This document shows positions 1-64,000 of a stretch of 64,000 bases of DNA, one piece after another. Below the pieces are notes generated by a model, which saw nothing but the letters and a program-made list of their open reading frames with translations, did not search any database and was not told where the DNA came from. The DNA is from Patescibacteria group bacterium (GTDB taxonomy: Bacteria > Patescibacteriota > UBA1384 > XYA2-FULL-43-10 > 1-14-0-10-43-13), in contig JBAYVE010000002.1 in assembly GCA_041674765.1 (NCBI GenBank), positions 113,467 to 177,466 of the forward strand, read 5' to 3'. Position numbers and translations under genes: made by a program. Within the stretch, counting starts at the first letter, position 1, and each line of letters opens with the position of its first letter.

Positions 1-2
1 CT

Positions 3-113
3 AAGGACAAGGGAAAGAGAGCCGAGATCCGAAAACATTATAATCAAGCCTTGAAAGAGGCGAGAGAAGTCATGCAGGCAGCGAAGAAAGAAGCTGTGAT
101 CACTACCAGATAG
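3..113 (+). CDS. 3' end of an unidentified upstream gene (partial, runs off window start)
   Basis: Open frame from the window edge to TAG at 111-113 (…KDKGKRAEIRKHYNQALKEAREVMQAAKKEAVITTR*). Not in the ORF track because it is partial. Confidence 0.3.
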   Translation, partial: KDKGKRAEIRKHYNQALKEAREVMQAAKKEAVITTR

Positions 114-120
114 GATGCAG

Positions 121-190
121 AGTAGAAGGTGGAATGTGGAACGTGGAATGGGGAATGTAGGGAATGGGGAGTGTGGAATGGGGAACGGGT
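121..190. repeat. G-rich degenerate tandem repeat (GGAATGK / GTGGAAYGGG units); second copy of this family lies at 57187-57284
   Basis: ggaatgtggaacgtggaatggggaatgtagggaatggggagtgtggaatggggaacggg lies directly after a stop codon. It contains four GGG tracts compatible with a G-quadruplex. Confidence 0.6.
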
Positions 191-217
191 GAGAGGAGAA
201 TGGATCTGAGATTTTAG

Positions 218-250
218 AAATGCCGCTCTCTAACGGGCGGCATTTTTATA
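218..250 (+). terminator. Rho-independent terminator
   Basis: aaATGCCGCtctctaacggGCGGCATTTTTat is a 7-bp GC stem followed by a T-run. Confidence 0.6.
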
Positions 251-300
251 TTGTGGATAACGTGTTCAACTTTTGTTCGGTATAGTGTAGACTGATAAAT

Positions 301-1527
301 ATGTCTATTACTAATCAACCAAAAGACTATCAAGTTCTGTTCCTTGACATGAATTCCTTCTTTGCCTCTGTCGAGCAACAAGTTCAGCCGGCACTCCGGG
401 GAGTTCCTCTCGGAGTTGCGCCTTATACCGGCGATACCGGTTGCATTATCGCTGCTTCCAGAGAAGCGAAGGCATTGGGGATTAGCATATCCAGAATTGG
501 CGAAGCAAAGAAAATTTATCCCCAGATAAAAATTATTGAGGCGAGGCCGGCGCTTTATATGATTTATCATAAGGAGATCTGTAAAGTGATTGAGTCATTT
601 ACGCCATACTTTGAGGCTTTGAGCATTGATGAATTTGCAATCAGACTAACACCGCAAGATCAAAATTATTTTTCCTCAATCAAATTGGCCGATGAATTGA
701 AGAGGGCTATTTTGGCAAGAGTGGGAGATTGGCTTACCTGTTCAATCGGAATAGGACCGTCAGTCTTTTTGGCGAAAGTAGCGGGGGAGCGACACAAGCC
801 GAACGGCTTGACCACAGTGGCCTTAAAAGATTTAGAGGACTTTTATTCAAAATTGAGGTTGACCGACCTGGTTGGGATAAATTGGCGAATGGAGATTCGC
901 TTGAAAAATTTTGGGATTGACTCCCCTCTTACTTTTTATAAAACTTCGATGGGGGATTTGATCCAAATGTTGAAACATGGAGGCCGGCTCTGGTATTTTC
1001 GTCTCCGCGGTCACGAGGTCGACGATTATATTATTAAAAATAAAACCATTGGCCATTCCCATGTCCTTCCGCCAGAGTTCCGGACCAAGGAAGGTGCTCT
1101 GCAAGTATTACGACGATTAATATTCAAAGCCGGTTACCGTATTAGGAAGGAAAATTACTCTGCTGGTGGAGTCGCTATTTCCATCAATTTTGTAGATAGG
1201 CAGGGATTTCAGCAGAGCCGTAAATTTGCCTCTTTCTCAGATAACGATAGCTTTTTAAAAAACGCATATGAAATTCTCAAGGATTGTCCCTGGCGAAGCC
1301 GGCCCATCTTAGTTTCAGTTTCTGCTTTTAACTTGGTAAGAAGAGACGGCATTCAAATTTCTATTTTTGCGGACATTGAAAAATCCCGACGAATTTCTGA
1401 GGCTTTAGATCAGGTTAATGATGATTATGGCGCCGATACTATTTATCCCGCCTCGACGTTTCAGTCTCGAGAAACAGCGCCAGATCGAATTCCTTTCGGC
1501 AAACCGAGATACGAGATATTGCATTAA
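301..1527 (+). CDS. dinB: Y-family DNA polymerase (DNA polymerase IV-like)
   Basis: The N-terminal FLDMNSFFASVEQ motif is characteristic of the UmuC/DinB family. Length is 408 aa. Confidence 0.85.
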   Translation: MSITNQPKDYQVLFLDMNSFFASVEQQVQPALRGVPLGVAPYTGDTGCIIAASREAKALGISISRIGEAKKIYPQIKIIEARPALYMIYHKEICKVIESFTPYFEALSIDEFAIRLTPQDQNYFSSIKLADELKRAILARVGDWLTCSIGIGPSVFLAKVAGERHKPNGLTTVALKDLEDFYSKLRLTDLVGINWRMEIRLKNFGIDSPLTFYKTSMGDLIQMLKHGGRLWYFRLRGHEVDDYIIKNKTIGHSHVLPPEFRTKEGALQVLRRLIFKAGYRIRKENYSAGGVAISINFVDRQGFQQSRKFASFSDNDSFLKNAYEILKDCPWRSRPILVSVSAFNLVRRDGIQISIFADIEKSRRISEALDQVNDDYGADTIYPASTFQSRETAPDRIPFGKPRYEILH

Positions 1528-1634
1528 TTAGTGGAAAGTTCATAAAGTTAAAAGTCTTTTTTGAAGTGAGATACAAGTTGCTTTATAAACTTTAAGAACT
1601 TTCAGACTTTATAAACTTAATAAACTTATTTTTA

Positions 1635-1663
1635 TTGCAATAAAAAGGTGGCTTGTTTATAAT
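1635..1663 (+). promoter_or_regulatory. sigma70-like promoter (TTGCAA-N17-TATAAT)
   Basis: ttgcaa at 1635-1640 and tataat at 1658-1663 with a 17-nt spacer, upstream of the 1710 CDS. Confidence 0.45.
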
Positions 1664-1709
1664 GTAAGAAAGGCGTTTTGTGCCTAAGTTTTTAGTTAGG
1701 AAGGGATCT

Positions 1710-2045
1710 ATGGGCAAAATGACAATTGATGAGTTGGCGATGATTGTTGCTAAAGGATTTGAGGAAATGAGTGCAAAGATTGAATCTGAAGTCTCTTTGG
1801 TTCGAACTGACTTAAGCAATGAGATATCAGCTGTTCGAACTGACTTAAGCAACGAGATATCCTCAGTCAGGATGGATATTCACCGCCTTGATAGCAAGAC
1901 AACATCGATGCAGCAGGACATCGCTTTTATCAGAAAGAGGACGCTGGAAGACGATAATGCCATTGTAGCTGACGTCGTACAATTAACCAAAAAATTGGAT
2001 TCTTTTGATAAAAGAATCACCAAATTGGAAATTGCTAAAGTATAA
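1710..2045 (+). CDS. small coiled-coil protein with an internal tandem repeat (SLVRTDLSNEIS x2.5)
   Basis: The ATG at 1710 is preceded by AGGAAGGG. The track ORF 1680-2045 begins earlier without an RBS. Confidence 0.5.
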   Translation: MGKMTIDELAMIVAKGFEEMSAKIESEVSLVRTDLSNEISAVRTDLSNEISSVRMDIHRLDSKTTSMQQDIAFIRKRTLEDDNAIVADVVQLTKKLDSFDKRITKLEIAKV

Positions 2046-2066
2046 AACTATAAGTTGAGGGGAATA

Positions 2067-4778
2067 ATGGTAAAACTTTCTATTTCGAGAGTCTTTCATC
2101 GACGAAAAAAGATCAGGATTGTGTCGTTACTAGCGTTGATAATTTTGCTGGTTTTCTCATTTCAATTAATGACAAACGGACCAAGACAAACTCATGCTAT
2201 CGGTGAAACTCCCGATAATCCGATTGCTATAACGACTGACGGTTTTGTCCTGAATAACACTTTTTGTCCTGTCGGCAGCGGTAACTATATTGATGGGGGA
2301 GTTTATAACCCAAACGGAGAATTTTCGGGCGTTATTTGTAATAATTCAGTCGAGTTAGCTTCCTTTGGCTGGTATCAAAATAAATGGCAATATATTTATA
2401 AATATATTGAAATCAGAGGTAATATTACAGTCACTCTTTGGGGAACTCTAACTGCCAAGGGATTGACGCTCAAGGATGGGGCAAGTGTCACTCATGCGCC
2501 TCTGGTGTACTATGACAATACTCCCAAACTTGATTATAACAATACGTCATATGGTAATCTTCGGACTCCTGGATACCAGGTTACTGGCACAGAACATGAT
2601 TTCGACCAGAATACTGGGATTTTATCGAGTTTAGGCAGTCTCAAAAAAGTCGAAATCAGTGCGACTGATTTCATCCGAGTCGAGGATGGCAGTAAGCTTG
2701 ATGCAACTGGTCGTGGTTATCCGGGAGGAAATGCCAGTCATGTTGGATATCCTATCAACAACGGCGGCGGTTATCCGACCGTGATATCGGATGCAAACGA
2801 ATACGGCGTAGGGGTTTCCGGCGGCTCACCGGTGGTTGCGGGTGGAAGCGGACGAACTGCGGATGGCAACATTAACACCAGCAATGGGGTTGTCTATAAT
2901 AGCAAAAAGACCCCGACCTATTATGGCGGAGGCGGAGGAGCTGTCATGTATAGCTCGACACTTCAGGCTTTGGGTGGCAACGGCGGCGGTTATATCAAGA
3001 TTTACGGCCAAGGGCGGTTAGAATTGTTTCCAACTGCTCAGATATTAGCAAACGGTACGTCTGGCCTTCCTCAAGCCGGAGGAATTGGCGGCGGCGGCGC
3101 AGGAGGGGCCGGAACTATCGACATTGGCGTCAATACAATAAAATCGGTTCCAACCTTTAGCAAATCCCCGAATGTTGCCGGAGGTGTCTTGATCGGGGCC
3201 AAAAGTTATCCAAACATGACTCTGACACAACTAAGAGGCGGTTCCGGATCACTTACAAACGGAGCACCTTATCTTTTAATCGGTGATATCCAAGCTGTCG
3301 GGGGTAACGCTGTCGTATTAAGCACAAATGCGGCTGTTTCTGGTTATACGGGATCTAGCGGCGCCGGAGGGAGGATTACCATAGCCGGAGCGTATGAACC
3401 TTTATGTGAAATTACAGCCAATAGCGGTTTGACATCTATTCCGGCTCAGTGCGAAGGCAAAGACGTTACGCTAAATGGGCAGAACCAAGATAATTTTTAT
3501 GTTTACGCTGATGGCGTTACAATTTGGCAGCCAGGAGTAACCGGTCAAACCGCCGGAACCGCTTGTAACGATTCGAACAATCAATTTTGCAATACAAAAA
3601 GAGTTTTTAGCAGTTTGACGATTAGTAATAAAGCCATTTTGACTCATCAAGCTGTAAGCATACCGGAGATGTCAAATTCAACGGGAAATTCCTTGGCAAA
3701 TGCCGTCATAGGCACCGGCCGATGGCATAAAGTTGATATAACGACAGCCGGAAATATTAATTTCTCCGGTGGGGGTAAAATCGATGTGTCGAGCAAAGGT
3801 TATCCGGGCGGCACTTCTACCCATCTTCCGGGATATGGAATTGGCGGCGGTGGCGGTCAGCAGATCAATGAAGGAGACTCAGGAATCGGAAGCGGTGGCG
3901 GCGGACATGGTGGTGTTGGTGGTCGGGGTGAGTCTGATGGCGGCTTGACTGCAACTGGAGGGATTTCATATGAAAGCGAGAGTTCACCCGTAGATTTTGG
4001 CTCGGGGGGAGGTTGGGCTAACAATAGTGGCGATGGATCTATTAACGGTGCGCCTGGCGGAGGTAGAGTAAAGCTCGCGATAAATTCTCTGATCATCGGG
4101 ACCGGATGCACTGCTTCTACTTGCGGTGTTTTTGCCAATGGTGGAGACGGAGGTATCAGTGACGGTAGTTATGCTGGTGCTGGTTCGGGCGGGTCTATCT
4201 GGATCGAAGCTGAGGGATCAGTGGCCGGAATAGGGCAGGTAAATGGGGGAACGGGCAAAGAGAACGGCAGCAAAGGAACCTTCGTGTCGGCAAATGTTCT
4301 GATTTCTTCAAACGAATTCTATCTGACGGCAAATGGCGGTAACGCGAGTAATGCCGGCACCCGACGTGGTGGCGGAGGTGGGGGCGGCCGGATTTATCTC
4401 TTAAAACAGATTGAACAGATAAATGCAGTTTCGATTAAGAAAACGCTAAGAGCCCGGTTTAGAGATGGTAGCGGTGAAGCGATTCAATGTCCGGATGTGC
4501 CTAATAGTGACAATAAAAATTGTTTTAATCCTTATGCAATTCGCTACAAAGATACTATCGAGGTTCAGATTGATATTGCCAATCTCAATCTGGAGAAACC
4601 GGTGCTTATTGAGGATGAGTTTCTCAACTTGCATAACGCTTCCGGCACGAAATGTAGTCCCGTGGATGGCCATTATGTCGGTCCGACTCAGCCTATTGTC
4701 AGCGGAAGCAAGTTATCATGGTCATTTGTGCCATCGTACGAGACTGAAGTTTTAAAGTATTGGTGTAAAGTACAATGA
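2067..4778 (+). CDS. large glycine-rich secreted protein (putative beta-helix/adhesin-like surface protein)
   Basis: The ATG at 2067 follows GAGGGG. There is an N-terminal hydrophobic segment. GYPGG and GGxGGxG glycine runs recur throughout. Length is about 900 aa. Confidence 0.6.
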   Translation: MVKLSISRVFHRRKKIRIVSLLALIILLVFSFQLMTNGPRQTHAIGETPDNPIAITTDGFVLNNTFCPVGSGNYIDGGVYNPNGEFSGVICNNSVELASFGWYQNKWQYIYKYIEIRGNITVTLWGTLTAKGLTLKDGASVTHAPLVYYDNTPKLDYNNTSYGNLRTPGYQVTGTEHDFDQNTGILSSLGSLKKVEISATDFIRVEDGSKLDATGRGYPGGNASHVGYPINNGGGYPTVISDANEYGVGVSGGSPVVAGGSGRTADGNINTSNGVVYNSKKTPTYYGGGGGAVMYSSTLQALGGNGGGYIKIYGQGRLELFPTAQILANGTSGLPQAGGIGGGGAGGAGTIDIGVNTIKSVPTFSKSPNVAGGVLIGAKSYPNMTLTQLRGGSGSLTNGAPYLLIGDIQAVGGNAVVLSTNAAVSGYTGSSGAGGRITIAGAYEPLCEITANSGLTSIPAQCEGKDVTLNGQNQDNFYVYADGVTIWQPGVTGQTAGTACNDSNNQFCNTKRVFSSLTISNKAILTHQAVSIPEMSNSTGNSLANAVIGTGRWHKVDITTAGNINFSGGGKIDVSSKGYPGGTSTHLPGYGIGGGGGQQINEGDSGIGSGGGGHGGVGGRGESDGGLTATGGISYESESSPVDFGSGGGWANNSGDGSINGAPGGGRVKLAINSLIIGTGCTASTCGVFANGGDGGISDGSYAGAGSGGSIWIEAEGSVAGIGQVNGGTGKENGSKGTFVSANVLISSNEFYLTANGGNASNAGTRRGGGGGGGRIYLLKQIEQINAVSIKKTLRARFRDGSGEAIQCPDVPNSDNKNCFNPYAIRYKDTIEVQIDIANLNLEKPVLIEDEFLNLHNASGTKCSPVDGHYVGPTQPIVSGSKLSWSFVPSYETEVLKYWCKVQ

Positions 4779-5707
4779 TTCACCGATTGATAACAAAAAT
4801 TATATTTTGGTTATTGTTGATTGTTTTTTTTAGTAATAGTACTGCCAAAGCGGCTGATATGCCAAAGGATATGGCTGTGGGCCAAACCACGGTAACGCAA
4901 GGCGATACGATTACTTTCGGCGGCAATTCGGGTAATTTTTCTGTTTTGAACGATATCAATGCCAGCATGGATTATGGTTTTCAAAATAGTATTTTAAATA
5001 ACAGCGCTTGCTTTGATGTGCCCATCACTCGAGCTGGTTACTGTTTTATTTTGGGTACCGGTCTGACGGGGAACGGTTTAGCCGGATCGAACCGTTTATT
5101 AGTTAGCCGTACATACATTAAGGTTGGCGAGGAAGAAATGGCTGAGTTCTTAGAAACACCGGCTCTTTATCTGGGCGGTACAAATATAACCGGAGATGCG
5201 TATGGCAATGATTATCTGAAAGATTTTTCTTTTTGGGGAAAAAATTTGGCACAGGGCGAAGGACAAACAGGCTCAGTTGATAACGGAGCAACATGGCAGA
5301 TGGAAAACTACTCATTGAATTCCGATGCACAGTCCTCCTGGTTAGACGAGACCGGGCAGGAGGCACAGGTTTTTGAAGATTATCGTGCAAAAATTTCACA
5401 ATTGACTGGTGGCGCCGAATCAATTGACAGTGCAGTTTTGATGGGCCGGAATATCTGGAATCTACAATCATCAGTTCCAAAATTTGGTACTGAAGCTGAT
5501 GGAGGCTCAGAACAAAACAAATTTCCTGATGGCAAAGTTTGGATTGTTGACGCTGGAGGCTCAGAAATTGTGATCAGCCAAGATGTGACATATTATGGCT
5601 TGGGAACCCTTATCGTTAAAAATGGAATTTTCAAAATCGGCGATAATGTGGAGATTTCACCAAATAATCCCAGTACGGATCACTTAGGCATTATGATTAT
5701 AAACTAA
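4775..5707 (+). CDS. secreted hypothetical protein
   Basis: Start overlaps the upstream stop by 4 nt (ATGA). There is a signal-peptide-like N-terminus (LLLIVFFSNSTAKAAD). Confidence 0.55.
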   Translation: MIHRLITKIIFWLLLIVFFSNSTAKAADMPKDMAVGQTTVTQGDTITFGGNSGNFSVLNDINASMDYGFQNSILNNSACFDVPITRAGYCFILGTGLTGNGLAGSNRLLVSRTYIKVGEEEMAEFLETPALYLGGTNITGDAYGNDYLKDFSFWGKNLAQGEGQTGSVDNGATWQMENYSLNSDAQSSWLDETGQEAQVFEDYRAKISQLTGGAESIDSAVLMGRNIWNLQSSVPKFGTEADGGSEQNKFPDGKVWIVDAGGSEIVISQDVTYYGLGTLIVKNGIFKIGDNVEISPNNPSTDHLGIMIIN

Positions 5708-5712
5708 CAAAG

Positions 5713-7326
5713 ATGATGAAAGTAAAAATATTTAATCGGATTGCTACGAGAAAACGGCTTATTGCAATTTCAAGCCTTTCTGGTATCGGCTTGATCGTCG
5801 GTTCGTTTTTGGTTTTTAAATTCATTTTAGCGGCTCCGGGGGGGAGTTTGGCGATTACAAATTTTACTTCTAGCTGGTATTCGCCGCCGGCCACCCAGCG
5901 GATTACACTGACAACAAAGACGGCTGCCATCAATATCACTGATCCTATTGTTTATACCTACTATTGTGACACTAGTCTTAGCAGTCCGTCTGGTAGTGAA
6001 ATCAAGCAACCAGGGGAGGAAAGTCTTTTTTACTGTGTTTACAATACTGTAGGCGATAGGACCGCTCGAGTAACCGCAAGTGCGGAAGGTCTCAGCAACA
6101 GCGCCAGTTTGGTAATAAGTGTTGTTAGTGCGCCAACAAGCGGTTTTAAAAGTGTTAGCTTGACTCCCTCCAAAACGACGGTTGATTATGGAAAAAATGA
6201 TGTTACGCTCCACGCCACTGCTATTAGCGCTAGCGCGGGTTCGTCATCTACTTGTTATCTGTCCCCGGGGGAGTTAAATGGAGACTTCAACCAGATTCCG
6301 ACCCAACAGAGTATTGACGAAAATATCGCCAGAAGTTTTTGGAGAGACACAAAAACATGGCCGTCTGATATTGATAGTTTTGTGGATATTCCCTCGAACT
6401 TGACAGAGAATACTACCTTCAATTTATTTTGCTATTGTGACACATGCGGCAGCAAGCCCGAAAATCTATGGATTGATAAGGTGAATATCGCTGTTAACAC
6501 TGATCCTCCGAGTATTAATTTCTTGATAAATGAACAAGTGGGATCTTTTCAGATCGATGATTCCGCAAATCTAAATCTTCGATGGGCGGCAAGTGGAAAT
6601 TATCTTGACCCTCCGGTATTAGATATTTCCTCTTCTGGAGAATCTACGCTTCCTAACGGAAGCACGTCCAAAATAATTGATCATAGCGAATTAACGGTCG
6701 GTACAAATGTCCTCAAGATCGGTTATAGGTCATCTGTTACACAATCAGTTGTTTGGTCTGAGCCGGTTACTGTGGTTGTTAGCCAATCTCTGCCATATCC
6801 TATTGTCCGGCTATCCTTCTCTGATGACAGTGACCAGAAATCTGTTGATCAGGGAGGACAGGTCGGGGTTGAATGGAATATCACGACGTCTGAAGGAGGA
6901 GAAGTCAATTCCACCGATTATTCTTGCACATGGAAAAATATGACTGGCGGAACGAACTTGCCCCAACCGATAGGCAGTTTAAATTCTGGAACCGTCGAAA
7001 ATATTACCAAAAGCGGCGAGATCACCCTGACCTGTTGGATTTTAAACCATGAAGAGACTACAACCGCCAAGGATAGTATTAAGGTACTTATCAACTCTGC
7101 CCTGGTATTTGGAAAAAACAGTAAATTTCAGGGAGTTGTTTTTTCCGAGGGCACTATCACTATAAATAGTAATTCGGAGTTGAAGGGTTCATTTGTTGGT
7201 AAGGATTTCGATATGACTAGTATGTCAAATATTAATATTTTCTATGATTATAATTTAGATGAGGGATGGCCGCCTGGATTCCGGTATCTGAAAATGCCAT
7301 CGCCAAAAGAAATAGGCAACAGATAG
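5713..7326 (+). CDS. membrane-anchored extracellular hypothetical protein
   Basis: An N-terminal TM segment is followed by a 500-aa Ser/Thr-rich region. The gene sits immediately upstream of the pilus locus. Confidence 0.55.
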   Translation: MMKVKIFNRIATRKRLIAISSLSGIGLIVGSFLVFKFILAAPGGSLAITNFTSSWYSPPATQRITLTTKTAAINITDPIVYTYYCDTSLSSPSGSEIKQPGEESLFYCVYNTVGDRTARVTASAEGLSNSASLVISVVSAPTSGFKSVSLTPSKTTVDYGKNDVTLHATAISASAGSSSTCYLSPGELNGDFNQIPTQQSIDENIARSFWRDTKTWPSDIDSFVDIPSNLTENTTFNLFCYCDTCGSKPENLWIDKVNIAVNTDPPSINFLINEQVGSFQIDDSANLNLRWAASGNYLDPPVLDISSSGESTLPNGSTSKIIDHSELTVGTNVLKIGYRSSVTQSVVWSEPVTVVVSQSLPYPIVRLSFSDDSDQKSVDQGGQVGVEWNITTSEGGEVNSTDYSCTWKNMTGGTNLPQPIGSLNSGTVENITKSGEITLTCWILNHEETTTAKDSIKVLINSALVFGKNSKFQGVVFSEGTITINSNSELKGSFVGKDFDMTSMSNINIFYDYNLDEGWPPGFRYLKMPSPKEIGNR

Positions 7327-7422
7327 TAACTAAAGCCCGAGTTCTAAATATGGTAAGCCTTGTATTAATTTTCAAGTAAAGATAAAATATAAATGACTAC
7401 TGGTTAAGATCTAGGAGGGACA

Positions 7423-8130
7423 ATGGGAGGAACAATTCATGGAGGACAGGCGGCAATGCCAGCGATGGCACAGGTCTCTTCTGACGAATTCACGACCTTT
7501 TCCGACAAAAAGGGGACCAATCTCGGACTACTTTTTTGTTGGTTTGGAGCTATTATCGCACTCATTGCGACTATTTTATTTGGATTGATGCAATATAGCT
7601 CTAATCAGAGGTTGAATACGAAGAAGGGTGAATTAGAGCAGGTTGTTAGTGATATAAACAGCCGTTTTTCCGGTGTGGAAAGTCAGGCCACCTCTTTTAA
7701 ATCTGCTGTTGCCGGGCTTGCAAAAGCCGAAAAAGACAGATACGAAGTCGAGCCCTTTTTAAAAGAACTTTATACTAAAATCAGTAAGAACGTTGTCATC
7801 AGAAACCTTAGTATCAATAGCGATGGTCGGATAAGTATTGACGGTAATACAGATAGTTACCGGTCTGTTGCAGATCAGATGGTCACGTTAAAAGAATGGA
7901 AATCCGGCAAGAAGAATATCCTCAAGAATGTAGAATTGAAAGGGGTCAGTGAAAATATAAATTCTGGTACTCCGATAGTTCAGTTCTCTCTTTCGGCTCA
8001 GATTGACAAAGACGTCTCTCTGGAACTACCGGAGACGGCTGATCTGACAGGTGAAAGTACTGGTGCTGACTCTGAAGCAGATTCTTTGCCCGATATTATG
8101 CTTGATGGAGGTGATGATGCAGAAATCTAA
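7423..8130 (+). CDS. PilN-like type IV pilus assembly protein (bitopic)
   Basis: An AGGAGGG RBS precedes the start. A single TM is followed by a coiled coil and a C-terminal VVIRNLSINSDGRISIDG-type PilN fold signature. Position is 5' of pilO/pilB. Confidence 0.5.
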   Translation: MGGTIHGGQAAMPAMAQVSSDEFTTFSDKKGTNLGLLFCWFGAIIALIATILFGLMQYSSNQRLNTKKGELEQVVSDINSRFSGVESQATSFKSAVAGLAKAEKDRYEVEPFLKELYTKISKNVVIRNLSINSDGRISIDGNTDSYRSVADQMVTLKEWKSGKKNILKNVELKGVSENINSGTPIVQFSLSAQIDKDVSLELPETADLTGESTGADSEADSLPDIMLDGGDDAEI

Positions 8131-8704
8131 TAGAAACCCTCTTAGCGTTTTAACAGCAATTTTATTGATTGGTATTTGCTATATCGTTTCATACATCTTT
8201 TTGATTCCCAAATATACTAGTATCAGACAAGACCTAGCCCAGAAGGAAGCCGAGGTCACGGCGGCTGCGGCAAAGAGAGACTCTTTGGCAAAAAGTAAAG
8301 AGACTCTAAATGGATTAGGAAGCATCGTCGATCAACTGTTTGTTTCAATGCCCATTGATAAAGATGAACCAAACCTAATCGCTGAATTAGAGGCGATTGC
8401 TGCTAAAAATAAGACATATATACCTTCAATACAAATTTCCGATGGCAAAGCAGACATAAATAAAAATCTACTTACAACTGTTTCGTTCTCGGTAAATGGA
8501 TCTTTCTCGGACTTAAACCAATTCATCTCATCTCTAGAGAACAACATTAAATTTTTCTCGATTAAAAGCATGAGCCTGACAACTGCAGGATCCGACGTTG
8601 TCTCCCTCTCAATTTCTATGGATGCTTACCGGTTGCCCGATAACAGTTATTCTCTTTCGACGAGATTGGATCCAAGCAGTTCTTCACAGAATATAATACA
8701 ATAA
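8114..8704 (+). CDS. PilO-like type IV pilus assembly protein
   Basis: In-frame ATG ATG at 8114 overlaps the PilN-like stop. A TM is followed by a coiled coil and a C-terminal domain. The track start at 8051 lacks an RBS. Confidence 0.45.
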   Translation: MMQKSNRNPLSVLTAILLIGICYIVSYIFLIPKYTSIRQDLAQKEAEVTAAAAKRDSLAKSKETLNGLGSIVDQLFVSMPIDKDEPNLIAELEAIAAKNKTYIPSIQISDGKADINKNLLTTVSFSVNGSFSDLNQFISSLENNIKFFSIKSMSLTTAGSDVVSLSISMDAYRLPDNSYSLSTRLDPSSSSQNIIQ

Positions 8705-8712
8705 AGGAAACG

Positions 8713-8988
8713 ATGAAGAAGCAAATAAATTATAAAACACTGGGGATTATAGGGGGGGCATGCATTTTTGCTATTAGTGCTATCTTATTTTACGATCTTT
8801 GGAACAAAACCGTTCCGGAGATTGACTATACTGCTAGAGTCGGCGCTCAATACCAGGTTGTAAATATCGAGAACGAAAAGCAAGAGGCTGAAGAATTAGT
8901 CGCGGGCAAAGAAAATAATGTTCCCATGCCTATTTCACCGCTTTCTGGGGATAAAGTCGGTAAAGAAAACCCTTTTTCTAGTTTATAA
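8713..8988 (+). CDS. small membrane protein in pilus locus (PilP-like position)
   Basis: An AAGGAA RBS precedes the start. There is one TM. Length is 91 aa. Confidence 0.4.
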   Translation: MKKQINYKTLGIIGGACIFAISAILFYDLWNKTVPEIDYTARVGAQYQVVNIENEKQEAEELVAGKENNVPMPISPLSGDKVGKENPFSSL

Positions 8989-8998
8989 GAGATAAAAA

Positions 8999-11389
8999 AT
9001 GGATACCCAGGCGGAAAACTATTATAATTTTAGTAATAATCTTTTAGCTGACCAGTCGATTCTGGATGTTTTTGTTTTGCAAAACTTAATTGACCAGGAT
9101 GACGCAGGTAGAATCAAGAAACGGTATAAAACCAACAGAGAAATCGAGGATTTTCTTATAAAAAATAATATTGTTACTGCAGATACGATCAACAAGGCTT
9201 ATAGTATTATTTTGAAACTTCCGTTCATTGAAATCAAAAATGTGGAAATACCCGATAGTTTAAAAAGTGTAATTCCATTTAAGATTGCCAGAAAATTTGG
9301 GATCATCCCTTTTTCAATAGAGGATGGAATTATCAGACTCGCAGTATCGAGACCTTCGGACTTGCTGGTCGGATACCAATCAAGTATTGCCAAAATCATC
9401 AATCAAAAGAAACTGGAAGTTGAAATTTTCATCACGGGTGAGAGCGATTTTCGTGAGGCCTTAAGTCAATACAATCTGAAGGCCGATAAGCTATTGATGA
9501 AAAAAGGAAGTTTGCCGGTGGTTTATCTCCGCAATCAGCTGATACCCGATTCTTTTTTGAACAAGATTCCAGTCGAATTTATCTCAAAATATAGGATGGT
9601 AGTCTTCGGTCAGAATCATAAAGGAACCTATTTTCTCGCTTCTGCGCAACCAGACTCTCCGATTACTTTAAAAATTGTTGACTTTATAAAAAGGGAAAAC
9701 AATATAGATATCGAAGTGTTTGCGACTTCCAAGGAGGATATCGATTATGTTTTAGAGCAGATTGGAAAAGAAAAATCCTCTAAAATAGTGCCCGAAAAGA
9801 AACCTCTCAGCCGGCCGACTACTGTAATCAATGTAGAGCCTCAACCGGAGGAGCCGGTTGAAGACAAGGGCTCGATAAGGGATATCTTAGATTCTATTTT
9901 TAGTCCTGAACCTCAAGTTACTATCGATTCAGTTATCTCGAATGATCCGAATAACAAAAGTGACGAAGCTAGTGTACCGGAGAAAAATCTTATACAGGAG
10001 CCTGTGAAACAAGAACCAAAACATACCGATTATCAGGCAGACCAGATAAGCATAAATCAAAGTGAATCCAAGACAGAGCTCAAAAAGACCGATGAGAATG
10101 TAAACAACGACAACGATACCAAAGAAGCCAATATCGGTTCGCTTATTGAAACAGAGATCACCACTTTGGAGATGCTCAATAAGTCTGTAGCTAGCTCTTC
10201 TGTTCCAAAAGTTGTGGCAGCAATTATCAATTTTGCGTTGAATAGCAGAGCATCAGATATACATATTGAGCCTGAAAGCAAGATATTGCGTGTAAGATGC
10301 CGGATCGATGGGGTTTTGCGTGACATTGTTAAGTTGCCGCTCGCAATACACCCGCCGATGATCAGCAGAGTAAAGATTATGGCTAAATTAAAAATCGATG
10401 AGGCGAGAGTGCCTCAAGACGGCCGTTTTGATATTATTTTCAAGAGCAAGGAAGTTGATGTCCGAGTTTCGACTCTTCCGACTGTAAACGGAGAGAAAAT
10501 CGTGATGAGACTTTTAGACAAGAGTCAGGGTATCCTGTCGCTGGAAGATCTCGGAATGCAGGGTAGCGCTTTTCTGGCAACAAATGAGGCAATCAAAAAG
10601 CCGTATGGTATTGTCCTTTCTACCGGCCCGACAGGCTCAGGCAAATCAACCACACTTTATGCGATTTTAAACAGGATAAGCATTCCGGGTGTCAATATTG
10701 TTACACTAGAGGACCCTGTCGAATATGAAATTAAAGGTGTCAATCAGTGCCAAATCAAGCCTGAAATAGGTTTCACCTTCGCAACGGGGCTTCGTAGCAT
10801 CTTGCGTCAGGACCCCAATATTATTATGGTAGGTGAAATACGTGATGCTGAAACTGCTGGGATGGCTACTCATGCGGCGCTGACAGGGCACCTAGTTCTT
10901 TCGACGCTTCATACAAACGATACGGCAGGAGCATTGCCGAGAATGATAAACATGGGAGTAGAACCTTTTCTCATCACTTCTTCAATAAATCTAGTGATTG
11001 CTCAGCGTCTTGTCAGACGGATCTGTCCCAAATGTCGTGAAGAAATGAAGGTTCCACAGAAATTGATGGATGAGATTAAAACAGAAATGGCTAAAATCTC
11101 ACCCAAAAATATTGAGGATAGAAAGCGAATTCCTGCCGATTTCAAGCTTTATTATGGTAAAGGATGTTCGGAATGTGATCATGGCTATAAAGGCAGAATA
11201 GGTATCTTCGAAGTGATGCAGATTACACCGGAAATAGAGGAACTGGCAATCGCCAAAAAACCTGCAAGCGAGATCAAAGAAGCAGCAATACGGGACGGGA
11301 TGATAACAATGAAGCAGGATGGTATCATAAAAGCTTTCTTGGGTCAGACTAGTATCGATGAAGTTTTTCAGGCGGTTATCAATAACTAG
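8999..11389 (+). CDS. pilB: type IV pilus assembly ATPase PilB (GspE family) with a long low-complexity insertion
   Basis: An N-terminal GspE-N domain is present. The Walker A motif is GPTGSGKSTT. It also has the GEIRD…TGHLVLSTLHTN motif and a tetracysteine cluster (CPKC…CSECD). At 796 aa it is about 200 aa longer than typical PilB. Confidence 0.9.
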   Translation: MDTQAENYYNFSNNLLADQSILDVFVLQNLIDQDDAGRIKKRYKTNREIEDFLIKNNIVTADTINKAYSIILKLPFIEIKNVEIPDSLKSVIPFKIARKFGIIPFSIEDGIIRLAVSRPSDLLVGYQSSIAKIINQKKLEVEIFITGESDFREALSQYNLKADKLLMKKGSLPVVYLRNQLIPDSFLNKIPVEFISKYRMVVFGQNHKGTYFLASAQPDSPITLKIVDFIKRENNIDIEVFATSKEDIDYVLEQIGKEKSSKIVPEKKPLSRPTTVINVEPQPEEPVEDKGSIRDILDSIFSPEPQVTIDSVISNDPNNKSDEASVPEKNLIQEPVKQEPKHTDYQADQISINQSESKTELKKTDENVNNDNDTKEANIGSLIETEITTLEMLNKSVASSSVPKVVAAIINFALNSRASDIHIEPESKILRVRCRIDGVLRDIVKLPLAIHPPMISRVKIMAKLKIDEARVPQDGRFDIIFKSKEVDVRVSTLPTVNGEKIVMRLLDKSQGILSLEDLGMQGSAFLATNEAIKKPYGIVLSTGPTGSGKSTTLYAILNRISIPGVNIVTLEDPVEYEIKGVNQCQIKPEIGFTFATGLRSILRQDPNIIMVGEIRDAETAGMATHAALTGHLVLSTLHTNDTAGALPRMINMGVEPFLITSSINLVIAQRLVRRICPKCREEMKVPQKLMDEIKTEMAKISPKNIEDRKRIPADFKLYYGKGCSECDHGYKGRIGIFEVMQITPEIEELAIAKKPASEIKEAAIRDGMITMKQDGIIKAFLGQTSIDEVFQAVINN

Positions 11390-11453
11390 CCTATTTGCAA
11401 GTTTGTGACTTTGCAATAAAATAAAAGAGATATAATCAAGAAATTGGAGGGAA

Positions 11454-12521
11454 ATGGTTGATACAAATAAAACAGAGATTGCTAAATATCTGGATTACGC
11501 AATTGCGAAAAACGCGTCAGACGTACATATCACTGTCGGTGTCCCCGGGACTGTCCGCATCGATGGAAAGTTGGCGCCTATCCCCGATGCACAAATAATT
11601 ACTGATGAGAAAGCCGTTGAATTAATTAAAACATTTACCCCACCGGAGCTGCTTCTAGCTCTGAAGCAAAAAAGAGAGATTGATTTTTCTTTTGGTTATC
11701 AGAGTATGCGCTTTCGGGCCAACGCTTATTATCAGAAGGGTTCTTTATCTGCCTCCCTCAGGTTGATCCCCAAAGATCTGCGTAGTTTTACCGATTTGGG
11801 GCTTCCACCGATTCTAGAAAAATTCACAGAACCAAATCAGGGTTTTGTTATTATCACCGGCCCCACCGGCTCGGGGAAGTCGACCACTCTAGCGGCTCTG
11901 ATAAATAAAATAAACACCGAAAAGAAAAAGCATATTGTGACCATTGAAGATCCGATCGAATATGTTTTCGAGCATCGCGAGAGTCTAGTCTCTCAGCGAG
12001 AAGTCGGATCTGACACAAATTCTTTTGCCAGAGCTTTGAGATCTGCCCTGAGAGAAGATCCAGATGTTGTTCTGGTAGGGGAGATGCGTGATCTGGAGAC
12101 AATCGAGGCTGCCTTGACATTGGCCGAGACGGGACATTTGGTTTTCACTACTCTCCATACCAATTCGGCGGCTCAAACTGCAGACCGTATTATCTCTGTC
12201 TTTCCACCACATTTACAACAGCAAATATCAAGTCAGCTCGCCTCAGTTTTGTTAGGTGTTGTTTCACAGAGACTTGTGCCAAAAATTGGCGGGGGACGGG
12301 TGCTTGCATGTGAAATAATGATCGCAAACCCAGCGATCAAAAGTTTGATCCGTGACGGTAAGACATATCAAATTCCAAATGTTATTCAAACCTCCGCTTC
12401 TGAGGGTATGATCAGTCTGGATAAGGTCCTGGCCGAATACGTATCACGTGGTGATGTTCAGCTCGAGGAAGCCTTGAATTACTCTGTCGATCCTAAGAGC
12501 TTCAAAATGATGGTATACTAA
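11454..12521 (+). CDS. pilT: twitching-motility retraction ATPase PilT
   Basis: Carries the GPTGSGKSTT Walker A, EDPIEYVF and GEMRDLETI…TGHLVFTTLHTN motifs. Length is 355 aa. Confidence 0.9.
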   Translation: MVDTNKTEIAKYLDYAIAKNASDVHITVGVPGTVRIDGKLAPIPDAQIITDEKAVELIKTFTPPELLLALKQKREIDFSFGYQSMRFRANAYYQKGSLSASLRLIPKDLRSFTDLGLPPILEKFTEPNQGFVIITGPTGSGKSTTLAALINKINTEKKKHIVTIEDPIEYVFEHRESLVSQREVGSDTNSFARALRSALREDPDVVLVGEMRDLETIEAALTLAETGHLVFTTLHTNSAAQTADRIISVFPPHLQQQISSQLASVLLGVVSQRLVPKIGGGRVLACEIMIANPAIKSLIRDGKTYQIPNVIQTSASEGMISLDKVLAEYVSRGDVQLEEALNYSVDPKSFKMMVY

Positions 12522-12582
12522 ATAAGAATTACAGTTTCAATTTCTGGTTCAGTTTCATGTTATAAATTATAAGGTTAATCAG

Positions 12583-13785
12583 ATGCCAAAATTCCTCTAT
12601 AAGGCAAAGAACAGTAAAGGTGAGATAGTCACCGGAACTGTCAAGGCCTCTACTTCTCAGGAAGCAGAGAATATTTTAGTTAAGCACAATCTTGTTGCAA
12701 CTGAGCTTATCATAGAAAAGAGAACGTCTTGGGAAAAGTTTTCAATCAGGAAAGTATCTGCCAGGGATAAAGCAGTTTTTTCCCGACAAATGGCTACGAT
12801 GCTGAATGCGGGACTTTCACTTACCAAGACAGTCAGCGTGATTGCGAAACAGACTCAGAGCGATAAGATAAGACAAATATTTTTAGATGTTTATAATGAT
12901 CTGGAGGAAGGCTATAGTTTATCTTCTGCGATGTCTCGCCACCCAGAGGCCTTCGATCGTGTGTATGTTAGTGTTGTTAATTCCGGTGAAGCGACAGGCA
13001 AACTGGATTTAGTTTTGAATGAGATGGCCAATGAACTGGAAAATGATAGCCAATTCATGTCAAAAGTCAAATCCTCCCTTTATTATCCGGCATTTATTCT
13101 AATATGTTTAATTGCCGCCGGTATTTTCATGCTGACGTTTGTAATTCCTAAACTGAAATCGATGTTTGAGAGCGCGCAGCAACAGTTACCAATTTTGACA
13201 AGAATTTTGATTTTTGTCTCAAACGCTTTGGTAAATTGGTGGTGGCTGATTATCATACTTTTTATCGGGATTGTAATCGCTGTTAGATTTTGGTCCACTA
13301 CAGAAGCAGGCGCGCGTTTCATGCATAATATGCAACTTACATTGCCGGGGATATCTACAATTTTTACAGGTATGTACATGTATAGATTCAATCGAATACT
13401 TTCGATGTTAATCGGTGCCGGTGTACCTTTGCTTGATGCCTTAAGGATTGCCGGCTCAGTAATTAATAACGTTGTTTATGAAGAAAGTATTATGAATGTG
13501 GCGGCGCAAGTGGAAAAGGGTGTCGCTTTATCAAATCAACTTGAGAAAGAGGCCTTTTTCCCTCCTCTTGTTAGCCAAATGGTTGCAGTTGGGGAGGAAA
13601 CCGGTGAGCTAGACAAAATTCTATCCAAGCTGGCAGATTATTATGAACAGAGTACAAATGATGTCACAAAAGCAATAAGTTCCGTAATAGAACCAGCCGT
13701 CTTGGTCTTGGTCGGTATTGGAGTTGCTTTTATGGTGTTTGCAATTTATCTGCCAATCTATCAATTAAATCAAGTCATAAGCTAG
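12583..13785 (+). CDS. pilC: type IV pilus inner-membrane platform protein PilC (GspF family)
   Basis: 400 aa with two GspF repeats and three TM blocks. Confidence 0.9.
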   Translation: MPKFLYKAKNSKGEIVTGTVKASTSQEAENILVKHNLVATELIIEKRTSWEKFSIRKVSARDKAVFSRQMATMLNAGLSLTKTVSVIAKQTQSDKIRQIFLDVYNDLEEGYSLSSAMSRHPEAFDRVYVSVVNSGEATGKLDLVLNEMANELENDSQFMSKVKSSLYYPAFILICLIAAGIFMLTFVIPKLKSMFESAQQQLPILTRILIFVSNALVNWWWLIIILFIGIVIAVRFWSTTEAGARFMHNMQLTLPGISTIFTGMYMYRFNRILSMLIGAGVPLLDALRIAGSVINNVVYEESIMNVAAQVEKGVALSNQLEKEAFFPPLVSQMVAVGEETGELDKILSKLADYYEQSTNDVTKAISSVIEPAVLVLVGIGVAFMVFAIYLPIYQLNQVIS

Positions 13786-13847
13786 CTAAAAAGGACAGGT
13801 CGATCAGCTACAGAAATAATTATCAAATATTTAATATTGGAGGAAGA

Positions 13848-14258
13848 ATGCAGAAGAAATTTAATGGCTTTACTTTAATCGAACTTCTAGTTGTCATTGC
13901 AATTATCGGAATATTAGCCACAATTATCATTTTTAATTTTGGGAATGCAACTCAAAAGGCCAAGCGTGCAGCAGCGATAGAGAATTTAAACAATTCAATT
14001 AAAACCGCTCGAGCCTGTTTGGTTGGTGACGATTATTTGATACCCAAGGGTAATGTCGCAAAACCTGGGGACAAGATTTGCAATAGTGGCTCTGATGCCA
14101 CATGGCCGGTATTGAAGGGATATTATTATAAAGTCCTAATCAATGCAGACGGTGATGATTTTGGAAGTGCTAACCCATTTACTATTTATCAGGGCGAGTC
14201 TCCAACTGGCACCACCATTTCGACTGATTTTACCTGTACCAGTTATGGGTGTAAGTAG
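13848..14258 (+). CDS. pilA: type IV (major) pilin, prepilin-type N-terminus
   Basis: GGAGGAAG RBS. The GFTLIELLVVIAIIGILA class-III signal has Glu at +5. Confidence 0.8.
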   Translation: MQKKFNGFTLIELLVVIAIIGILATIIIFNFGNATQKAKRAAAIENLNNSIKTARACLVGDDYLIPKGNVAKPGDKICNSGSDATWPVLKGYYYKVLINADGDDFGSANPFTIYQGESPTGTTISTDFTCTSYGCK

Positions 14259-14703
14259 ATATCTTAAGGGATTTCTGGCATTGGAGTTTTTGTTATCGGC
14301 AGCAATCATTTGTGTATTGTTGGGCATAACATTTATCGGGGTGGATAATTCGCTCCGGTCCAGGAGGGATACTATCCGCAGAGACAATCTTCATGCGTTG
14401 AAAATTGCGATAGATATAAGCTTTGGAGTTGATATCGACGGGGTTAAAAAAGCCGGTTCTTACTATGCTGCTGAGACTCCAGTAGAAGTTTCATCGCTGA
14501 CATGGTTAGCTCCGGCCTACATCCCAACTATACCTCCAGACCCAAAAAAGAATGGTTATCTTTATCAAACAGATAGCGAAGGTAAAGTCTTCGCTGTTTA
14601 CGCAAAACTCGAAGACAATTCCAATACCGATCTTAAAAGTTCAGGCCCTTTTCCGGAATGGAAATTACCAGACGGTTTCAACTATTGGCTAAAAAATAAT
14701 TAA
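14245..14703 (+). CDS. minor pilin-like protein
   Basis: The in-frame ATG at 14245 overlaps the pilA 3' end. KGFLALEFLLSAAIICVLL has G-F-x-x-x-E spacing. The track ORF starts at 14143, inside pilA. Confidence 0.5.
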   Translation: MGVSRYLKGFLALEFLLSAAIICVLLGITFIGVDNSLRSRRDTIRRDNLHALKIAIDISFGVDIDGVKKAGSYYAAETPVEVSSLTWLAPAYIPTIPPDPKKNGYLYQTDSEGKVFAVYAKLEDNSNTDLKSSGPFPEWKLPDGFNYWLKNN

Positions 14704-14714
14704 ACAAGAGGCTT

Positions 14715-15482
14715 ATGGCTCTTACTTACAATATAATTCTATTTATACTGGGATTGACGGTCGGGTCATTTTTGAATGTGGTTATCTCGCGTATGGACGA
14801 ATTAAAAACAATTCTGACCGGGCGTTCTCATTGTCCGATATGCAAAGAAATGCTTTCATGGTATGAAATGATACCTTTATTATCCTTCTTGCTTCTTCGA
14901 GGAAAATGTAGGCATTGTGGAGTTAAAATATCTCTGCAATATCCAATTGTAGAGATAGTAACCGGTATTTTGTTTTTGATACTTTTTCAGTTCTTCGGAC
15001 TAAGCTTCGCTCTTCTTTTCTATCTGATACTTTTCTCAGTATTGATTGTGATTTTTGTCTATGATTTGCAAACTAACCAGACGCCTGAATATTTTGCTTG
15101 GTTTGCGCTGTTATTTGCTTTGATTTTCGGCTGGTACTTTACTGGATTGTCTTTTAGTCAGACGCTTTTTGGCGGACTGATATCCGGCGGGGTCCTGGCG
15201 TTTTTGGTGTACGGATCAGGTGAGAGGTGGATGGGCAAGGGGGATATCAAGATTGGAGCAATAATTGGTTTGTTGGCAGGGCCGAAGGGTGCGGTGTTAG
15301 GTTTGTTTATGGCCTTTGTGCTGGGTGCAATCATCAGCGTATTATTTTTATCGCTGAAAAAGAAGACCATGAAAGAGAGCCTCCCCTTTACACCTTTTTT
15401 GATTATATCAGCGCTGATTACTCTTCTTTATGGAAATTATATCATCAGCTGGTATACAGGTAACTTTTTCAGTTTTTATTAG
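14715..15482 (+). CDS. pilD: prepilin peptidase / N-methyltransferase PilD (A24 family)
   Basis: The N-terminus has CPxC…CxxC zinc-binding pairs. There are about eight TM segments and the protein is glycine-rich. Confidence 0.85.
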   Translation: MALTYNIILFILGLTVGSFLNVVISRMDELKTILTGRSHCPICKEMLSWYEMIPLLSFLLLRGKCRHCGVKISLQYPIVEIVTGILFLILFQFFGLSFALLFYLILFSVLIVIFVYDLQTNQTPEYFAWFALLFALIFGWYFTGLSFSQTLFGGLISGGVLAFLVYGSGERWMGKGDIKIGAIIGLLAGPKGAVLGLFMAFVLGAIISVLFLSLKKKTMKESLPFTPFLIISALITLLYGNYIISWYTGNFFSFY

Positions 15483-15492
15483 GAGGTCGATA

Positions 15493-16002
15493 TTGGTTAA
15501 AGCGGAGGCATATACTTTAATAGAACTGTTGATCGTGATAGTCATAATAAGCTTGACTATCGCTTTCGGTATTCCTGCTTTTTCTGAATATGGCAAGAAG
15601 GTGGAATTTAATCAAAAGATTGGTGAGGTCAAAGAGTTAATAAGTCAAGTCCGTCTTCTGGCCAAAAATCCCTCGAAAGATGGTAATTTTTACCAGGTTA
15701 GTCATATCCCTGAATCCGGTTTTGTTTTGGAGAGCTGCCAGGATTTTATTAATAAAGTTTGTACGGATAGAAAAAAGATTAGGGAAGTGAAATTCAACGA
15801 GTTTGAGTCTGTGCCGCCAAACTATGCCACCCTGGCCTATATCTGCCCCGCGAACTTATCTCAAGGCTGTAGTTATTATTACACTGGCAGCGATATTATT
15901 AATGATCCGATCCTGACTTTTCAGAACGCAGAGTTTCAGAAGATAGTTAGATTTCTGCTGAAGAATGACGGTTCGGTAATTGAAGAAATTACAAATCTAT
16001 GA
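15493..16002 (+). CDS. pilin-like protein with non-canonical Ala at the cleavage position (AYTLIELLIV)
   Basis: The TTG at 15493 lies 8 nt after AGGAGG. The prepilin-like hydrophobic helix has Glu at +5. Confidence 0.5.
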   Translation: MVKAEAYTLIELLIVIVIISLTIAFGIPAFSEYGKKVEFNQKIGEVKELISQVRLLAKNPSKDGNFYQVSHIPESGFVLESCQDFINKVCTDRKKIREVKFNEFESVPPNYATLAYICPANLSQGCSYYYTGSDIINDPILTFQNAEFQKIVRFLLKNDGSVIEEITNL

Positions 16003-16673
16003 AGCAAGATATCTCCAAAAAAAATGGTTTTGGCATCATTGAAGTACTAGTAGCCGCAACAATTATAATAGTGATCTTGGCAGCTTTGACTTCCGTCGGA
16101 AAGGCGGCCCTGACAAACAATTCCTCTCTTCAGGAAAGATCAAATGCTATCTATCTGGCTCAGGAGGGTTTAGAGATAGTAAGACAGATCAGAGATTCCA
16201 ATTGGATAGACGATCAGGGTAATAATGCAGTCGGTATCGACGGTCAATCCAGAAATTCTGAGTGGCATGATCTTACTTTTGATGAGAACAGAAAAATGCT
16301 CAGGGAGGTGACTATTTCAAATACGGGGGTTGTTAACCCCAATTTAAGCCATTGTTATGCTATAGGTTTTATCAATGATGGTTTAGCTACAAATCGTTTT
16401 GCTTTGATCAACGAAGGTTTATGCGAATTGTATGACAAAAAAGAGATTGTTGATTTGAATATAATCGGCCAGCAATCAAAAAAGATTTCATTCAATCGTC
16501 ATATAAGAATCGAGGCAACGGGAGGTTTAATTCCGTCATTACCCAATGGCACAAACCAGCTTTTCGATGTTCATACTGAGCAAAATGCCCTGAAAATAAC
16601 TTCGATCGTTGAATGGAAAAATAGGAAGGTCGAGACTAGCGAGATTCTGACAAACTGGCGTCCGAATTATTAA
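15999..16673 (+). CDS. minor pilin-like protein (PilV/PilW-like)
   Basis: Start overlaps the upstream stop (ATGA). The motif is NGFGIIEVLVAATIII. Confidence 0.6.
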   Translation: MKQDISKKNGFGIIEVLVAATIIIVILAALTSVGKAALTNNSSLQERSNAIYLAQEGLEIVRQIRDSNWIDDQGNNAVGIDGQSRNSEWHDLTFDENRKMLREVTISNTGVVNPNLSHCYAIGFINDGLATNRFALINEGLCELYDKKEIVDLNIIGQQSKKISFNRHIRIEATGGLIPSLPNGTNQLFDVHTEQNALKITSIVEWKNRKVETSEILTNWRPNY

Positions 16674-16702
16674 CAGCTGTCCAGAGCAGGAGAAAACGTT
16701 CA

Positions 16703-17515
16703 ATGAAAAAAAATCAAAATATGAAAGCTTTTACCTTACTTGAGGTCTTAATAGCAACCGCAATTTTTGCCTCAGTTATGGTGATTGTAAGTATAGTTGT
16801 GATGCAAAGCTCCAATATCAGCATGAAGCTAAAGGCTGAGAGGGATGTCAACGAAGAGAGCAGCCGCATTGGCGATATCTTAAGCAGAGATATCAAGTCT
16901 GCAAGAAATGCTGTGAATATTACAATTGATAATATTTGCGATATCACAACGGGAGTTTGCGACGCAAGTCCCAAGACGTTTGAATACAAATCTGGACTAG
17001 CGCTTTTTTCGATGACCGCCGATGAGAAGATATACAAAAGTTACAGCAGTGCCCCCGAAAGTTATGACCATTTTATTGCCCCAACCAATTTTTCTGCCTT
17101 TGAAAAAAGTCTTTTAGTCATCTCCGGCAATCAGCTTCAGGGAGAAACGCTCAATTCAATCTTTATCGTCTATCTGGCGAAGAAAGATATTATGGATGTT
17201 TCCGGACAAACAGAGTATTCAAATGGAAAGTTATATAGAACTGTGATACCTGCTGATTCTTCATATAGTATAAACATAAGTCAATTTTCTAATTTTGAAA
17301 AGGACGAAAACCTTGTGTCAGGAAACGATGAATCATCAATAATCTCCTTTTATGGCTATGCTCCGGGTGAGGGCAGTTGTCTGGAGCAAAGCTGGTGCAA
17401 ACAGCAACCGTATATAGGCTTTTTGCTGCAGATTGATACAATCGAGCAAAGCCAATATAGGAAGGCGACAGCCATACTTCGTTCTCTCATAACCGTTAGA
17501 AACTATAATATATAA
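16703..17515 (+). CDS. minor pilin-like protein
   Basis: AGGAGA RBS. The motif is KAFTLLEVLIATAIF. Confidence 0.6.
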   Translation: MKKNQNMKAFTLLEVLIATAIFASVMVIVSIVVMQSSNISMKLKAERDVNEESSRIGDILSRDIKSARNAVNITIDNICDITTGVCDASPKTFEYKSGLALFSMTADEKIYKSYSSAPESYDHFIAPTNFSAFEKSLLVISGNQLQGETLNSIFIVYLAKKDIMDVSGQTEYSNGKLYRTVIPADSSYSINISQFSNFEKDENLVSGNDESSIISFYGYAPGEGSCLEQSWCKQQPYIGFLLQIDTIEQSQYRKATAILRSLITVRNYNI

Positions 17516-17581
17516 CTTGTTTTAATATCTTGCTTTGGATATTATTAGACCAGTGTTTACAAAATAGCGAAAGGGCAAATA

Positions 17582-18571
17582 GTGAATCGAATATTCTCGG
17601 GCATTAAACCAACTGGACTCTTGCATATTGGTAATTATTTTGGTGCTATCAAGCAATGGGTTGATCTTGCAAAGGAGTCTAGCCAATCGGTTTTTTGTAT
17701 TGTTGATCTACACGCTATTACAGTTCCGGAAGAGCCGAGTGAATTAGCCCACAATACTCTATCAATCGCTGCCTGGTATCTAGCCGCTGGTATTGATCCA
17801 GATAAATCTATTGTTTTTGTCCAATCAACAAGACCTGAGCATTCTGAATTAGCTTGGATTTTGAACTGTCAGACCAAGATGGGGGAACTTTCTCGGATGA
17901 CTCAATTCAAAGATAAAATGTCAGGAGGATCAGCAGAAGCAGCAGGCGTAGGCCTATTTGATTATCCTGTGTTAATGGCGGCGGATATTTTGTTATACAA
18001 TACGGATAAGGTACCGGTAGGACAGGATCAAAAGCAACACGTGGAATTGACTAGAGACTTGGCGATTAGATTTAATAATAAATTTGGTGAGACATTTGTT
18101 ATCCCAGAACCGGTTATCACCAAGACCGGAGCCAGGATTATGGGGCTGGATAATCCATTGAAGAAAATGAGCAAAACGGCTGTTACTCCTTTGAATTACA
18201 TCGCTTTGACCGATGATGAAGACAGTATTCGGGAAAAGTTGAAAAAAGCAGTGACAGATTCTGGCGCTGAAATCAAAGCCGTTCCAGGAAAGCCCGCACT
18301 TACAAATTTACTAAATATATTTAGTGAAGTTTCGGGTAAAACTGTCGTCGAAATTGAAGAACAATTCGAACACTCTGGTTATGGAGAATTCAAAAGTTCC
18401 CTCGCCGAGGCGATTATCGAATATTTAAAGCCGGTCAGAAAAAGGTATGATGATTTAATCAGCGATCACGAGGAGTTAAAAAAGATTTTGAAAAGAGGTA
18501 GTGACAAAGCCGCACCTATAGCCGAGAAAACCCTTAAGCAAGTTAAAGAAAAGATAGGATTGGGAATATAA
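17582..18571 (+). CDS. trpS: tryptophanyl-tRNA synthetase
   Basis: GTG start. Carries the HIGN (HIGH) and KMSKT motifs. Length is 329 aa. Confidence 0.9.
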   Translation: MNRIFSGIKPTGLLHIGNYFGAIKQWVDLAKESSQSVFCIVDLHAITVPEEPSELAHNTLSIAAWYLAAGIDPDKSIVFVQSTRPEHSELAWILNCQTKMGELSRMTQFKDKMSGGSAEAAGVGLFDYPVLMAADILLYNTDKVPVGQDQKQHVELTRDLAIRFNNKFGETFVIPEPVITKTGARIMGLDNPLKKMSKTAVTPLNYIALTDDEDSIREKLKKAVTDSGAEIKAVPGKPALTNLLNIFSEVSGKTVVEIEEQFEHSGYGEFKSSLAEAIIEYLKPVRKRYDDLISDHEELKKILKRGSDKAAPIAEKTLKQVKEKIGLGI

Positions 18572-18617
18572 AGAATAGTTTATAAAGTCAAAAGTTTATC
18601 AAGTTTATAAGGTAGGG

Positions 18618-19082
18618 ATGAAGCAAAATAATAACTCAACAATCTATATTAATACCGATGGCGGATCCAGGGGCAATCCAGGCCCAGCGGCGATAGGTGT
18701 TGTTTTCACCGATGATGATGGAGAAGAAATTTACTGCTGCCAGAAGTTTATCGGCAGGGGTACTAATAATGAGGCGGAATATCAGGCCATAATTACTGCG
18801 CTCGAGGTTCTTCTAAAAAGCAAATGGTTTGTTGAAAATAATTCTGACTCACACAATGTCATATGCCGCTTGGACAGCAAATTGGTTGTTGAACAGATAA
18901 ATGGAAATTGGAAAATAAAGCAGGATCATATCGCCGTATTTATCAAAACAATCAGGGAATTGATCGCCCGGATGAAGTTGAGGATTTCTTTTATTCATAT
19001 TCCGAGGGAACAGAATAAACGGGCTGATTGTTTGGTAAACCTGGCTCTAGATGAAGAACTAAAATCAAAGACCGTTTCATGA
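18618..19082 (+). CDS. rnhA: ribonuclease HI
   Basis: INTDGGSRGNPGPAAIG…EAEYQAIITALE…NKRADCLVN gives the catalytic DEDD arrangement. Confidence 0.85.
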   Translation: MKQNNNSTIYINTDGGSRGNPGPAAIGVVFTDDDGEEIYCCQKFIGRGTNNEAEYQAIITALEVLLKSKWFVENNSDSHNVICRLDSKLVVEQINGNWKIKQDHIAVFIKTIRELIARMKLRISFIHIPREQNKRADCLVNLALDEELKSKTVS

Positions 19083-19303
19083 TGATAAATGTCAGAGTTA
19101 TCCCGAATAGAGCTCGAGAAGAAATCGAACGGTTGAAGGACGGTTCTTTGAAAGTCTGGATTAAGGCCAAACCAATCGAAGGCGAAGCGAATAAGCGTCT
19201 GACCGAAGTTCTAGCGAAACATTTTAATATCCCCAAAAGTTTTATTGAAATAGTGAAAGGCCAGAAAAGTCGCGATAAGATAGTAGATATTCTAGAAGTT
19301 TAA
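19079..19303 (+). CDS. DUF167 (YggU-like) protein
   Basis: 74 aa. Contains the KAKPIEGEANKRLTEVLAKHFNIPKSFIEIVKGQKSRDK pattern. The ATGA start overlaps the rnhA stop. Confidence 0.7.
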   Translation: MMINVRVIPNRAREEIERLKDGSLKVWIKAKPIEGEANKRLTEVLAKHFNIPKSFIEIVKGQKSRDKIVDILEV

Positions 19304-19316
19304 TTATTAGGATTTA

Positions 19317-19646
19317 ATGCAAAATTTTATTCTGGGATTTGTGGTTGGGGGCGGGCTTGCAAGCTTGTTGTTCTTTTTTAAAAATAAAAAAGAGATTGTC
19401 CGAGATACTAGTGATGACTCCAAAAAGGAATTTATTACTGAAAAAGAGGAGATAAAATCGGCGAATCTGGAGAAATTGAAAGTGATGATATTTGATTCGA
19501 GCGATAAAGTTACAAACAGACAAGTATGCGAACTCCTTAAAGTATCTGACGCTACGGCTGTTCGGTACTTGGACGAGCTTGAGAAAGAGGGGATAGTCAG
19601 GCAGATCGGCAGAACCGGCCGTTCGTCTTATTACGAAAAGGCTTAA
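19317..19646 (+). CDS. small membrane-anchored winged-helix (HTH) protein
   Basis: An N-terminal TM is followed by a C-terminal RQVCELLKVSDATAVRYLDELEKEGIV helix-turn-helix. Confidence 0.45.
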   Translation: MQNFILGFVVGGGLASLLFFFKNKKEIVRDTSDDSKKEFITEKEEIKSANLEKLKVMIFDSSDKVTNRQVCELLKVSDATAVRYLDELEKEGIVRQIGRTGRSSYYEKA

Positions 19647-19670
19647 ACACCTCAATGGATCGAGGTGTTT
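19646..19670 (+). terminator. hairpin after HTH gene
   Basis: AAACACCTCaatggatcGAGGTGTTT is a 9-bp stem with a weak T-tract. Confidence 0.35.
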
Positions 19671-19802
19671 AAGTAGTTGTATCTGAGATTGAAAGGGGGG
19701 GTATTTTATTGTATGATTAGCATGCAAAGAGACCGGTTAATTTTGGATTTTGCATACAACTATTATATAGATCCCGGTTTTGCCGGGAACGATAAGGAAC
19801 AA

Positions 19803-22742
19803 ATGTTTAAAGAAATTGATTCAAAGATGAATTTGCCCAAGGTCGAGGAAGAAATCCTTGATTTTTGGGATATGGGTAAAACATTTGAGAAATCTATTGA
19901 AAATCGCAAAGATGCCAAATTATATAGCTTCTATGACGGGCCGCCTTTTGCGACCGGAACTCCTCACTATGGCCACATTGTAGCCAGCACGATGAAGGAT
20001 GTTGTGCCAAGATATTGGACGATGAAAGGAAAAAGAGTAGACAGAGTTTGGGGCTGGGATTGCCATGGTTTGCCGATCGAAAATATTGCCGAAAAAGAGC
20101 TCGGATTTACGCATAAGAAAGAAATTCTGGATCTGGGGGTAGAAAAATTTAACGCAGTTTGCCGCTCAAAAGTTTTGGGCTATGTTTCCGAGTGGGAAAA
20201 AGTTATCCGGCGGCTTGGGCGCTGGGCCGATATGAAAAATGCCTACAAAACGATGGATCTCTCCTATATGGAGTCTGTCTGGTGGGTGTTTAAGCAGCTT
20301 TGGGACAAAGGGTTAATATATGAAGGATACCGTTCGATGCATATATGTCCCCGTTGCGAAACCACACTTTCGCAATCAGAAGTTAGTGAAGGCTATAAGA
20401 CAGTTAAGGATCTTTCTGCGATTGCCAAATTTGAAATGGTAGATGAGCGATCGACTTACTTTCTGGCTTGGACCACAACACCTTGGACATTGATTGGCAA
20501 TGTTGCATTGGCGGTTGGTCGGGATATCGATTATGTAAAAATCGAAACTCAAAATGAAGACGGGAAAATAGAAAACTATATCATGGCCAAAGATCGGTTG
20601 AAAGATGTAATGAAGGAGCGAGAATACCGGGTTGTAGATAATTATACTGGTCTTAATCTGGTTGGCCGGGCATATGAGCCACTTTTTGATTATTATATAA
20701 AAAAGCCAGGCCTTCTGAATAAGGAAAATGGCTGGAAAACAGTCACTGCAGACTTCGTGACTACTGAAGAGGGGACTGGTATTGTCCATATCGCTCCGGC
20801 TTTTGGTGAAGATGATATGGCTTTGGGCAAGGACCAAAACCTGCCGTTTATTCAACACGTGGGAATGGATGGTGTTATTAAACCTGAAGCCGGTGAATTT
20901 GCCGGTATGCACGTCAAAGATATTGAGGATAACCAAAAAACCGATATTGAAATTATAAAATACCTTGCGAAGAAAGAACTGCTTTTCTTCAAAGAAAAAT
21001 ACGAGCACTCTTATCCGCATTGTTGGCGCTGTGATACGCCGCTTCTAAATTATGCTACTTCCTCCTGGTTTGTCGCAGTTACCAAGGTAAAAGAGGATGC
21101 TTTGGAATTGGCCAAGGAGATCAATTGGTCGCCAAAACATATCAAGGAAGGTCGTTTCGGCAAGTGGCTTAAAGGCGCCAGAGATTGGTCTATTAGCCGC
21201 CAGCGCTTCTGGGCTTCAGTCATTCCGATTTGGAAATGCGATAAATGTGGAGAGATGAAGGTTTTCGGATCAGTCGCCGAATTGGAAGATCTAAGCGGTC
21301 AAACTATTTCGGATATTCATAAGGATACCGTTGATAAAATTATCTTTCCTTGTCAAAAGTGCGAGGGCCGGATGAAGAGGATTCCAGACGTGCTCGATAC
21401 CTGGTTTGATTCAGGTTCGATGCCTTATGCCCAGCTTCACTATCCTTTTGCAAATCAGGAAAAATTTGAGCAGACTTTCCCGGCTGATTTTATTGCTGAA
21501 GGACAAGACCAGACAAGAGCCTGGTTTTATTATTTGCATATTATCGCCACCGCAATTCAGAAAAAAGTGGCTTTCAAAAATGTCGAGGTCAACGGAATTG
21601 TTCTGGCGGAAGACGGCAAGAAGATGTCCAAGAAATTGCAAAATTATCCCGATCCTACGCTGATGTTTGACAAATATGGCGCTGATACAATGAGACTTTA
21701 TCTTCTGACTTCGCCTGTAATGCAAGCGGAAAATCTGAATTTCAAGGAAGCCGATATGGCCGAATTGTCCAGAGGCATCTTCCGGATGCTTTGGAACTCT
21801 TATTCCTTTTTCACTCTCTATGCGAATATAGATCGCTGGACACCAGCTCAAAGTCAAAAGTCAAAAGCCAAAAGCCTGAATTTGCTAGACCGTTGGATTA
21901 TTTCTGAATTAAATACCTTAATTCTTGAAGTGGATAAGTCCATGGAGAGCTATGAATTGATGAAGGCGTCCCGTCTTTTTCAGCCGTTTATCGACAACTT
22001 ATCAAACTGGTATATTCGCCGCTCGAGAAAGAGATTTTGGAAGTCAGAAAATGACGGAGACAAAGAAAATGCATACCAAACTCTCTGGACGGTGCTCGTT
22101 GAACTGTCGAAATTGATGGCGCCATTTACTCCATTTGTCGCAGAGGAAATATTCAAAAATCTGACAGGCAAGGAGTCTGTTCATCTGGAAAATTATCCTT
22201 CGGCTGATCAAGAAATGATTGATAATGATTTGAATTTGGCTATGGCGGAGACCAGGAAAGTGGTTGAACTCGGCCTATCTGCTAGAGCACAAGAAAGAAT
22301 TAAAGTCCGTCAACCGCTAAAGTCATTACAATATTCCGGGAGAAAATTAGAATCTGAGCTAGAGTCAATTATCGCGGAAGAAGTCAATGTTAAAGAGATT
22401 GTTCATATCGATGAAAGCAAGGATGCCCCGGGGCTAACGGTCGGCTTAGACTATAGCATTACAAAAGAGCTAAAACTCGAGGGATATGCCCGGGAAATCA
22501 TCAGAAATATTCAATCTTTACGTAAAGAAAGCGGATTCAACGTTGCCGATAGGATTTGCGTTTATTACAAGACTGATTCTGCGGAAATTGGAAAAACGTT
22601 TGAAAACTTCAGTAGTCTGATTGCTCATGAAGTTCTGGCAAATGAGATAATTGCTGGTTTGCCGGAAAAAATAGAAGGACGGCAGTTATTCAAAATTGAT
22701 GGCGAAGAAATATTGATTGGTTTAAACAGAGCTGCTAGATGA
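19803..22742 (+). CDS. ileS: isoleucyl-tRNA synthetase
   Basis: ATG at 19803 after AAGGAA. The conserved N-terminus begins MFKEIDSK…ILDFW. Carries the PHYGH and KMSKK motifs. The track ORF is extended 42 codons upstream with no RBS. Confidence 0.9.
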   Translation: MFKEIDSKMNLPKVEEEILDFWDMGKTFEKSIENRKDAKLYSFYDGPPFATGTPHYGHIVASTMKDVVPRYWTMKGKRVDRVWGWDCHGLPIENIAEKELGFTHKKEILDLGVEKFNAVCRSKVLGYVSEWEKVIRRLGRWADMKNAYKTMDLSYMESVWWVFKQLWDKGLIYEGYRSMHICPRCETTLSQSEVSEGYKTVKDLSAIAKFEMVDERSTYFLAWTTTPWTLIGNVALAVGRDIDYVKIETQNEDGKIENYIMAKDRLKDVMKEREYRVVDNYTGLNLVGRAYEPLFDYYIKKPGLLNKENGWKTVTADFVTTEEGTGIVHIAPAFGEDDMALGKDQNLPFIQHVGMDGVIKPEAGEFAGMHVKDIEDNQKTDIEIIKYLAKKELLFFKEKYEHSYPHCWRCDTPLLNYATSSWFVAVTKVKEDALELAKEINWSPKHIKEGRFGKWLKGARDWSISRQRFWASVIPIWKCDKCGEMKVFGSVAELEDLSGQTISDIHKDTVDKIIFPCQKCEGRMKRIPDVLDTWFDSGSMPYAQLHYPFANQEKFEQTFPADFIAEGQDQTRAWFYYLHIIATAIQKKVAFKNVEVNGIVLAEDGKKMSKKLQNYPDPTLMFDKYGADTMRLYLLTSPVMQAENLNFKEADMAELSRGIFRMLWNSYSFFTLYANIDRWTPAQSQKSKAKSLNLLDRWIISELNTLILEVDKSMESYELMKASRLFQPFIDNLSNWYIRRSRKRFWKSENDGDKENAYQTLWTVLVELSKLMAPFTPFVAEEIFKNLTGKESVHLENYPSADQEMIDNDLNLAMAETRKVVELGLSARAQERIKVRQPLKSLQYSGRKLESELESIIAEEVNVKEIVHIDESKDAPGLTVGLDYSITKELKLEGYAREIIRNIQSLRKESGFNVADRICVYYKTDSAEIGKTFENFSSLIAHEVLANEIIAGLPEKIEGRQLFKIDGEEILIGLNRAAR

Positions 22743-23857
22743 ATAGAAGAGCCGACTTTATGGATTGGCGGATTGTGATTATCCCGATACTTTTGATAGC
22801 GGTAGGGGTAGCAGTGATTTATAGCCTGGTTATGGGATCACCGAGTTCCGGTATAGCCTTGAAGCAGGGTATTATAGCGATGATCGGACTTTCATTGGCA
22901 GTAATAGTCTCTTTTGTCGATTATCGTCTGTACAAAGGTTTCTTTTGGATCTTCTATCTAATTTCGATTTTGCTGTTGCTTTACGTCGGATTATTCGGCA
23001 AGACCGTCAATGGAGCGATGAACTGGATTGATCTTCGGTATTTTCAGTTACAACCATCTGAAGTAGCGAAAATTTCTCTTATCATTTCATTAGCTTCTTT
23101 TTTCTCAGATAAAGTGGGTAAACTTCGCTGGAGGGACTTTTTGTTCTCCTTTGCCATGATGGCCTTTCCGCTATTTTTGATTTTGAAGGAGCCTGATATG
23201 GGTACAGGGATGGTTCTCTGTTTTATCTATCTAATTATGCTCCTAGTCGCCAAACCAACAAAAATTCAATTGGCGATTATTTTCACATCTCTATTTATCT
23301 TCTTTGCTTCAGTTTTCTTGGCATACAAGGATATCCAGCCATTTGGCTCCATGATGAAACAATATCAGAGAGACCGCATCTCTGTTTTTCTAGACCCAGC
23401 CAAATATCCGACCGACAGTGGCTACAATGTGCGTCAGGCCCAAATCACCATTGGTTCAGGAGGGCTGACAGGCAAAGGGCTCGGCAAGGGTTTGCAAAGT
23501 CAACTTAAATTCCTACCTGAAGTAGAGACTGATTTTATTTTTGCAGGGATTGCCGAATCATTTGGCTTTACCGGTTGTATAATAATCCTTGGTCTGCTTA
23601 GTTATCTGATTCTTCGGCTGGTAGAAATAGGTTCTATCGCGAGAGATAATTTTGGGTCTCTAATGGTATACGGAATTGCAGCCATGCTTTTTTTCCATGT
23701 CCTAGTTAATGTTGGGATGAACATGGGGATATTACCAGTGGCGGGAATTCCCTTGCCCTTTTTGAGTTCCGGTGGCACTTCCTTGTTAGTTTCACTTTTC
23801 TCAATTGGTCTGGCTCAGAGCGTATTTATTCGTCACAGGAAAATTACTTTTAGTTAG
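22739..23857 (+). CDS. ftsW: SEDS-family peptidoglycan glycosyltransferase (FtsW/RodA)
   Basis: Ten TM segments. Contains the FAGIAESFGF motif. Start overlaps the ileS stop by 4 nt. Confidence 0.85.
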   Translation: MNRRADFMDWRIVIIPILLIAVGVAVIYSLVMGSPSSGIALKQGIIAMIGLSLAVIVSFVDYRLYKGFFWIFYLISILLLLYVGLFGKTVNGAMNWIDLRYFQLQPSEVAKISLIISLASFFSDKVGKLRWRDFLFSFAMMAFPLFLILKEPDMGTGMVLCFIYLIMLLVAKPTKIQLAIIFTSLFIFFASVFLAYKDIQPFGSMMKQYQRDRISVFLDPAKYPTDSGYNVRQAQITIGSGGLTGKGLGKGLQSQLKFLPEVETDFIFAGIAESFGFTGCIIILGLLSYLILRLVEIGSIARDNFGSLMVYGIAAMLFFHVLVNVGMNMGILPVAGIPLPFLSSGGTSLLVSLFSIGLAQSVFIRHRKITFS

Positions 23858-23966
23858 CAATATCATGTATAGGCTACATAAAATAAGCGGTGATCTTGAC
23901 AATTCTATAGGTTATGATAATATTTATTTATTAGACCTCGGGTCTTTTTTAAGTTAGGAGAGAATT

Positions 23967-24275
23967 ATGTTTGCAGTAGTATCTTATCAGGGCAATCAGA
24001 CGAAGGTTGAGGCAGGGAAAGAATATAAAATGGATATCACCGAATCTGACGATAAAAAGATAACCTTCGATGAGGTTCTTTTGATCAGCGACGGAGAAGA
24101 GATCAAAGTCGGTGCACCATTCATCGAAGGAGCTAAAGTCGAGGCAGAAGTTATTGCTTCCGGCAGGGGCGAAAAAGTTTCCGGGATCAAGTTCAAGGCC
24201 AAAAAGAGGTACAAGCGGACTTTTGGTCACAGACAGCAGTATCAGCTAGTCAAAATTCTAAGCATTAATGCTTAA
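23967..24275 (+). CDS. rplU: 50S ribosomal protein L21
   Basis: AGGAG RBS. The sequence MFAVVSYQGNQTKV…RQQYQLVKI is typical of L21. Confidence 0.9.
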   Translation: MFAVVSYQGNQTKVEAGKEYKMDITESDDKKITFDEVLLISDGEEIKVGAPFIEGAKVEAEVIASGRGEKVSGIKFKAKKRYKRTFGHRQQYQLVKILSINA

Positions 24276-24277
24276 TT

Positions 24278-24472
24278 ATGGTCAATACAATTACAAATTA
24301 TTTTAAAGGTGTTTGGTCGGAAATGAAAAAGGTCAGTTGGCCGACCAGAGCAACCGTATTAAATCATACAATCATTGTGATAGCATCAATTGTTATCGCG
24401 ATTGGTCTAACAGCAGCTATCGACGCCGGGCTTACTAAACTGGTCCAGCTGATAGTTCAAAGTAAAAACTAG
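24278..24472 (+). CDS. secE: preprotein translocase subunit SecE
   Basis: 64 aa with a single C-terminal TM. Contains EMKKVSWPTR. Position is immediately 5' of nusG. Confidence 0.8.
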   Translation: MVNTITNYFKGVWSEMKKVSWPTRATVLNHTIIVIASIVIAIGLTAAIDAGLTKLVQLIVQSKN

Positions 24473-24480
24473 GGGTAAAA

Positions 24481-25092
24481 ATGGCATTGAAAGTCAAAAG
24501 TGAGGACGAAAACGTGCAAACAGAGAAAAAGGAAGAAGGGAAGAAATTCCTTACTTTAAAGCAGACAGGTGAGCGTAATTGGTATGTAATACATACTTAT
24601 TCTGGCTACGAAGAACAGGTTGCCGACTCTCTTAAACAGAGAATTGAATCTCTTGGTATGCAAGAGAAGATATTCGATGTGATTGTTCCTAAAGAAAAAC
24701 AGATCGAGATCAAGAATGGCAAACGCAAAATTGTCGAGAAAAAAATATATCCCGGCTATGTGCTTGTTGATATGATCGTCACAGATGACTCCTGGTACGT
24801 TGTAAGAAATACACCAAATGTGACAGGTTTTATCGGTTTCGGTGTTAGACCTACACCAATGTCAAAAGAGGAAATCGATCGTATCAAAAAGCGGATGGGT
24901 GTAGAAGAGCCGAAATACCAGGTTGATCTTACTGTCGGAGATCTTGTAAAGATCAATGATGGGGCGTTGAAGGGTTTTGAGGGTAAAATTGAAGAAGTTG
25001 ATCACAACAAAGGCAAGGTTAAAGTCTTGGTAAATATGTTCGGCAGAGAAACTCCGGTAAATTTAGATTTCTTGCAAGTTAATAAGATATAA
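24481..25092 (+). CDS. nusG: transcription termination/antitermination factor NusG
   Basis: An NGN domain (NWYVIHTYSGYE) and a KOW domain (GDLVKINDGALKGFEG). Confidence 0.9.
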   Translation: MALKVKSEDENVQTEKKEEGKKFLTLKQTGERNWYVIHTYSGYEEQVADSLKQRIESLGMQEKIFDVIVPKEKQIEIKNGKRKIVEKKIYPGYVLVDMIVTDDSWYVVRNTPNVTGFIGFGVRPTPMSKEEIDRIKKRMGVEEPKYQVDLTVGDLVKINDGALKGFEGKIEEVDHNKGKVKVLVNMFGRETPVNLDFLQVNKI

Positions 25093-25101
25093 ACAATAAT
25101 T

Positions 25102-25140
25102 AAAATTCGAAATCCTAAATTCGAAATCCGAAACAAGTTC
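25102..25140. repeat. AAATTYGAAATCC repeat element (intergenic copy)
   Basis: aaaattcgaaatcctaaattcgaaatccgaaacaagttc. A near-identical copy sits in-frame inside dus at 34728-34765. Confidence 0.6.
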
Positions 25141-25210
25141 TAGATGAAATTTAAAAATTGTTTCGAATATCGTGCTTCTAATTTAGCGCTTCCGAGTATA
25201 ACGAGGTAAC

Positions 25211-25636
25211 ATGGCAAAAGCAATAAAAGCAATTATAAAATTACAGTGTCCGGCTGGGAAGGCAAATCCTGCTCCTCCTGTTGGTCCTGCTTTGGGTCAG
25301 CATGGTGTGAATATTATGGAGTTTTGCCAACAGTTTAACGAAAAGACCAGAGAAAAGGGTGATACAATCATCCCTGTGGAAATCACCGTATATGAAGACC
25401 GTACTTTCTCCTTCATTATGAAACAGCCCCCGGCAGCAATCTTAATTTTGAAGGCACTCGGAATCAAATCCGGATCTGATAATTCCAAAAAGAAGAAAGT
25501 CGGAAAACTAACTCAGGCTCAGCTTGAAGAGATCGCAAAAGCCAAAATTGAGGATTTGAACGCAAATGACGTTGAAGCCGCAAAGAAGGTTATTGCAGGG
25601 ACTGCCAGAAGCATGGGTATTGAGATCGAAAAATAG
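25211..25636 (+). CDS. rplK: 50S ribosomal protein L11
   Basis: [38 protein letters not shown] is a canonical L11 sequence. Confidence 0.95.
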
Positions 25637-25665
25637 ACATCAAACTCGAAATATGATAGAAAAAA

Positions 25666-25697
25666 GAATCCCCCGAAATATCGTGGGATTCTTTTCT
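25666..25697 (+). terminator. Rho-independent terminator after rplK
   Basis: GAATCCCccgaaatatcgtGGGATTCTTTT. Confidence 0.55.
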
Positions 25698-25808
25698 TAA
25701 AGTAGGTGCCGTCTGTGATTTGAAAGTGAAAGGAGGGGCAACACTTTGAAAAATCACAGACAACACTAAGTCAATAAAAACTTAGCATTTAATGATAGTG
25801 CTTGTCAA

Positions 25809-27653
25809 ATGATGGAAAAATCTCTTTTCATAAAAGTAGGAAGAAATCATACTCCAAATAAATTAGCCTCAGAGCTGATCGTATTAGGTTATGATAGGTC
25901 AGACGGGCAGACGTTAAAACCAGGGCAGTTTTTTAATATCGGTGATCTCTTTAAACTATATAATATTAATGATGGTTTGCCCCTGAAAATTGATTTTTTT
26001 GGAGACGAAATAGAGAGGATGTCCTATTACGATCAAGTTACCGGTAAAAAAGTATCGGACACCAATTCTATTGAGATCTTGCCCAATATACTTTTATTGC
26101 CTGATAAAACAATAATTCATGTAGATGATTATGTGGTCCACGACGATCATGGGATTGGTCTTTTCGCTGGTTTTGAGAATAAGAATGTTGACGGTGAAAT
26201 AATAAAATATGTTTTGATAAAGTATTTAAAGGATGACCTTCTATACTTGCCGATAAATCAACTTATTAAGTTGACTCCATATATAGGAATCGGTAGAAGA
26301 AAGCCGAAGTTGAATCGGCTAGGAAGCGGAAGCTGGACCAGAACCTATAAAAAAACGTATGAAGATATCATAAAAATGGCCAGAGAACTTCTTCTAATCT
26401 ATGCCGAAAGAGAGGTAACAAGAAGACCTAGCTATAAAATTAATCCTGAATGGAATGCTGTATTGGAGTCAAACTTTGGATTTGATGAGACTATCGACCA
26501 GGTAAAAGCAATCGAAGAAGTTATGAATGATCTTTCATCGGAGAAACCGATGGATCGTCTAATTTGCGGTGATGTCGGCTTTGGCAAAACAGAGGTAGCT
26601 ATCCGGGCTGCAGCTCAGGTCATTGCTAATGGCGGCCAAGTGGCATTGCTCGTTCCGACAACCATCTTAGCGGAGCAACACTTCACAACTTTATCAAAAA
26701 GATTTGCTGCTTTACCGGTGAGAATAGAGAGAGTTAGCCGTTTTATTGATGGTCAATCACAAAATACAATTCTAAAAGATCTGATTGACGGCCGGGTAGA
26801 CTTGCTAATTGGCACGCATCGTCTTCTTTCCGAAAAGATAGTCTTTCGAAATTTGAAGCTCGTAATTATTGATGAAGAACAAAAGTTTGGTGTCAAACAT
26901 AAGGAAAAGCTCAAAGATATTAATAAAGAGGTAGATGCCCTAACTCTCACAGCAACACCAATACCGCGGACACTATTCATGTCTCTTTCAGGTATTAGGG
27001 ATATATCGATGATCGCTTCATCTCCGGCAGGTCGAAAATCAGTTGATACTGAAGTTTCGAAATTTGATGAGTCAAAAATCAAGAAATATATTGATAGGGA
27101 ACTTAGCAGAGGCGGCCAAATATATTATCTGCATAACGAAGTCTCAACTATTAACGGCAAGAAACGAAAACTTGATAGATTGCTGCCGGGATTGAGAATT
27201 GAAGTTGCGCATGGCCAGATGGGCGAGATGGCTTTGGCAAAAACAATGTCAGCCTTTGCAAGGGGAGATATAGATGTATTAGTGTGTTCTACTATTGTTG
27301 AGAATGGCCTAGACCTTCCCAATGTGAACACTTTGATCGTCGAAAACGCAGATAAATTTGGTCTATCTCAACTTTATCAGATCCGAGGCAGGATCGGCCG
27401 TAGCAAGAAGCAGTCTTATGCTTTGTTTACTTTTCCTCAAAAAGAAATTACTGCCAATGCAGTAAAGAGACTCAAGGTATTGGTTGAAAATACGGAGTTA
27501 GGTACGGGGTATAATATTGCACTTCGTGATTTAGAGATAAGGGGTGGCGGCAATATTTTGGGTAGAGATCAACATGGTAGTATGGAGGCAGTCGGATTGG
27601 TTCTTTATTCCAAGCTGCTAAAAATGGCGGTAGAGAAGATCAAAGAGGTATAG
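25809..27653 (+). CDS. mfd: transcription-repair coupling factor, short form (Mfd lacking N-terminal UvrB-homology domains)
   Basis: Has a CarD/TRCF RNAP-interaction segment (DYVVHDDHGIGLF). The superfamily-2 helicase motifs are GFGKTEVA, IIDEEQKFG and TATPIPRT. At 614 aa it is about half the length of E. coli Mfd. Confidence 0.8.
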   Translation: MMEKSLFIKVGRNHTPNKLASELIVLGYDRSDGQTLKPGQFFNIGDLFKLYNINDGLPLKIDFFGDEIERMSYYDQVTGKKVSDTNSIEILPNILLLPDKTIIHVDDYVVHDDHGIGLFAGFENKNVDGEIIKYVLIKYLKDDLLYLPINQLIKLTPYIGIGRRKPKLNRLGSGSWTRTYKKTYEDIIKMARELLLIYAEREVTRRPSYKINPEWNAVLESNFGFDETIDQVKAIEEVMNDLSSEKPMDRLICGDVGFGKTEVAIRAAAQVIANGGQVALLVPTTILAEQHFTTLSKRFAALPVRIERVSRFIDGQSQNTILKDLIDGRVDLLIGTHRLLSEKIVFRNLKLVIIDEEQKFGVKHKEKLKDINKEVDALTLTATPIPRTLFMSLSGIRDISMIASSPAGRKSVDTEVSKFDESKIKKYIDRELSRGGQIYYLHNEVSTINGKKRKLDRLLPGLRIEVAHGQMGEMALAKTMSAFARGDIDVLVCSTIVENGLDLPNVNTLIVENADKFGLSQLYQIRGRIGRSKKQSYALFTFPQKEITANAVKRLKVLVENTELGTGYNIALRDLEIRGGGNILGRDQHGSMEAVGLVLYSKLLKMAVEKIKEV

Positions 27654-27899
27654 AGTCAAAAGTATTCAGTATAAGTTATAAATATACTTTGCAAGGATAA
27701 CACGAGAATGTGCTCTTAGGTACTTGGAAGGAGCAATATAGCTGCTTGAAGACAAGTTAAGATTGGCAAACGAATTCTTTCGGGAGGACTATTTGTCCAA
27801 ATTTGCTATAATATAGAAAATGGAGGGATTATCGATACTAAATATTTACTTGCTTTAAATGCTCACCCGAAGATCGGCAGTCAAACTCTCAAAAAGATT

Positions 27900-28910
27900 T
27901 TGGCAGCTTTCGGCGATCCTGCAAAGATATGGAAGGCTGAATCTGTAACTAATCAAGTTAAACTTGATGAAAAAATTATGGCTCTGGTTAGAGAGTGTAG
28001 GAAGAACTATGATCCAGACCGAGAGCTTCTGAAGTTGGCCAAATTGGATTTGGGATATGTTACGTTGTATGACAAAGAATATCCAGCACTGCTGAAAGAA
28101 GTGTATGATGGCCCGGTGGTTTTATACATTCGAGGCAATGCATCAGTTTTGAATACCCAGTCTCTTGCTGTTGTGGGGAGCAGAAAGTTCACTAACTATG
28201 GCAAGAGAATCGCATATTCATTGGCCAAAGAATGCGCCTTGGCCGGCTTGACCATCGTTTCTGGCCTCGCCCTGGGAATTGATGCTGAGGCTCATCAAGC
28301 GGCGCTTGATGTCGATGGCATCACCATTGGGGTCGTCGGGAACGGGCTCGACCGTATCTACCCTGTCAGCAACTACGATCTGGGTCGAAAGATCATTCAA
28401 AAAGGCGGAGCAATAATTTCTGAATTTCCACCGGGTACGCCACCTATGAAACATAATTTTCCGGCGAGAAATCGTATTATCGCAGGCCTCTCACAGGGTA
28501 CTTTGGTGATTGAGGCCGCCTCTCAGTCCGGTGCTCTGATCACCGCTATTCAAGCGTTGGAATATAATAGGGAAGTCTTTGCGATCCCCGGCAATATTGA
28601 TTCCCCGACTTCAGAGGGTACAAATGCCCTGATCCAAAAAGGGGCAAAATTGATTACAAAAGCAGAAGATGTTCTGGTTGAATTAAATGTCGAAGTTAAA
28701 AACCACCAAGCTAAAGCCAAAGCAATTTTGCCCGATACCGAAGAGGAAAGCCAGATAGTTGAGACACTAAAAAGAGGTGAAATGCTCGCCGATGAAATTA
28801 TTAGGGTCACCGGCTTAAATGTGATCCTTGTAAACTCGACATTGACAATGATGGAGATGAAGGGAATAATAACAAATCTGGGCGGGGGAAGATATTGTTT
28901 GATCAAATAA
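27900..28910 (+). CDS. dprA: DNA processing protein DprA (Smf)
   Basis: Rossmann-fold DprA core (VVGSRKFTNYGKR…GLALGIDAEAHQ…FAIPGNIDS). The first canonical start is the TTG at 27900, but conserved N-terminal sequence continues in-frame upstream (see finding). Confidence 0.85.
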   Translation: MAAFGDPAKIWKAESVTNQVKLDEKIMALVRECRKNYDPDRELLKLAKLDLGYVTLYDKEYPALLKEVYDGPVVLYIRGNASVLNTQSLAVVGSRKFTNYGKRIAYSLAKECALAGLTIVSGLALGIDAEAHQAALDVDGITIGVVGNGLDRIYPVSNYDLGRKIIQKGGAIISEFPPGTPPMKHNFPARNRIIAGLSQGTLVIEAASQSGALITAIQALEYNREVFAIPGNIDSPTSEGTNALIQKGAKLITKAEDVLVELNVEVKNHQAKAKAILPDTEEESQIVETLKRGEMLADEIIRVTGLNVILVNSTLTMMEMKGIITNLGGGRYCLIK

Positions 28911-29098
28911 CTAAAGTTTGTAAAGAATAATATTAGTTAGGATTTTTCGTTAGGTTTTCTTTATAGCTTTGAACTATATAAACTTTATCAACCTTCAACT
29001 TTATAAACTTTATAAACTCTCTTATTTGAATAAAATCCTCTCTTCTGTTAATTTAAGTAATAGTTTCAAAAACCAAAACAAAATAATTTAAGGAATAA

Positions 29099-31201
29099 AT
29101 GAATTTAGTAATCGTTGAGTCGCCGGCAAAGGCAAAAACAATTGAGAAATTTCTTGGCAAGGATTATAAGGTTCTTGCTTCTTTTGGCCACGTCCGTGAC
29201 TTGCCGCAGAAGTCCCTTGGTATAAATGTTGAAAAAAATTATGCTCCTGAATATTCGATTCTACCAAAGGCGAAGAAAACTATCTCAGATCTCAAGGGCT
29301 ATGCGGATAAGGCGGATATAATCTATCTGGCAACCGACTTAGACCGTGAAGGGGAGGCAATCTCCTGGCATCTGGCAGAAGCGTTGAAAATCAAGGATAA
29401 AGGTAGATCAAAAAGAATTGTTTTTCATGAGATCACCAAATCTGCTCTGGAAAAAGCGGTCCAAAATCCTCGGGACCTTGATATGAATTTGGTTGATGCG
29501 CAGCAAGCCAGAAGAGTTTTAGACAGGCTCGTCGGTTATAAACTTTCTCCCTTTCTCTGGAAAAAGGTAAAAGCCGGATTGTCAGCCGGACGCGTCCAAT
29601 CCGTGGCAGTCAGATTAGTCGTTGAGAAAGAACGTGAAATCATAGCTTTCAAACCGAGGGAATTCTGGGTTTTGGGGGTAGATTTATCTAAACAAAATAA
29701 CAAAAAAGTATTCTCGGCATACCTTGTTGAAATTGACGGTAAAGGTATGACAAAGTATGACATTGGTGATAAAAAAGCTGCTGATCTGATTGAAAAAGAT
29801 CTAAAAGATGCGTCTTACAAAGTTCTTGATGTCAAGGAAAAGGAAAGCATTCGCAAACCCTCGATTCCTTTCACAACATCCGCTCTTCAGATCGAAGCTT
29901 CGAGGAAGCTTGGTTTTTCGCCAAAGCAGACGATGATGCTGGCACAACATCTTTATGAGGCAGGTCATATTACCTATATGCGTACTGACTCAACTAACTT
30001 ATCGGACGAGGCGTTATCTGCTATTCAAAAAGTTATCATCGGTGAATTCGGCCAGAATTATTTGGAGTCCAGAAAATTTAAGACTAAGGCCAAACATGCA
30101 CAAGAGGCTCACGAGGCTATCCGTCCTTCGCATTTTGAAAATAAAAAGGTAACAGACGATGCGCGCGGTCAAAGACTTTATGATCTAATCTGGCGCCGAA
30201 CGGTAGCCTCCCAAATGAAAGATGCAATTTTCACAGTCATCAATGCTAGAATTAGTGCAAAGACAGCTAAAGAATTCATTTTCTTAACCAGCGGCGAGAA
30301 AATGAAATTTGACGGCTTTATGAAAGTTTATGTTGAGAGTTCAGAGGAAGAGGAGATAAAGGAGAGCACAATTCCGGCGCTTGCAGCGGGTGAAATTCTT
30401 GACTTCCACGAACTAATTAAAGATCAGAAATTTACAGAACCGCCAAAACGCTACTCTGAGGCTATGCTTGTCAAAAAGTTAGAAGGTCTCGGAATTGGCC
30501 GTCCATCGACTTATGCGCCGACCTTGGAGACTATTCAGCATAGAGGATATGTAATTTTAGAGGAGAAGAGGTTTAAGCCCCAGGAAATCGGCATGATCGT
30601 AACTGATCTATTGGTTGCCAACTTCCCCCAAATCGTAGATTACAAATTTACTGCAGAGATGGAAGATGAACTTGATGATATCGCGGACGGAAAACGTGAA
30701 TGGGTCTCGGTCATCGACGAATTTTATAAACCTTTTGAGAAAAATTTAGAGGTGAAGAGCAAAGAGATCAATAAAAAAGATATCATCAAAGATGAAATTT
30801 TGGAAGAAAAATGTCCCGAATGTGGTGAGCATCTGGTTATCAAACTGGGCCGTTATGGCAAATTTATTGCCTGTTCCGGATATCCGAAATGTAAATATTC
30901 GAGGCCTCTGGAGATTAGCGCTGAGGAAAAAGTGGAGGCAGCGGGCGAGGTTTGTGAAAAATGCGGGGGAAAGATGATTTTGAAAGAGGGTCGTTTTGGT
31001 AAATTCCTAGCCTGCGAAAATTATCCTAAATGCAAGAACACAAAACCGATTTCAAGCAAGACTGGTATTAAATGTCCCAAATGTGATAGTGGTGAGCTGG
31101 TTGAGAAGAAAACCAAAAGAAGAAGAACTTTTTGGGGTTGCTCGCGTTACCCGGAGTGCGATTATGCAACTTGGGAAGACCCGGCCAAAAAACCCGAATG
31201 A
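29099..31201 (+). CDS. topA: DNA topoisomerase I with C-terminal zinc ribbons
   Basis: Toprim N-terminus (MNLVIVESPAKAKTIEKFLG). There are three C-terminal C4 zinc fingers. Length is 700 aa. Confidence 0.9.
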   Translation: MNLVIVESPAKAKTIEKFLGKDYKVLASFGHVRDLPQKSLGINVEKNYAPEYSILPKAKKTISDLKGYADKADIIYLATDLDREGEAISWHLAEALKIKDKGRSKRIVFHEITKSALEKAVQNPRDLDMNLVDAQQARRVLDRLVGYKLSPFLWKKVKAGLSAGRVQSVAVRLVVEKEREIIAFKPREFWVLGVDLSKQNNKKVFSAYLVEIDGKGMTKYDIGDKKAADLIEKDLKDASYKVLDVKEKESIRKPSIPFTTSALQIEASRKLGFSPKQTMMLAQHLYEAGHITYMRTDSTNLSDEALSAIQKVIIGEFGQNYLESRKFKTKAKHAQEAHEAIRPSHFENKKVTDDARGQRLYDLIWRRTVASQMKDAIFTVINARISAKTAKEFIFLTSGEKMKFDGFMKVYVESSEEEEIKESTIPALAAGEILDFHELIKDQKFTEPPKRYSEAMLVKKLEGLGIGRPSTYAPTLETIQHRGYVILEEKRFKPQEIGMIVTDLLVANFPQIVDYKFTAEMEDELDDIADGKREWVSVIDEFYKPFEKNLEVKSKEINKKDIIKDEILEEKCPECGEHLVIKLGRYGKFIACSGYPKCKYSRPLEISAEEKVEAAGEVCEKCGGKMILKEGRFGKFLACENYPKCKNTKPISSKTGIKCPKCDSGELVEKKTKRRRTFWGCSRYPECDYATWEDPAKKPE

Positions 31202-31295
31202 TTTTTTGGAATTTCTAGATGCAGATCCCTCGGCAGGTTTTCAACCGCTCGGGACGACAGAGGCGCTGCGATTTCTAAACAAATCCTAATGACCG

Positions 31296-31445
31296 TGATT
31301 CCAAAAACCTTGCTATTACCCTGTTTATTATTGTTCGAGGAGGAACGACGAGAACTTTGGTCATTTGTTAGTATGGTGACAGACTTCTCATTTTTAAGAG
31401 CACCATTCGAAGAATAAATACATTTGATGGGTTTTAGGGAATTAC
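31296..31445 (-). mobile_element. MITE-like 150-bp repeat element, copy A (inverted relative to copies B and C)
   Basis: The reverse complement matches copy B (35687-35838) nearly base-for-base, including gttctcgtcgttcctcctcgaacaata. The ends are tgattccaaaaacc and gggttttagggaat. Confidence 0.6.
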
Positions 31446-31526
31446 TGCCAATGATTTAATTTCTAGATGACAAAATCTGAGTTTAAAAATTGAATAAAAA
31501 TTAAGAATTAAAAATTAATAATTTTA

Positions 31527-32126
31527 ATGTTGCCAACAAGTATCCAAAATCTAATCGATGAGTTCTCAAAACTTCCGGGAGTAGGGCCGAAAAGTGCGGC
31601 AAGACTGACCTTTTATCTGCTTACCAAGCCAAAAGGCGATATAGAGCAGCTTGGCAGTTCTGTTTTAAATTTGGCTCGGAATTTGAAATATTGTAAAGAG
31701 TGTTTTAATATTTGCGAAAACGATCTTTGTCAGATTTGTGCCGATGATCGTCGGAACCACCAGATTGTGATTGTTGTAGAAGAGCCTCTTGATGTTTTGG
31801 CGTTGGAAAAATCGGGCGGAATAGACGGAATTTACCATGTTCTTGGAGGCGTGATTTCTCCGATTAATGGCATCGGTCCGGATGATCTACGTATCAGTCA
31901 GCTCCTCGACCGGCTCGACGAAAGTGAAGATTTGGAAGTAATTTTGGCCACCAATCCAAACCTAGAAGGTGAAGCGACCGCAACTTATGTTAAAAACAAA
32001 ATTGCAGCATTGGGCAAAAATATCAAAATCACCAGAATCGCCCGGGGATTGCCTATCGGTGGTGATCTCGAATATGCCGATCAGGTCACTCTGAAACGAT
32101 CTCTCGAAGGAAGACGCGAATACTAG
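31527..32126 (+). CDS. recR: recombination protein RecR
   Basis: Has a helix-hairpin-helix (PGVGPKSAARL), a C4 zinc finger (CKEC…CQIC) and a Toprim domain. Confidence 0.9.
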   Translation: MLPTSIQNLIDEFSKLPGVGPKSAARLTFYLLTKPKGDIEQLGSSVLNLARNLKYCKECFNICENDLCQICADDRRNHQIVIVVEEPLDVLALEKSGGIDGIYHVLGGVISPINGIGPDDLRISQLLDRLDESEDLEVILATNPNLEGEATATYVKNKIAALGKNIKITRIARGLPIGGDLEYADQVTLKRSLEGRREY

Positions 32127-32357
32127 ATCCACCTTCGGTGGAATTTTTAAGTCCTAATTTCTAATTTTTAATCAAATTATAATTAAAAAATTAAAAATTC
32201 AATAAAAATTAAGAACTAAAAATTAAGAAATTATTTCGCATCAGACAAGCAAAAGCAATGCGCTAAATAGTTGGGGATAAGTTTACTTGACATTACCGAA
32301 AAATCACCGCTAAAATCGTTTAGTTAGCTTAAAATTAAAAACAAAAAAAGAGGTCAA

Positions 32358-32591
32358 ATGAGGGTCGAAGATAAATACTGTTGCCCCAATCCGGATTGTG
32401 CTTATATCGATTACAATGATGGCGAATGTCCTGAGTGCGGGAAAAAATTAGACAAAATAAAGGGTGATGAGTATCTTGCCTCCAATGATAATTTCGAGGA
32501 TGATAAAATTCAGCCGTTGGTATCGGATTTTGACGATGACCCTGATATGTGGTACGTAGATGGGGCTGACGAACAACTTGGCGCTATGTAA
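32358..32591 (+). CDS. small zinc-ribbon protein with acidic C-terminus
   Basis: AGAGG RBS. Contains CCPNPDC…CPEC. Confidence 0.5.
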   Translation: MRVEDKYCCPNPDCAYIDYNDGECPECGKKLDKIKGDEYLASNDNFEDDKIQPLVSDFDDDPDMWYVDGADEQLGAM

Positions 32592-32724
32592 TTGATAAAG
32601 TCCAACAAGATATAAAATTGAAAATTTAATAAAGTCTAACAAATAAAATAAATCGCTTCATCTACCTGAGGCGATTTTATTTTAGAATCATTTGTGCTAG
32701 GATTAGGGTAAAATTAAGGAGAAA

Positions 32725-34074
32725 ATGAAATTTTTTAACACTTTGAGTTCGAAAATCGAAGAATTTAAACCGATGAATCCGAGCGAGGTTACGATGTACA
32801 CTTGCGGACCTACAGTCTATGATTCGGTCCATATTGGCAATCTGCGTGCCTACGTTTTTGTTGACCTTCTAAAAAGAGCCCTGATTGCCGAAGGCTACGG
32901 AGTGAAACACGTAATGAATATCACCGATGTTGATGATAAGACCATAAGGAAATCGGATGGCAAAAGGGATAAGATTAAATCTTTGACGAAGAAATATGAG
33001 GATAAATTTTGGCAAGATTTCGATGAATCGAACAATATCCGACCCGATGTTGTAACGCGGGCGACTGAGTATGTGGAGAAAATGATTGTTTTCATCGAGG
33101 AATTGATTAAAAAAGGTTTTGCCTACAAAGCTACTGACGGCTCGGTATATTTTTCGATTGCTAAATTCACGGATTACGGTAAATTGGCAAAGTTGGATTT
33201 GTCAGAGCTAAAATCTGGTGCCAGAGTGGCCCAGGATGATTATACAAAAGAGAATCCTGCCGACTTTGTCCTTTGGAAAGCCTGGGACGAAAAAGACGGC
33301 GAAATCTTCTGGGATTCTTCTTTGGGTAAGGGCCGTCCTGGCTGGCATGTCGAATGCTCTGTTATGTCTACTGATGTCCTAGGGCCAACTATCGATATCC
33401 ATGCCGGTGGCATTGACCTTGTTTTTCCCCATCATGAAAATGAGATTGCACAATCAGAAGCCAAATCAGGTCAGAAGTTTGTCAACTTTTGGGTGCATAA
33501 TGAGCATCTACTGGTTAGCGGACAGAAGATGTCCAAGAGTTTGTCTAATTTTTACACGCTGGATGATATCAGGGAAAAAGGATTTTCAGCACTTGATTTC
33601 CGCTACTATGCTCTTGGCGCTCATTACCGTTCCAAGATGAACTACACTTGGGAAGGAATTGAGGGGGCTAAAAATGCGAGAGAGAGGCTGATGCGTTTGG
33701 TTGCGGGAATGAAAAGTCATAACGGCAAGGTTATTCAAAAGTATCTATCACAATTTAATGAAAAAATCTTTGATGATTTGAATGTTCCGGAGGCATTGGC
33801 GATTCTTTGGGAACTTGTTCGAGATGCTGAAATCCAACCTGAGAATAAACTTACGACAATTCTGGAGATGGACAAAGTTCTAGGATTGAACCTAGGTAAA
33901 AAACAGGAACCAGAAGTAATTCCGGCCGAGATCATTAAATTGGCGGATGAGCGTAAACAAGCTAGAAATGATAAAAAATTTGGCAGATCAGATGAGATAC
34001 GGGAAGAAATGCTAGAAAAGGGTTGGAGAGTAGAGGACTTGGCTAATAATAATTATAAGATAGTTAAAGCATAA
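32725..34074 (+). CDS. cysS: cysteinyl-tRNA synthetase
   Basis: AAGGAG RBS. Carries the CGPTVYDSVHIGN (HIGH) and KMSKSLSN motifs. Confidence 0.9.
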   Translation: MKFFNTLSSKIEEFKPMNPSEVTMYTCGPTVYDSVHIGNLRAYVFVDLLKRALIAEGYGVKHVMNITDVDDKTIRKSDGKRDKIKSLTKKYEDKFWQDFDESNNIRPDVVTRATEYVEKMIVFIEELIKKGFAYKATDGSVYFSIAKFTDYGKLAKLDLSELKSGARVAQDDYTKENPADFVLWKAWDEKDGEIFWDSSLGKGRPGWHVECSVMSTDVLGPTIDIHAGGIDLVFPHHENEIAQSEAKSGQKFVNFWVHNEHLLVSGQKMSKSLSNFYTLDDIREKGFSALDFRYYALGAHYRSKMNYTWEGIEGAKNARERLMRLVAGMKSHNGKVIQKYLSQFNEKIFDDLNVPEALAILWELVRDAEIQPENKLTTILEMDKVLGLNLGKKQEPEVIPAEIIKLADERKQARNDKKFGRSDEIREEMLEKGWRVEDLANNNYKIVKA

Positions 34075-34176
34075 AGCTTAAAGCGAAAAGCATAAAGCCT
34101 AAAGCCGAAAGCGAAAAGCTTAAAGCATAAAGCAGAAAGCATAAAGCATAAAGCAGAAAGCATAAAGCATAAAGCG
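34064..34176. repeat. heptamer/nonamer tandem array (NNAAAGC)n, left arm of an inverted repeat flanking the four-helix-bundle gene
   Basis: ttaaagcataaagcttaaagcgaaaagcataaagcctaaagccgaaagc…cataaagcataaagcg. The array starts inside the cysS 3' end. A partner array with reversed polarity lies at 34541-34569 (ggctttcggctttgagctttttgcttta). Confidence 0.6.
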
Positions 34177-34182
34177 ATTGTG

Positions 34183-34536
34183 ATGAATACGATAAAAAAA
34201 TTTGAGGATCTCATTGTTTGGCAAAAATCCAGGTTATTGGTAACTGACTGTTATTTCACTTTTGAGTTTATCAAGGATTTTTCATTTAAAGATCAATTAT
34301 GCAGGGCTGCCGTTTCTATTATGAACAATATTGCTGAGGGTTATGAAAGAAAAGGAGACAAGGAATTCGGACGGTTTCTTTATATCGCAAAAGGCTCTTC
34401 AGGTGAATTTAGATCCATGCTTTATGCGGCTTCAGATCTAAAGTATATTACAAAAGACCAATTTTTAAATTTTTGTGGCCGATCCGAAGAGATCTCTCGG
34501 CTTTTAGTTGGTTTAATAAAAAGAATGAATACTTAA
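34183..34536 (+). CDS. four-helix-bundle protein (23S rRNA intervening-sequence-type protein family)
   Basis: About 117 aa. The IKKFEDLIVWQKSRLL…IAEGYER…GSSGEF pattern is typical of this family. Confidence 0.75.
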   Translation: MNTIKKFEDLIVWQKSRLLVTDCYFTFEFIKDFSFKDQLCRAAVSIMNNIAEGYERKGDKEFGRFLYIAKGSSGEFRSMLYAASDLKYITKDQFLNFCGRSEEISRLLVGLIKRMNT

Positions 34537-34576
34537 TGGAGGCTTTCGGCTTTGAGCTTTTTGCTTTAAACTTATT

Positions 34577-35626
34577 ATGAATTTTTGGAAAGATGTTGAT
34601 AGACCAATCAAAGTTCTCTCACCGATGGCCGGATATACCGACTCGGCTTTTCGTGTTCTGTGCCGCGAATTTGGCGCTGATGTGGTGATCACGGAGCTGA
34701 TTTCTGCAGATGCTATAGCCTACGGCAAATTTGAAATCCAAAATTTGAAATCCGAAACAAATTCTAATTCTAAAATTCAAAAACTAAATCAAACAATAGT
34801 TACAGGAAAAAATACTTCTACGGCGGAGATGTTATCTTTTTGCGAAGAAGAACGGCCTTTGGTGGTCCAATTATTTGGAAAATATCCAGCAAAATTTGGC
34901 ATAGCGGCTAAATGGGTTACTGAAAATTTAAAGCCAGATGGGATCGATATCAATATGGGTTGTCCCGCTAGAAAAGTGGTCAATTCTGATCATGGCGCAG
35001 CATTGCTAAAAAATCCTGATTTAGCTATCGAAATTGTAAAAGCAGTGAAGGAAAATACCGATTTGCCGGTCTCTGTCAAAACAAGACTTGGCTGGGACAA
35101 TGACGACCAAATTCTAGAGTTCGCGCCGAAACTCGCCAGCGCGGGGATTGACGCTTTGATTGTTCATGGGCGAACCTATAAAGATGGGTTCAAAGGGAAG
35201 GCTAGGTGGGAAAATATTTATAAGGTGAAAGCGTTGCTTCCGAATTTAACTGTAGTTGGCAACGGAGACATAGATTCAATTTTCAGTGTCATGCCCGTGA
35301 AGGCGGACCAGGAAAATAATGAATTGGATCCCCGGGTCAGGCCCGAGGATGACACTATTGGGCTGGACGGCTATGCCATCGGCCGAGCAACTTTTGGCAA
35401 GCCATGGATATTTTCGAAAGCTGAAGTTTCGAAAGACGAGTTGAAGGTGATAATTTTGCGGCATGCTAAACTTGTCTATCGAACAAAGGGTGATTATGGC
35501 ATGGTTGAATTTAGAAAACATCTCCTGGCTTATCTAAAAGATTTTCCAGGGGCTAAAGAGCTGAGGAAGAAAGCAGTTGCGATTAAAACACTTGATGAGG
35601 TTAAAGGAATTCTGGAATTGGTTTAA
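34577..35626 (+). CDS. dus: tRNA-dihydrouridine synthase with an in-frame repeat-derived insertion
   Basis: Flavin-binding TIM-barrel motifs are present (LSPMAGYTDSAFR…VQLFG…DINMGCPARKV…KTRLGWD). The segment YGKFEIQNLKSETNSNSKIQ is encoded by a copy of the AAATTYGAAATCC repeat. Confidence 0.85.
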   Translation: MNFWKDVDRPIKVLSPMAGYTDSAFRVLCREFGADVVITELISADAIAYGKFEIQNLKSETNSNSKIQKLNQTIVTGKNTSTAEMLSFCEEERPLVVQLFGKYPAKFGIAAKWVTENLKPDGIDINMGCPARKVVNSDHGAALLKNPDLAIEIVKAVKENTDLPVSVKTRLGWDNDDQILEFAPKLASAGIDALIVHGRTYKDGFKGKARWENIYKVKALLPNLTVVGNGDIDSIFSVMPVKADQENNELDPRVRPEDDTIGLDGYAIGRATFGKPWIFSKAEVSKDELKVIILRHAKLVYRTKGDYGMVEFRKHLLAYLKDFPGAKELRKKAVAIKTLDEVKGILELV

Positions 35627-35686
35627 GGTCTATCGTTCGAACAAGGTGAGAACTAATCTATTTTTACGTGAGAACAAAACAAAACC

Positions 35687-35838
35687 GTCATTCCCTAAAA
35701 CCCTATTAAATGTATTTATTCTTCGAATGGTGCTCTTAAAAATGAGAAGTCTGTCACTGTATTAATAAATGACCATAGTTCTCGTCGTTCCTCCTCGAAC
35801 AATAAGAAACAGGGAAATAGCAAGGTTTTTGGAATCAC
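35687..35838 (+). mobile_element. MITE-like 150-bp repeat element, copy B
   Basis: Begins immediately after the dus stop. The termini are cgtcattccctaaaacc and ggtttttggaatca. It shares an internal core with copies A and C. Confidence 0.6.
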
Positions 35839-35850
35839 AGAACGAAACTA

Positions 35851-35879
35851 TTGACAAGATAATAATCTTATGGTAATAT
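35851..35879 (+). promoter_or_regulatory. candidate promoter abutting MITE copy B (TTGACA-N17-TAATAT)
   Basis: ttgaca at 35851-35856 and taatat at 35874-35879. It would drive the structured leader and the GC-rich gene pair at 36352-38450. Confidence 0.4.
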
Positions 35880-36351
35880 AACAAAGTAAGTTAACGCTTA
35901 GGCGTTTAATTCACAAAGCGAGGGCTGGGACGCAAATTTTTTTTTATTTGCATTCCATTCTCGTTTTTTGTTTCTTCAAATCCGACTGGGACCTTGGGAC
36001 ATTAGGGCACTAGGTTTTCCGGCTGACTAGCAGAGAGGCCCCTTAAAAAATGCGGGTCTTGCCAAGTCAGCTTCTAGCGTTTCTCACCTTCTTCCTGGTT
36101 GGATTCGAGGAAACAATTTGTGAAAATTTTACAAATAGGTAGTCGAATGCTTGTACAATTGAACAAATTTGCTAAAAAAATAGAGCGTTGTAGAGATTAA
36201 AATAGTGTTTAAATATTCTGATTGCCAGAGTTAAGCTTTAACTTTGGCAAGCGGAATTTTCCGCTAATCGACTCAACCATGACGTGCCAATCCCATGGTG
36301 GGGTGGCACATTTTCATTTTGAGGACCTTTTAGGACAAGGAGGCGCACAAG

Positions 36352-37614
36352 ATGCGTAAACTGCTGGCCGTATTAACGGTAGTTCTTCTGCTGACCATTG
36401 CGGTCAGCACCGGCGCTTATGCCGAAGGATTTCTTTTGCTTCCACTGACGTTTACCCACAGCGAGAAGGAGGCTAAGGCAGCGATTTTTGTCGAGGCCAA
36501 CAAGTATGACCCCAGTGGAAAACCACAGGGTTGGACTGACGCGGAGAAAAAAATGCTCAGTCCCGTCTTCGGGAGCACGCTGGAACTCCGATTTACCGCA
36601 GCTCTAAAAACAGTGACAGAGAATAAGAGCCATAAGGTAAAACGGCCCGTTTCCACGGAGTGGTACAGCCCAAGATCAACTACATCGGGCGTGCCTTATG
36701 ATTATTCGGATAATGCGAAGGCACGTGCCGAAAATGAGGCACTGAGATTAAGGCCTTCGGATCCGACTGACGCGTGTTCGCCAGTAAAGCTCATGTTGTA
36801 TCCGGCGCAAGTGTTGAATAGGAACACTTATACACCGGGTATCAATAACAAGTCGATGTGGTTACGAGTGGTCAACGGATTGTACATCGTAGACCAGCTC
36901 AAGATGATCTTCAAGATTACCCAGGTATCGGGAAATGATATCTGGGTGCAGGTCGTCTGTCAGTTCGTTGCCACTTGCGACGAGATCTATCCTGTCGACA
37001 CCGGCAATGCCGGAAAGAAAACGGCGACACAGGATGTGATCGATGATATCTTCTGCCGGCTGGATGAGCTTGATGAGATAGACACTGATCATGCCGATCA
37101 GATCACCGCTGTAAAAAACGATATCTGCACGCTAGCGGCTCAGATCGGCATCATCACTGATGACATTGCCGAACTGAAGCGCAAGCTGAACGAGTATGCG
37201 GCGGAGGCTAACAAGCCAAGACCGCCAATCGTTGTCTACGGAGGTCACCAGGGTCAACCTGGTCCTATCACGCACCAGACTCGCAGAGTCAGGTTTACCA
37301 TCGCGTTCGTTGATTATATCAGCGCGAAGATGCCGGTCGACAGTAAAGGTCGGTATGTGGCCGGTTCTCTCGAGGAACTGCGCCGTTATGGCTGCCGTCT
37401 GACGGCAACGACGATGGAGTGTATCAGCGGGAACGAGTGGATCGGAGACGGGCTTGCCCGTTATCATGATACGCCCATTGAGGAAGGAGTTCAGATGTTC
37501 AGCATCCTTGCGGCGAAGGACGATTGGCGCGAGAAGACGATATTCGTGGACTTCGGCCTGGAAAATCGATATCTTGTTGTCCCTGTGAAGGGGCGAGAGT
37601 ATGAGGTGAGATGA
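36352..37614 (+). CDS. secreted hypothetical protein (GC-rich island gene 1)
   Basis: AAGGAGG RBS. The signal peptide is MRKLLAVLTVVLLLTIAVSTGAYA. Composition is clearly GC-richer than the flanks. Confidence 0.55.
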   Translation: MRKLLAVLTVVLLLTIAVSTGAYAEGFLLLPLTFTHSEKEAKAAIFVEANKYDPSGKPQGWTDAEKKMLSPVFGSTLELRFTAALKTVTENKSHKVKRPVSTEWYSPRSTTSGVPYDYSDNAKARAENEALRLRPSDPTDACSPVKLMLYPAQVLNRNTYTPGINNKSMWLRVVNGLYIVDQLKMIFKITQVSGNDIWVQVVCQFVATCDEIYPVDTGNAGKKTATQDVIDDIFCRLDELDEIDTDHADQITAVKNDICTLAAQIGIITDDIAELKRKLNEYAAEANKPRPPIVVYGGHQGQPGPITHQTRRVRFTIAFVDYISAKMPVDSKGRYVAGSLEELRRYGCRLTATTMECISGNEWIGDGLARYHDTPIEEGVQMFSILAAKDDWREKTIFVDFGLENRYLVVPVKGREYEVR

Positions 37615-38450
37615 TGATGAAATTATTCATACTGTTGGCGTTTATCGCCTGCTCATTCGCGGCAGCAATGCCTGCACCGGACAAATCTTATGCCCAGAAT
37701 CATTCTGGGCAGCCGGAGACGGCAATGACACCCGTTGGTCTCGAAGGCGCTGTTGTGACCACGGATTGGGTCAAACAGCGGATTACGATCATCATTCCTG
37801 CTCAGAAGATCGTCGGTGATGTCATCATCGACTTGCCGAAGATCTCAAACGAACAGGAAGTTCGTGCGAAAATCCGAGTGTGGATTCGCGAGCAGGAGCG
37901 TTGCCGCAAAGGCAAATGGAGCGCCAATTACAAGTGGGGCCTTGAGGAAAGGATGGTTCAACTTGTCCGCGGCAAAGCGGCGCATTTCCCGCTCTACCGT
38001 GACAACTTGAGCTACGATGCCCAATATCAGGGCATCGAAGTGATCGCGGAATTCGCGAAAGCGATCGGCTACACCTCGGAGATTTGTATCGAGGTGGATA
38101 TACCCATCGCGCCGAAATTTCCTTCTTTCGAGACGAGGAGCTCCTCCTTTACGTTAGAGTCGACGAAGCTTGGCGAACCGCTTCGTCCGACAATTCACAA
38201 GAAGGATCGTGAGGAAAAGCAGGAATGTAAAGAAACTCCTGTGGTAAGCGAAGCATTGGTTAACCCCGGGCTTCGCATTGCGGATCTGCTCCGCACTCGC
38301 GATTCCCAGATCGGGTACTTCGGGTATGGCTGGTGGAGTAGACAGATACAGCAGTGCACTCCACCTCAACCGGGGCCAAACCCGACCCCGCCCTGTACGC
38401 CCCTACCTCCGGTCCAAAACCCGCCCGGAATTTCGACCGGCAACACCTAA
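37611..38450 (+). CDS. secreted hypothetical protein with Pro-rich C-terminus (GC-rich island gene 2)
   Basis: ATGA overlap with the upstream gene. There is a signal peptide. The C-terminus is CTPPQPGPNPTPPCTPLPPVQNPPG. Confidence 0.5.
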   Translation: MMMKLFILLAFIACSFAAAMPAPDKSYAQNHSGQPETAMTPVGLEGAVVTTDWVKQRITIIIPAQKIVGDVIIDLPKISNEQEVRAKIRVWIREQERCRKGKWSANYKWGLEERMVQLVRGKAAHFPLYRDNLSYDAQYQGIEVIAEFAKAIGYTSEICIEVDIPIAPKFPSFETRSSSFTLESTKLGEPLRPTIHKKDREEKQECKETPVVSEALVNPGLRIADLLRTRDSQIGYFGYGWWSRQIQQCTPPQPGPNPTPPCTPLPPVQNPPGISTGNT

Positions 38451-38671
38451 GGAGTGTTTGCCGGATATATCCTCCCCCGACCGCCACGTGTAACGTGGGG
38501 CGGGGGTCTCTCTAGAGCGATCAACAGATCAATATTAAGGCATGAATATCAAGCTTTAAGTCGAAATGTTTATCCCTCTAGTAGCGATTAAAAAGAATTG
38601 CTATTGAATTATTTGAACAAGTAGGTATTAATTAATTAGCTTTATGCTAAAAGTTATCAAGAAAGGTAAAA

Positions 38672-39883
38672 ATGCGTTTTCTTAAATGCAAAAACGGTAA
38701 AATAAGTAAGTTCCTGTTCGCCGGAGCTGCTCTTTTACTGACTGTGTCTCAGTTTCTTACTCCCGGTGTCGCTTTGGCTGATGGCCCGAGATTCAATGAT
38801 GTACAGGGAGATTATCAGCTAATTCGTGGCACAAACAAGACCAGGAACGATTCTACTTGGCAAAATCCGGTTTCCGGAAATGCCGGAGATGAATTTTCCG
38901 CGATTGTTTACTATCACAACGGGGTACTAAACACGACCGCGAACGATGTCCGGATCAAGGTCAATTTGCCAAGTCAGACGACCAACAAATCGGCACTTAT
39001 TACGGCATCTATCTCTGCAGACAATGCACCTACAGTCACTGATACTATTGTAGGTGGCCAGATTGTTGGCAGCCACGGTTTAAGGGTAAATTTGGACCAG
39101 GATGCAGATATTACTTTTGTCCCAGGATCGACGAAATGGTTTTCTGATGTGACTTATGCAGATAAACCGGCTGGCCCTTTGCTTTTTGGGCAGGATGGTA
39201 GCGAATTATTTTCTACCGGTGGCCTGAAAATCGGCAATATCGCTGGGTGCTGGGAACATATCGGTTATGTTTCCTTCCGTTTCAAGACTAGTGCCAAGAC
39301 GGTAACCGCACCAAAGTTCACAATTGATAAGTTTGTCAGAAATGTGACTGTAAATGAAGCTAACTTCATCAAATACAATGATGCGAAGCCAACAGATATT
39401 TTGGAATATAAGATTGCATTTGCCAACACTGGTAACGCTTCAGCCAGCAATGTTTATTTAACCGATGTTATTCCCACAAACACTGCTTATGTCGCTGGAA
39501 GTACAAGGCTCTTTCTTGGTAATACCGCCACAAGCTTGCCTGATAAGATAACCGGAAATGATGGTCTGAATATCGGCACACTTGAAGCTGGCCAATCTGG
39601 TTATCTTCTTTTCAGAGTCAAAATTGCAAGCGGAGTCGCTAATGGCGAAATTCTCGTTAATACAGCAACATTGATTTTCAACAAAGAGAAAATCAGCGCA
39701 ACTGCACGGACAAAAGTGGTCGTTACACCAGTAACGCCCGGCCAACCAGACACAGGACCGGGTCTGCCCGAGACAGGAGCAGGTACCATACTGCTCTCGA
39801 CTCTAGCGGCGGCAGGAGCGATCATTTTCCTGAAATACAACCAAATCCGAACAAAAATGAAAATGCTTTCAAAGACTCTATAA
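38672..39883 (+). CDS. LPXTG-anchored cell-surface protein with DUF11-type repeats
   Basis: There is a signal peptide and a DUF11-like repeat (NVYLTDVIPTNTAYVAGSTRL). The C-terminus is LPETGAG followed by a hydrophobic helix and a KYNQIRTKMK tail, which is a sortase sorting signal. Confidence 0.75.
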   Translation: MRFLKCKNGKISKFLFAGAALLLTVSQFLTPGVALADGPRFNDVQGDYQLIRGTNKTRNDSTWQNPVSGNAGDEFSAIVYYHNGVLNTTANDVRIKVNLPSQTTNKSALITASISADNAPTVTDTIVGGQIVGSHGLRVNLDQDADITFVPGSTKWFSDVTYADKPAGPLLFGQDGSELFSTGGLKIGNIAGCWEHIGYVSFRFKTSAKTVTAPKFTIDKFVRNVTVNEANFIKYNDAKPTDILEYKIAFANTGNASASNVYLTDVIPTNTAYVAGSTRLFLGNTATSLPDKITGNDGLNIGTLEAGQSGYLLFRVKIASGVANGEILVNTATLIFNKEKISATARTKVVVTPVTPGQPDTGPGLPETGAGTILLSTLAAAGAIIFLKYNQIRTKMKMLSKTL

Positions 39884-39891
39884 CAAATAAA

Positions 39892-39920
39892 ATCATCCCG
39901 CCGGCGGCGGGATGATTTTA
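39892..39920 (+). terminator. Rho-independent terminator
   Basis: ATCATCCCGCCGGCGGCGGGATGATTTTA is a perfect 12-bp palindromic stem with a T-tract. Confidence 0.75.
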
Positions 39921-39949
39921 TTAAAGCTCTGTGATAAACTATTTGGTAT

Positions 39950-40975
39950 ATGGATCTAAGAGAACGACTCTCACAACTCAAAGCGATTCTTCAAATCGAT
40001 GCAAAGAAGACTGAAATTCATAAACTCCAGGCGGAAATGAATCAGCCCGGATTTTGGCTCGATGACAAAACCGCCGGTCAAGTCAGCCAGAGACTAAAAA
40101 ATCTACTGCAGGAAGTGGAGCCTTTTGATGACTTATATGATTTAGCTCAAATTTCCTCTCTTCAGGAACTTGAAGTCTTAAGGCCTGAAATCGAAAAATT
40201 GGAGATCCTAGCTCTGCTCTCGGAAAAATATGACCAAAACAATGCCATAATCAATTTCTATGCCGGCGCGGGTGGGGTAGATGCGCAGGACTGGACCGAA
40301 ATGCTCCTTCGGATGTATCTTAGGTTTGCGGAAGAGAATGGTTTCAAAAGTAACATCATCGATGAAACCAAGGGGACGGAGGCCGGTATAAAGAGTGCGA
40401 CTGTTGAAATTACCGGACCTTATGCCTACGGTAAATTGAGAGGGGAATCTGGCGTTCATCGGCTGGTCCGCCAATCACCATTTAACGCAAAATCCTTGCG
40501 TCAGACTTCATTTGCGCTAGTCCAAATTTTCCCCGAAGTAGAATCTTCAGCAGAAGTTAATATTGATCAGAAGGATCTTCGAATTGATGTGTATCGTGCA
40601 GGCGGACATGGCGGGCAGTCTGTCAATACGACCGATTCAGCTGTTAGAATTACTCATATTCCGACTGGGATTGTTGCTACCTGTCAAAACGAAAGAAGTC
40701 AGTTGCAGAATAAAGAGATGGCCATGAAGATACTACGTTCCAGATTGGCTAAATTGATGCTAGAGCAACACAAAGAGAGAATAGAGGAGTTAAAAGGGGA
40801 TTACTCCGCCCCTGAATGGGGAAACCAAATTAGATCTTATGTCTTGCATCCATATAAAATGGTTAAGGACCATCGCACCGGGTATGAATCAAAGAATCCA
40901 GATGCAGTTCTAAATGGAGAAATAAGCGGGTTTATTGAAGCAGAGCTTAAACAAGCAGTAAGTAGTAAGCAGTAA
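39950..40975 (+). CDS. prfB: peptide chain release factor 2 (uninterrupted ORF, no programmed frameshift)
   Basis: Carries the SPF (QSPFNAK) and GGQ (GGHGGQSVN) motifs. The 3' end (SSKQ*) is encoded by an AGTAAGC heptamer array at 40955-40980. Confidence 0.85.
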   Translation: MDLRERLSQLKAILQIDAKKTEIHKLQAEMNQPGFWLDDKTAGQVSQRLKNLLQEVEPFDDLYDLAQISSLQELEVLRPEIEKLEILALLSEKYDQNNAIINFYAGAGGVDAQDWTEMLLRMYLRFAEENGFKSNIIDETKGTEAGIKSATVEITGPYAYGKLRGESGVHRLVRQSPFNAKSLRQTSFALVQIFPEVESSAEVNIDQKDLRIDVYRAGGHGGQSVNTTDSAVRITHIPTGIVATCQNERSQLQNKEMAMKILRSRLAKLMLEQHKERIEELKGDYSAPEWGNQIRSYVLHPYKMVKDHRTGYESKNPDAVLNGEISGFIEAELKQAVSSKQ

Positions 40976-41039
40976 GCAGTATCGGCCAGAGGCCGACCGG
41001 CCTTTAATCATAGCAATAAGTAATTGCATCGGAGGGGAT

Positions 41040-41795
41040 ATGAATTTACCAAAAATGAACGTTAATTTCGAAACAGAAAAGATCAAAGATTACTTTCTGC
41101 AGATCAATTGGCATTCGGGCTATTTTCAACTCATGTTACTTATCATAATCGTATTTCTGCTCTCATATATTATCGATTTTCTTTTGTCGAGATCAATCTT
41201 TGGTAAGCGTTACCGAATATTTGTGGCTCCGGGCATTATTCTGCATGAGCTCTCGCATGCTTTGTTCTGCCTTGTCACTGGTGCCAAGATTACCAAGGTC
41301 TCTTTATTCGAAGCGGAAGGCGGTAGCGTCGAACACTCTGCTCCGAAGTTGCCAATTCTAGGACAGATGATGATTTCTCTGGCTCCTTTTATCACTGGTA
41401 TTGTTGCTATTTACTTTCTCGCACATTTTATCGGCATCAAACCGATAGAGTTTAGCCCGACAGACCTGTCGTATGAAAAGATCATACATTATTTTGTTGC
41501 CTCTTTTTCGGCCATCAATGTGTCCAGTTATCGTAACTGGATTATCTTATATTTTATTATCTCAATAATTGTTACTATGACCCCTAGCATTCAAGATTTC
41601 AAAAATTTATTAATGTCTACCTTGGTGTTCACGTTATTGATAATACTAGCTGCTCAGCTTAGGCTTTTGAACTTTATCGCCAATTTACAATATGCGCCGG
41701 CTATATCGATAATGTCTTCAGTTGTTTCCTTGTTGCTTTTGGCCTGCCTTTTCAGTATTATCATATTTGGCATAACGAAGTTTATAAAAAGATAA
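41040..41795 (+). CDS. polytopic membrane protein with HExxH motif (putative intramembrane zinc metalloprotease)
   Basis: GGAGGGG RBS. HELSH lies within a TM helix. There are six or more TM segments. Confidence 0.5.
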   Translation: MNLPKMNVNFETEKIKDYFLQINWHSGYFQLMLLIIIVFLLSYIIDFLLSRSIFGKRYRIFVAPGIILHELSHALFCLVTGAKITKVSLFEAEGGSVEHSAPKLPILGQMMISLAPFITGIVAIYFLAHFIGIKPIEFSPTDLSYEKIIHYFVASFSAINVSSYRNWIILYFIISIIVTMTPSIQDFKNLLMSTLVFTLLIILAAQLRLLNFIANLQYAPAISIMSSVVSLLLLACLFSIIIFGITKFIKR

Positions 41796-41858
41796 TTTGA
41801 GCTTAAAAGACAAAGATTTTTTTCATTATTTAGTATTTAATAAGAATCAGGGAGCAAT

Positions 41859-42164
41859 ATGGTTGATTTGGGAAAGATGAAGGATCTCTACGCATTACAG
41901 AAAAAGGCTAGACAGATCCAAAAAGAATTAAAAAACGTCGAAGTTGAAGCATCTAGTAACGATGGCTGGGTTACTGTAGTTTTCAATGGAGAACAGCATC
42001 TTACTGAAATTAATTTGGCAGAAGAAGCGCTCCGACCTGAAAACAAGAGAGAACTCGAAAAAGATCTGAAAAATTCAATCTCCCAGGCTATTTCAAGGGC
42101 TCAAGCAGTCGCAGCTGAAAAGATGAAAGATATTGCAGGGGGAATGGGAATACCGGGACTTTAA
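41859..42164 (+). CDS. ybaB: nucleoid-associated protein YbaB/EbfC
   Basis: 101 aa with the typical YbaB pattern (DLGKMKDLYALQKKARQIQKEL…GGMGIPGL). The last codons lie inside the 69-bp repeat. Confidence 0.85.
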   Translation: MVDLGKMKDLYALQKKARQIQKELKNVEVEASSNDGWVTVVFNGEQHLTEINLAEEALRPENKRELEKDLKNSISQAISRAQAVAAEKMKDIAGGMGIPGL

Positions 42165-42316
42165 GACCCAGCTACCCTAAAGTCCCCATACGAATTACGA
42201 ATGTACGAATCTTACGAATGCTGAAGGAAACTATTTGTTGGATTTAGTACCGGGACTTTAAGACCCAGCTACCCTAAAGTCCCCATACGAATTACGAATG
42301 TACGAATCTTACGAAT
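42151..42316. repeat. two identical 69-bp direct repeats (42151-42219 and 42248-42316), each a 9-bp-stem hairpin plus (TACGAAT)x4
   Basis: taccGGGACTTTAagacccagctacccTAAAGTCCCcatacgaattacgaatgtacgaatcttacgaat is present twice, separated by 28 bp. Confidence 0.8.
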
Positions 42317-42332
42317 ATAATTTTCCTAAAAT

Positions 42333-42430
42333 GTCATCCTCGGGCAGGCAACGCCATGACCCGGGGATCCAATTCCTTATACTGGATTCCAGCCCGCCAG
42401 CTGGCGGATCAAGCTCCAGTCTGGAATGAC
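42333..42430. repeat. GTCATCC-type palindromic repeat element (copy 1)
   Basis: gtcatcctcgggcaggcaacgccatgacccggggatccaattcc…cgccagctggcg…tggaatgac. The termini gtcatcc and ggaatgac are inverted repeats. There is an internal 12-bp perfect palindrome. Confidence 0.6.
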
Positions 42431-42474
42431 AAATGTAATAATTTGAAATTAGTTTAATTTGGAATTGTAAAATT

Positions 42475-43104
42475 ATGCTGCTGATCGTCGGTCTTGGTAA
42501 TCCAGGGAAAGAATATGAAGGCACCCGTCATAATGCCGGTTTTATGTTTGTCGAAAAAATGGCTGGCCAGCCAGAAATTGCTCCAGTTGAAGGTCCTCTC
42601 AATTTTAGACTAGAAAAAAAGTTTAGCGGATTGATTGCGGAGACAGAGGCCAAGGGCGAAAAAATAATCTTACTAAAGCCTCTGACCTTTATGAATCTAT
42701 CGGGGCAAGCTGTTCAAAAAGTAATGGATTATTATAAAATTTTACCTAAAGATTTGATTGTTGTGTCTGATGATGTTGATATACCGCTTGGAACAGCCAG
42801 AATTCGCCACGAGGGCTCGAGTGGGGGACAGAAAGGATTGCAGAATATTATTGACAGTGTTGGAACTGATCAATTCACAAGAATCCGGATTGGGATCAAT
42901 GCAATCGGCGGTGATGCTGACCAAACTTTTGAAATCACAAATAGGCCCGACACTACGCAATTTGTATTAAGTCAATTCAACAAGAGGGAAGCGGATATAA
43001 TCGATAATACAATGCAGGAAGCAGTTCGCTATCTCATTCAATATATCGGCGAAAAAGGCGAAATGCCGGCACATACGATTGAGGTGAAAATAGATTCATT
43101 GTAG
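42475..43104 (+). CDS. pth: peptidyl-tRNA hydrolase
   Basis: MLLIVGLGNPGKEYEGTRHNAGFMFV is a canonical Pth N-terminus. Confidence 0.9.
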   Translation: MLLIVGLGNPGKEYEGTRHNAGFMFVEKMAGQPEIAPVEGPLNFRLEKKFSGLIAETEAKGEKIILLKPLTFMNLSGQAVQKVMDYYKILPKDLIVVSDDVDIPLGTARIRHEGSSGGQKGLQNIIDSVGTDQFTRIRIGINAIGGDADQTFEITNRPDTTQFVLSQFNKREADIIDNTMQEAVRYLIQYIGEKGEMPAHTIEVKIDSL

Positions 43105-43110
43105 CGCTTG

Positions 43111-43524
43111 CCCTATGGACTATCATTTTTAGGATGAAAAAGGGCTATTCTAAATAGTGTCATCCTCGGGACCAATGGTGTTCTTGGAAATGGTGTCCGG
43201 GGATCCAATACCATATTATTGTTCGAACAAAGTGAGAAGTGATTCTTAGAACGTCATCCTGAACCGACGCAGTCGTCCCGAGCAGAGTCGAGGGATCTGT
43301 ATCTTGTTTCAGGATCTAATTCTTTTATTTGAGGACAAAGGGGCTCTTTCCGACCTGCCCGCAGATGCTAAAGCATCAGCTTTTGCAGGCGGGGGTCGCC
43401 CCTCTATCCTCAAACTCCAACTCCCTACACGGTATAGAGGAATTCTTTTTCTTCATAAAAAATCACTGGCTACGCCGTGGTCCTATGGGCTATCATTTTT
43501 TATGACGCAAAAGGACTATTGTAG
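43111..43524. repeat. ~45-bp direct repeats (43111-43157 and 43482-43524) bracketing two GTCATCC-type elements (43159-43212 and 43253-43316)
   Basis: ccctatggactatcatttttaggatgaaaaagggctattctaaatag is matched by cctatgggctatcattttttatgacgcaaaaggactattgtag. Between them lie gtgtcatcctcggga…tccggggatccaata and gtcatcctgaaccgacgcagtcgtcccgagcag. Confidence 0.5.
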
Positions 43525-43616
43525 TTGCTACAAATCAATTTTTCTGTTATATTTTATCAAATATTAATAATGTGGGAGCTTATAAAATAGGCGTTTGCAC
43601 CACAAAGGAGAACATT

Positions 43617-44423
43617 ATGTCCAAGAAAGACGAACTAGAGACAGCGGGAACAGAGGAAGTTTCCGAGAAAGAGCTGCTGAAGGAAGCAGAAGAGAGAGAA
43701 AAGCTTCGAAAAGAAAAAGAGGAAGCAGAAAAAGAAGCTCAAAAGGAAGAAGAAGCTGAGCAGAAAAAAGAGGAGAAAGCAGAGAAGGAAGCAAAGCGCC
43801 AGCAAACACAACGCCGAAAGCCACGACACGGTAAAAAATACAGAGCTTTGGCTGAAAAAGTCGAGAAAGACAAAGAGTACTCAATCGATGAATCAATTGA
43901 GCTCGCGATTAATACAAATCCATCAAAATTCGATGCGACTGTTGAAATGCACGTGAAAATAAATCCAAAGGAAAAGAGCGTTATTCGCGGAATGGTGAAG
44001 TTGCCTGGAGGCGTCACCAAGGAAAAGAAAGTTTTGGAAGTTACTATCGAAAATGTCGACGAAGTTGTTGCTAGCATTAAGGCTGGAAAAATTGATTTTG
44101 ATATTATGATCGCTGATATTAAGGTTATGCCAAAATTGGCTCAGCTTGCAAAGGTCTTAGGACCAAAGGGATTGATGCCTTCGCCAAAAGCGGGAACAGT
44201 GGTTCCGGACGTGAAAAAAGCAGCAGAGGAAATGGCCGGTGGAAAAGTTGAATATCGCGCTGACAAACAAAATATCGTGCATATGGCGATCGGAAAAATC
44301 TCGTTCGGACCAGAAAAGATAAAGCAAAATTTTGAAGCAATCTTAAGTCATCTGCCGAAAAAAATTGATTCTATCTATCTTACGACAACAATGGGTCCAA
44401 GCATCAGAGTCGCCAAGAAATAA
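43617..44423 (+). CDS. rplA: 50S ribosomal protein L1 with ~75-aa Lys/Glu-rich N-terminal extension
   Basis: AAGGAG RBS precedes the ATG at 43617. The L1 core runs from KYRALAEKV… to GPSIRVAKK. The track ORF starts at 43572. Confidence 0.9.
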   Translation: MSKKDELETAGTEEVSEKELLKEAEEREKLRKEKEEAEKEAQKEEEAEQKKEEKAEKEAKRQQTQRRKPRHGKKYRALAEKVEKDKEYSIDESIELAINTNPSKFDATVEMHVKINPKEKSVIRGMVKLPGGVTKEKKVLEVTIENVDEVVASIKAGKIDFDIMIADIKVMPKLAQLAKVLGPKGLMPSPKAGTVVPDVKKAAEEMAGGKVEYRADKQNIVHMAIGKISFGPEKIKQNFEAILSHLPKKIDSIYLTTTMGPSIRVAKK

Positions 44424-44566
44424 CATGACATAGATAGCAAATAAATTGATAGAGGATTGAGATAAAGTATAGAATAGGGCTGCCAAAAGGCGGCTCTATT
44501 TTATACTTTACGAACTTTACAGACTTTAAGAACTTTATAAACTTTACGAACTTCTTAAACTGTCTG

Positions 44567-44596
44567 TTGCACTATTTTTCACTTATTTGTTATAAT
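44567..44596 (+). promoter_or_regulatory. sigma70-like promoter of the giant gene (TTGCAC-N18-TATAAT)
   Basis: ttgcac at 44567-44572 and tataat at 44591-44596, 25 nt upstream of a GAGGGG RBS. Confidence 0.5.
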
Positions 44597-44621
44597 GTAG
44601 ACAAGTTAATTCGCGAGGGGA

Positions 44622-47600
44622 ATGAACCCGGACCAGTTTAAAAATCTTGATCGATTAGATCAGGAACTTGCACGAATTCAAAGAAGTACGAAGACATCGT
44701 GGCGGTTTTTTGCTGCACCACATGACTGGCTCCGAATGAAATTTCGCTGGTACTATAAGTGGCACCTAAACCCTTGGGCTCAAATGGTGCACAAATTCAG
44801 TTTTGGTCTTGTTACTGCAGGGATTTTGCTTATTGTGCTGACTCAATTCGGTCTGTTTGACTTTAATCAATCCACAAAAGCAGCAGCTGTTTCTGTTGAT
44901 ACCTCTACGACTGGGGAAGCGACCAATAATAGCTCTCAAAGAAAAACCTTTACCGATACTGTTAATAATACTCAATGGGCTTTTTATAATAATGGAGAAG
45001 CGATAGAATATTCGTACTCTTCTGATGGAAGTTCGTGGGTAAGCGCTGGAACATTGGCGCATAATACTCAATATTTTAGTACTAATTACAAAGCCATATC
45101 CGGCGCTGGTTACGTTCTCTTGGCTACGGAATGCAATACTTATGATGTTTGTATTTACCAAGGTTCATTGACTGGAACTAGCATTTCCTTTGGCAGTGCG
45201 GCAACTGTTTTTGACGGCGTATCTTTATCAAATAATTATTCTAGACCCACAGTTACTTATGATGGCGACAACTATATTTGGGTTGGAGCGGTAAAGGATT
45301 TCGGTAATTCTTCTCCCGATCACCTTCAAGCTCAGACTAAAAAATCATCTTCTGCTAACAATATCTCCGGCTGGGGATCAGTTCTGACAGCAGGTAATAA
45401 GATGAAAATACTCACCAATGTAATTATCCTCAATCAGTCCGGTTCAAGTATGTATCTTGTTGCCTCAAATGGTTCTAGTGTTACCGGATTTAAATATACA
45501 ACCGAAGTTCCGGTGTGGACGAGTGCCAATGATGGTGGGGAGGCTGCCTGGTTTGAGTTTGGGGATGGGGGATTCAGTGCGGCGGTTAATGCGGTAGCTA
45601 TATCCGGAACTGATGTTTATGTCGGTGGCAGTTTTATCAAAATTGATTCGTTGACAACGAACTTCATTGCTAAATGGAATGGCTCTTCGTGGTCTACTCT
45701 CGGAAGTGGTGTCGGCGGCCCAGTTTATGCCCTAGAGGTTGTTGGGACGGATCTTTATGTCGGCGGAAGTTTCAATAGCGCCGGAGCGGTTGCTGTCAAC
45801 AATCTTGCCAAATTTAATACACTTACTTCTGAATGGTCAAGTGTTGGTGGCGGCGTAGTTGGTGTGGAAGAAAATAGTGCCATTGTATATTCTTTAATCG
45901 AATCAAATTCCAGCCTCTATATCGGAGGAAGCTTTGTTTTAGCAGGTGAAACGAGCGCAAAATCAATTGCTAAATGGGATATTGCGGCTGAGTCATGGAG
46001 CGCTCTAGGGAATGGCCTTATTGATATGAATGATAGCACCGCAATTGTACGCAGTATTGCGATTGATGGTTCAAGTGTTTATGCAGGTGGGATGTTCGTT
46101 CAGGCTGGCGAGGTAGCCGCCAATGTAGTGGCGGTCTGGGATGGTAATTCATGGTCCAGTATGGGGTCTCCTCAAATGGATATGGCGATGACGGTCGCAA
46201 TTTATAATTCGGAAGTGTATATCGGTGGTCTGGGCTGGAGTGAGGGCAATGCAGCAAAATGGAATGGTTCTGCGTGGGAATATATTAATTTTACGAGCGA
46301 AGTCAGAACCCTTGTAGTCAATGATGGCAAATTGTATGCGGGTGGAGGTTTTCAGGCTCTTGGCGAGGATTCTTTTAAGTTTATCGCTGTTTATAATGGA
46401 GTTTCTTGGAGTGGGCTCGAGCAAGATCTAAACAATACTGTGTCTCAGCTAACTTTTTCAGGTAACGATTTATATACCGTGGGATCCTATACGGCTGCAG
46501 GCACTGTTGCAGCGAAGTATTTTGCAAAATATAGTGATGGACAATGGCAGGCCCAAGGGAGTGTTGGGGGGATAGACGGTGATGTAAATACAATCGCAGT
46601 TGATGACAGTAACAATATTTATATTGGGGGCACTTTCAGAACAGCTGGCGGTATTTCTGCTAACAGAATTGCGAAATATGACGGAGATACCTGGAGCGCT
46701 CTTGGGACAGGGACTTCTGGCGAAGTTAAGGTAATAAAAGTGGTTGATGATATTGTTTACGTAGGCGGATCCTTTGCAAGTGCGGGAGGGGAAGCTACCT
46801 CAAACATCGCGTCATGGAATCCTGCAACTAGTACATGGAGTGCTTTGGGCAGCGGCACCGATAGCACGGTTTATACACTTGCTGATTTTGGGAGTTCTCT
46901 ATACGCAGGAGGTAATTTCTCTACGGCTGGAGGAGGAGCTGCTAGCAAAGTGGCAACATGGAATATGACTGCAGGAACTTGGAGTGCTCTTGGTAGTGGC
47001 GTTAACGACTTAGTTCTTTCAGTCGCCACCGATCCAGAAGGGAATTTATATGTTGGCGGAAGCTTTACTTCGCCTGGCTCGAAAATTGCTAAGTGGAATG
47101 GCTTGGAGTGGTCGGCATTAGGAACTGGCGTCAATAATTTGGTTCGATCATTGATATTTGTTGATAGTAAACTATATGTGAGTGGACATTTTACAACGGC
47201 TGGCGGCGTATCGTCAAACTTGGTGGCAATGTGGGATGGGGAAAACTGGAATAGTATGGGTCTGGCTGGGAGCGTTGTATACACGATCGCTGCTGACGCT
47301 TCAAATAATATTTATGCTAGTGTTCCGACTAATGGAAACCGCAGTGCTCAAGTAAAATGGAATGGCGAAGTTTGGGATAACTATAGTAACGGTTTTGCTG
47401 GTTCTGGAGTTTATTCGTCTTTATTTATTGGCGATAGATTGTACATCGGCGGTTCAACAACAGTTTTTTCTTCTTATGGAATGAGCGGAACTTCCCTCGG
47501 CTACCTTGAGAATGCTATCGCAAGGAGTACAGATTCAGGGTCAGAAGTGTCTGCAGTAACCGACTCTCTCGGTAATATTCATCTGGCATATTCTGCTTGG

Positions 47601-50600
47601 TATAATTCCGGACGAGCAATGTATAGTAAGCATTTTGATGCATCTACCAGCCGATGGGGGATTGATTACTCGATTGGAACCGAAGGATCACAACCTTCTC
47701 CGAGCATTGCGGTAAATCCTTCCAACAATGATATTTATGTGTTTTTGATTGCTAGCAACAACAGTGTTAAATACTACAAATGGGCCCTATCGACTGATCC
47801 AGAAGTACCTTCGTCTTGGGAACTTGTCGATAATATTTATAGCACAGGCACTAATACAGGTGTTTCTGTTAGTGAATATGTTTCAGGGTATAAGCTTGGA
47901 ATGATATGGACCAACGGCACTGGCTCTCCTTATACTGTTTATGCTGATTCCTTAAATTTTATTACATATGGTACTTTGAGTGGTACTGTTTACACGGATC
48001 GTACGGCAGCTACTCATGCTGGTGCCGGTGTGCAGGTCAGATTGGTAATCGATGGTACTTTAAACGAAGAAGTTGCTACTACCGATGAGAATGGCGCTTA
48101 CTCTTTTGTAACAGAGGTTGGGACGAACGATAACGTCCTAATATTTGCTGATCCTAGCGCCGGCAATATTTATGGAAATGTCGTGATGACTGCAAGCGGT
48201 GCAGATTTAACGGGCATCGATATTTACGGTAATGCTGTTATTGCTAGAAACGAAACGGCTTCGCAGGTTACAAATGAAACATTTCAAGCTGCTCACGGCT
48301 CTCTCACAGAGACAGGGATATTGTATTCCTCCGGGTTACCCATCGATTCGTCGGTGGATGGAACTTATTTTGACCTTTTGGTTTGGCCTGGCAAGAGTAT
48401 GACAGCTAGTGCGGACGTTCGTGTTGAAGATCTTGTGATAGGTACTGGTGCTACTCTAAGTGGAATGGCCTCTGCAGGTGAAAATGCATTTATGGTTTCC
48501 GGAGACTTTGTGAATAATGGTACTTTTGTTGCCAATCAGCAAAAGCTTATAGTTGAATGCTACGAAGGCTTTTGTAATGGCAGCAGTTCCCAAATTGTCA
48601 CTACTGGGGGAACCAATGCCACCTTTTACGATATTGATATTTCTAAACAGATTGGAGATTCTGTAATTATCGATGGAGACCTTAAAATTACACATGATCT
48701 CAATGTGATACACGGAACAATTGATTTGCTCACAAATACCCCTGATATAGATCTTTCTAATGATCTCTATATTTATACAAATGGTGATATGACAACAATG
48801 CCAGGAGATCTAACTTTTCTTGGGGACAGTGAATCCGAGCTGAGATTGATGAATTCTGATGTTTTTAGCCATATCATCATCGGCGGAGGAGAGGGCAAAA
48901 TTTTATCGTTGATCACATCATCCCTCTTGGCTGATACATTTACTATCAATGCCGGCAATATTTTCAAGCCGCCATACGAAGCGACGGCCACGATCAATGT
49001 GAATTGGGAAAATTATGGTACTCTTGATACTTCAAGCGGAAACTTGGCGTTGGTTTTAGAAGGTTCCGCGGAATCAAAAATATACGGCAACAATACTTTT
49101 TCTCAATTTTACTGCACAACCCCTGATAAAACGATTAAATTTGAAAGTGGTAAAACTCAAAATATTACCGGTGCTTTGAATATTACTGGTACCTCTGGGC
49201 ATAATGTTGTCTTGGCAATGCAGGGCGGGACTTCTGGTGTCGACTTTTGGAATATCGATCCCGATACCAGCTCTAGGACGGTTGATTACGTTAAAGTTAC
49301 TGATTCGACAAATTTAGACGAAGTTTATATCGATCCTCCAAATTACGATCCGGAGAGCAGCCATACTGTAAATTGGTTTCCAGCCGCTCCAACGGTAACA
49401 ACAGGAGCAAAGGATTCTTATCTAACGACGGATTTTTCATCCGACTGGATTGAGGCAAAGGGATCCATCACTGCTACTGGAGGTAAAAATCCGACTATTC
49501 GGGGTTTAAAATATAGCACTGTTGGCGAGCAGGACGATAGCTCTTCGTTTGACAGCGGTGATTACTCAACAGGCGATTTCACAAAAACTCTTTCCAATCT
49601 TGAAGTGAATACTCTCTATTATATCCGCGCCTATGCTACAAATACCGGCGGGACAGGTTACGGCAGCTGGATTTCAATGTATACCAAGGCCAATACTCCG
49701 GGCATTTCCGTTGCCGGGGATTATGACGAGGTCAGCGGCTATCATCTGGACGCTACTATTTCGCCGAATCTAAATTCCGATGGTACAGAATATTACTTGC
49801 AATATTCAACCGACGGAACCAATTTTTATGATCCAACGGGAATGGCTTGGGGGCAGACTGAAAAATCATACATTTTCACAACTGATAAAGACGGTGCTCA
49901 TATTCAACCATATACCCAATACTGGCTAAAGGTTAAAGCTCGAAACGGGGATAATATCGAGACCGACTATTCATCTTCATCAGCCGATGTTACGCCGCCA
50001 GCTGCACCAACAATAACAAATCCGGCAGTTTCAAATATCTGCAGCACTACAGCAACTGTGTCTTGGACAGCTTCCGTAAGTGGGGACAAATACGACCTAT
50101 CTTATGGTACTGATGCTAGCGCCAGCAATACCGCAGTTATCAATAATATCGCAACAACTAGTTATGAGTTGACGAATTTAGTAGAAGGTGACAAGTATTA
50201 TTTCAAAGTAAGGGCAGTTTCGAATGCAAATGGAACGGGTGCTTATTCATCAATTTCTGATCCTTTTACTCCAACAGCATGTGTGGCTCCTATTGCGCCA
50301 AATGATTTTTCGGGGACCCCTGCTTCAGCCTCAAGTATTGATTGGTCCTGGACTGATAGCTCGACGATCGAAACGGGCTACAAAGTGCATAATTTGACGC
50401 ATAGTTCTTTGTCCGGCGATCTTCCTGCAGATTCTATTGCCTGGAGCGAACAAAGTTTGGAAGTCAATACTGCGTATACTCGCCACGTTAATATTTTTAA
50501 CGAGATAGGCAATAATGATTCAAATTCGGCCACGGTTTACACAAAAGCAAATACTCCGGGCCAACCATCGGTTAACCAAATTGATTCAATTTCCTTAAAA

Positions 50601-53600
50601 GTTATTGTTTCTGAAGGGACAGATAATCCAAGCTATACCCATTATGAAATATATGAAACAACTACCGGTAAATATGTCAGGCAAAGTGATGGCACGCTGC
50701 AAGCAACTGAGGATTGGCAAACTTATTCCGGCTGGGGTGGAGCGAGTGGAATAACAATCAACGGATTAGACAGCAATACAAGCTACACCTTCCAAGTTCG
50801 AGCTGCTAACAAAGCTGCTATGGGTCTAGACAATGTTTTGACAGATTGGTCTGCTAGCACAACCAATTCGACTTATCCAAAATATTCTATAACTATCTCT
50901 ATAGACGGCACGGGAGAAGGCACTGTTTCTCCTTCCGCTGTTGATCCGGTCAATAGAGGAACAAGTGTTGACCTTACAGCCTCTCCATCGATTAACTCAA
51001 ATTTCACAACTTGGACCGGATGCACCTCTGTATCTGGCAATGTTTGCCATCTTTCCAATATTACTTCGGACAAATCTGTCACAGCTACTTTTGCGATCAA
51101 AACTTTCACCGTCCAGATATCCAAAGCAGGAAACGGAGCTTCCGTAAGTGATACTTCGCCAAATACAGAGCAGACAGTAAATTATGACGGAAGCATCGAC
51201 ATCACGGCTTTACCCCATATTTCAGCGAACTTTACCTCCTGGTCTGGATGCGATTCTGTCGAAGGTGCAGTCTGTCACCTCACAAATATCACATCCAACA
51301 AATCTGTCACAGCTACTTTTGCGATCAAAACTTTCACTGTTGCGGCAACATCCACCGGTTGTGGTTCGGTTTCAAACTCTTCGCAAGCAATAAATTACGG
51401 CTCGGATTCTGCTGTTATGACCTTCATTCCAAACTCAGGCTGCTATGTCTTCAATGTTGTCGCCGATGGCGATTCAGTCGGTTCGCCATCTTCCAAACAA
51501 TTTACAAATATCACACAAAATCATACCGTCGACGTGGAATTTCGTGAATATCCTACGGCAACGCTATCGATTAATTCCGGTAGCCTAAAAACCAATCAGG
51601 ATACAGTATCATTATCAATAACCCACAATACTACTGCCTTGGAAATGAAAATATCAAATAGCTCTGATTTAACGGGTGCAGAGTATACGCCGGTTCGATC
51701 ATCTATTAGCAATTGGATTTTGGCCGATTCATCTAACGACGGCGTTAAGACGGTCTATCTAAAGGTGAAAGACTCAGTTGGCCATGAGTCTGGAGTGGTT
51801 TCCGCCACCATATCACTCGATAAAACTCCGACTGATGCCCCGCTTAACTTAGTGGCTGTTGGCGGTAAAACCACTACTTCTCTCTCCTGGAAGAATCCTG
51901 TGGCCACCGACTTTACAAAAATGGCGGTTTTTCGTTCTACATCGCCGAATTTCATTCCGGATCTGGGTGCAAACAAGATCGGCGACACCAGAAATAACCT
52001 TGAGCATAGTTATATCGATACCAACGTAGCCAATGGTGTTCTTTACTATTATCGGATAAAAGCAGTTGATGATGCTGATAATTATTCAATATCCTCTAAT
52101 GAGGCATCAGCAAAAGCTGATAACGATCTACCTTCCGCACCAGGTCTGCCGACAATCACCGAAAAAACAAACTCAATTGATGATATAGAGTACACAAATA
52201 GGGGAAATAATACGATAACATGGCCAGCCTCTACAGATCTTAACTCTGGCTTGAAGCATTACTCAATTATGCTTACCATACCCCCGCTAGCTTCGAACAA
52301 TTGCGCTGAAACCACTACCGCTAATTCCCTAACATGTAATTTTTCAGATGGTATCTATAGTATCGCCGTTCAGGCACATGACAATACCGGTAATTCCAGT
52401 GCTTTCTCGCAAACATTATATTTTAATGTCGATACGTCAGCCCCGACGCTGACTGAACCACTTAGTATCTCCGATGCTCCTACCGATAGGTCAGCGCTCG
52501 ATTACAAAGCGCTTCTCTCGTGGAGCAAAGCTTCAGATGGCAATACGGGCGGTATCAGCAGCGGAATACTGGGCTATATCGTCTATCGGTATGAAGATCC
52601 GATCTTACTTCCAAATCAAATAGTAACGAAGGTCAGTACTGATTCCAGCGGAAATCCAAGCTATGTTGACGCAATTACCCCTGATAAAAACTATGATTAT
52701 TCGGTGCTTGCTGTAGACAAAGCAATGAACCGCTCGAGTAAAATCTCAAATAGTATAAATGTTGCCGGAATATTGCCAGGGGAGGGAGAACTGATAATCT
52801 CTGATATAACATCAACACCATCTGATCAGATGGGAGAGAAAACATTTGCTACTATTTCGTGGAAAACATCTGTTCCTTCTACCAGTATGGTCAGTTATGG
52901 TCTTGATACCGGTTATTCTCTGCAATCTCCACTTGACACCGGTCTAAATACGATCCATACAATGGTACTTAGCGATTTGGAGTTCAGCAAAACTTATCAC
53001 TTCAAAGTTTTCTCCGAGGCGGCAAATGGAGATCGTGCAAATTCTGATGATTACACTTTTACTACCAAGGATATCTTGAAGGATGATGATGTCTGGAGTG
53101 TTATACCAGGGGTGATTATTCGAATTGACGATGTTATTTCAAGAATAATCAATGAAATCAACGTTCGAGGGACTGCGCAGACTGTAGCCTTGCCTGTCGC
53201 TAGTTCGGCTGCTGTAGTTGCGGCATCTGGGGCAGCTGCTGCCGCTGCGCCGATTGCCAATGCGATGACCCTCTTTTCATTCCCAGAATATTTACGGGCA
53301 TTGTTATATTCAATATTATCAATCGGTTCAAGGCGTAAAAGGCGGGAATGGGGCAAGGTTGTCGAAGAGGGGACTGGCATCCCGATCGCACAAGCACGGC
53401 TAAGCCTGATTAGGTTGGAAAAGAATATTGCCGGTAACCCAATTGAAAAGATAGTTGCAACTACATATTCTGACAAGAAGGGCAATTATGCTTTCATCGC
53501 GGAGAAAGGTTCCTACCGTCTCTCAGTAGATAAAGATCTTTACAAAGTCTCGAATCTAAAGGACGTTTATCATCCCTCTGATGTTATAAAGGTAAAGGAA

Positions 53601-54116
53601 GACAAAGAAGGGCTGATTATTCCAAGTATCGTCCTTTCGATGGACAGCCATTCTGCAAAAAAGAAATTGTTGAGTTTAAATAGACTTAGTAAGTTTGAAA
53701 AAGTACTTTTCTATGTTTCCCTGGTCTTCCTGATTTTCGGCACTTATACATCGATACTAAATCTTCTAGCCAATCCCCGAAATCCGCTGAACTTTCTGAT
53801 TATTATTTATCCGATTCTCTGGGTTGTTACTCTGGCGAGTTTATTCAAAGTCTCCCCATGGGGCAATGTCGTTGATAAAACAAATTCTCAGGGTGTTTCA
53901 TTGGCTTTGGTTAGGATTATGGATAAAGGCGGAAAAGTGCTCGTAAAGACAGCAATTACCGACCAACAGGGCAAATACCAGACCACCGTGCCTAAAGGTG
54001 AGTACAAGATTCTGGTAGCCAAACAGGGCTACTTCCAAGCTGAGCCGGAGACCTTGAATGCGACAAATGAACTAAATGCTTTGAACAAACAGATTGAGGT
54101 CGTTCAAAGAAATTAG
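44622..54116 (+). CDS. giant (3164 aa) membrane-anchored surface protein with repeated beta-propeller-like, fibronectin-III/Ig-like and carboxypeptidase-regulatory-like domains
   Basis: An N-terminal TM is present. There are about 15 units of LYVGGSF…AGG…IAKWNG..WSALG (~50 aa). These are followed by fn3-like blocks (TPPAAPTITNP…VSWTAS) and a near-duplicated segment (CHLSNITSDKSVTATFAIKTFTV and CHLTNITSNKSVTATFAIKTFTV). The C-terminus has 3-4 TM segments flanked by CarbopepD_reg-like motifs (DKKGNYAF…GSYRLSV; DQQGKYQTTVPKGEYKILV). Confidence 0.8.
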   Translation: MNPDQFKNLDRLDQELARIQRSTKTSWRFFAAPHDWLRMKFRWYYKWHLNPWAQMVHKFSFGLVTAGILLIVLTQFGLFDFNQSTKAAAVSVDTSTTGEATNNSSQRKTFTDTVNNTQWAFYNNGEAIEYSYSSDGSSWVSAGTLAHNTQYFSTNYKAISGAGYVLLATECNTYDVCIYQGSLTGTSISFGSAATVFDGVSLSNNYSRPTVTYDGDNYIWVGAVKDFGNSSPDHLQAQTKKSSSANNISGWGSVLTAGNKMKILTNVIILNQSGSSMYLVASNGSSVTGFKYTTEVPVWTSANDGGEAAWFEFGDGGFSAAVNAVAISGTDVYVGGSFIKIDSLTTNFIAKWNGSSWSTLGSGVGGPVYALEVVGTDLYVGGSFNSAGAVAVNNLAKFNTLTSEWSSVGGGVVGVEENSAIVYSLIESNSSLYIGGSFVLAGETSAKSIAKWDIAAESWSALGNGLIDMNDSTAIVRSIAIDGSSVYAGGMFVQAGEVAANVVAVWDGNSWSSMGSPQMDMAMTVAIYNSEVYIGGLGWSEGNAAKWNGSAWEYINFTSEVRTLVVNDGKLYAGGGFQALGEDSFKFIAVYNGVSWSGLEQDLNNTVSQLTFSGNDLYTVGSYTAAGTVAAKYFAKYSDGQWQAQGSVGGIDGDVNTIAVDDSNNIYIGGTFRTAGGISANRIAKYDGDTWSALGTGTSGEVKVIKVVDDIVYVGGSFASAGGEATSNIASWNPATSTWSALGSGTDSTVYTLADFGSSLYAGGNFSTAGGGAASKVATWNMTAGTWSALGSGVNDLVLSVATDPEGNLYVGGSFTSPGSKIAKWNGLEWSALGTGVNNLVRSLIFVDSKLYVSGHFTTAGGVSSNLVAMWDGENWNSMGLAGSVVYTIAADASNNIYASVPTNGNRSAQVKWNGEVWDNYSNGFAGSGVYSSLFIGDRLYIGGSTTVFSSYGMSGTSLGYLENAIARSTDSGSEVSAVTDSLGNIHLAYSAWYNSGRAMYSKHFDASTSRWGIDYSIGTEGSQPSPSIAVNPSNNDIYVFLIASNNSVKYYKWALSTDPEVPSSWELVDNIYSTGTNTGVSVSEYVSGYKLGMIWTNGTGSPYTVYADSLNFITYGTLSGTVYTDRTAATHAGAGVQVRLVIDGTLNEEVATTDENGAYSFVTEVGTNDNVLIFADPSAGNIYGNVVMTASGADLTGIDIYGNAVIARNETASQVTNETFQAAHGSLTETGILYSSGLPIDSSVDGTYFDLLVWPGKSMTASADVRVEDLVIGTGATLSGMASAGENAFMVSGDFVNNGTFVANQQKLIVECYEGFCNGSSSQIVTTGGTNATFYDIDISKQIGDSVIIDGDLKITHDLNVIHGTIDLLTNTPDIDLSNDLYIYTNGDMTTMPGDLTFLGDSESELRLMNSDVFSHIIIGGGEGKILSLITSSLLADTFTINAGNIFKPPYEATATINVNWENYGTLDTSSGNLALVLEGSAESKIYGNNTFSQFYCTTPDKTIKFESGKTQNITGALNITGTSGHNVVLAMQGGTSGVDFWNIDPDTSSRTVDYVKVTDSTNLDEVYIDPPNYDPESSHTVNWFPAAPTVTTGAKDSYLTTDFSSDWIEAKGSITATGGKNPTIRGLKYSTVGEQDDSSSFDSGDYSTGDFTKTLSNLEVNTLYYIRAYATNTGGTGYGSWISMYTKANTPGISVAGDYDEVSGYHLDATISPNLNSDGTEYYLQYSTDGTNFYDPTGMAWGQTEKSYIFTTDKDGAHIQPYTQYWLKVKARNGDNIETDYSSSSADVTPPAAPTITNPAVSNICSTTATVSWTASVSGDKYDLSYGTDASASNTAVINNIATTSYELTNLVEGDKYYFKVRAVSNANGTGAYSSISDPFTPTACVAPIAPNDFSGTPASASSIDWSWTDSSTIETGYKVHNLTHSSLSGDLPADSIAWSEQSLEVNTAYTRHVNIFNEIGNNDSNSATVYTKANTPGQPSVNQIDSISLKVIVSEGTDNPSYTHYEIYETTTGKYVRQSDGTLQATEDWQTYSGWGGASGITINGLDSNTSYTFQVRAANKAAMGLDNVLTDWSASTTNSTYPKYSITISIDGTGEGTVSPSAVDPVNRGTSVDLTASPSINSNFTTWTGCTSVSGNVCHLSNITSDKSVTATFAIKTFTVQISKAGNGASVSDTSPNTEQTVNYDGSIDITALPHISANFTSWSGCDSVEGAVCHLTNITSNKSVTATFAIKTFTVAATSTGCGSVSNSSQAINYGSDSAVMTFIPNSGCYVFNVVADGDSVGSPSSKQFTNITQNHTVDVEFREYPTATLSINSGSLKTNQDTVSLSITHNTTALEMKISNSSDLTGAEYTPVRSSISNWILADSSNDGVKTVYLKVKDSVGHESGVVSATISLDKTPTDAPLNLVAVGGKTTTSLSWKNPVATDFTKMAVFRSTSPNFIPDLGANKIGDTRNNLEHSYIDTNVANGVLYYYRIKAVDDADNYSISSNEASAKADNDLPSAPGLPTITEKTNSIDDIEYTNRGNNTITWPASTDLNSGLKHYSIMLTIPPLASNNCAETTTANSLTCNFSDGIYSIAVQAHDNTGNSSAFSQTLYFNVDTSAPTLTEPLSISDAPTDRSALDYKALLSWSKASDGNTGGISSGILGYIVYRYEDPILLPNQIVTKVSTDSSGNPSYVDAITPDKNYDYSVLAVDKAMNRSSKISNSINVAGILPGEGELIISDITSTPSDQMGEKTFATISWKTSVPSTSMVSYGLDTGYSLQSPLDTGLNTIHTMVLSDLEFSKTYHFKVFSEAANGDRANSDDYTFTTKDILKDDDVWSVIPGVIIRIDDVISRIINEINVRGTAQTVALPVASSAAVVAASGAAAAAAPIANAMTLFSFPEYLRALLYSILSIGSRRKRREWGKVVEEGTGIPIAQARLSLIRLEKNIAGNPIEKIVATTYSDKKGNYAFIAEKGSYRLSVDKDLYKVSNLKDVYHPSDVIKVKEDKEGLIIPSIVLSMDSHSAKKKLLSLNRLSKFEKVLFYVSLVFLIFGTYTSILNLLANPRNPLNFLIIIYPILWVVTLASLFKVSPWGNVVDKTNSQGVSLALVRIMDKGGKVLVKTAITDQQGKYQTTVPKGEYKILVAKQGYFQAEPETLNATNELNALNKQIEVVQRN

Positions 54117-54129
54117 AGTCCTATGACCA

Positions 54130-54279
54130 TGATTCCGAAAACCCTAATAAACGTATTTATTCTTTAAATGGTGCTCTTAAAAATGAGAACTTCTGTCACT
54201 GTACTAATAAGTGACAGAAGTTCTCGTCGTTCCTCCTCGAACAATAAGAAACAGGGAAAGGGTAAGGTTTTCGGAATCA
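54130..54279 (+). mobile_element. MITE-like 150-bp repeat element, copy C (perfect 14-bp TIRs)
   Basis: Begins 14 bp after the giant-gene stop. The 5' TIR is tgattccgaaaacc and the 3' TIR is ggttttcggaatca. There is an internal perfect hairpin (CTTCTGTCACtgtactaataaGTGACAGAAG). Confidence 0.65.
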
Positions 54280-54564
54280 CGTTTGATGATTATTGACAGC
54301 TTACTTAAATTATGATAAATTAATAGAGTCCAAAGACCACTAGCCTTCGCTAAAACTACAGCCGGCAAACCAGCCCGGATAGCGATAGAAGTCTTGTGCA
54401 GGAATTCCGTTAGTATAGAGTAAATATTATTGATATATGTCTATCAGCATTCTGCTGCCATCATATACAATAAATTTTATACTTTCTTGATTTCTGCGCT
54501 AGTCGCAGATTTTTTTAAATAGAGTCACAAAAAAGTAACGAAATTTACGAAAGTAAAGGAATTC

Positions 54565-55083
54565 ATGGCAAAAACAAGAGAGAAAAAAGAGGAATTGATT
54601 GCTAGATTAGAAGAGGAAATTTCTGGTGCCAAAGCTGCAGTGTTAGTTGACTACAAAGGTCTGAAAGTCAAAGAAACTGAGGATTTGAGGAACGCTTTGC
54701 GTGAGAAGGGCATTAGTTTCAATGTTGCTAAAAACTCCTTGGTTAAAATCGCTTTAAAGAAAAATGGGATTACTTTTGAGGAAGGTATCTTCAAAAAACC
54801 TATTGCGATCGCTTTTGGCAAAAACGATGAGGTTGCCGCTGCAAAAGAGATAGATCTTTTCGCAAAGAAACATGAGGCCATGGAAATTCTTGGCGGAATT
54901 CTTGAAAAGAAGATGATTGATGCTGAAATGGTCAAGAAATTAGCTTCCTTGCCATCACGCGAAGAGCTTTTGGCCAAAATGGTCGGATCGATCGCTTCAC
55001 CACTATCCGGCATGGTCAACGTTCTTGCCGGCAATCTTCGGGGTTTGGTCAACGTGTTAAAAGCTGTAAACAACAAGCAGTAA
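54565..55083 (+). CDS. rplJ: 50S ribosomal protein L10
   Basis: MAKTREKKEELIARLEEEISGAKAAVLVDYKGLKV is a canonical L10 sequence. Confidence 0.9.
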   Translation: MAKTREKKEELIARLEEEISGAKAAVLVDYKGLKVKETEDLRNALREKGISFNVAKNSLVKIALKKNGITFEEGIFKKPIAIAFGKNDEVAAAKEIDLFAKKHEAMEILGGILEKKMIDAEMVKKLASLPSREELLAKMVGSIASPLSGMVNVLAGNLRGLVNVLKAVNNKQ

Positions 55084-55103
55084 TCTTATAAACTGAGTAT
55101 AGT

Positions 55104-55144
55104 GTCATTCTCGGGCAGGCAACGCCATGACCCGGGAATCCAAT
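55104..55144. repeat. GTCATCC-type palindromic element (copy between rplJ and rplL)
   Basis: gtcattctcgggcaggcaacgccatgacccgggaatccaat. Confidence 0.5.
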
Positions 55145-55181
55145 ACATTAGGTTAATTAAAAACGTTTAATAAGGAGAATC

Positions 55182-55589
55182 ATGGAAGAGAAGAAAGAAG
55201 TAGAGGTTCCTGAGAAATTCAAGGATCTCGTCGAAAAAATTGAGAAATTAACAGTTCTCGAATTGGCAGAACTTGTAAAAGTTCTCGAAGAGAAGTTTGG
55301 TGTCTCAGCCGCTGCTCCAATGATGATGGGCGCGATGCCTGCCGCTGGTGCCTCATCTGAGCCAGTTGAAGAGAAAACAGCATTTGATGTTGTTCTGACT
55401 AGCGCAGGCGCACAGAAGATCAACGTTATCAAAGCTGTTCGTGAAATCAAGCCAGAACTTGGTTTGAAAGAAGCCAAGGATTTAGTTGATGCTGCTCCAA
55501 AAGATATCTTGAAAGGTGCTAAGAAAGAAGATGCTGAAGCTGCAAAGGCAAAGCTTGAAGCTGCCGGCGCAACTGTCGAAATGAAATAA
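55182..55589 (+). CDS. rplL: 50S ribosomal protein L7/L12
   Basis: AAGGAGA RBS. Has an Ala-rich hinge. The C-terminal domain runs [24 protein letters not shown]…[14 protein letters not shown]. Confidence 0.95.
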
Positions 55590-55645
55590 GCAAGCGAATA
55601 AGCTAGTAAGCTGATAAGCTTGTAAGTGATAAGAATATACCACCT

Positions 55646-55667
55646 GGAGCCGAAAGGCTCCTTTTGG
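55646..55667 (+). terminator. Rho-independent terminator after rplL
   Basis: GGAGCCgaaaGGCTCCTTTTGG. A second hairpin (CCTCCCCttttcgaGGGGAGG) follows about 50 bp later. Confidence 0.6.
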
Positions 55668-55794
55668 TATAATATTAATAGTCTTTTTACATCCTTTCTT
55701 TTGTCATTCTTGGGTTTCATTCCTCCCCTTTTCGAGGGGAGGTTAGGTGGGGTTTATTGAATTTCAATACCTTGTATTAGTTGCTTGCAAATAA

Positions 55795-55842
55795 GGAATT
55801 GGATCCCCGTGTCATGGCTGCCGCCTGCCCGAGGATGACACT
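55795..55842. repeat. GTCATCC-type palindromic element (reverse orientation, between rplL and tgt)
   Basis: ggaattggatccccgtgtcatggctgccgcctgcccgaggatgacac is the reverse complement of the copy-1 core. Confidence 0.55.
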
Positions 55843-55871
55843 ATTGAGAAGACCAATTAAAAATTTACAAA

Positions 55872-57206
55872 ATGTCTTTTAAATTAATCAAAAAATTAGA
55901 TAACGGTACCCGAATCGGGGAACTGGCGACGCCTCATGGTAAGATTGAGACGCCCTTTTTCATGCCGGTTGGAACTGTCGGCAGCGTGAAATCGGTTTCG
56001 CCGAATGAATTAAAAGAGCTAGGTTCAGAGATCATACTTAGTAATACTTATCATTTGTACTTGCGACCAGGGGAGAAACTGATCAAGGATTTTGGCGGAC
56101 TCCACAAATTTATGAGATGGGATCGGCCAATCCTTACAGACTCTGGGGGATACCAAGTTTTTTCTTTGGCAAGAGGGGACAACCATAATAAGAATGTCAT
56201 TTATGGTTCTGTCATTCCCGCGGAGGCGGGAATCCAGAAGACCAAGGAATTGGATCCCCGGGTCACCGTTCGACCCCGAGCGACTCACGGTCGAGGGGAG
56301 CCCGAGGATGACACCATTATTAGGGACAGCAAAAGGGGTCTTGTCAAAATTACCGAGGAAGGTGTGGAATTTAAATCATTTCTCGATGGCAGCAAACATT
56401 TTTTCACTCCTGAGAAAGTTATCCAAATTCAGCTTGATCTGGGCGTCGATATTCTGATGCCGCTAGATGTTTGTCCGAGCGGCAAAGCAACTCGAAAAGA
56501 AGTGGAAGAATCGGTTCGATTAACTATTTTATGGGCAAAAAGAGCAAAAGAATATTTTGATTGCAAGATACAAGAAACAAGAGACAATAATCAAAAAAAT
56601 AACAATACAACAATAAAACAATATGACAATCGACCTCTTCTTCATGGTATCGTTCAGGGTGGTTTATATGAAGATTTAAGAAGAGAGTGCGCCAAAGAAC
56701 TTATCAAATTGGACTTCGATGGCTATTCGGTCGGCGGATTGGCTGTTGATCATGAAACAAGGGATATGTGGGAGACGGTAAAACTGATGGGGGAGATATT
56801 GCCTCAGGATAAACAAAGGTATCTGATGGGTGTCGGTACACCGGATGATATTATAAAAGCTACAGAATTAGGCATGGATATGTTTGATTGTGTCTTGCCG
56901 ACACGTTTGGCGAGACACGGAAATGTGTATGTCAGAGCAGAAAGCCAAAAACAAAAAGCTAAAAATATTAACCTATATGAACTCATTAACCTCCTCAAAT
57001 CCGAATATCGAACCGATAGGGGAGTGATAGATGAAAATTGTGGCTGTGAAGCTTGCCAGAAGGGAACGGGTTTCTCAAAGGCCTACATTTCCCATCTAAT
57101 TCGTTCAAATGAGATTTTAGGGCTCAGACTTGCGACGTTGCACAATCTCTATCAATATCTGGAGCTTATGAGAGAACTCGGTTGGAGAGTGGAACGGGGA
57201 AAGTAG
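55872..57206 (+). CDS. tgt: queuine tRNA-ribosyltransferase carrying an in-frame repeat-element insertion
   Basis: Conserved Tgt blocks are present (FMPVGTVGSVK, PILTDSGGYQVFSL, YLMGVGTPDD, CxCxxC zinc site). An extra ~45-aa segment (…NVIYGSVIPAEAGIQKTKELDPRVTVRPRATHGRGEPEDDTII…) is encoded by a GTCATCC-type element. Confidence 0.85.
   Translation: MSFKLIKKLDNGTRIGELATPHGKIETPFFMPVGTVGSVKSVSPNELKELGSEIILSNTYHLYLRPGEKLIKDFGGLHKFMRWDRPILTDSGGYQVFSLARGDNHNKNVIYGSVIPAEAGIQKTKELDPRVTVRPRATHGRGEPEDDTIIRDSKRGLVKITEEGVEFKSFLDGSKHFFTPEKVIQIQLDLGVDILMPLDVCPSGKATRKEVEESVRLTILWAKRAKEYFDCKIQETRDNNQKNNNTTIKQYDNRPLLHGIVQGGLYEDLRRECAKELIKLDFDGYSVGGLAVDHETRDMWETVKLMGEILPQDKQRYLMGVGTPDDIIKATELGMDMFDCVLPTRLARHGNVYVRAESQKQKAKNINLYELINLLKSEYRTDRGVIDENCGCEACQKGTGFSKAYISHLIRSNEILGLRLATLHNLYQYLELMRELGWRVERGK
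56211..56316. repeat. GTCATCC-type palindromic element inserted in-frame inside tgt
   Basis: gtcattcccgcggaggcgggaatcc…ggaattggatccccgggtcacc…gggagcccgaggatgacacc. It includes an 8-bp perfect hairpin (ATTCCCGCggagGCGGGAAT). Confidence 0.6.
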
Positions 57207-57284
57207 AATGTAGAGAGTGGAATGTAGAATGGGGAGTGTAGAGCGTAGAATGTAGAACGTAGAATGGGGGGTGTGGAACGGGGC
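57187..57284. repeat. G-rich GTAGAATG/GGAATG tandem repeat (second copy of the 121-190 family)
   Basis: gagtggaacggggaaagtagaatgtagagagtggaatgtagaatggggagtgtagagcgtagaatgtagaacgtagaatggggggtgtggaacgggg. It starts within the last codons of tgt. Confidence 0.55.
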
Positions 57285-57389
57285 ATGTTCATCTGTGGAT
57301 TAGCCTTGACAGTCTTCTCTAGTTGCTTGATAATTGAATTAGCGATAGTCCAATCAATTCAAAGCATCATTTTTAAAATTTGGAGGAAG

Positions 57390-58766
57390 ATGACAAATAG
57401 TGCCGAACAGCAAGCGCCAGCCGAAGCGCGGCAAGCTGAGGCTGAGCAACAAGCACCTCAGATGACTCCCGAACAGCAACTGGCAGCCAATCGATCCACT
57501 GTATTGCAGAAGTCGCGGCAGGAAGCAGGATTTCTAAACTTCTTAACGAAAGCTTCAAAAGCTGCCGGAAATCTTGAGAAAGGTGGCGTTTTAGCTGAAG
57601 GTAGTGCAGAAGATTTAGAGGGATATATCCAGAAATATGAGCAGGTCAAGGAAGTTACAAAAGACCTCTCGGACGTTTATGAAAAGTCTATCTTCAAGGG
57701 GGTCGGCAAGATACCAAATGAGGCAAAGGCGAAAATTGTCGAATATTTAAATGAGTTGGCAATCAACGATGGATCAGAGTTTCAAAGAATCACCCAAGAT
57801 GTCAAAGATTTCAAGCAATTAGAAGGAGCTATCGGTCAGCAAGAAAAAGAACTTGAGAAATATGGTGATCTTGAAAAAATAAGAGAGGAAAGAGAGAAAT
57901 CGGATTCTGCCGCACAGGAGAAAGAGGCAGAGTTGGAGGCACTCAGGAGCGAGCGAGAAGAAAATGGTGACCTTTACGCTGGTGCCTCTATAAAAGTTGG
58001 TTGGATAAAGAAGAGAGATACTGATCCTGATGAGGCCGCAAGGCTTGCAAAGCTTATCCAGGAAAACGATGGCAAAATCAAGGCAGTTAGCGGCGAACTC
58101 GAGGCTTTGCGAAAAAAATCCAATGATGCAGGGGAAGCGATTCAAAAAGCTAAGGATACAGATACGGAAAAGTCACAGTCTGAATTCCGCTATGATGTCT
58201 TGAAAAAACAATTTATCGAAGAGGTTGGCGTCGTCAAGGATTTGAAGAATATCGCTATCAAAACTGTTGAGGAGCGATGCAAGGCACAAGCCTATACGAC
58301 AGAGACTGTCCACAATGATGATACCGACGAAGACGAGGAAGTGACTGAATTATCTGAAGACTTTGATAGTCTGTCAGCCGCAGCCGCCCAATTCGAAAGG
58401 GTGGCGGATAATCAGGAGCTTGATGTCGCCGGTACTGGTGGAGCGACCGCGAAAGGCGCTAGGGAAACTTATAAGACTGTCTTTGAGCAGCTGAAAGCGG
58501 TTATGTCGCTGAAGGTTTCCGATACTGTTTCCAATACCTCCTTCACCATAGAAAGTAATCTTGGTCAGATGGAGAAGGCGCTTGGTAATTTCGTTAAAAA
58601 AACTGAGGGCAATCCAGGGCAGCGGGCAGAATTGATAAATGCGTTGAAGGATACCAGAAAAGAGATGGCAGGATCTATCCAAAAGAAAGAGGCGGTCACG
58701 GGCGAGGAACAGAAGCTGATGGCGCTCAATTTGATTATTGGTGATTTAGAGACAGGAGGTAAATAA
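57390..58766 (+). CDS. cytoplasmic Glu/Lys-rich coiled-coil protein (GC-rich island 2)
   Basis: The ATG at 57390 is preceded by GGAGGAAG. The track ORF begins 42 codons earlier without an RBS. Composition is GC-rich. Confidence 0.55.
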   Translation: MTNSAEQQAPAEARQAEAEQQAPQMTPEQQLAANRSTVLQKSRQEAGFLNFLTKASKAAGNLEKGGVLAEGSAEDLEGYIQKYEQVKEVTKDLSDVYEKSIFKGVGKIPNEAKAKIVEYLNELAINDGSEFQRITQDVKDFKQLEGAIGQQEKELEKYGDLEKIREEREKSDSAAQEKEAELEALRSEREENGDLYAGASIKVGWIKKRDTDPDEAARLAKLIQENDGKIKAVSGELEALRKKSNDAGEAIQKAKDTDTEKSQSEFRYDVLKKQFIEEVGVVKDLKNIAIKTVEERCKAQAYTTETVHNDDTDEDEEVTELSEDFDSLSAAAAQFERVADNQELDVAGTGGATAKGARETYKTVFEQLKAVMSLKVSDTVSNTSFTIESNLGQMEKALGNFVKKTEGNPGQRAELINALKDTRKEMAGSIQKKEAVTGEEQKLMALNLIIGDLETGGK

Positions 58767-59059
58767 TGGCTAATTTCGATTATACAAGACTAGAGCAGCT
58801 GCAAGATGCAGGGGATTGGGCCGGCGCCAAGGCGATGATCAAAGGTTTCTTTGAAACTGAAGTAACCGCGGGGGATATCGGCGAGGTTTATGCTCGTCTC
58901 TCAATTGCTTATATCAGGGTTAGTAATGAGATCAATCAAAAGTATTCTCAGTTTTTGGCGGCCACTCTGGATGCGCTAAAAAAGGTGGATCAGGCAAAAA
59001 ATGAGAACGATAAGCAGATTGATATTGAGGCAGTCAGGAATCAAATCGCGGGATTGTAA
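58766..59059 (+). CDS. small hypothetical protein, translationally coupled to upstream gene
   Basis: AGGAGG RBS. The taATGg start overlaps the upstream stop. Length is 97 aa. Confidence 0.5.
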   Translation: MANFDYTRLEQLQDAGDWAGAKAMIKGFFETEVTAGDIGEVYARLSIAYIRVSNEINQKYSQFLAATLDALKKVDQAKNENDKQIDIEAVRNQIAGL

Positions 59060-59086
59060 TATTTGAAACAGGTGTCGAAACGAGAT

Positions 59087-59116
59087 AGCGCCGGGATAAG
59101 TTCGGCGCTTTTTTTG
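59087..59116 (+). terminator. Rho-independent terminator
   Basis: AGCGCCGggataagttCGGCGCTTTTTTTG. Confidence 0.7.
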
Positions 59117-59135
59117 TATGACGGAACCAAAACTC

Positions 59136-59163
59136 TTGACAAAAAATATAATTCTGATACAAT
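59136..59163 (+). promoter_or_regulatory. near-consensus promoter P1 (TTGACA-N16-TACAAT)
   Basis: ctcttgacaaaaaatataattctgatacaat. It shares the CTCTTGACAAAAA -35 context with P2. Confidence 0.55.
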
Positions 59164-59169
59164 GATCAG

Positions 59170-59530
59170 TTCTGAGGGTATGGTTCGACTTAGCTCGCCA
59201 TGAAGGAGTGCGGAAGTCCTCAGGAGGTAAATACATCTTTTAAAAAACAGATTACAGATAATACGGATATACAGAATATTCGTAAATTCATATCCATTCG
59301 TAATCTTCGTTTAGTACTTGCGTCAATGTGCTGGTAGTCAATCCATTTAATTGGAAATGTAGGTTCCCCCTCCGCCTGCATGATTATCAGCACAGTGCTG
59401 CAAGTCATATTACACCAATCTGATATTCTTCGACTCCGCGGTAATTCGAGGGTGGAGAAGTTCTCCACCTACTACGTAGAGTCGAACAATAGATATGTCA
59501 GAACGGCAGACGAGTTATTGATAAAGGGGC
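59170..59530 (+). ncRNA. candidate small RNA 1 (C-rich loop hairpin at 59357-59381)
   Basis: Lies downstream of P1. The hairpin is ATGTAGG-ttccccctccg-CCTGCAT. No RBS-led ORF is convincing. The 3' end is undefined. Confidence 0.3.
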
Positions 59531-59539
59531 GTATTCCTC

Positions 59540-59568
59540 TTGACAAAAACAAAGCAGTGTGATATAAT
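59540..59568 (+). promoter_or_regulatory. consensus promoter P2 (TTGACA-N17-TATAAT)
   Basis: ctcttgacaaaaacaaagcagtgtgatataat. Confidence 0.6.
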
Positions 59569-59574
59569 ATAAAG

Positions 59575-59790
59575 TGTTGGTTGATAGACCAGCAGTAAAA
59601 GATTACTTGATCATAAGATTGGCAGGTGGGAATGAGGGATCGGATGCCGATATAATGAATCGAAGAAATTGCAGGCGGCAGCGTCCTGCATAGCTCACAC
59701 CATCGCAAGATGGACAATGGGTTCCCCCTCCGCCCATTGAAGAGTTATGTAGGACATTGTTGCCTGTTTTTTAAAGCAAAACGGCATCAA
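59575..59790 (+). ncRNA. candidate small RNA 2 (C-rich loop hairpin at 59715-59739)
   Basis: The hairpin is CAATGGG-ttccccctccg-CCCATTG, with an 11-nt loop identical to that of sRNA 1. It is followed by a T-tract (tgcctgtttttt). Confidence 0.3.
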
Positions 59791-59930
59791 AACAGATTAC
59801 GGATTATTTAAGTATACAAATTTTGGATATTTAAGTAATCCTTTGAACTTTGACAATAGAATATTTATCCGGAGCAAGAAATTTTCATACATTGTTCGGC
59901 AATATTTGCATGCGAGATTCCCGCCTTCGC

Positions 59931-60063
59931 GGGAATGACAAAGAAATAGGGGAATGACAGAAAGTCTGGGGAATGACAAAGAAAACAGGAGAATGACAAA
60001 AAAAGGGGGAATATCAGAGAAATATGGGAATAATAGAGAAATAAGGGAATAGTAGATAGACAG
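59931..60063. repeat. iteron-like array: seven ~19-bp direct repeats of GGGAATGACAAAGAAA decaying 5'->3'
   Basis: gggaatgacaaagaaatag / gggaatgacagaaagtctg / gggaatgacaaagaaaacag / gagaatgacaaaaaaag / ggggaatatcagagaaatat / gggaataatagagaaataa / gggaatagtag. It is preceded by the hairpin ATTCCCGCcttcGCGGGAAT and lies 105 bp upstream of the 60169 gene. Confidence 0.6.
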
Positions 60064-60168
60064 AGAAGTTGGCAAACTATTGAAAATTTCTTTGCTCCGT
60101 ATAAAGCAGAGTCCGTCGATGCAATCCTGCTAGACGGTTGACACATATATCCTGAGGAGGATACGACG

Positions 60169-61017
60169 ATGAGGTTTTTATTCCTCTTAGTGTTGGCCGT
60201 CGCATTATTGTCGACGACGGCAGCGTGGGCAAGTGGCTCAACCATGCCCGCGCCGGACAAAAAAGGTGCCCCGTCGGCTTCGCTGAAAAAAGACGGAAGT
60301 ACCTATGAATTCCACTTCCATTTCGATGGCAGTGGAAATCGGCGTACTACCCGCCGTCAGCATTCGCAGCCCTCTGTGTCTCCTGCAACCACCCGGTCGC
60401 AGGAAGACAGCCAGAACAAAAACATCTCCCGTTTGGACAGCAATCAGCAGGAGATGGGGGCAGCGATCAATCAGCTCGCTGCCAATGACACCTCACAGAA
60501 TCAGGCGATTGCAGCTGGCCAGCAAAAAGACCAGCAGCAAGACAATCAAATCCAGGCGAATGAAAAAAAATTGGAGGAGAACATTATGCCGATGTGGGCA
60601 ATAATCTTAGGCCTTGTACTGCTGTTCTTGTTAGTTGCTGGCACGATCACATTCATGTGGATCCGTGCATCCATCGCTGGTAAGGCAGCAGCTGCGGCAA
60701 CACCGCCGCCGACTACTCCTGGCGATCCACCCCTGAACCCTCCGTTGCTCCCTGTCGATCTTAACCTCGACGGGATCAAGGAGGTCAACCCCGACGAAGT
60801 CATCAAAGCGAATTTCGCTTTGGATTACCGAAATGATAGGCTTCGAGGGGTTCGATTGAGCCTACGTCCGGGATCTGCGCCGGCTGAGTCCGCCTCGGAC
60901 CGCAGCGGAGGTGGAAATGTTATTAACAATAGCATTTTCCTGAATGGCGCGAAATCCCTCGGAGATGCTCTTCGGGGCGACGCGCCGGAGCCCGAGGCCC
61001 CTCCGCAAACATCTTAA
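60169..61017 (+). CDS. signal-peptide + mid-protein TM hypothetical protein, Gln-rich, Pro-rich linker (GC-rich island 2)
   Basis: GGAGG RBS. The signal peptide is MRFLFLLVLAVALLSTTAAWA. The internal TM is WAIILGLVLLFLLVAGTITFMWI. Confidence 0.55.
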   Translation: MRFLFLLVLAVALLSTTAAWASGSTMPAPDKKGAPSASLKKDGSTYEFHFHFDGSGNRRTTRRQHSQPSVSPATTRSQEDSQNKNISRLDSNQQEMGAAINQLAANDTSQNQAIAAGQQKDQQQDNQIQANEKKLEENIMPMWAIILGLVLLFLLVAGTITFMWIRASIAGKAAAAATPPPTTPGDPPLNPPLLPVDLNLDGIKEVNPDEVIKANFALDYRNDRLRGVRLSLRPGSAPAESASDRSGGGNVINNSIFLNGAKSLGDALRGDAPEPEAPPQTS

Positions 61018-61162
61018 CTGCCCCGCCCCCAGGGATGGGAAACGAGGGAATACCGAATGGGAAGTTGCTCAAGTCTTCGGACAAGGGCTCTTCCCATTTT
61101 TTTATTACTAAAATACCACCTGCAAGTGCCAGGTGGTATTTCAAAAAGGTTATCATTTTATG

Positions 61163-64000
61163 CTAAGCGTGGCCGTGTCTTGCTTCCATATCTTTCTTCC
61201 ATTTCTCGAAATTCCCAGTTAGAAAAGAATACTTTTGCGCCGTCAAATTCTTCTGAAATTCCCCAACAGAGATCGGTTTGAGCGGCGCTGAGGTGAAAAT
61301 AATTTTTCCTTTTTGATCTAGTCCGAAGGGAGTGGTAGTAATTTTGCCGTCACTGATATTATCTACCTTCAGGAATTCCATTGTGCCGTCGGTTAGCTCC
61401 CGTATGAAAACCTGTTCCGGCTTAACTTCGAGTTCCGAAGCTGCCTCAATGTTGCCTTCTGGAGTCAACCTCGGCACGCTGATCTTTGGGGCGGCTTGTG
61501 GTTCTTTCTCTTTCTTAAACTCAGTGACGATGGCATAAAAATCATTGAACTTTGCGTTCTTACTTTTGCCTGCTTTTATGAGCGCATCGATAATCTCAGG
61601 GAGAGATCTGGAATCCTCTTTTAGTAGAGTAGCGCTAATCTTTTTCTTGTCTTTATCTTGCAAGGCAGCCAGATAGGGATCCAGCAAAGCGATTCGGTCT
61701 CCATCGGACATAATCTGATCGCCGAAAAAATAATCGGTATTCTTCTTTTGTTTCGAAAAGATTTCCTCAACTTCGCCGACTTTCGGTATTTGCAGGACAA
61801 GGGCTTTGTCATCGTTATGACGGTAGGCGAAAAATTTGCCTTCTTGTGTCGTCACTATCAGAGTAAGGGAGATATCCGCCCCGGCAACTCTAGCACAGAG
61901 ATCGGAGAGTTTTTTTGTATTTTTATCGGCGGCTGCATCAGACTGCTCAAGATCATCGGCAATTCCAGCATAGGCGCTACCCAATTCTGCGGCTGCTTTT
62001 TTCAAATCTGCGATTTTCTTTTCACTTTTATCCGGAGAAGAGATAGAAACAACTAATTGCTGTCCGTTCGGTAGTCGGCCAAACGTAAATGTTTCCCGAA
62101 GGGCCTTTTCTTTTTGGTCAGGGTTGGCTTCATGTTGTCCGGCTGTTTCATAATTACCGACTCGGCCTGACTGTTTTTCGAGGAGTTTGCCGCCCTCGGT
62201 TTTCTGCATACCTTCGGGCACGTTTTCCGCTGGTTCTTGTACGGGCGTAGGGCCTTCGCTACCGCTTTCGCCGGATCCGAAGCTTGATGGTCCTCGCCCA
62301 GATGGTGCGGCTCCAGCACCGGTACTAGCGGTTCCTCTTCTTTCCTCTTCTTTTTTCTTGGCAAATTTTTCATTTCGGATAACCATAATGAACCGGGAAT
62401 CGGCGCGTACCAAGTCTATCAGGGGTACTCTTTGAACAGGGTTGAATTCCTTGGCCTCATTAACAACTTGCATATCAACACAACTTCTCTCGGGATGATC
62501 CAGATCAATCTCATCGGTACGAATAACTTTCATAATTTGGTTAGCTGAATTATCTCCATTTTCGCTTAAATCCTGAAGATAATATTGACCGGGGAGAGGC
62601 AGACGGTTGTTCCTCGCCATTTCTAGAAGTTGATCACGAACGTCGCCTTCGGGCAGCAGACGGCGGCGCTTCATCTCCTGATTGTGGATAAATTCTGTTC
62701 TGGTATCAGCATCTCTCTGGTGACGGCCGTCATTGAAAAATTTACCGATAAAGAATCTGCCGACGGTTGCTGCCATTACTCCCGCAAGCTGGATACCGAC
62801 TCGTTTGACTGCTTCGCGGTAAAAAGCTTCTTTGCCCAGCTGCCCCAAAGCAATTGCTCCCTCATAAAGCAGATGCCCGCCATGTTCGGCGATACCTTTA
62901 AAACCATCCAATGCGGCTGCCCCGACATCGCCGATTCTCTCGGCTGCCAGGCGCTCACCAACACTTTTATATAGATAGTAAGCCTGATCTTGAATTTGCT
63001 TGACGGGATGAGAAACGCCATCGCGGTCAATATCGATGCCTTTGACAGTTTCTCCGCTATTGTATGCATTCGTCATATTGTCATAGGCTTTGCCGGTCAG
63101 ATGACCCCAGCCGCCGTTTAGAAGAGTTACTGCCGTTACTGCCATGCTGCCGATCATATCGCCCCATTCCGAACGGTTTTCCCAGTTGTGACGCTCTGAC
63201 TCTAACTTATTGCGAAGCTCTGCCATTGTTGTTGAATCGGGCGAAACGTAACTAGGTTGATACATCTCTGTCCCGTCGCGTTTTTCCGGATTGTTATCGC
63301 TGTGCTCTAGGTCTATATATGGATCAATATCGGCTTCTTTGCCAAAAAGTTTACCGAGGAATCCCTTTGTCTTCTTGTTTGGAGTACCGTCATCGTTTTC
63401 CTCTTCGCCCTGTTGGTATTGAATGTCGACTGAGAGATGTTCGAAGCTGTTTTGAAAATTGACGCGATCGATAACTGCTTGATTATGCCGAAGTTCCCAA
63501 GTCTCTCGTGTGATCGGTTCGTCGGTGAATGGATCGGTCGGATCTGTTTCATCAAATTTCTGGTAGGCAATTTCTCGTTCATTTAACTTATTTAGTTTTT
63601 TGAAGTATCGAAGCGTGGCAGCAATTTCTTGTTGTTTTAAGTGCCGTTCCTGGCTACTGAAATGTCTGGTGAGTTCGACGGATCCACGTCCGATTGCACT
63701 GCCCAAGACTGTTCGGCCAACCATATCAGCAACTGCCGCTGAGCCCACCTCCGCGCCCAAAAGCCAATTCATGGCCATAGCAACGCCGGCCGTAATTGCG
63801 CCTTTTAAGACTATCTTTTCAGCAAAGTTAATAGTCTCCCGAAGGGCGGCGTGACCCCTTCTGTATTCAACCGAACCGGTCCGTTTGTTTATCCGAAAAT
63901 CGCTACCTTGTAGATCAATATCTACTATTTTTTTATTTTCATCCCGCTTGATTTCCCAATGTCCATCGCCCGAGAGATATGACTGAGCCCGTCCCCAAAA
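61163..64000 (-). CDS. large (>945 aa) hypothetical protein, 5'-partial (continues past window end); N-terminal glycine-zipper-like hydrophobic region
   Basis: The frame is open from 64000 down to the stop at 61163. The track called only 871 aa from the internal Met at 63778. There is an upstream GxxxG-rich segment (GAITAGVAMAMNWLLGAEVGSAAVADMVGRTVLGSAIGRG). Composition is GC-rich. Confidence 0.6.
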   Translation of the reverse strand, partial: FWGRAQSYLSGDGHWEIKRDENKKIVDIDLQGSDFRINKRTGSVEYRRGHAALRETINFAEKIVLKGAITAGVAMAMNWLLGAEVGSAAVADMVGRTVLGSAIGRGSVELTRHFSSQERHLKQQEIAATLRYFKKLNKLNEREIAYQKFDETDPTDPFTDEPITRETWELRHNQAVIDRVNFQNSFEHLSVDIQYQQGEEENDDGTPNKKTKGFLGKLFGKEADIDPYIDLEHSDNNPEKRDGTEMYQPSYVSPDSTTMAELRNKLESERHNWENRSEWGDMIGSMAVTAVTLLNGGWGHLTGKAYDNMTNAYNSGETVKGIDIDRDGVSHPVKQIQDQAYYLYKSVGERLAAERIGDVGAAALDGFKGIAEHGGHLLYEGAIALGQLGKEAFYREAVKRVGIQLAGVMAATVGRFFIGKFFNDGRHQRDADTRTEFIHNQEMKRRRLLPEGDVRDQLLEMARNNRLPLPGQYYLQDLSENGDNSANQIMKVIRTDEIDLDHPERSCVDMQVVNEAKEFNPVQRVPLIDLVRADSRFIMVIRNEKFAKKKEEERRGTASTGAGAAPSGRGPSSFGSGESGSEGPTPVQEPAENVPEGMQKTEGGKLLEKQSGRVGNYETAGQHEANPDQKEKALRETFTFGRLPNGQQLVVSISSPDKSEKKIADLKKAAAELGSAYAGIADDLEQSDAAADKNTKKLSDLCARVAGADISLTLIVTTQEGKFFAYRHNDDKALVLQIPKVGEVEEIFSKQKKNTDYFFGDQIMSDGDRIALLDPYLAALQDKDKKKISATLLKEDSRSLPEIIDALIKAGKSKNAKFNDFYAIVTEFKKEKEPQAAPKISVPRLTPEGNIEAASELEVKPEQVFIRELTDGTMEFLKVDNISDGKITTTPFGLDQKGKIIFTSAPLKPISVGEFQKNLTAQKYSFLTGNFEKWKKDMEARHGHA

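Follow-up and report, generated by a model that had tools for sequence, protein, structure and literature searches.

What is the block of unannotated genes that follows tgt at the end of this 64,000-nt stretch of a Patescibacteria genome (hereafter the window)? The original prediction had taken it for a GC-rich, horizontally acquired island. All the features that it listed are present, and their content is indeed uncharacterised, the 458-, 97-, 282- and 1052-aa proteins having no match in Pfam, NCBIfam or PHROG. Taken as a whole, the block is best explained, with somewhat more than even confidence, as part of a clade-specific inherited locus that combines Shine-Dalgarno-pairing sRNAs with ATPase-linked envelope proteins and in which slippage repeats are incidental.

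Is this block a recent import or a property of the lineage? Here, we found a gene order common to the present population and 14 other related Patescibacteria populations. It runs from a giant surface protein through L10, L7/L12, tgt, the sRNA(s) and a bitopic membrane protein to a DUF5663 protein with a ~1000-aa protein, two orphan proteins, a VirD4-like ATPase, a sigma-like regulator and a second ATPase. Using the neighbours as queries in tblastn and blastp, we located L10-L7/L12-tgt in L003, L010 and L009, followed 7-10 kb downstream by a VirD4-like ATPase that is 70-75% identical in the first two and 50% identical in L009. Homologues of the large and the 97-aa protein led to seven more loci with the same order. 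The tgt product is ~50-67% identical in ten of the 14 populations, these ten being the ones found via tgt. In all related loci that reach far enough, the block lies between rplJ-rplL-tgt and the VirD4-like ATPase gene, and the DUF5663 protein, the large protein and a 638-aa protein have homologues at equivalent positions. In the records, organisms of this clade go under the labels Patescibacteria group, Saccharibacteria or Berkelbacteria. Since the same block is held in conserved synteny, the proposed horizontal acquisition fails. Most probably, the region makes up the tgt-proximal half of a chromosomal locus that is inherited vertically and is restricted to a single clade of ultra-small Patescibacteria. 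This locus begins with rplJ-rplL-tgt and extends as far as two VirD4-like ATPase genes (T4SS coupling-protein-like, DUF8128) and the gene of a sigma70-region-4/HARE-HTH regulator. Most of its proteins resemble orphans because of very fast evolution. In the literature that we retrieved, we found no rplJL-tgt-linked cluster with a DUF5663 protein, ~1000-aa proteins, a sigma-like regulator and sRNAs.

The compositional shift that had suggested an island exists (GC of 0.462 in the region versus 0.418 in the remaining window), but it is small. The GC3 values of the 458-, 97- and 1052-aa genes (0.44, 0.47 and 0.44, frame-corrected) are in line with those of the flanks (mean 0.416, sd 0.053), and the 282-aa gene alone deviates (0.58). 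The rise concerns mostly codon position 1 and reflects E/D/A/G-rich proteins, and in tetranucleotide distance the region (0.170) does not leave the range of other 6.7-kb windows (0.09-0.18). To see in the block the remnant of a phage, plasmid or ICE, as the original prediction mainly did, appears very improbable. This reading could draw on the slightly raised GC with one clearly GC-rich gene, on the orphan proteins, on the match of the nearby VirD4-like ATPase to PHROG 5156 (E 1e-91) together with its 21-23% identical homologues in large Bacillus phages, and on a Y1 transposase gene within the block of one relative (L087). However, it is already contradicted by synteny, chromosomal position and gene order being unchanged across the 14 other populations, and by the normal GC3 of three of the four genes. 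The window holds no tRNA gene, the eight proteins scanned 3' of tgt match no family at all, be it integrase, replication or other, and the large protein has no phage homologue. Moreover, the GC-richness of the membrane-protein gene is itself kept across most of the clade, and this gene is therefore not a recent import.

The protein-coding features on the plus strand are the following.

57306-57334, plus strand: promoter-like site (TTGACA-17-GATAAT, 11/12) upstream of the ATG of the 458-aa gene, predicted to serve the 458/97 operon
57390-58766, plus strand: 458-aa acidic helical orphan protein (NCBI WC107_02745), ATG at 57390, Shine-Dalgarno GGAGGAAG
58766-59059, plus strand: 97-aa protein whose start overlaps the stop of the 458-aa gene as TAATG (translational coupling)
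59087-59117, plus strand: intrinsic terminator of the 458/97 operon (hairpin 59087-59109 with a 9-bp stem and 6 GC pairs, then a T-run)
60169-61017, plus strand: 282-aa bitopic envelope protein with a signal-peptide-like N-terminus, a Q-rich coiled coil, a TM helix (residues 139-157) and a Pro/Ala-rich tail

The predicted coupled pair was borne out: the 458-aa ORF is E/K-rich (E 13.5%, K 10.7%), and the ORF that overlaps it is preceded by GGAGG 8 nt upstream of its start. Positional analogues of the 458-aa protein measure 436 aa in L010 and 433 aa in L215, with no detectable sequence similarity to it. The 97-aa protein has a homologue in L010 (E 3e-14), and its family comprises only 4 clusters among 5.8 billion. 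The 282-aa product likewise has the predicted signal-peptide-like N-terminus, and its TM helix is strong and single. Most of its positional analogues in relatives share this architecture, and most are GC-rich. In NCBIfam it gave only sub-threshold matches, to DotA/TraY and IcmG/DotF (E 0.01-0.07).

Upstream of the 282-aa gene, the original prediction had placed an array of ~19-bp direct repeats and read it as operators or iterons. The repeats found at and downstream of tgt are:

57185-57280, unstranded: degenerate 7/14-nt tandem repeat (GTAGAAT-like, detected by TRF) spanning the tgt stop codon, generic intergenic slippage DNA
59914-59939, unstranded: palindromic repeat element TCCCGCCTTCGCGGGAATGAC
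59931-60056, plus strand: ~6-7 degenerate 19-nt tandem repeats GGGAATGACAAAGAAA (TRF: 6.3 copies, 73% match)

The array itself holds up. At no more than three mismatches, GGGAATGACAAAGAAA has 6 matches where 1.5 are expected, and none of 100 shuffles reaches 6; five of the matches fall within the array. What does not hold up is the function assigned to it. The array begins within the right arm of the palindromic element, a second copy of which is inserted in frame in tgt (56211-56231), and it decays 3'-ward. Control of the 282-aa gene or of replication by such iterons or operators would fit the regularity of the ~6-7 copies and their end 112 nt before the gene, yet we find it hardly credible, given the progressive decay of the copies away from the palindrome, the lack of an adjacent Rep or regulator gene and the lack of a counterpart at the equivalent position in relatives. 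Unrelated 7-21-nt arrays are, in addition, scattered over other intergenic regions of the present and related genomes, and arrays similar to the GTAGAAT-like one occur at 125-185, 34065-34175 and 44505-44561. The 19-nt array is probably an incidental slippage product seeded by the palindromic element.

Our strongest result concerns the predicted twin-promoter sRNA pair, which proved real and is a previously undescribed structured RNA family.

59136-59411, plus strand: sRNA copy A, promoter 59136-59163 (11/12, extended TG), inferred start near 59170
59540-59776, plus strand: sRNA copy B, promoter 59540-59568 (12/12, extended TG), inferred start near 59575

Both near-perfect promoters are of the sigma-70 type, and the transcript ends were deduced solely from consensus promoters and terminators. 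Copy A consists of a 5' hairpin (GUUCUGAGGG...CCUCAGGA) and a conserved three-way-junction core (59316-59411) with the loop UCCCCCUCC at 59365-59373; no U-tract follows the core, so that this copy may read through or be processed. In copy B (fold z-score -7.2) the core spans 59671-59773 with the same loop at 59723-59731, and the outer stem together with a U-run forms the predicted terminator. The two copies score 79.3 and 83.9 bits, respectively, with the covariance model. Across 15 populations we found 25 copies, all on the tgt strand downstream of tgt and most with near-consensus promoters upstream. Every copy folds independently into the same architecture, in which an outer stem of 21-22 bp encloses a hairpin that varies and one of 7 bp that ends in the invariant loop YCCCCCUCC. 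RNAalifold on a MAFFT alignment revealed compensatory changes in 27 of 30 pairs. By pair counting, 97.7% of cells are paired and double (compensatory) changes occur at 25 of 28 pairs, a result reached by 0 of 500 shuffles, while slid controls show 23-45% pairing. Held-out copies (two from L215 and the second of L085) score 71-77 bits, the reverse strands only 23-46 bits, and 476 kb of decoy sequence containing the C-rich motif gave no match. Rfam contains no matching family. Copies A and B cluster separately across genomes, which points to an old duplication.

How might these RNAs act? The loop contains the anti-Shine-Dalgarno core CCUCC. We speculate that two sibling sRNAs are transcribed from their own strong promoters and that each, folded as a three-way junction, would present YCCCCCUCC to G-rich ribosome-binding sites (GGAGGGG) and thereby block translation initiation. 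Repression by pairing with G-rich Shine-Dalgarno regions is the most likely mechanism, as suggested by the invariance of the loop on a covarying stem, and is also the mode of action of the UCCC-loop sRNAs in low-GC Gram-positives. UCCC/C-rich loops of RNAIII, RsaE, SprD, FsrA and LhrC bind Shine-Dalgarno regions (PMC4132741). GGAGG occurs in just 7 of the 37 window genes, and the gene of an M50B-like peptidase has kept a G-extended Shine-Dalgarno in five genomes (GGAGGGGAU, GGAGGGGAA, GGAGGGUAU, GAGGGGAUU and GGAGGGGUG). Target prediction covered ~20 kb per relative, and in it any well-translated gene scores well because the complement of the loop amounts to a strong Shine-Dalgarno.

The invariant loop could equally serve as a protein-binding site. 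The RNAs might titrate an RNA-binding protein as decoys or form cis-acting leader parts of the downstream membrane-protein gene, possibilities to which we give distinctly less weight. Sites recognised by proteins or by the ribosome typically look like this, with nine loop positions that never change, a stem that covaries and a conserved three-way junction around them, and the tandem copies resemble multi-site decoy RNAs, although no candidate binding protein is known. A leader would be in keeping with copy A, which lacks a terminator, and with the same-strand membrane-protein gene that comes next in most loci, but copy B ends in a strong stem and a U-run. In L088, moreover, the RNAs follow small membrane-protein genes and converge on the large gene, an arrangement that argues against an obligatory cis leader.

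The large minus-strand ORF was predicted to exceed 945 aa and to run off the window. It is open from 61163 to base 64000, and on the parent contig it encodes 1052 aa (WC107_02760). Two of its domains could be delimited within the window.

62609-64000, minus strand: N-terminal module, in-window residues 108-571, with long helical hairpins and small beta insertions
61472-62209, minus strand: PP2C/PPM-fold domain, about residues 705-950

The hydrophobic glycine-zipper segments predicted for the N-terminal region are only moderately hydrophobic (Kyte-Doolittle 1.5-1.6). This family-specific module comprises ~570 aa, of which ~500 (residues 75-571) are structured, and it has no significant fold match. 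A small beta domain follows the PP2C domain up to the stop codon at 61163. The PP2C domain itself has no match in Pfam or in a PDB sequence search. The same fold forms the C-terminal domain in at least eight family members, and two homologues carry a Metallophos (calcineurin-like phosphoesterase) domain instead. As judged by eye, the DGxGG aspartate is replaced by Ser in 8 of 8 aligned members, and the domain may thus be catalytically dead. In this partner of the DUF5663 protein, a helical module found only in its family is therefore joined to a domain of PP2C fold.

Next to the block, an 846-aa ATPase matches T4SS-DNA_transf above the Pfam cut-off, whereas its matches to TrwB_AAD_bind and TraG-D_C fall slightly short of theirs. 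Patescibacteria commonly have VirD4-like genes that do not adjoin virB4, perhaps as a result of exaptation (PMC12102498). Judged from synteny, the 458/97-aa pair, the 282-aa protein and the DUF5663 and 1052-aa proteins are most likely associated with the envelope, where they would be components or substrates of this coupling-ATPase machinery. A host-interaction or effector-like role of the large protein is conceivable, because VirD4-like coupling ATPases adjoin and the enzyme-fold C-terminal domain is replaceable. In its full form, a polymorphic effector/chaperone pair of the 1052-aa and DUF5663 proteins exported via these ATPases into host cells with a PP2C payload, we regard it as unlikely. 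The conserved N-terminal module with either a PP2C or a Metallophos domain would suit such a system, as would the small acidic partner gene that is always adjacent, the constant synteny of the pair with the T4CP-like ATPases, structural neighbours that include the PP2C-fold Legionella T4SS effectors SidD and Lem3, and a fast divergence as expected of interface proteins. However, we found no known trafficking domain or immunity-gene pattern and no virB4 or channel gene within ~10 kb on either side, the key aspartate is apparently lost, and the amphipathic helices speak for a protein that is resident and associated with the membrane.

How does the locus relate to known systems? It resembles genomic islands, polymorphic toxin loci and iteron arrays in that it contains orphans and direct repeats and in that its large protein has a C-terminal domain that can be replaced, but it is syntenic and mostly normal in GC3, has no mobility genes among those scanned, and its repeats are generic and not conserved. 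Like most Patescibacteria T4CPs (PMC12102498), the ATPase is chromosomal with no recognisable virB4 adjoining, whereas the genes of the region itself match no T4SS component, and no homology between locus proteins and known T4SS components was found. Compared with the PP2C/PPM Ser/Thr phosphatases Stp1, PstP, SpoIIE and RsbU/X, the pseudophosphatase TAB1 and the effectors SidD and Lem3, the present domain is just 7-15% identical, apparently has Ser for the DGxGG aspartate throughout the family and is fused to an N-terminal module that lacks a fold match. The closest parallel to the RNAs is found in the base-pairing sRNAs with UCCC or C-rich loops that occur in low-GC Gram-positive bacteria (Listeria LhrC1-5, Staphylococcus RsaE/RoxS, RNAIII hairpins and SprD, Bacillus FsrA). 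These likewise are small RNAs transcribed independently, each from a promoter of its own and up to a stem-loop terminator (here predicted), expose a C-rich motif complementary to the Shine-Dalgarno in a hairpin loop, belong to AT-rich organisms and, in LhrC, form tandem sibling copies. In contrast to these, the present family resembles no Rfam family in sequence or by covariance model, carries a single, longer and strictly invariant loop in place of several UCCC motifs, holds it in a conserved three-way junction with a 21-22-bp closing stem, and is fixed in its genomic position beside tgt.

The region at 57290-64000 had been read in the original prediction as a horizontally acquired, GC-rich island. 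Instead of an island, we found a locus that is conserved in the clade, evolves fast and lies next to stand-alone VirD4-like ATPases. All features that had been listed for the region were confirmed at their coordinates, and the locus within the window is built as follows:

57390-58766, gene of a 458-aa protein, acidic and rich in E and K
58766-59059, gene of a 97-aa protein, joined to the preceding gene by a TAATG overlap
59087-59109, terminator upstream of both sRNA promoters
59136-59163 and 59540-59568, near-perfect sigma-70 promoters of the sRNAs
about 59170 to 59411, plus strand, RNA A, without a U-tract
about 59575 to 59776, plus strand, RNA B, fold z-score -7.2
59931-60056, degenerate array of a 19-nt unit, 6.3 copies (TRF)
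60169-61017, gene of a 282-aa protein with a signal peptide and one TM helix, 112 nt downstream of the array
from 61163 (stop), minus strand, ORF of the large protein (WC107_02760), still open at base 64000; 1052 aa when extended on the parent contig, where a 130-aa gene precedes it

Is the region an island by its composition and distribution? A GC shift exists as a small rise (0.462 against 0.418 in the rest of the window), but it makes a weak island. GC3 was normal in three of the four genes (0.44, 0.47 and 0.44 for the 458-, 97- and 1052-aa genes; flanks mean 0.416, sd 0.053), the 282-aa gene alone being GC-rich at every codon position (GC3 0.58), and the tetranucleotide distance of the region, 0.170, was equalled by other windows. 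With GC3 mostly normal and this distance in range, the composition does not deviate in the way a genomic island would. Nor did horizontal acquisition survive the comparison with sister genomes: all 14 further related populations with sequence past tgt hold the same block in this place, and the patchy presence or variable insertion site expected of an island was not seen in them. ARAGORN detected no tRNA gene in the window, the eight proteins scanned included no integrase or Rep/replication family, and no phage homologue of the large protein was found; the only mobility-related gene is that of a distant VirD4-like ATPase, itself conserved in the clade. Where proteins merely evolve fast with biased composition, orphan content and a slight rise in GC can be mistaken for an island.

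The GC-rich 282-aa gene fits a pattern of its own. Most of its positional analogues (L010 13519-14229, L009 12952-14163, L083 13148-13834, L089 541-1521 and others, all loci of related Patescibacteria) likewise encode a signal peptide, a coiled coil, a Pro-rich linker, a TM helix and a tail, and in most of them GC3 is raised to 0.54-0.77, although the genomes have a GC of only 0.39-0.46; L003 and one L085 gene do not follow the pattern. The composition of the gene at this position thus resembles a conserved anomaly more than the trace of a recent transfer. Elsewhere in the window, two adjoining genes at 36352-38450 (420 and 279 aa, GC 0.52-0.54, GC3 0.59-0.62), presumably the "GC-rich island 1" of the original prediction, deviate more in composition than the region 57290-64000 does; neither had a Pfam match.

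A tgt-based scan with one genome per species yielded ten relatives, their tgt being about 50-67% identical. In three of them (L010, L003 and L009), tblastn and blastp placed L10-L7/L12-tgt first and a VirD4-like ATPase 7-10 kb downstream, the ATPase being 70-75% identical in L010 and L003 and 50% in L009. The same kinds of genes lie between the two anchors in every relative:

often, a GC-rich bitopic membrane-protein gene
a DUF5663 gene (115-141 aa) adjoining a gene of about 950-1190 aa
next, genes for proteins of some 115-200 and 350-600 aa

The parent contig, which carries the gene of the 282-aa protein, is ERZ27247358 k141_1527432 of ENA (locus L001, 222 kb); the gene is also present on a Logan contig, and the NCBI locus tags of the region run from WC107_02745 to WC107_02760. 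Beyond the large ORF, the parent contig has the following:

the 130-aa gene, on the same strand as the large ORF and preceding it
diverging genes of 638 and 411 aa
an 846-aa VirD4/TraD-like ATPase gene

The record of the 130-aa protein holds a faint DUF5663 match, and we assign it to DUF5663 because it is homologous to clear members. Seven more loci were obtained via five homologues of the large protein (P0003, P0006, P0007, P0010 and P0015) and one 97-aa homologue. Their order is:

1-4, giant fn3 surface protein, L10, L12, TGT
5-6, small membrane proteins; DUF5663 gene with the large protein
7-8, homologue of the 638-aa protein, about 930-1300 aa long; protein of 280-580 aa
9-10, DUF8128/VirD4-like ATPase; protein of about 167 aa
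11-12, Sigma70_r4/HARE-HTH protein; second DUF8128 ATPase, weakly matching DUF87 and/or TrwB

Because the same gene order recurs across related loci, the block is inherited vertically and specific to the clade. The divergence of its proteins is very rapid, down to about 30% identity or past detection. A literature search found nothing on DUF5663 or DUF8128. In L087, a Y1 (IS200/IS605-type) transposase gene (8806-9480) separates the DUF5663/large-protein pair from the following large gene, so the conserved block tolerates insertions. Directly upstream of rplJ, at 44622-54116, the window holds the gene of a 3164-aa surface protein with Rax2, fn3, Flg_new_2 and CarboxypepD_reg domains and C-terminal TM segments; several relatives have a giant gene at the same position, and the recorded products reach 7072 aa.

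The array at 59931-60056 had been proposed to be an operator or iteron array. Its periodicity exceeds chance (6 matches of the unit against 1.5 expected; none of 100 shuffles reached 6), and the proposed function is contradicted by relatives that have no equivalent array and by unrelated short-period arrays elsewhere. The array starts within the right arm of a palindromic element (TCCCGCCTTCGCGGGAATGAC) and decays 3'-ward, and unrelated arrays of 7-21 nt are common in the intergenic DNA of this genome and its relatives. We read it as slippage DNA seeded by the palindromic element. Further short-period tandem repeats (7-18 nt) lie at 125-185, 34065-34175, 44505-44561 and 57185-57280, for example TAAAGCA repeated 16 times; such intergenic arrays, unrelated in sequence among relatives, appear to be a habit of the lineage. 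In tgt itself (55872-57206), some 35 aa (SVIPAEAGIQKTKELDPRVTVRPRATHGRGEPEDD) are inserted in frame at 56205-56310; this insert consists of the palindromic element GTCATTCCCGCGGAGGCGGGAATC and is missing from tgt of L010, L003 and L215. The L003 tgt holds apparently the same element in another frame (…HSREGGNPEPGS…) at a different site. The element thus appears to enter an essential enzyme in frame, at variable loops.

The pair of sRNAs downstream of tgt proved real, both RNAs being conserved in L010 though the flanking proteins are barely alignable. By a motif scan and then a covariance model we found 25 copies in 15 populations, one or two per genome, all downstream of tgt and on its strand; in the two relatives without a copy, the contigs stop right after tgt. 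Near-consensus promoters precede most copies, and each copy, folded singly, adopts the same structure. An outer stem of 21-22 bp (5' GCGGUAGCGUGCUG pairing with 3' CAGCACAGUGCCGC) encloses a variable hairpin, its cap often UUCG or UUUA, and a 7-bp hairpin bearing the invariant 9-nt loop YCCCCCUCC, which was unpaired in every fold. A U-run follows the outer stem in copy B (core 59671-59773) and in the single-copy genomes. Copies A (core 59316-59411) and B form separate clusters across genomes, and their duplication is thus old.

The base pairs of this structure are kept by compensatory substitutions beyond controls, and the sRNA is a structured non-coding RNA. In an unsupervised MAFFT alignment of 22 copies, RNAalifold reported compensatory changes at 27 of 30 pairs; pair counting on the same alignment gave 97.7% of cells paired and double changes at 25 of 28 pairs, a value that none of 500 shuffles reached, while slid partners paired at 23-45%. 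Among 24 model-aligned copies, double changes occurred at 26 of 30 pairs. Copies left out of model building scored 71-77 bits, against 23-46 bits on the reverse strand. As a specificity control we used a decoy set from a metagenome scan with the unspecific pattern CCCCCTCCGCCN{8,38}RGCACA, and the model had no match in these C-rich-motif loci (476 kb; 80 loci among the matches listed). In viral contigs scanned for the loop hairpin, five GC-rich contigs gave hairpin-only matches of 20-24 bits, which are not the sRNA family. Rfam 15 held no matching family for 57000-64000 at E<=1, and its sole match in three relatives was a spurious let-7.

Two other readings of these RNAs were discarded. That the loop belongs to a two-piece tmRNA is excluded, since ARAGORN finds no tRNA or tmRNA. 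A small ORF in RNA A (45 codons in the window, 13 in L010) was rejected, as the shared bases are those of the outer stem; it is also without a conserved start codon or Shine-Dalgarno sequence.

What might the structured RNAs do? The loop has the anti-Shine-Dalgarno core CCUCC, complementary to GGAGGGGG. In RNAIII, RsaE, SprD, FsrA and the LhrC sRNAs, which are tandem and multicopy, UCCC or C-rich loops lie exposed, bind G-rich Shine-Dalgarno regions and block initiation (PMC4132741). As known C-rich-loop sRNAs act in this way and the loop here is anti-Shine-Dalgarno-like, we propose that it may sequester Shine-Dalgarno regions in trans. Judged by sequence, the RNAs would belong to the C-rich-loop class, with consensus promoters, stem/U-run ends and an exposed C-rich loop. 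A serious rival is that the loop serves as a protein-binding site. Ranking targets by duplex energy was not discriminating, for any strong Shine-Dalgarno sequence scores well, and GGAGG is present at all in just 7 of the 37 window genes.

With regard to sequestration, one gene provides a lead. The M50B-like peptidase gene (41040-41795) has a G-extended Shine-Dalgarno sequence, GGAGGGGAU at 41022-41040, complementary to the sRNA loop, and its orthologues in L003, L007, L009 and L010 keep GGAGGGGAA, GGAGGGUAU, GAGGGGAUU and GGAGGGGUG, which makes five genomes in all. The G-extension matches the sRNA loop and mismatches the 16S tail, the canonical anti-Shine-Dalgarno sequence. We regard this gene as a candidate conserved target. 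Some cluster genes in relatives also score as predicted targets, and a conserved Shine-Dalgarno sequence of the GGAGGGG type is predicted to be shared by the peptidase gene and some cluster genes. The start region of the giant surface-protein gene (3164 aa), GAGGGGAAUG, pairs with the loop in silico.

Among the proteins, the four genes of the region gave only sub-threshold noise in Pfam, NCBIfam and PHROG scans, and word-indexed homologue searches with the 458-aa and the 1052-aa protein each returned the query alone. BLASTP and profile comparison of the 458-aa protein with its positional analogues revealed no significant similarity. The 97-aa protein has three other homologue clusters; two of these could be placed on contigs, and there each homologue follows a helical protein of 433-436 aa after tgt. 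An exhaustive search of 1.84 billion proteins with the large protein recovered 25 other family representatives, all of 700-1900 aa, the N-terminal ~570 aa being conserved in the 26 representatives. AlphaFold2, run with the 26-sequence family alignment (mean pLDDT 73.8), predicted:

residues 75-571, N-terminal module of long helical hairpins with small beta insertions
about residues 705-950, alpha/beta domain, pLDDT 85-94
disordered linkers and a terminal beta domain

The top Foldseek matches of this model were PP2C phosphatases only, and the modelled domain has the PPM fold, a beta-sandwich flanked by helices. The large protein matched no Pfam PP2C/SpoIIE profile, and PDB sequence searches, run with single sequences and the family profile, were negative. 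The PP2C-like domain is common to at least 8 family members, and 2 others have Metallophos. With motifs mapped by eye in 8 aligned members, the DGxGG aspartate appears to be an invariant Ser, and two later acidic motifs, ALLD and N[DE], appear to be kept. Catalysis is uncertain because the DGxGG aspartate appears replaced by Ser. The large protein showed no known trafficking domain, nor was an immunity gene found. The narrow protein family, in which a cryptic PP2C fold is combined with a novel N-terminal module, is new.

The 846-aa ATPase (L001 18361-20849, just past the window) contains a Walker A motif, and its matches to Pfam T4SS-DNA_transf (E 2.5e-6, 27.1 bits, cut-off 20.1) and to TraD families would make it the VirD4-type coupling ATPase of a T4SS locus. 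Neither VirB4 nor VirB3/VirB6/VirB8 analogues were recognised in the locus sequence examined, which reaches to about window coordinate 71017. Further downstream, relatives have the second DUF8128 ATPase, again with its weak DUF87 and/or TrwB_AAD_bind match, and the Sigma70_r4/HARE-HTH gene. The VirD4-like DUF8128 ATPase also matches PHROG 5156 (E 1e-91), with homologues 21-23% identical in Bacillus phage G (gp156), SP-10-like phages and other Bacillus phages. Stand-alone VirD4-like ATPases are abundant in Patescibacteria and possibly exapted (PMC12102498). The clade-wide locus anchored at tgt ties such ATPases to specific partner proteins.

Patescibacteria, with their tiny genomes and a life spent mostly on other cells, account for a large part of bacterial diversity; to our knowledge, almost nothing is known of their gene regulation, and our literature search found no sRNA regulators in them. 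A covarying, promoter-equipped sRNA family with an anti-Shine-Dalgarno-like loop is a testable entry to their post-transcriptional control. The mechanistic roles of the sRNAs and the large protein, which we infer, can be joined in one speculative and, as a whole, rather improbable reading. The twin RNAs would found the first family of regulatory sRNAs to be described for Patescibacteria (CPR), an ancient duplicated riboregulator beside rplJL-tgt whose anti-Shine-Dalgarno-mimic loop would gate envelope and host-interaction translation; the 1052-aa PP2C-fold protein and the DUF5663 protein would serve as substrate and chaperone, as a pair, in an exapted VirD4-like export machine of an epibiotic lifestyle. 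Candidate targets of the riboregulator would be the coupling-ATPase-associated cluster, the membrane M50-type protease and the giant surface protein.

In comparison with known systems, the sRNA family is new, of a known mechanistic kind and without known relatives: RsaE, LhrC and other known families differ from it in that they gave no covariance-model match. The hidden PP2C fold predicted for the large protein, a partner protein of the locus, is of the kind used by Legionella T4SS effectors.

Follow-up and report, generated by a model that had tools for sequence, protein, structure and literature searches.

The two promoter-driven modules that follow the terminator listed first in Table 1 are almost certainly tandem genes for conserved, structured small RNAs. 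This assignment was made for the window, i.e. the whole stretch of 64 kb of DNA that was analyzed, from its sequence and from a comparison with related loci. The comparison gives good support for a Y-shaped RNA family which is kept downstream of rplJ-rplL-tgt in one lineage of the Patescibacteria (CPR). Both window copies display the features by which this family is defined, namely a P1-P2-P3 junction, a CCCCCUCC loop and a position downstream of tgt. Apparently, the family has not been described before.

Promoters and Transcribed Units of the RNA Locus

The window contains genes for type IV pilus ATPases, aminoacyl-tRNA synthetases, topoisomerase I, L1, L10 and L7/L12 followed by tgt, as is usual for chromosomes of the Patescibacteria (CPR). 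Between tgt and the RNA units, the window has two inserted genes and a terminator. The predicted terminator that is the 5' boundary of the RNA locus was confirmed as a stem followed by a T-run. The original prediction had also placed the locus in a GC-richer island beside an iteron-like array. The island was not found, the GC content being 0.36–0.46 in the locus versus 0.41–0.58 in the flanks. The array exists (positions 59931–60050, 6.3 copies of a 19-nt unit) and is enclosed by a long-range stem formed by 59864–59885 and 60084–60105. By eye, GAGCAA...UUGCUC-like sequences can also be seen in front of the next gene in related loci, and on this reading the array resembles part of the leader of gene 60169 and not replication iterons.

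Two near-consensus promoters with a shared −35 context had been predicted and both were recovered. The promoter of unit 1 agrees with the consensus at 11/12 positions and carries the TG of an extended −10 element at 59155-59156; that of unit 2 agrees at 12/12 positions and also has the extended −10 TG. A search of the whole 64-kb window for TTGACA-N(12-15)-TGNTAYAAT returned 2 matches, which are the two unit promoters, with an expected number of 0.00. Both promoter regions have the 13-mer CTCTTGACAAAAA in common as an exact repeat. A second exact repeat, the 15-mer GGTTCCCCCTCCGCC, starts at 59362 and at 59720 and thus occurs once in the hairpin of each unit. These hairpins lie approximately 188 nt (unit 1) and 140 nt (unit 2) downstream of the predicted transcription starts, in agreement with the distance of 140–190 nt proposed before. 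Their stems are the ones originally read, ATGTAGG/CCTGCAT in unit 1 and CAATGGG/CCCATTG in unit 2. The loop, previously described as 11 nt long and identical in both copies, is indeed identical, as it lies within the exact 15-mer, but its size had to be corrected: a U-G pair closes the stem and leaves an effective loop of 9 nt with the sequence UCCCCCUCC.

Outside the promoter 13-mer and the 15-mer, units 1 and 2 do not align. On this sequence evidence the units are different subtypes, type A and type B, and not duplicates, and the description of the two modules as duplicated was abandoned. Compared with shuffled sequences, the predicted full transcripts gave z = −3.7 for unit 1 and z = −7.2 for unit 2; the fold of positions 59575–59775 of unit 2 has an energy of −81.9 kcal/mol. 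The 5' parts differ between the subtypes (Table 1). The type-A 5' hairpin is conserved, and its closing stem is present in the minimum free energy (MFE) fold; covariation in this hairpin is weak (3/9 pairs). The GUUCUGAGGG motif stands directly 3' of the promoter in 24 upstream segments drawn from 37 distinct copies, a few of these segments sharing one promoter since they belong to co-transcribed tandems. The stretch between promoter and Y domain varies among the homologues in sequence and in length (17–184 nt), and some homologues have no 5' extension at all. Reading of other type-B copies revealed a GAGGGA motif at a similar place.

The two units also differ at their 3' ends. P1 of unit 2 together with the U-run behind it forms what is, by its sequence features, an intrinsic terminator. 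Transcripts of unit 1 probably run through to this terminator, because type A has no U-run when a type-B promoter follows. Of the proposal that each module is a transcription unit, the promoters were therefore retained for both modules, while a terminator of its own was not found for unit 1.

Table 1: Features of the RNA locus. Positions are those of the window.
Feature	Position	Strand	Details
Intrinsic terminator	59087..59116	+	9-bp stem with 6 GC pairs, then TTTTTTT; ends the upstream 97-aa ORF
Unit 1 promoter	59136..59163	+	−35 TTGACA 59136-59141; 16-nt spacer; −10 TACAAT 59158-59163
Unit 1 type-A 5' hairpin	59169..59225	+	GUUCUGAGGGU...CCUCAGGAGG; begins at the predicted transcription start
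Unit 1 linker	59226..59315	+	A/U-rich, with GAUUAC-like short repeats
Unit 1 Y domain (type A)	59316..59405	+	P1 59316-59339 with 59382-59405; P2 59342-59355; P3 59357-59381; MFE −40.9 kcal/mol; no U-run after P1
Unit 1 P3 apical loop	59365..59373	+	UCCCCCUCC; opening energy 0.0 kcal/mol
Unit 2 promoter	59540..59568	+	−35 TTGACA 59540-59545; 17-nt spacer; TG; −10 TATAAT 59563-59568
Unit 2 5' extension (type B)	59575..59670	+	three predicted hairpins, one displaying AAUGAGGGAU
Unit 2 Y domain (type B)	59671..59767	+	P1 59671-59696 with 59742-59767; P2 59700-59713, GCAA loop; P3 59715-59739; MFE −56.8 kcal/mol
Unit 2 P3 apical loop	59723..59731	+	UCCCCCUCC
Unit 2 U-run	59767..59772	+	TTTTTT, directly after P1

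A Y-Shaped Fold Downstream of tgt

In both window units and in the relatives the hairpin is the arm P3 of a three-way junction of approximately 90–105 nt. The hairpin of the original prediction is consequently real, although it does not stand free and is one arm of this Y domain, to which a variable 5' extension is added. The Y domain consists of an outer stem P1 of about 22 bp, a short variable hairpin P2 with UUUA, UUCG or GCAA loops and the arm P3 of 7-8 bp. Across the homologues its length ranges from 60 to 109 nt through insertions and deletions in P2, and its stability from −41 to −69 kcal/mol. P1 is one very stable helix without an evident alternative fold, and conserved unpaired positions are almost lacking in the core of the junction.

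Related loci were fetched via the Tgt protein, which yielded ten close relatives with Tgt identities of 50–67%. These loci were therefore not selected for the RNA. All eight tgt-anchored relatives with more than approximately 100 nt of sequence after tgt (L003, L005–L011) carry one or two copies on the strand of tgt, 0.1–4 kb downstream of it. The stems of these copies are different yet complementary and the loop is the same. The 5' strand of P1 in window unit 2 is nearly identical to that of L010. The upstream 97-aa protein was also tried as a synteny anchor and discarded; it is an orphan with a self-match only, and the contigs found with it were useless for comparison because they come from the same organism (100% identity).

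A covariance model, R1, was built from 13 copies, and metagenomes were scanned with a pattern consisting of the loop and P1. R1 matched over its full length with 72–94 bits in 23 further metagenome loci; the other 22 pattern matches were at chance level. No match to R1 was obtained in 70 unrelated bacterial tgt loci (approximately 1.1 Mb). The scores of the window copies, 78.2 bits for unit 1 and 86.3 bits for unit 2, hold by construction, since both copies sat in the seed. Support independent of the window copies comes from 35 other distinct copies and from synteny. The gene tgt, usually accompanied by rplJ and rplL, was found upstream of the RNA in 19 of the 23 metagenome loci, and the remaining four have at most 1.4 kb of upstream sequence. 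A phage origin was rejected; the scan of viral contigs returned one chance 17-mer without surrounding structure.

Nearly every copy is preceded by a near-consensus promoter, TTGACA-N17-TGnTAYAAT, that lies downstream of tgt. A U-rich tail follows P1 directly in 27/38 homologous copies, which indicates that P1 doubles as an intrinsic terminator. Judged by these sequence signals, unit 2 and the 27 homologues each combine a promoter of their own with a Rho-independent terminator. As a rule, a terminator closes the last copy of a locus, and often a second hairpin stands between this terminator and the next gene. Some loci have a single RNA gene. Two separately promoted genes are found in the window and in L005, L007, L008, L010, L103 and L124, and two Y domains within one transcript in L104, L091, L094 and L099. 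The genes downstream belong to several unrelated clusters.

The fold is borne out by covariation between the homologous loci. RNAalifold detected compensatory changes in 22/29 pairs among the 13 copies. In 37 distinct copies, aligned by fitting them to the covariance model, 95.7% of the cells form standard pairs (slid controls 26–47%), double substitutions occur in 23/29 pairs, and 0/500 shuffles reached any of the observed measures. G-U pairs outnumber A-C pairs on the + strand by 155 to 12 (13:1), and the covariance-model scores of the reverse strand are 50–60 bits lower. Thus, the folded molecule is + strand RNA and not DNA. An open reading frame crossing the loop in all homologues was not found in any frame; the stop-to-stop distances have medians of 25–41 aa and minima of 6–15 aa. 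Taken with the promoters of the homologues, covariation, the excess of G-U over A-C and the lack of a conserved ORF uphold the original prediction that the promoters drive a non-coding RNA rather than a protein gene. Three outcomes named beforehand as refuting this prediction did not occur: Rfam assigns the region to no family, a small ORF is not conserved, and the homologues retain the loop.

The same data bear on two other explanations of the locus. An element acting at the DNA level, such as a recombination site, an attC-like folded site, an iteron or replication-terminus element or a mobile repeat, would suit the imperfect palindromic architecture, the adjoining tandem array and the sign change of the GC skew near the locus at about 60-61 kb. 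However, the ratio of G-U to A-C pairs makes sense only for + strand RNA, and the units are framed by promoters and U-runs. Moreover, there are two copies only in 64 kb, all relatives carry the element at one fixed, syntenic site, neither an integrase nor a transposase was found near the locus, and at the place of the skew change lies a block of two genes whose orientation is opposite to that in the other loci. We regard such an element as very improbable. The probability that the units encode small proteins, e.g. through ORFs of 31–45 aa which cross the hairpins, is negligible. ORFs of the window do cross both hairpins in the same frame, reading FPLR on the + strand and AEGEP on the − strand, but the homologues reduce the stop-to-stop minimum to the values given above in every frame, the stems change by paired substitutions, the length of the domain varies through indels in P2, and an arrangement of a Shine-Dalgarno (SD) sequence plus start codon is absent.

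The C-Rich Loop and Its Possible Partners

The loop has the form (U/C)(U/C)CCCCCUCC, and CCCCCUCC is kept in all 37 distinct copies. In the metagenome set this invariance is partly imposed, because the scan pattern contained the 15-mer. Less biased evidence comes from the tgt-anchored set and from second copies that were found by the model alone, both of which show the same form. The loop is also exposed: in 35 predicted full-length transcripts its opening energy was at most 0.02 kcal/mol in a calculation without pseudoknots. It thus represents an accessible, conserved seed, with the conservation being in part due to ascertainment. Pairing of the loop within the RNA, either to the G-rich 5' hairpin or to the GGAGG after it, was considered and rejected, since it amounts to at most 5 bp and several homologues have no 5' extension. 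A pseudoknot of this kind is not required.

The loop contains CCUCC, which is the anti-Shine-Dalgarno core at the 3' end of 16S rRNA. We give an even chance to the proposal, derived from the sequences, that the RNAs function by pairing of the loop with G-rich, SD-like sequences in mRNAs. The exposed C-rich loop would then be the working surface of the RNA. Most likely it would base-pair with extended SD-like stretches (GGAGG, GGAGGGG or GGGGGAA) in mRNA leaders, and this pairing would block the access of ribosomes or alter mRNA stability, like the C-rich motifs of Firmicutes sRNAs.

The best predicted partners of the loop in the window are the SD regions of genes 41040, 44622 (a 3164-aa surface protein), 11454 (a PilT-like ATPase) and 7423. 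For the SD region of 41040 (CGGAGGGG / CGGAGGGGauAUG) the predicted pairing energy is −17.6 kcal/mol. A perfect GGAGG occurs in 8/41 window genes. According to a hand count, the gene positioned downstream of the RNA locus, which encodes a signal-peptide protein, has GGAGG(G) in approximately 15/20 loci. The leader of gene 60169 in the window contains seven GGGAAU, GGGGAAU or GGGGGAAU units with complementarity to the loop in its 5' half; pairing there would comprise at most 7 nt and is not conserved in other loci. There was no enrichment of 8-mers complementary to the loop in the window, and no conserved orthologous target was found in the 64-kb window and the related loci of roughly 20 kb. 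Candidate SD sites in the related loci stand upstream of different genes. The tgt and rplJ leaders were discarded as targets, as they show no complementarity and most tgt genes lack a recognizable SD sequence. The DUF5663-like and ~1000-aa genes, which have CGGAGGGG SD sequences in two relatives, were also dropped since these are absent in the window organism.

Pairing with SD-like sequences is the most economical mechanism. Besides the negative target results above, two observations speak against it. A loop of 8-9 nt which remains unchanged across species whose Tgt proteins are only 53–70% identical is more typical of one fixed partner, such as a protein or rRNA, than of pairing with evolving mRNAs, and the transcripts with two Y domains in several relatives resemble sponge or decoy RNAs. 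As the absolute conservation of the loop and the two-domain transcripts fit a fixed partner at least as well, we place pairing no higher than stated above and consider sequestration a possible, rather tentative alternative. In that case the RNAs would be decoys or scaffolds whose loop is a putative binding site for a protein or a ribosomal component that is titrated or delivered, e.g. a KH-type poly-C binder or a factor recognizing the CCUCC 3' end of 16S rRNA. In favor of this reading, the loop stays constant in a structure that otherwise co-varies throughout, two Y domains share a transcript in the four loci named above, many loci have two genes, the promoters are very strong, and the search for a conserved mRNA target in the window, among the related-locus sites and in the tgt and rplJ leaders gave none. 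Furthermore, about half of the copies have the P3 stem CGUAGG/CCUGCG with a U-G wobble, which presumably resembles the stem of helix 45 of E. coli 16S rRNA and which we treat as a lead only. On the other hand, the neighbors of the RNA locus are orphan secreted or coiled-coil proteins, and no candidate partner gene is linked to it. A strict helix-45 mimic is unlikely, because the sequence of the P3 stem varies freely. A broader version, in which the RNAs would be an abundant, lineage-specific mimic of the 16S rRNA 3' end that presents CCUCC on a helix-45-like stem and acts globally, appears unlikely as well; such RNAs would soak up strong SD leaders or titrate a binding factor of the 16S 3' end.

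A cis-acting element, either a 3' untranslated region and terminator of tgt or a long leader controlling the downstream gene for a signal-peptide protein, is less probable again and in our opinion improbable. It would account for the fixed position, with tgt on one side and on the other a downstream gene which is often of one kind, for the ability of P1 plus U-run to work as a terminator, and for the complementarity of the GGGAAU and GGGGGAAU repeats of the 60169 leader to the 5' half of the loop. However, nearly all copies possess a consensus promoter of their own behind tgt, and in the window two genes and a terminator are inserted between tgt and the RNAs. In addition, P1 is very stable and leaves no alternative fold evident, a terminator usually closes the last copy before the next gene, and the downstream genes fall into unrelated clusters.

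Patescibacteria/CPR are uncultivated episymbionts with genomes of approximately 1 Mb and few recognizable regulators. To our knowledge, the regulatory RNAs of these bacteria have hardly been charted; text searches of the literature with the loop sequence, and others on small regulatory RNAs of Patescibacteria/CPR, returned no description. The family described here is a concrete, testable candidate, as it is syntenic, structurally well supported, organized in sibling genes and driven by the strongest promoters of the region. The single exposed and nearly invariant motif of 8-9 nt makes its function experimentally tractable. Possible uses include entries in RNA family databases, the annotation of metagenome-assembled genomes, a lineage marker and follow-up in metatranscriptomes. 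If the loop acts on SD sequences or on the ribosome, the family would be an example of how translation is tuned in a minimal bacterium. If the RNAs were mimics of the 16S 3' end, they would provide a reduced, regulator-poor CPR genome with one RNA-based means of throttling translation or ribosome maturation.

Comparison with Known RNAs

The Rfam 15 models gave no match at the gathering threshold in the whole window. In E-value mode up to 10, positions 58900–60250 produced noise alone (E ≥ 0.5), and in 12 homologous loci, searched with E up to 1, nothing credible appeared. The sub-threshold noise comprised FtrB, SraG, skipping-rope, miRNA and snoRNA models, whose scores did not exceed approximately one half of the gathering score. 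ARAGORN found no tRNA or tmRNA in the window. The housekeeping RNAs (5S rRNA, SRP/4.5S RNA, 6S RNA, tmRNA and RNase P RNA) were rejected, as none of them has an Rfam match in the window or in the homologous loci; the earlier view that the locus is not RNase P, SRP, tmRNA or 6S RNA is in line with this result. We take loop C of 5S rRNA to resemble the loop motif (UUCCC-N3-CCG), but the order of the arms and the length of P1 differ. For SRP/4.5S RNA, P1 lacks the conserved internal loops and the GNRA apex. A hammerhead-type junction was dismissed in view of the missing unpaired core. A riboswitch or cis-regulatory leader was rejected on account of the unrelated downstream gene clusters, the single stable P1 and the absence of an Rfam riboswitch match.

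Several known RNAs offer functional parallels. RsaE/RoxS and the staphylococcal UCCC-motif sRNAs act in trans, have their own promoter and terminator and pair through unpaired C-rich motifs with G-rich SD regions. The Y-shaped RNA likewise exposes a conserved C-run with CCUCC. However, RsaE/RoxS have two or three C-rich stretches, whereas in the Y-shaped RNA a three-way junction carries a single C-rich loop; the organisms belong to different phyla, and there is no homology and no match to the Rfam model even at E up to 10. Membership of the Y-shaped RNA in RsaE/RoxS or another Rfam family was consequently rejected for want of a covariance-model match.

The streptococcal csRNAs (ccnA-E, CiaR-dependent) are siblings of approximately 100 nt, some of them in tandem, which have strong promoters and a sequence complementary to the SD region. 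This sibling arrangement parallels the tandem type-A and type-B RNAs. In the csRNAs the anti-SD sequence lies in a single-stranded spacer between two hairpins and covers the AUG too, while in the Y-shaped RNA, which has no Rfam match, the motif sits in a hairpin loop inside the Y fold. CsrB/RsmZ, which titrate CsrA, also repeat a hairpin with an invariant loop motif and gain valency by duplication or multimerization; some relatives of the window locus have two Y domains per transcript. Their loop motif is GGA, in contrast to the C-rich one of the Y-shaped RNA with its one or two units per transcript.

In RepG of Helicobacter pylori a conserved C/U-rich hairpin loop is the seed against a G-rich leader. 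The repeated GGGAAU and GGGGGAAU units in the 60169 leader of the window recall this situation. The RepG loop is located on the terminator hairpin and its target is a variable G-repeat, whereas the loop of the Y-shaped RNA is located on an internal arm. By analogy, the Y-shaped RNA would work most like the C-rich-motif sRNAs, the csRNAs or RepG, while being a member of none of these groups.

A 19-nt tandem array upstream of the signal-peptide protein gene

The intergenic region upstream of the signal-peptide protein gene (gene 60169) contains 6.3 copies of a 19-nt unit, flanked by 22-nt inverted repeats (see table). The original prediction had referred to an iteron-like array at this position. 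The array itself was found. However, it resembles an insert that has expanded inside a conserved 5' leader more than it does a set of replication iterons. A long-range stem similar to that of the inverted repeats (..GAGCAA.../...UUGCUC..) was seen by eye upstream of this gene in many related loci. The array units contain either GGGAAU or GGGGGAAU, sequences with complementarity to the C-rich sRNA loop over its 5' half.

Coordinates of repeats and associated features (window positions unless a locus is named)
Feature	Position	Details
19-nt tandem array	59931-60050	unit GGGAATGACAAAGAAATAG; 6.3 copies
22-nt inverted repeats	59864-59885 and 60084-60105	around the tandem array
13-nt inverted repeat	59424-59491	TATTCTTCGACTC/GAGTCGAACAATA arms with GGUGGAGAAGUUCUCCACC hairpin inside; unit 1-P2 interval
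Short A/U-rich repeats	59244-59310 and 59789-59818; L005 14830-14900; linkers of L125, L114 and L107	sRNA gene linkers and flanks
Palindrome	56214-56233 and 59917-59936	ATTCCCGC-N4-GCGGGAAT; one occurrence within tgt ORF
~150-nt repeat	54126-54280, 35684-35838 and 31294-31442 (inverted)	3 intergenic copies
GC-skew sign change	~60-61 kb (~60000-61200)	
Two-gene block	61163-64000 (L001 12398-15949)	minus strand; DUF5663-like 130-aa protein and ~1050-aa protein

Strand change and tgt start regions

The GC-skew sign change coincides with the two-gene block on the minus strand, and homologues of this gene pair are located on the tgt strand in related loci. This arrangement suggests a local inversion of the block rather than a replication terminus. 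Of the tgt genes considered here (window 55845-55874 and the starts in L003-L127), most lack a recognisable Shine-Dalgarno sequence. In two of these loci (L003 and L117) the tgt mRNA may be leaderless, because a TATAAT motif lies ~8 nt upstream of the ATG.

Smaller repeats and Rfam matches

The sRNA gene linkers and flanks are made up of the short A/U-rich repeats, which in some loci show a roughly heptameric spacing when inspected by eye (GAUUACR, AAUUUCU, RAUUNAG). Additionally, a 30-nt stretch, AAAACAGATTAC.GAT.AT....TATACA, occurs twice, 3' of the unit 1 5' hairpin and 3' of the unit 2 terminator. The three ~150-nt intergenic copies in the window are 85-88% identical. The 13-nt inverted repeat is overlapped by a weak, sub-threshold 'skipping-rope' Rfam match (59441-59518; 17 bits versus a gathering score of 36.7). 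The tgt-internal copy of the palindrome is translated in the reading frame of the gene and belongs to an insertion (..VIPAEAGIQ..). The palindrome resembles a small repeat element of palindromic type that a conserved enzyme, the tgt product, tolerates in its sequence. Weak FtrB-like Rfam matches were obtained for its second copy (59917-59936) and for one site within the tgt region of L107.
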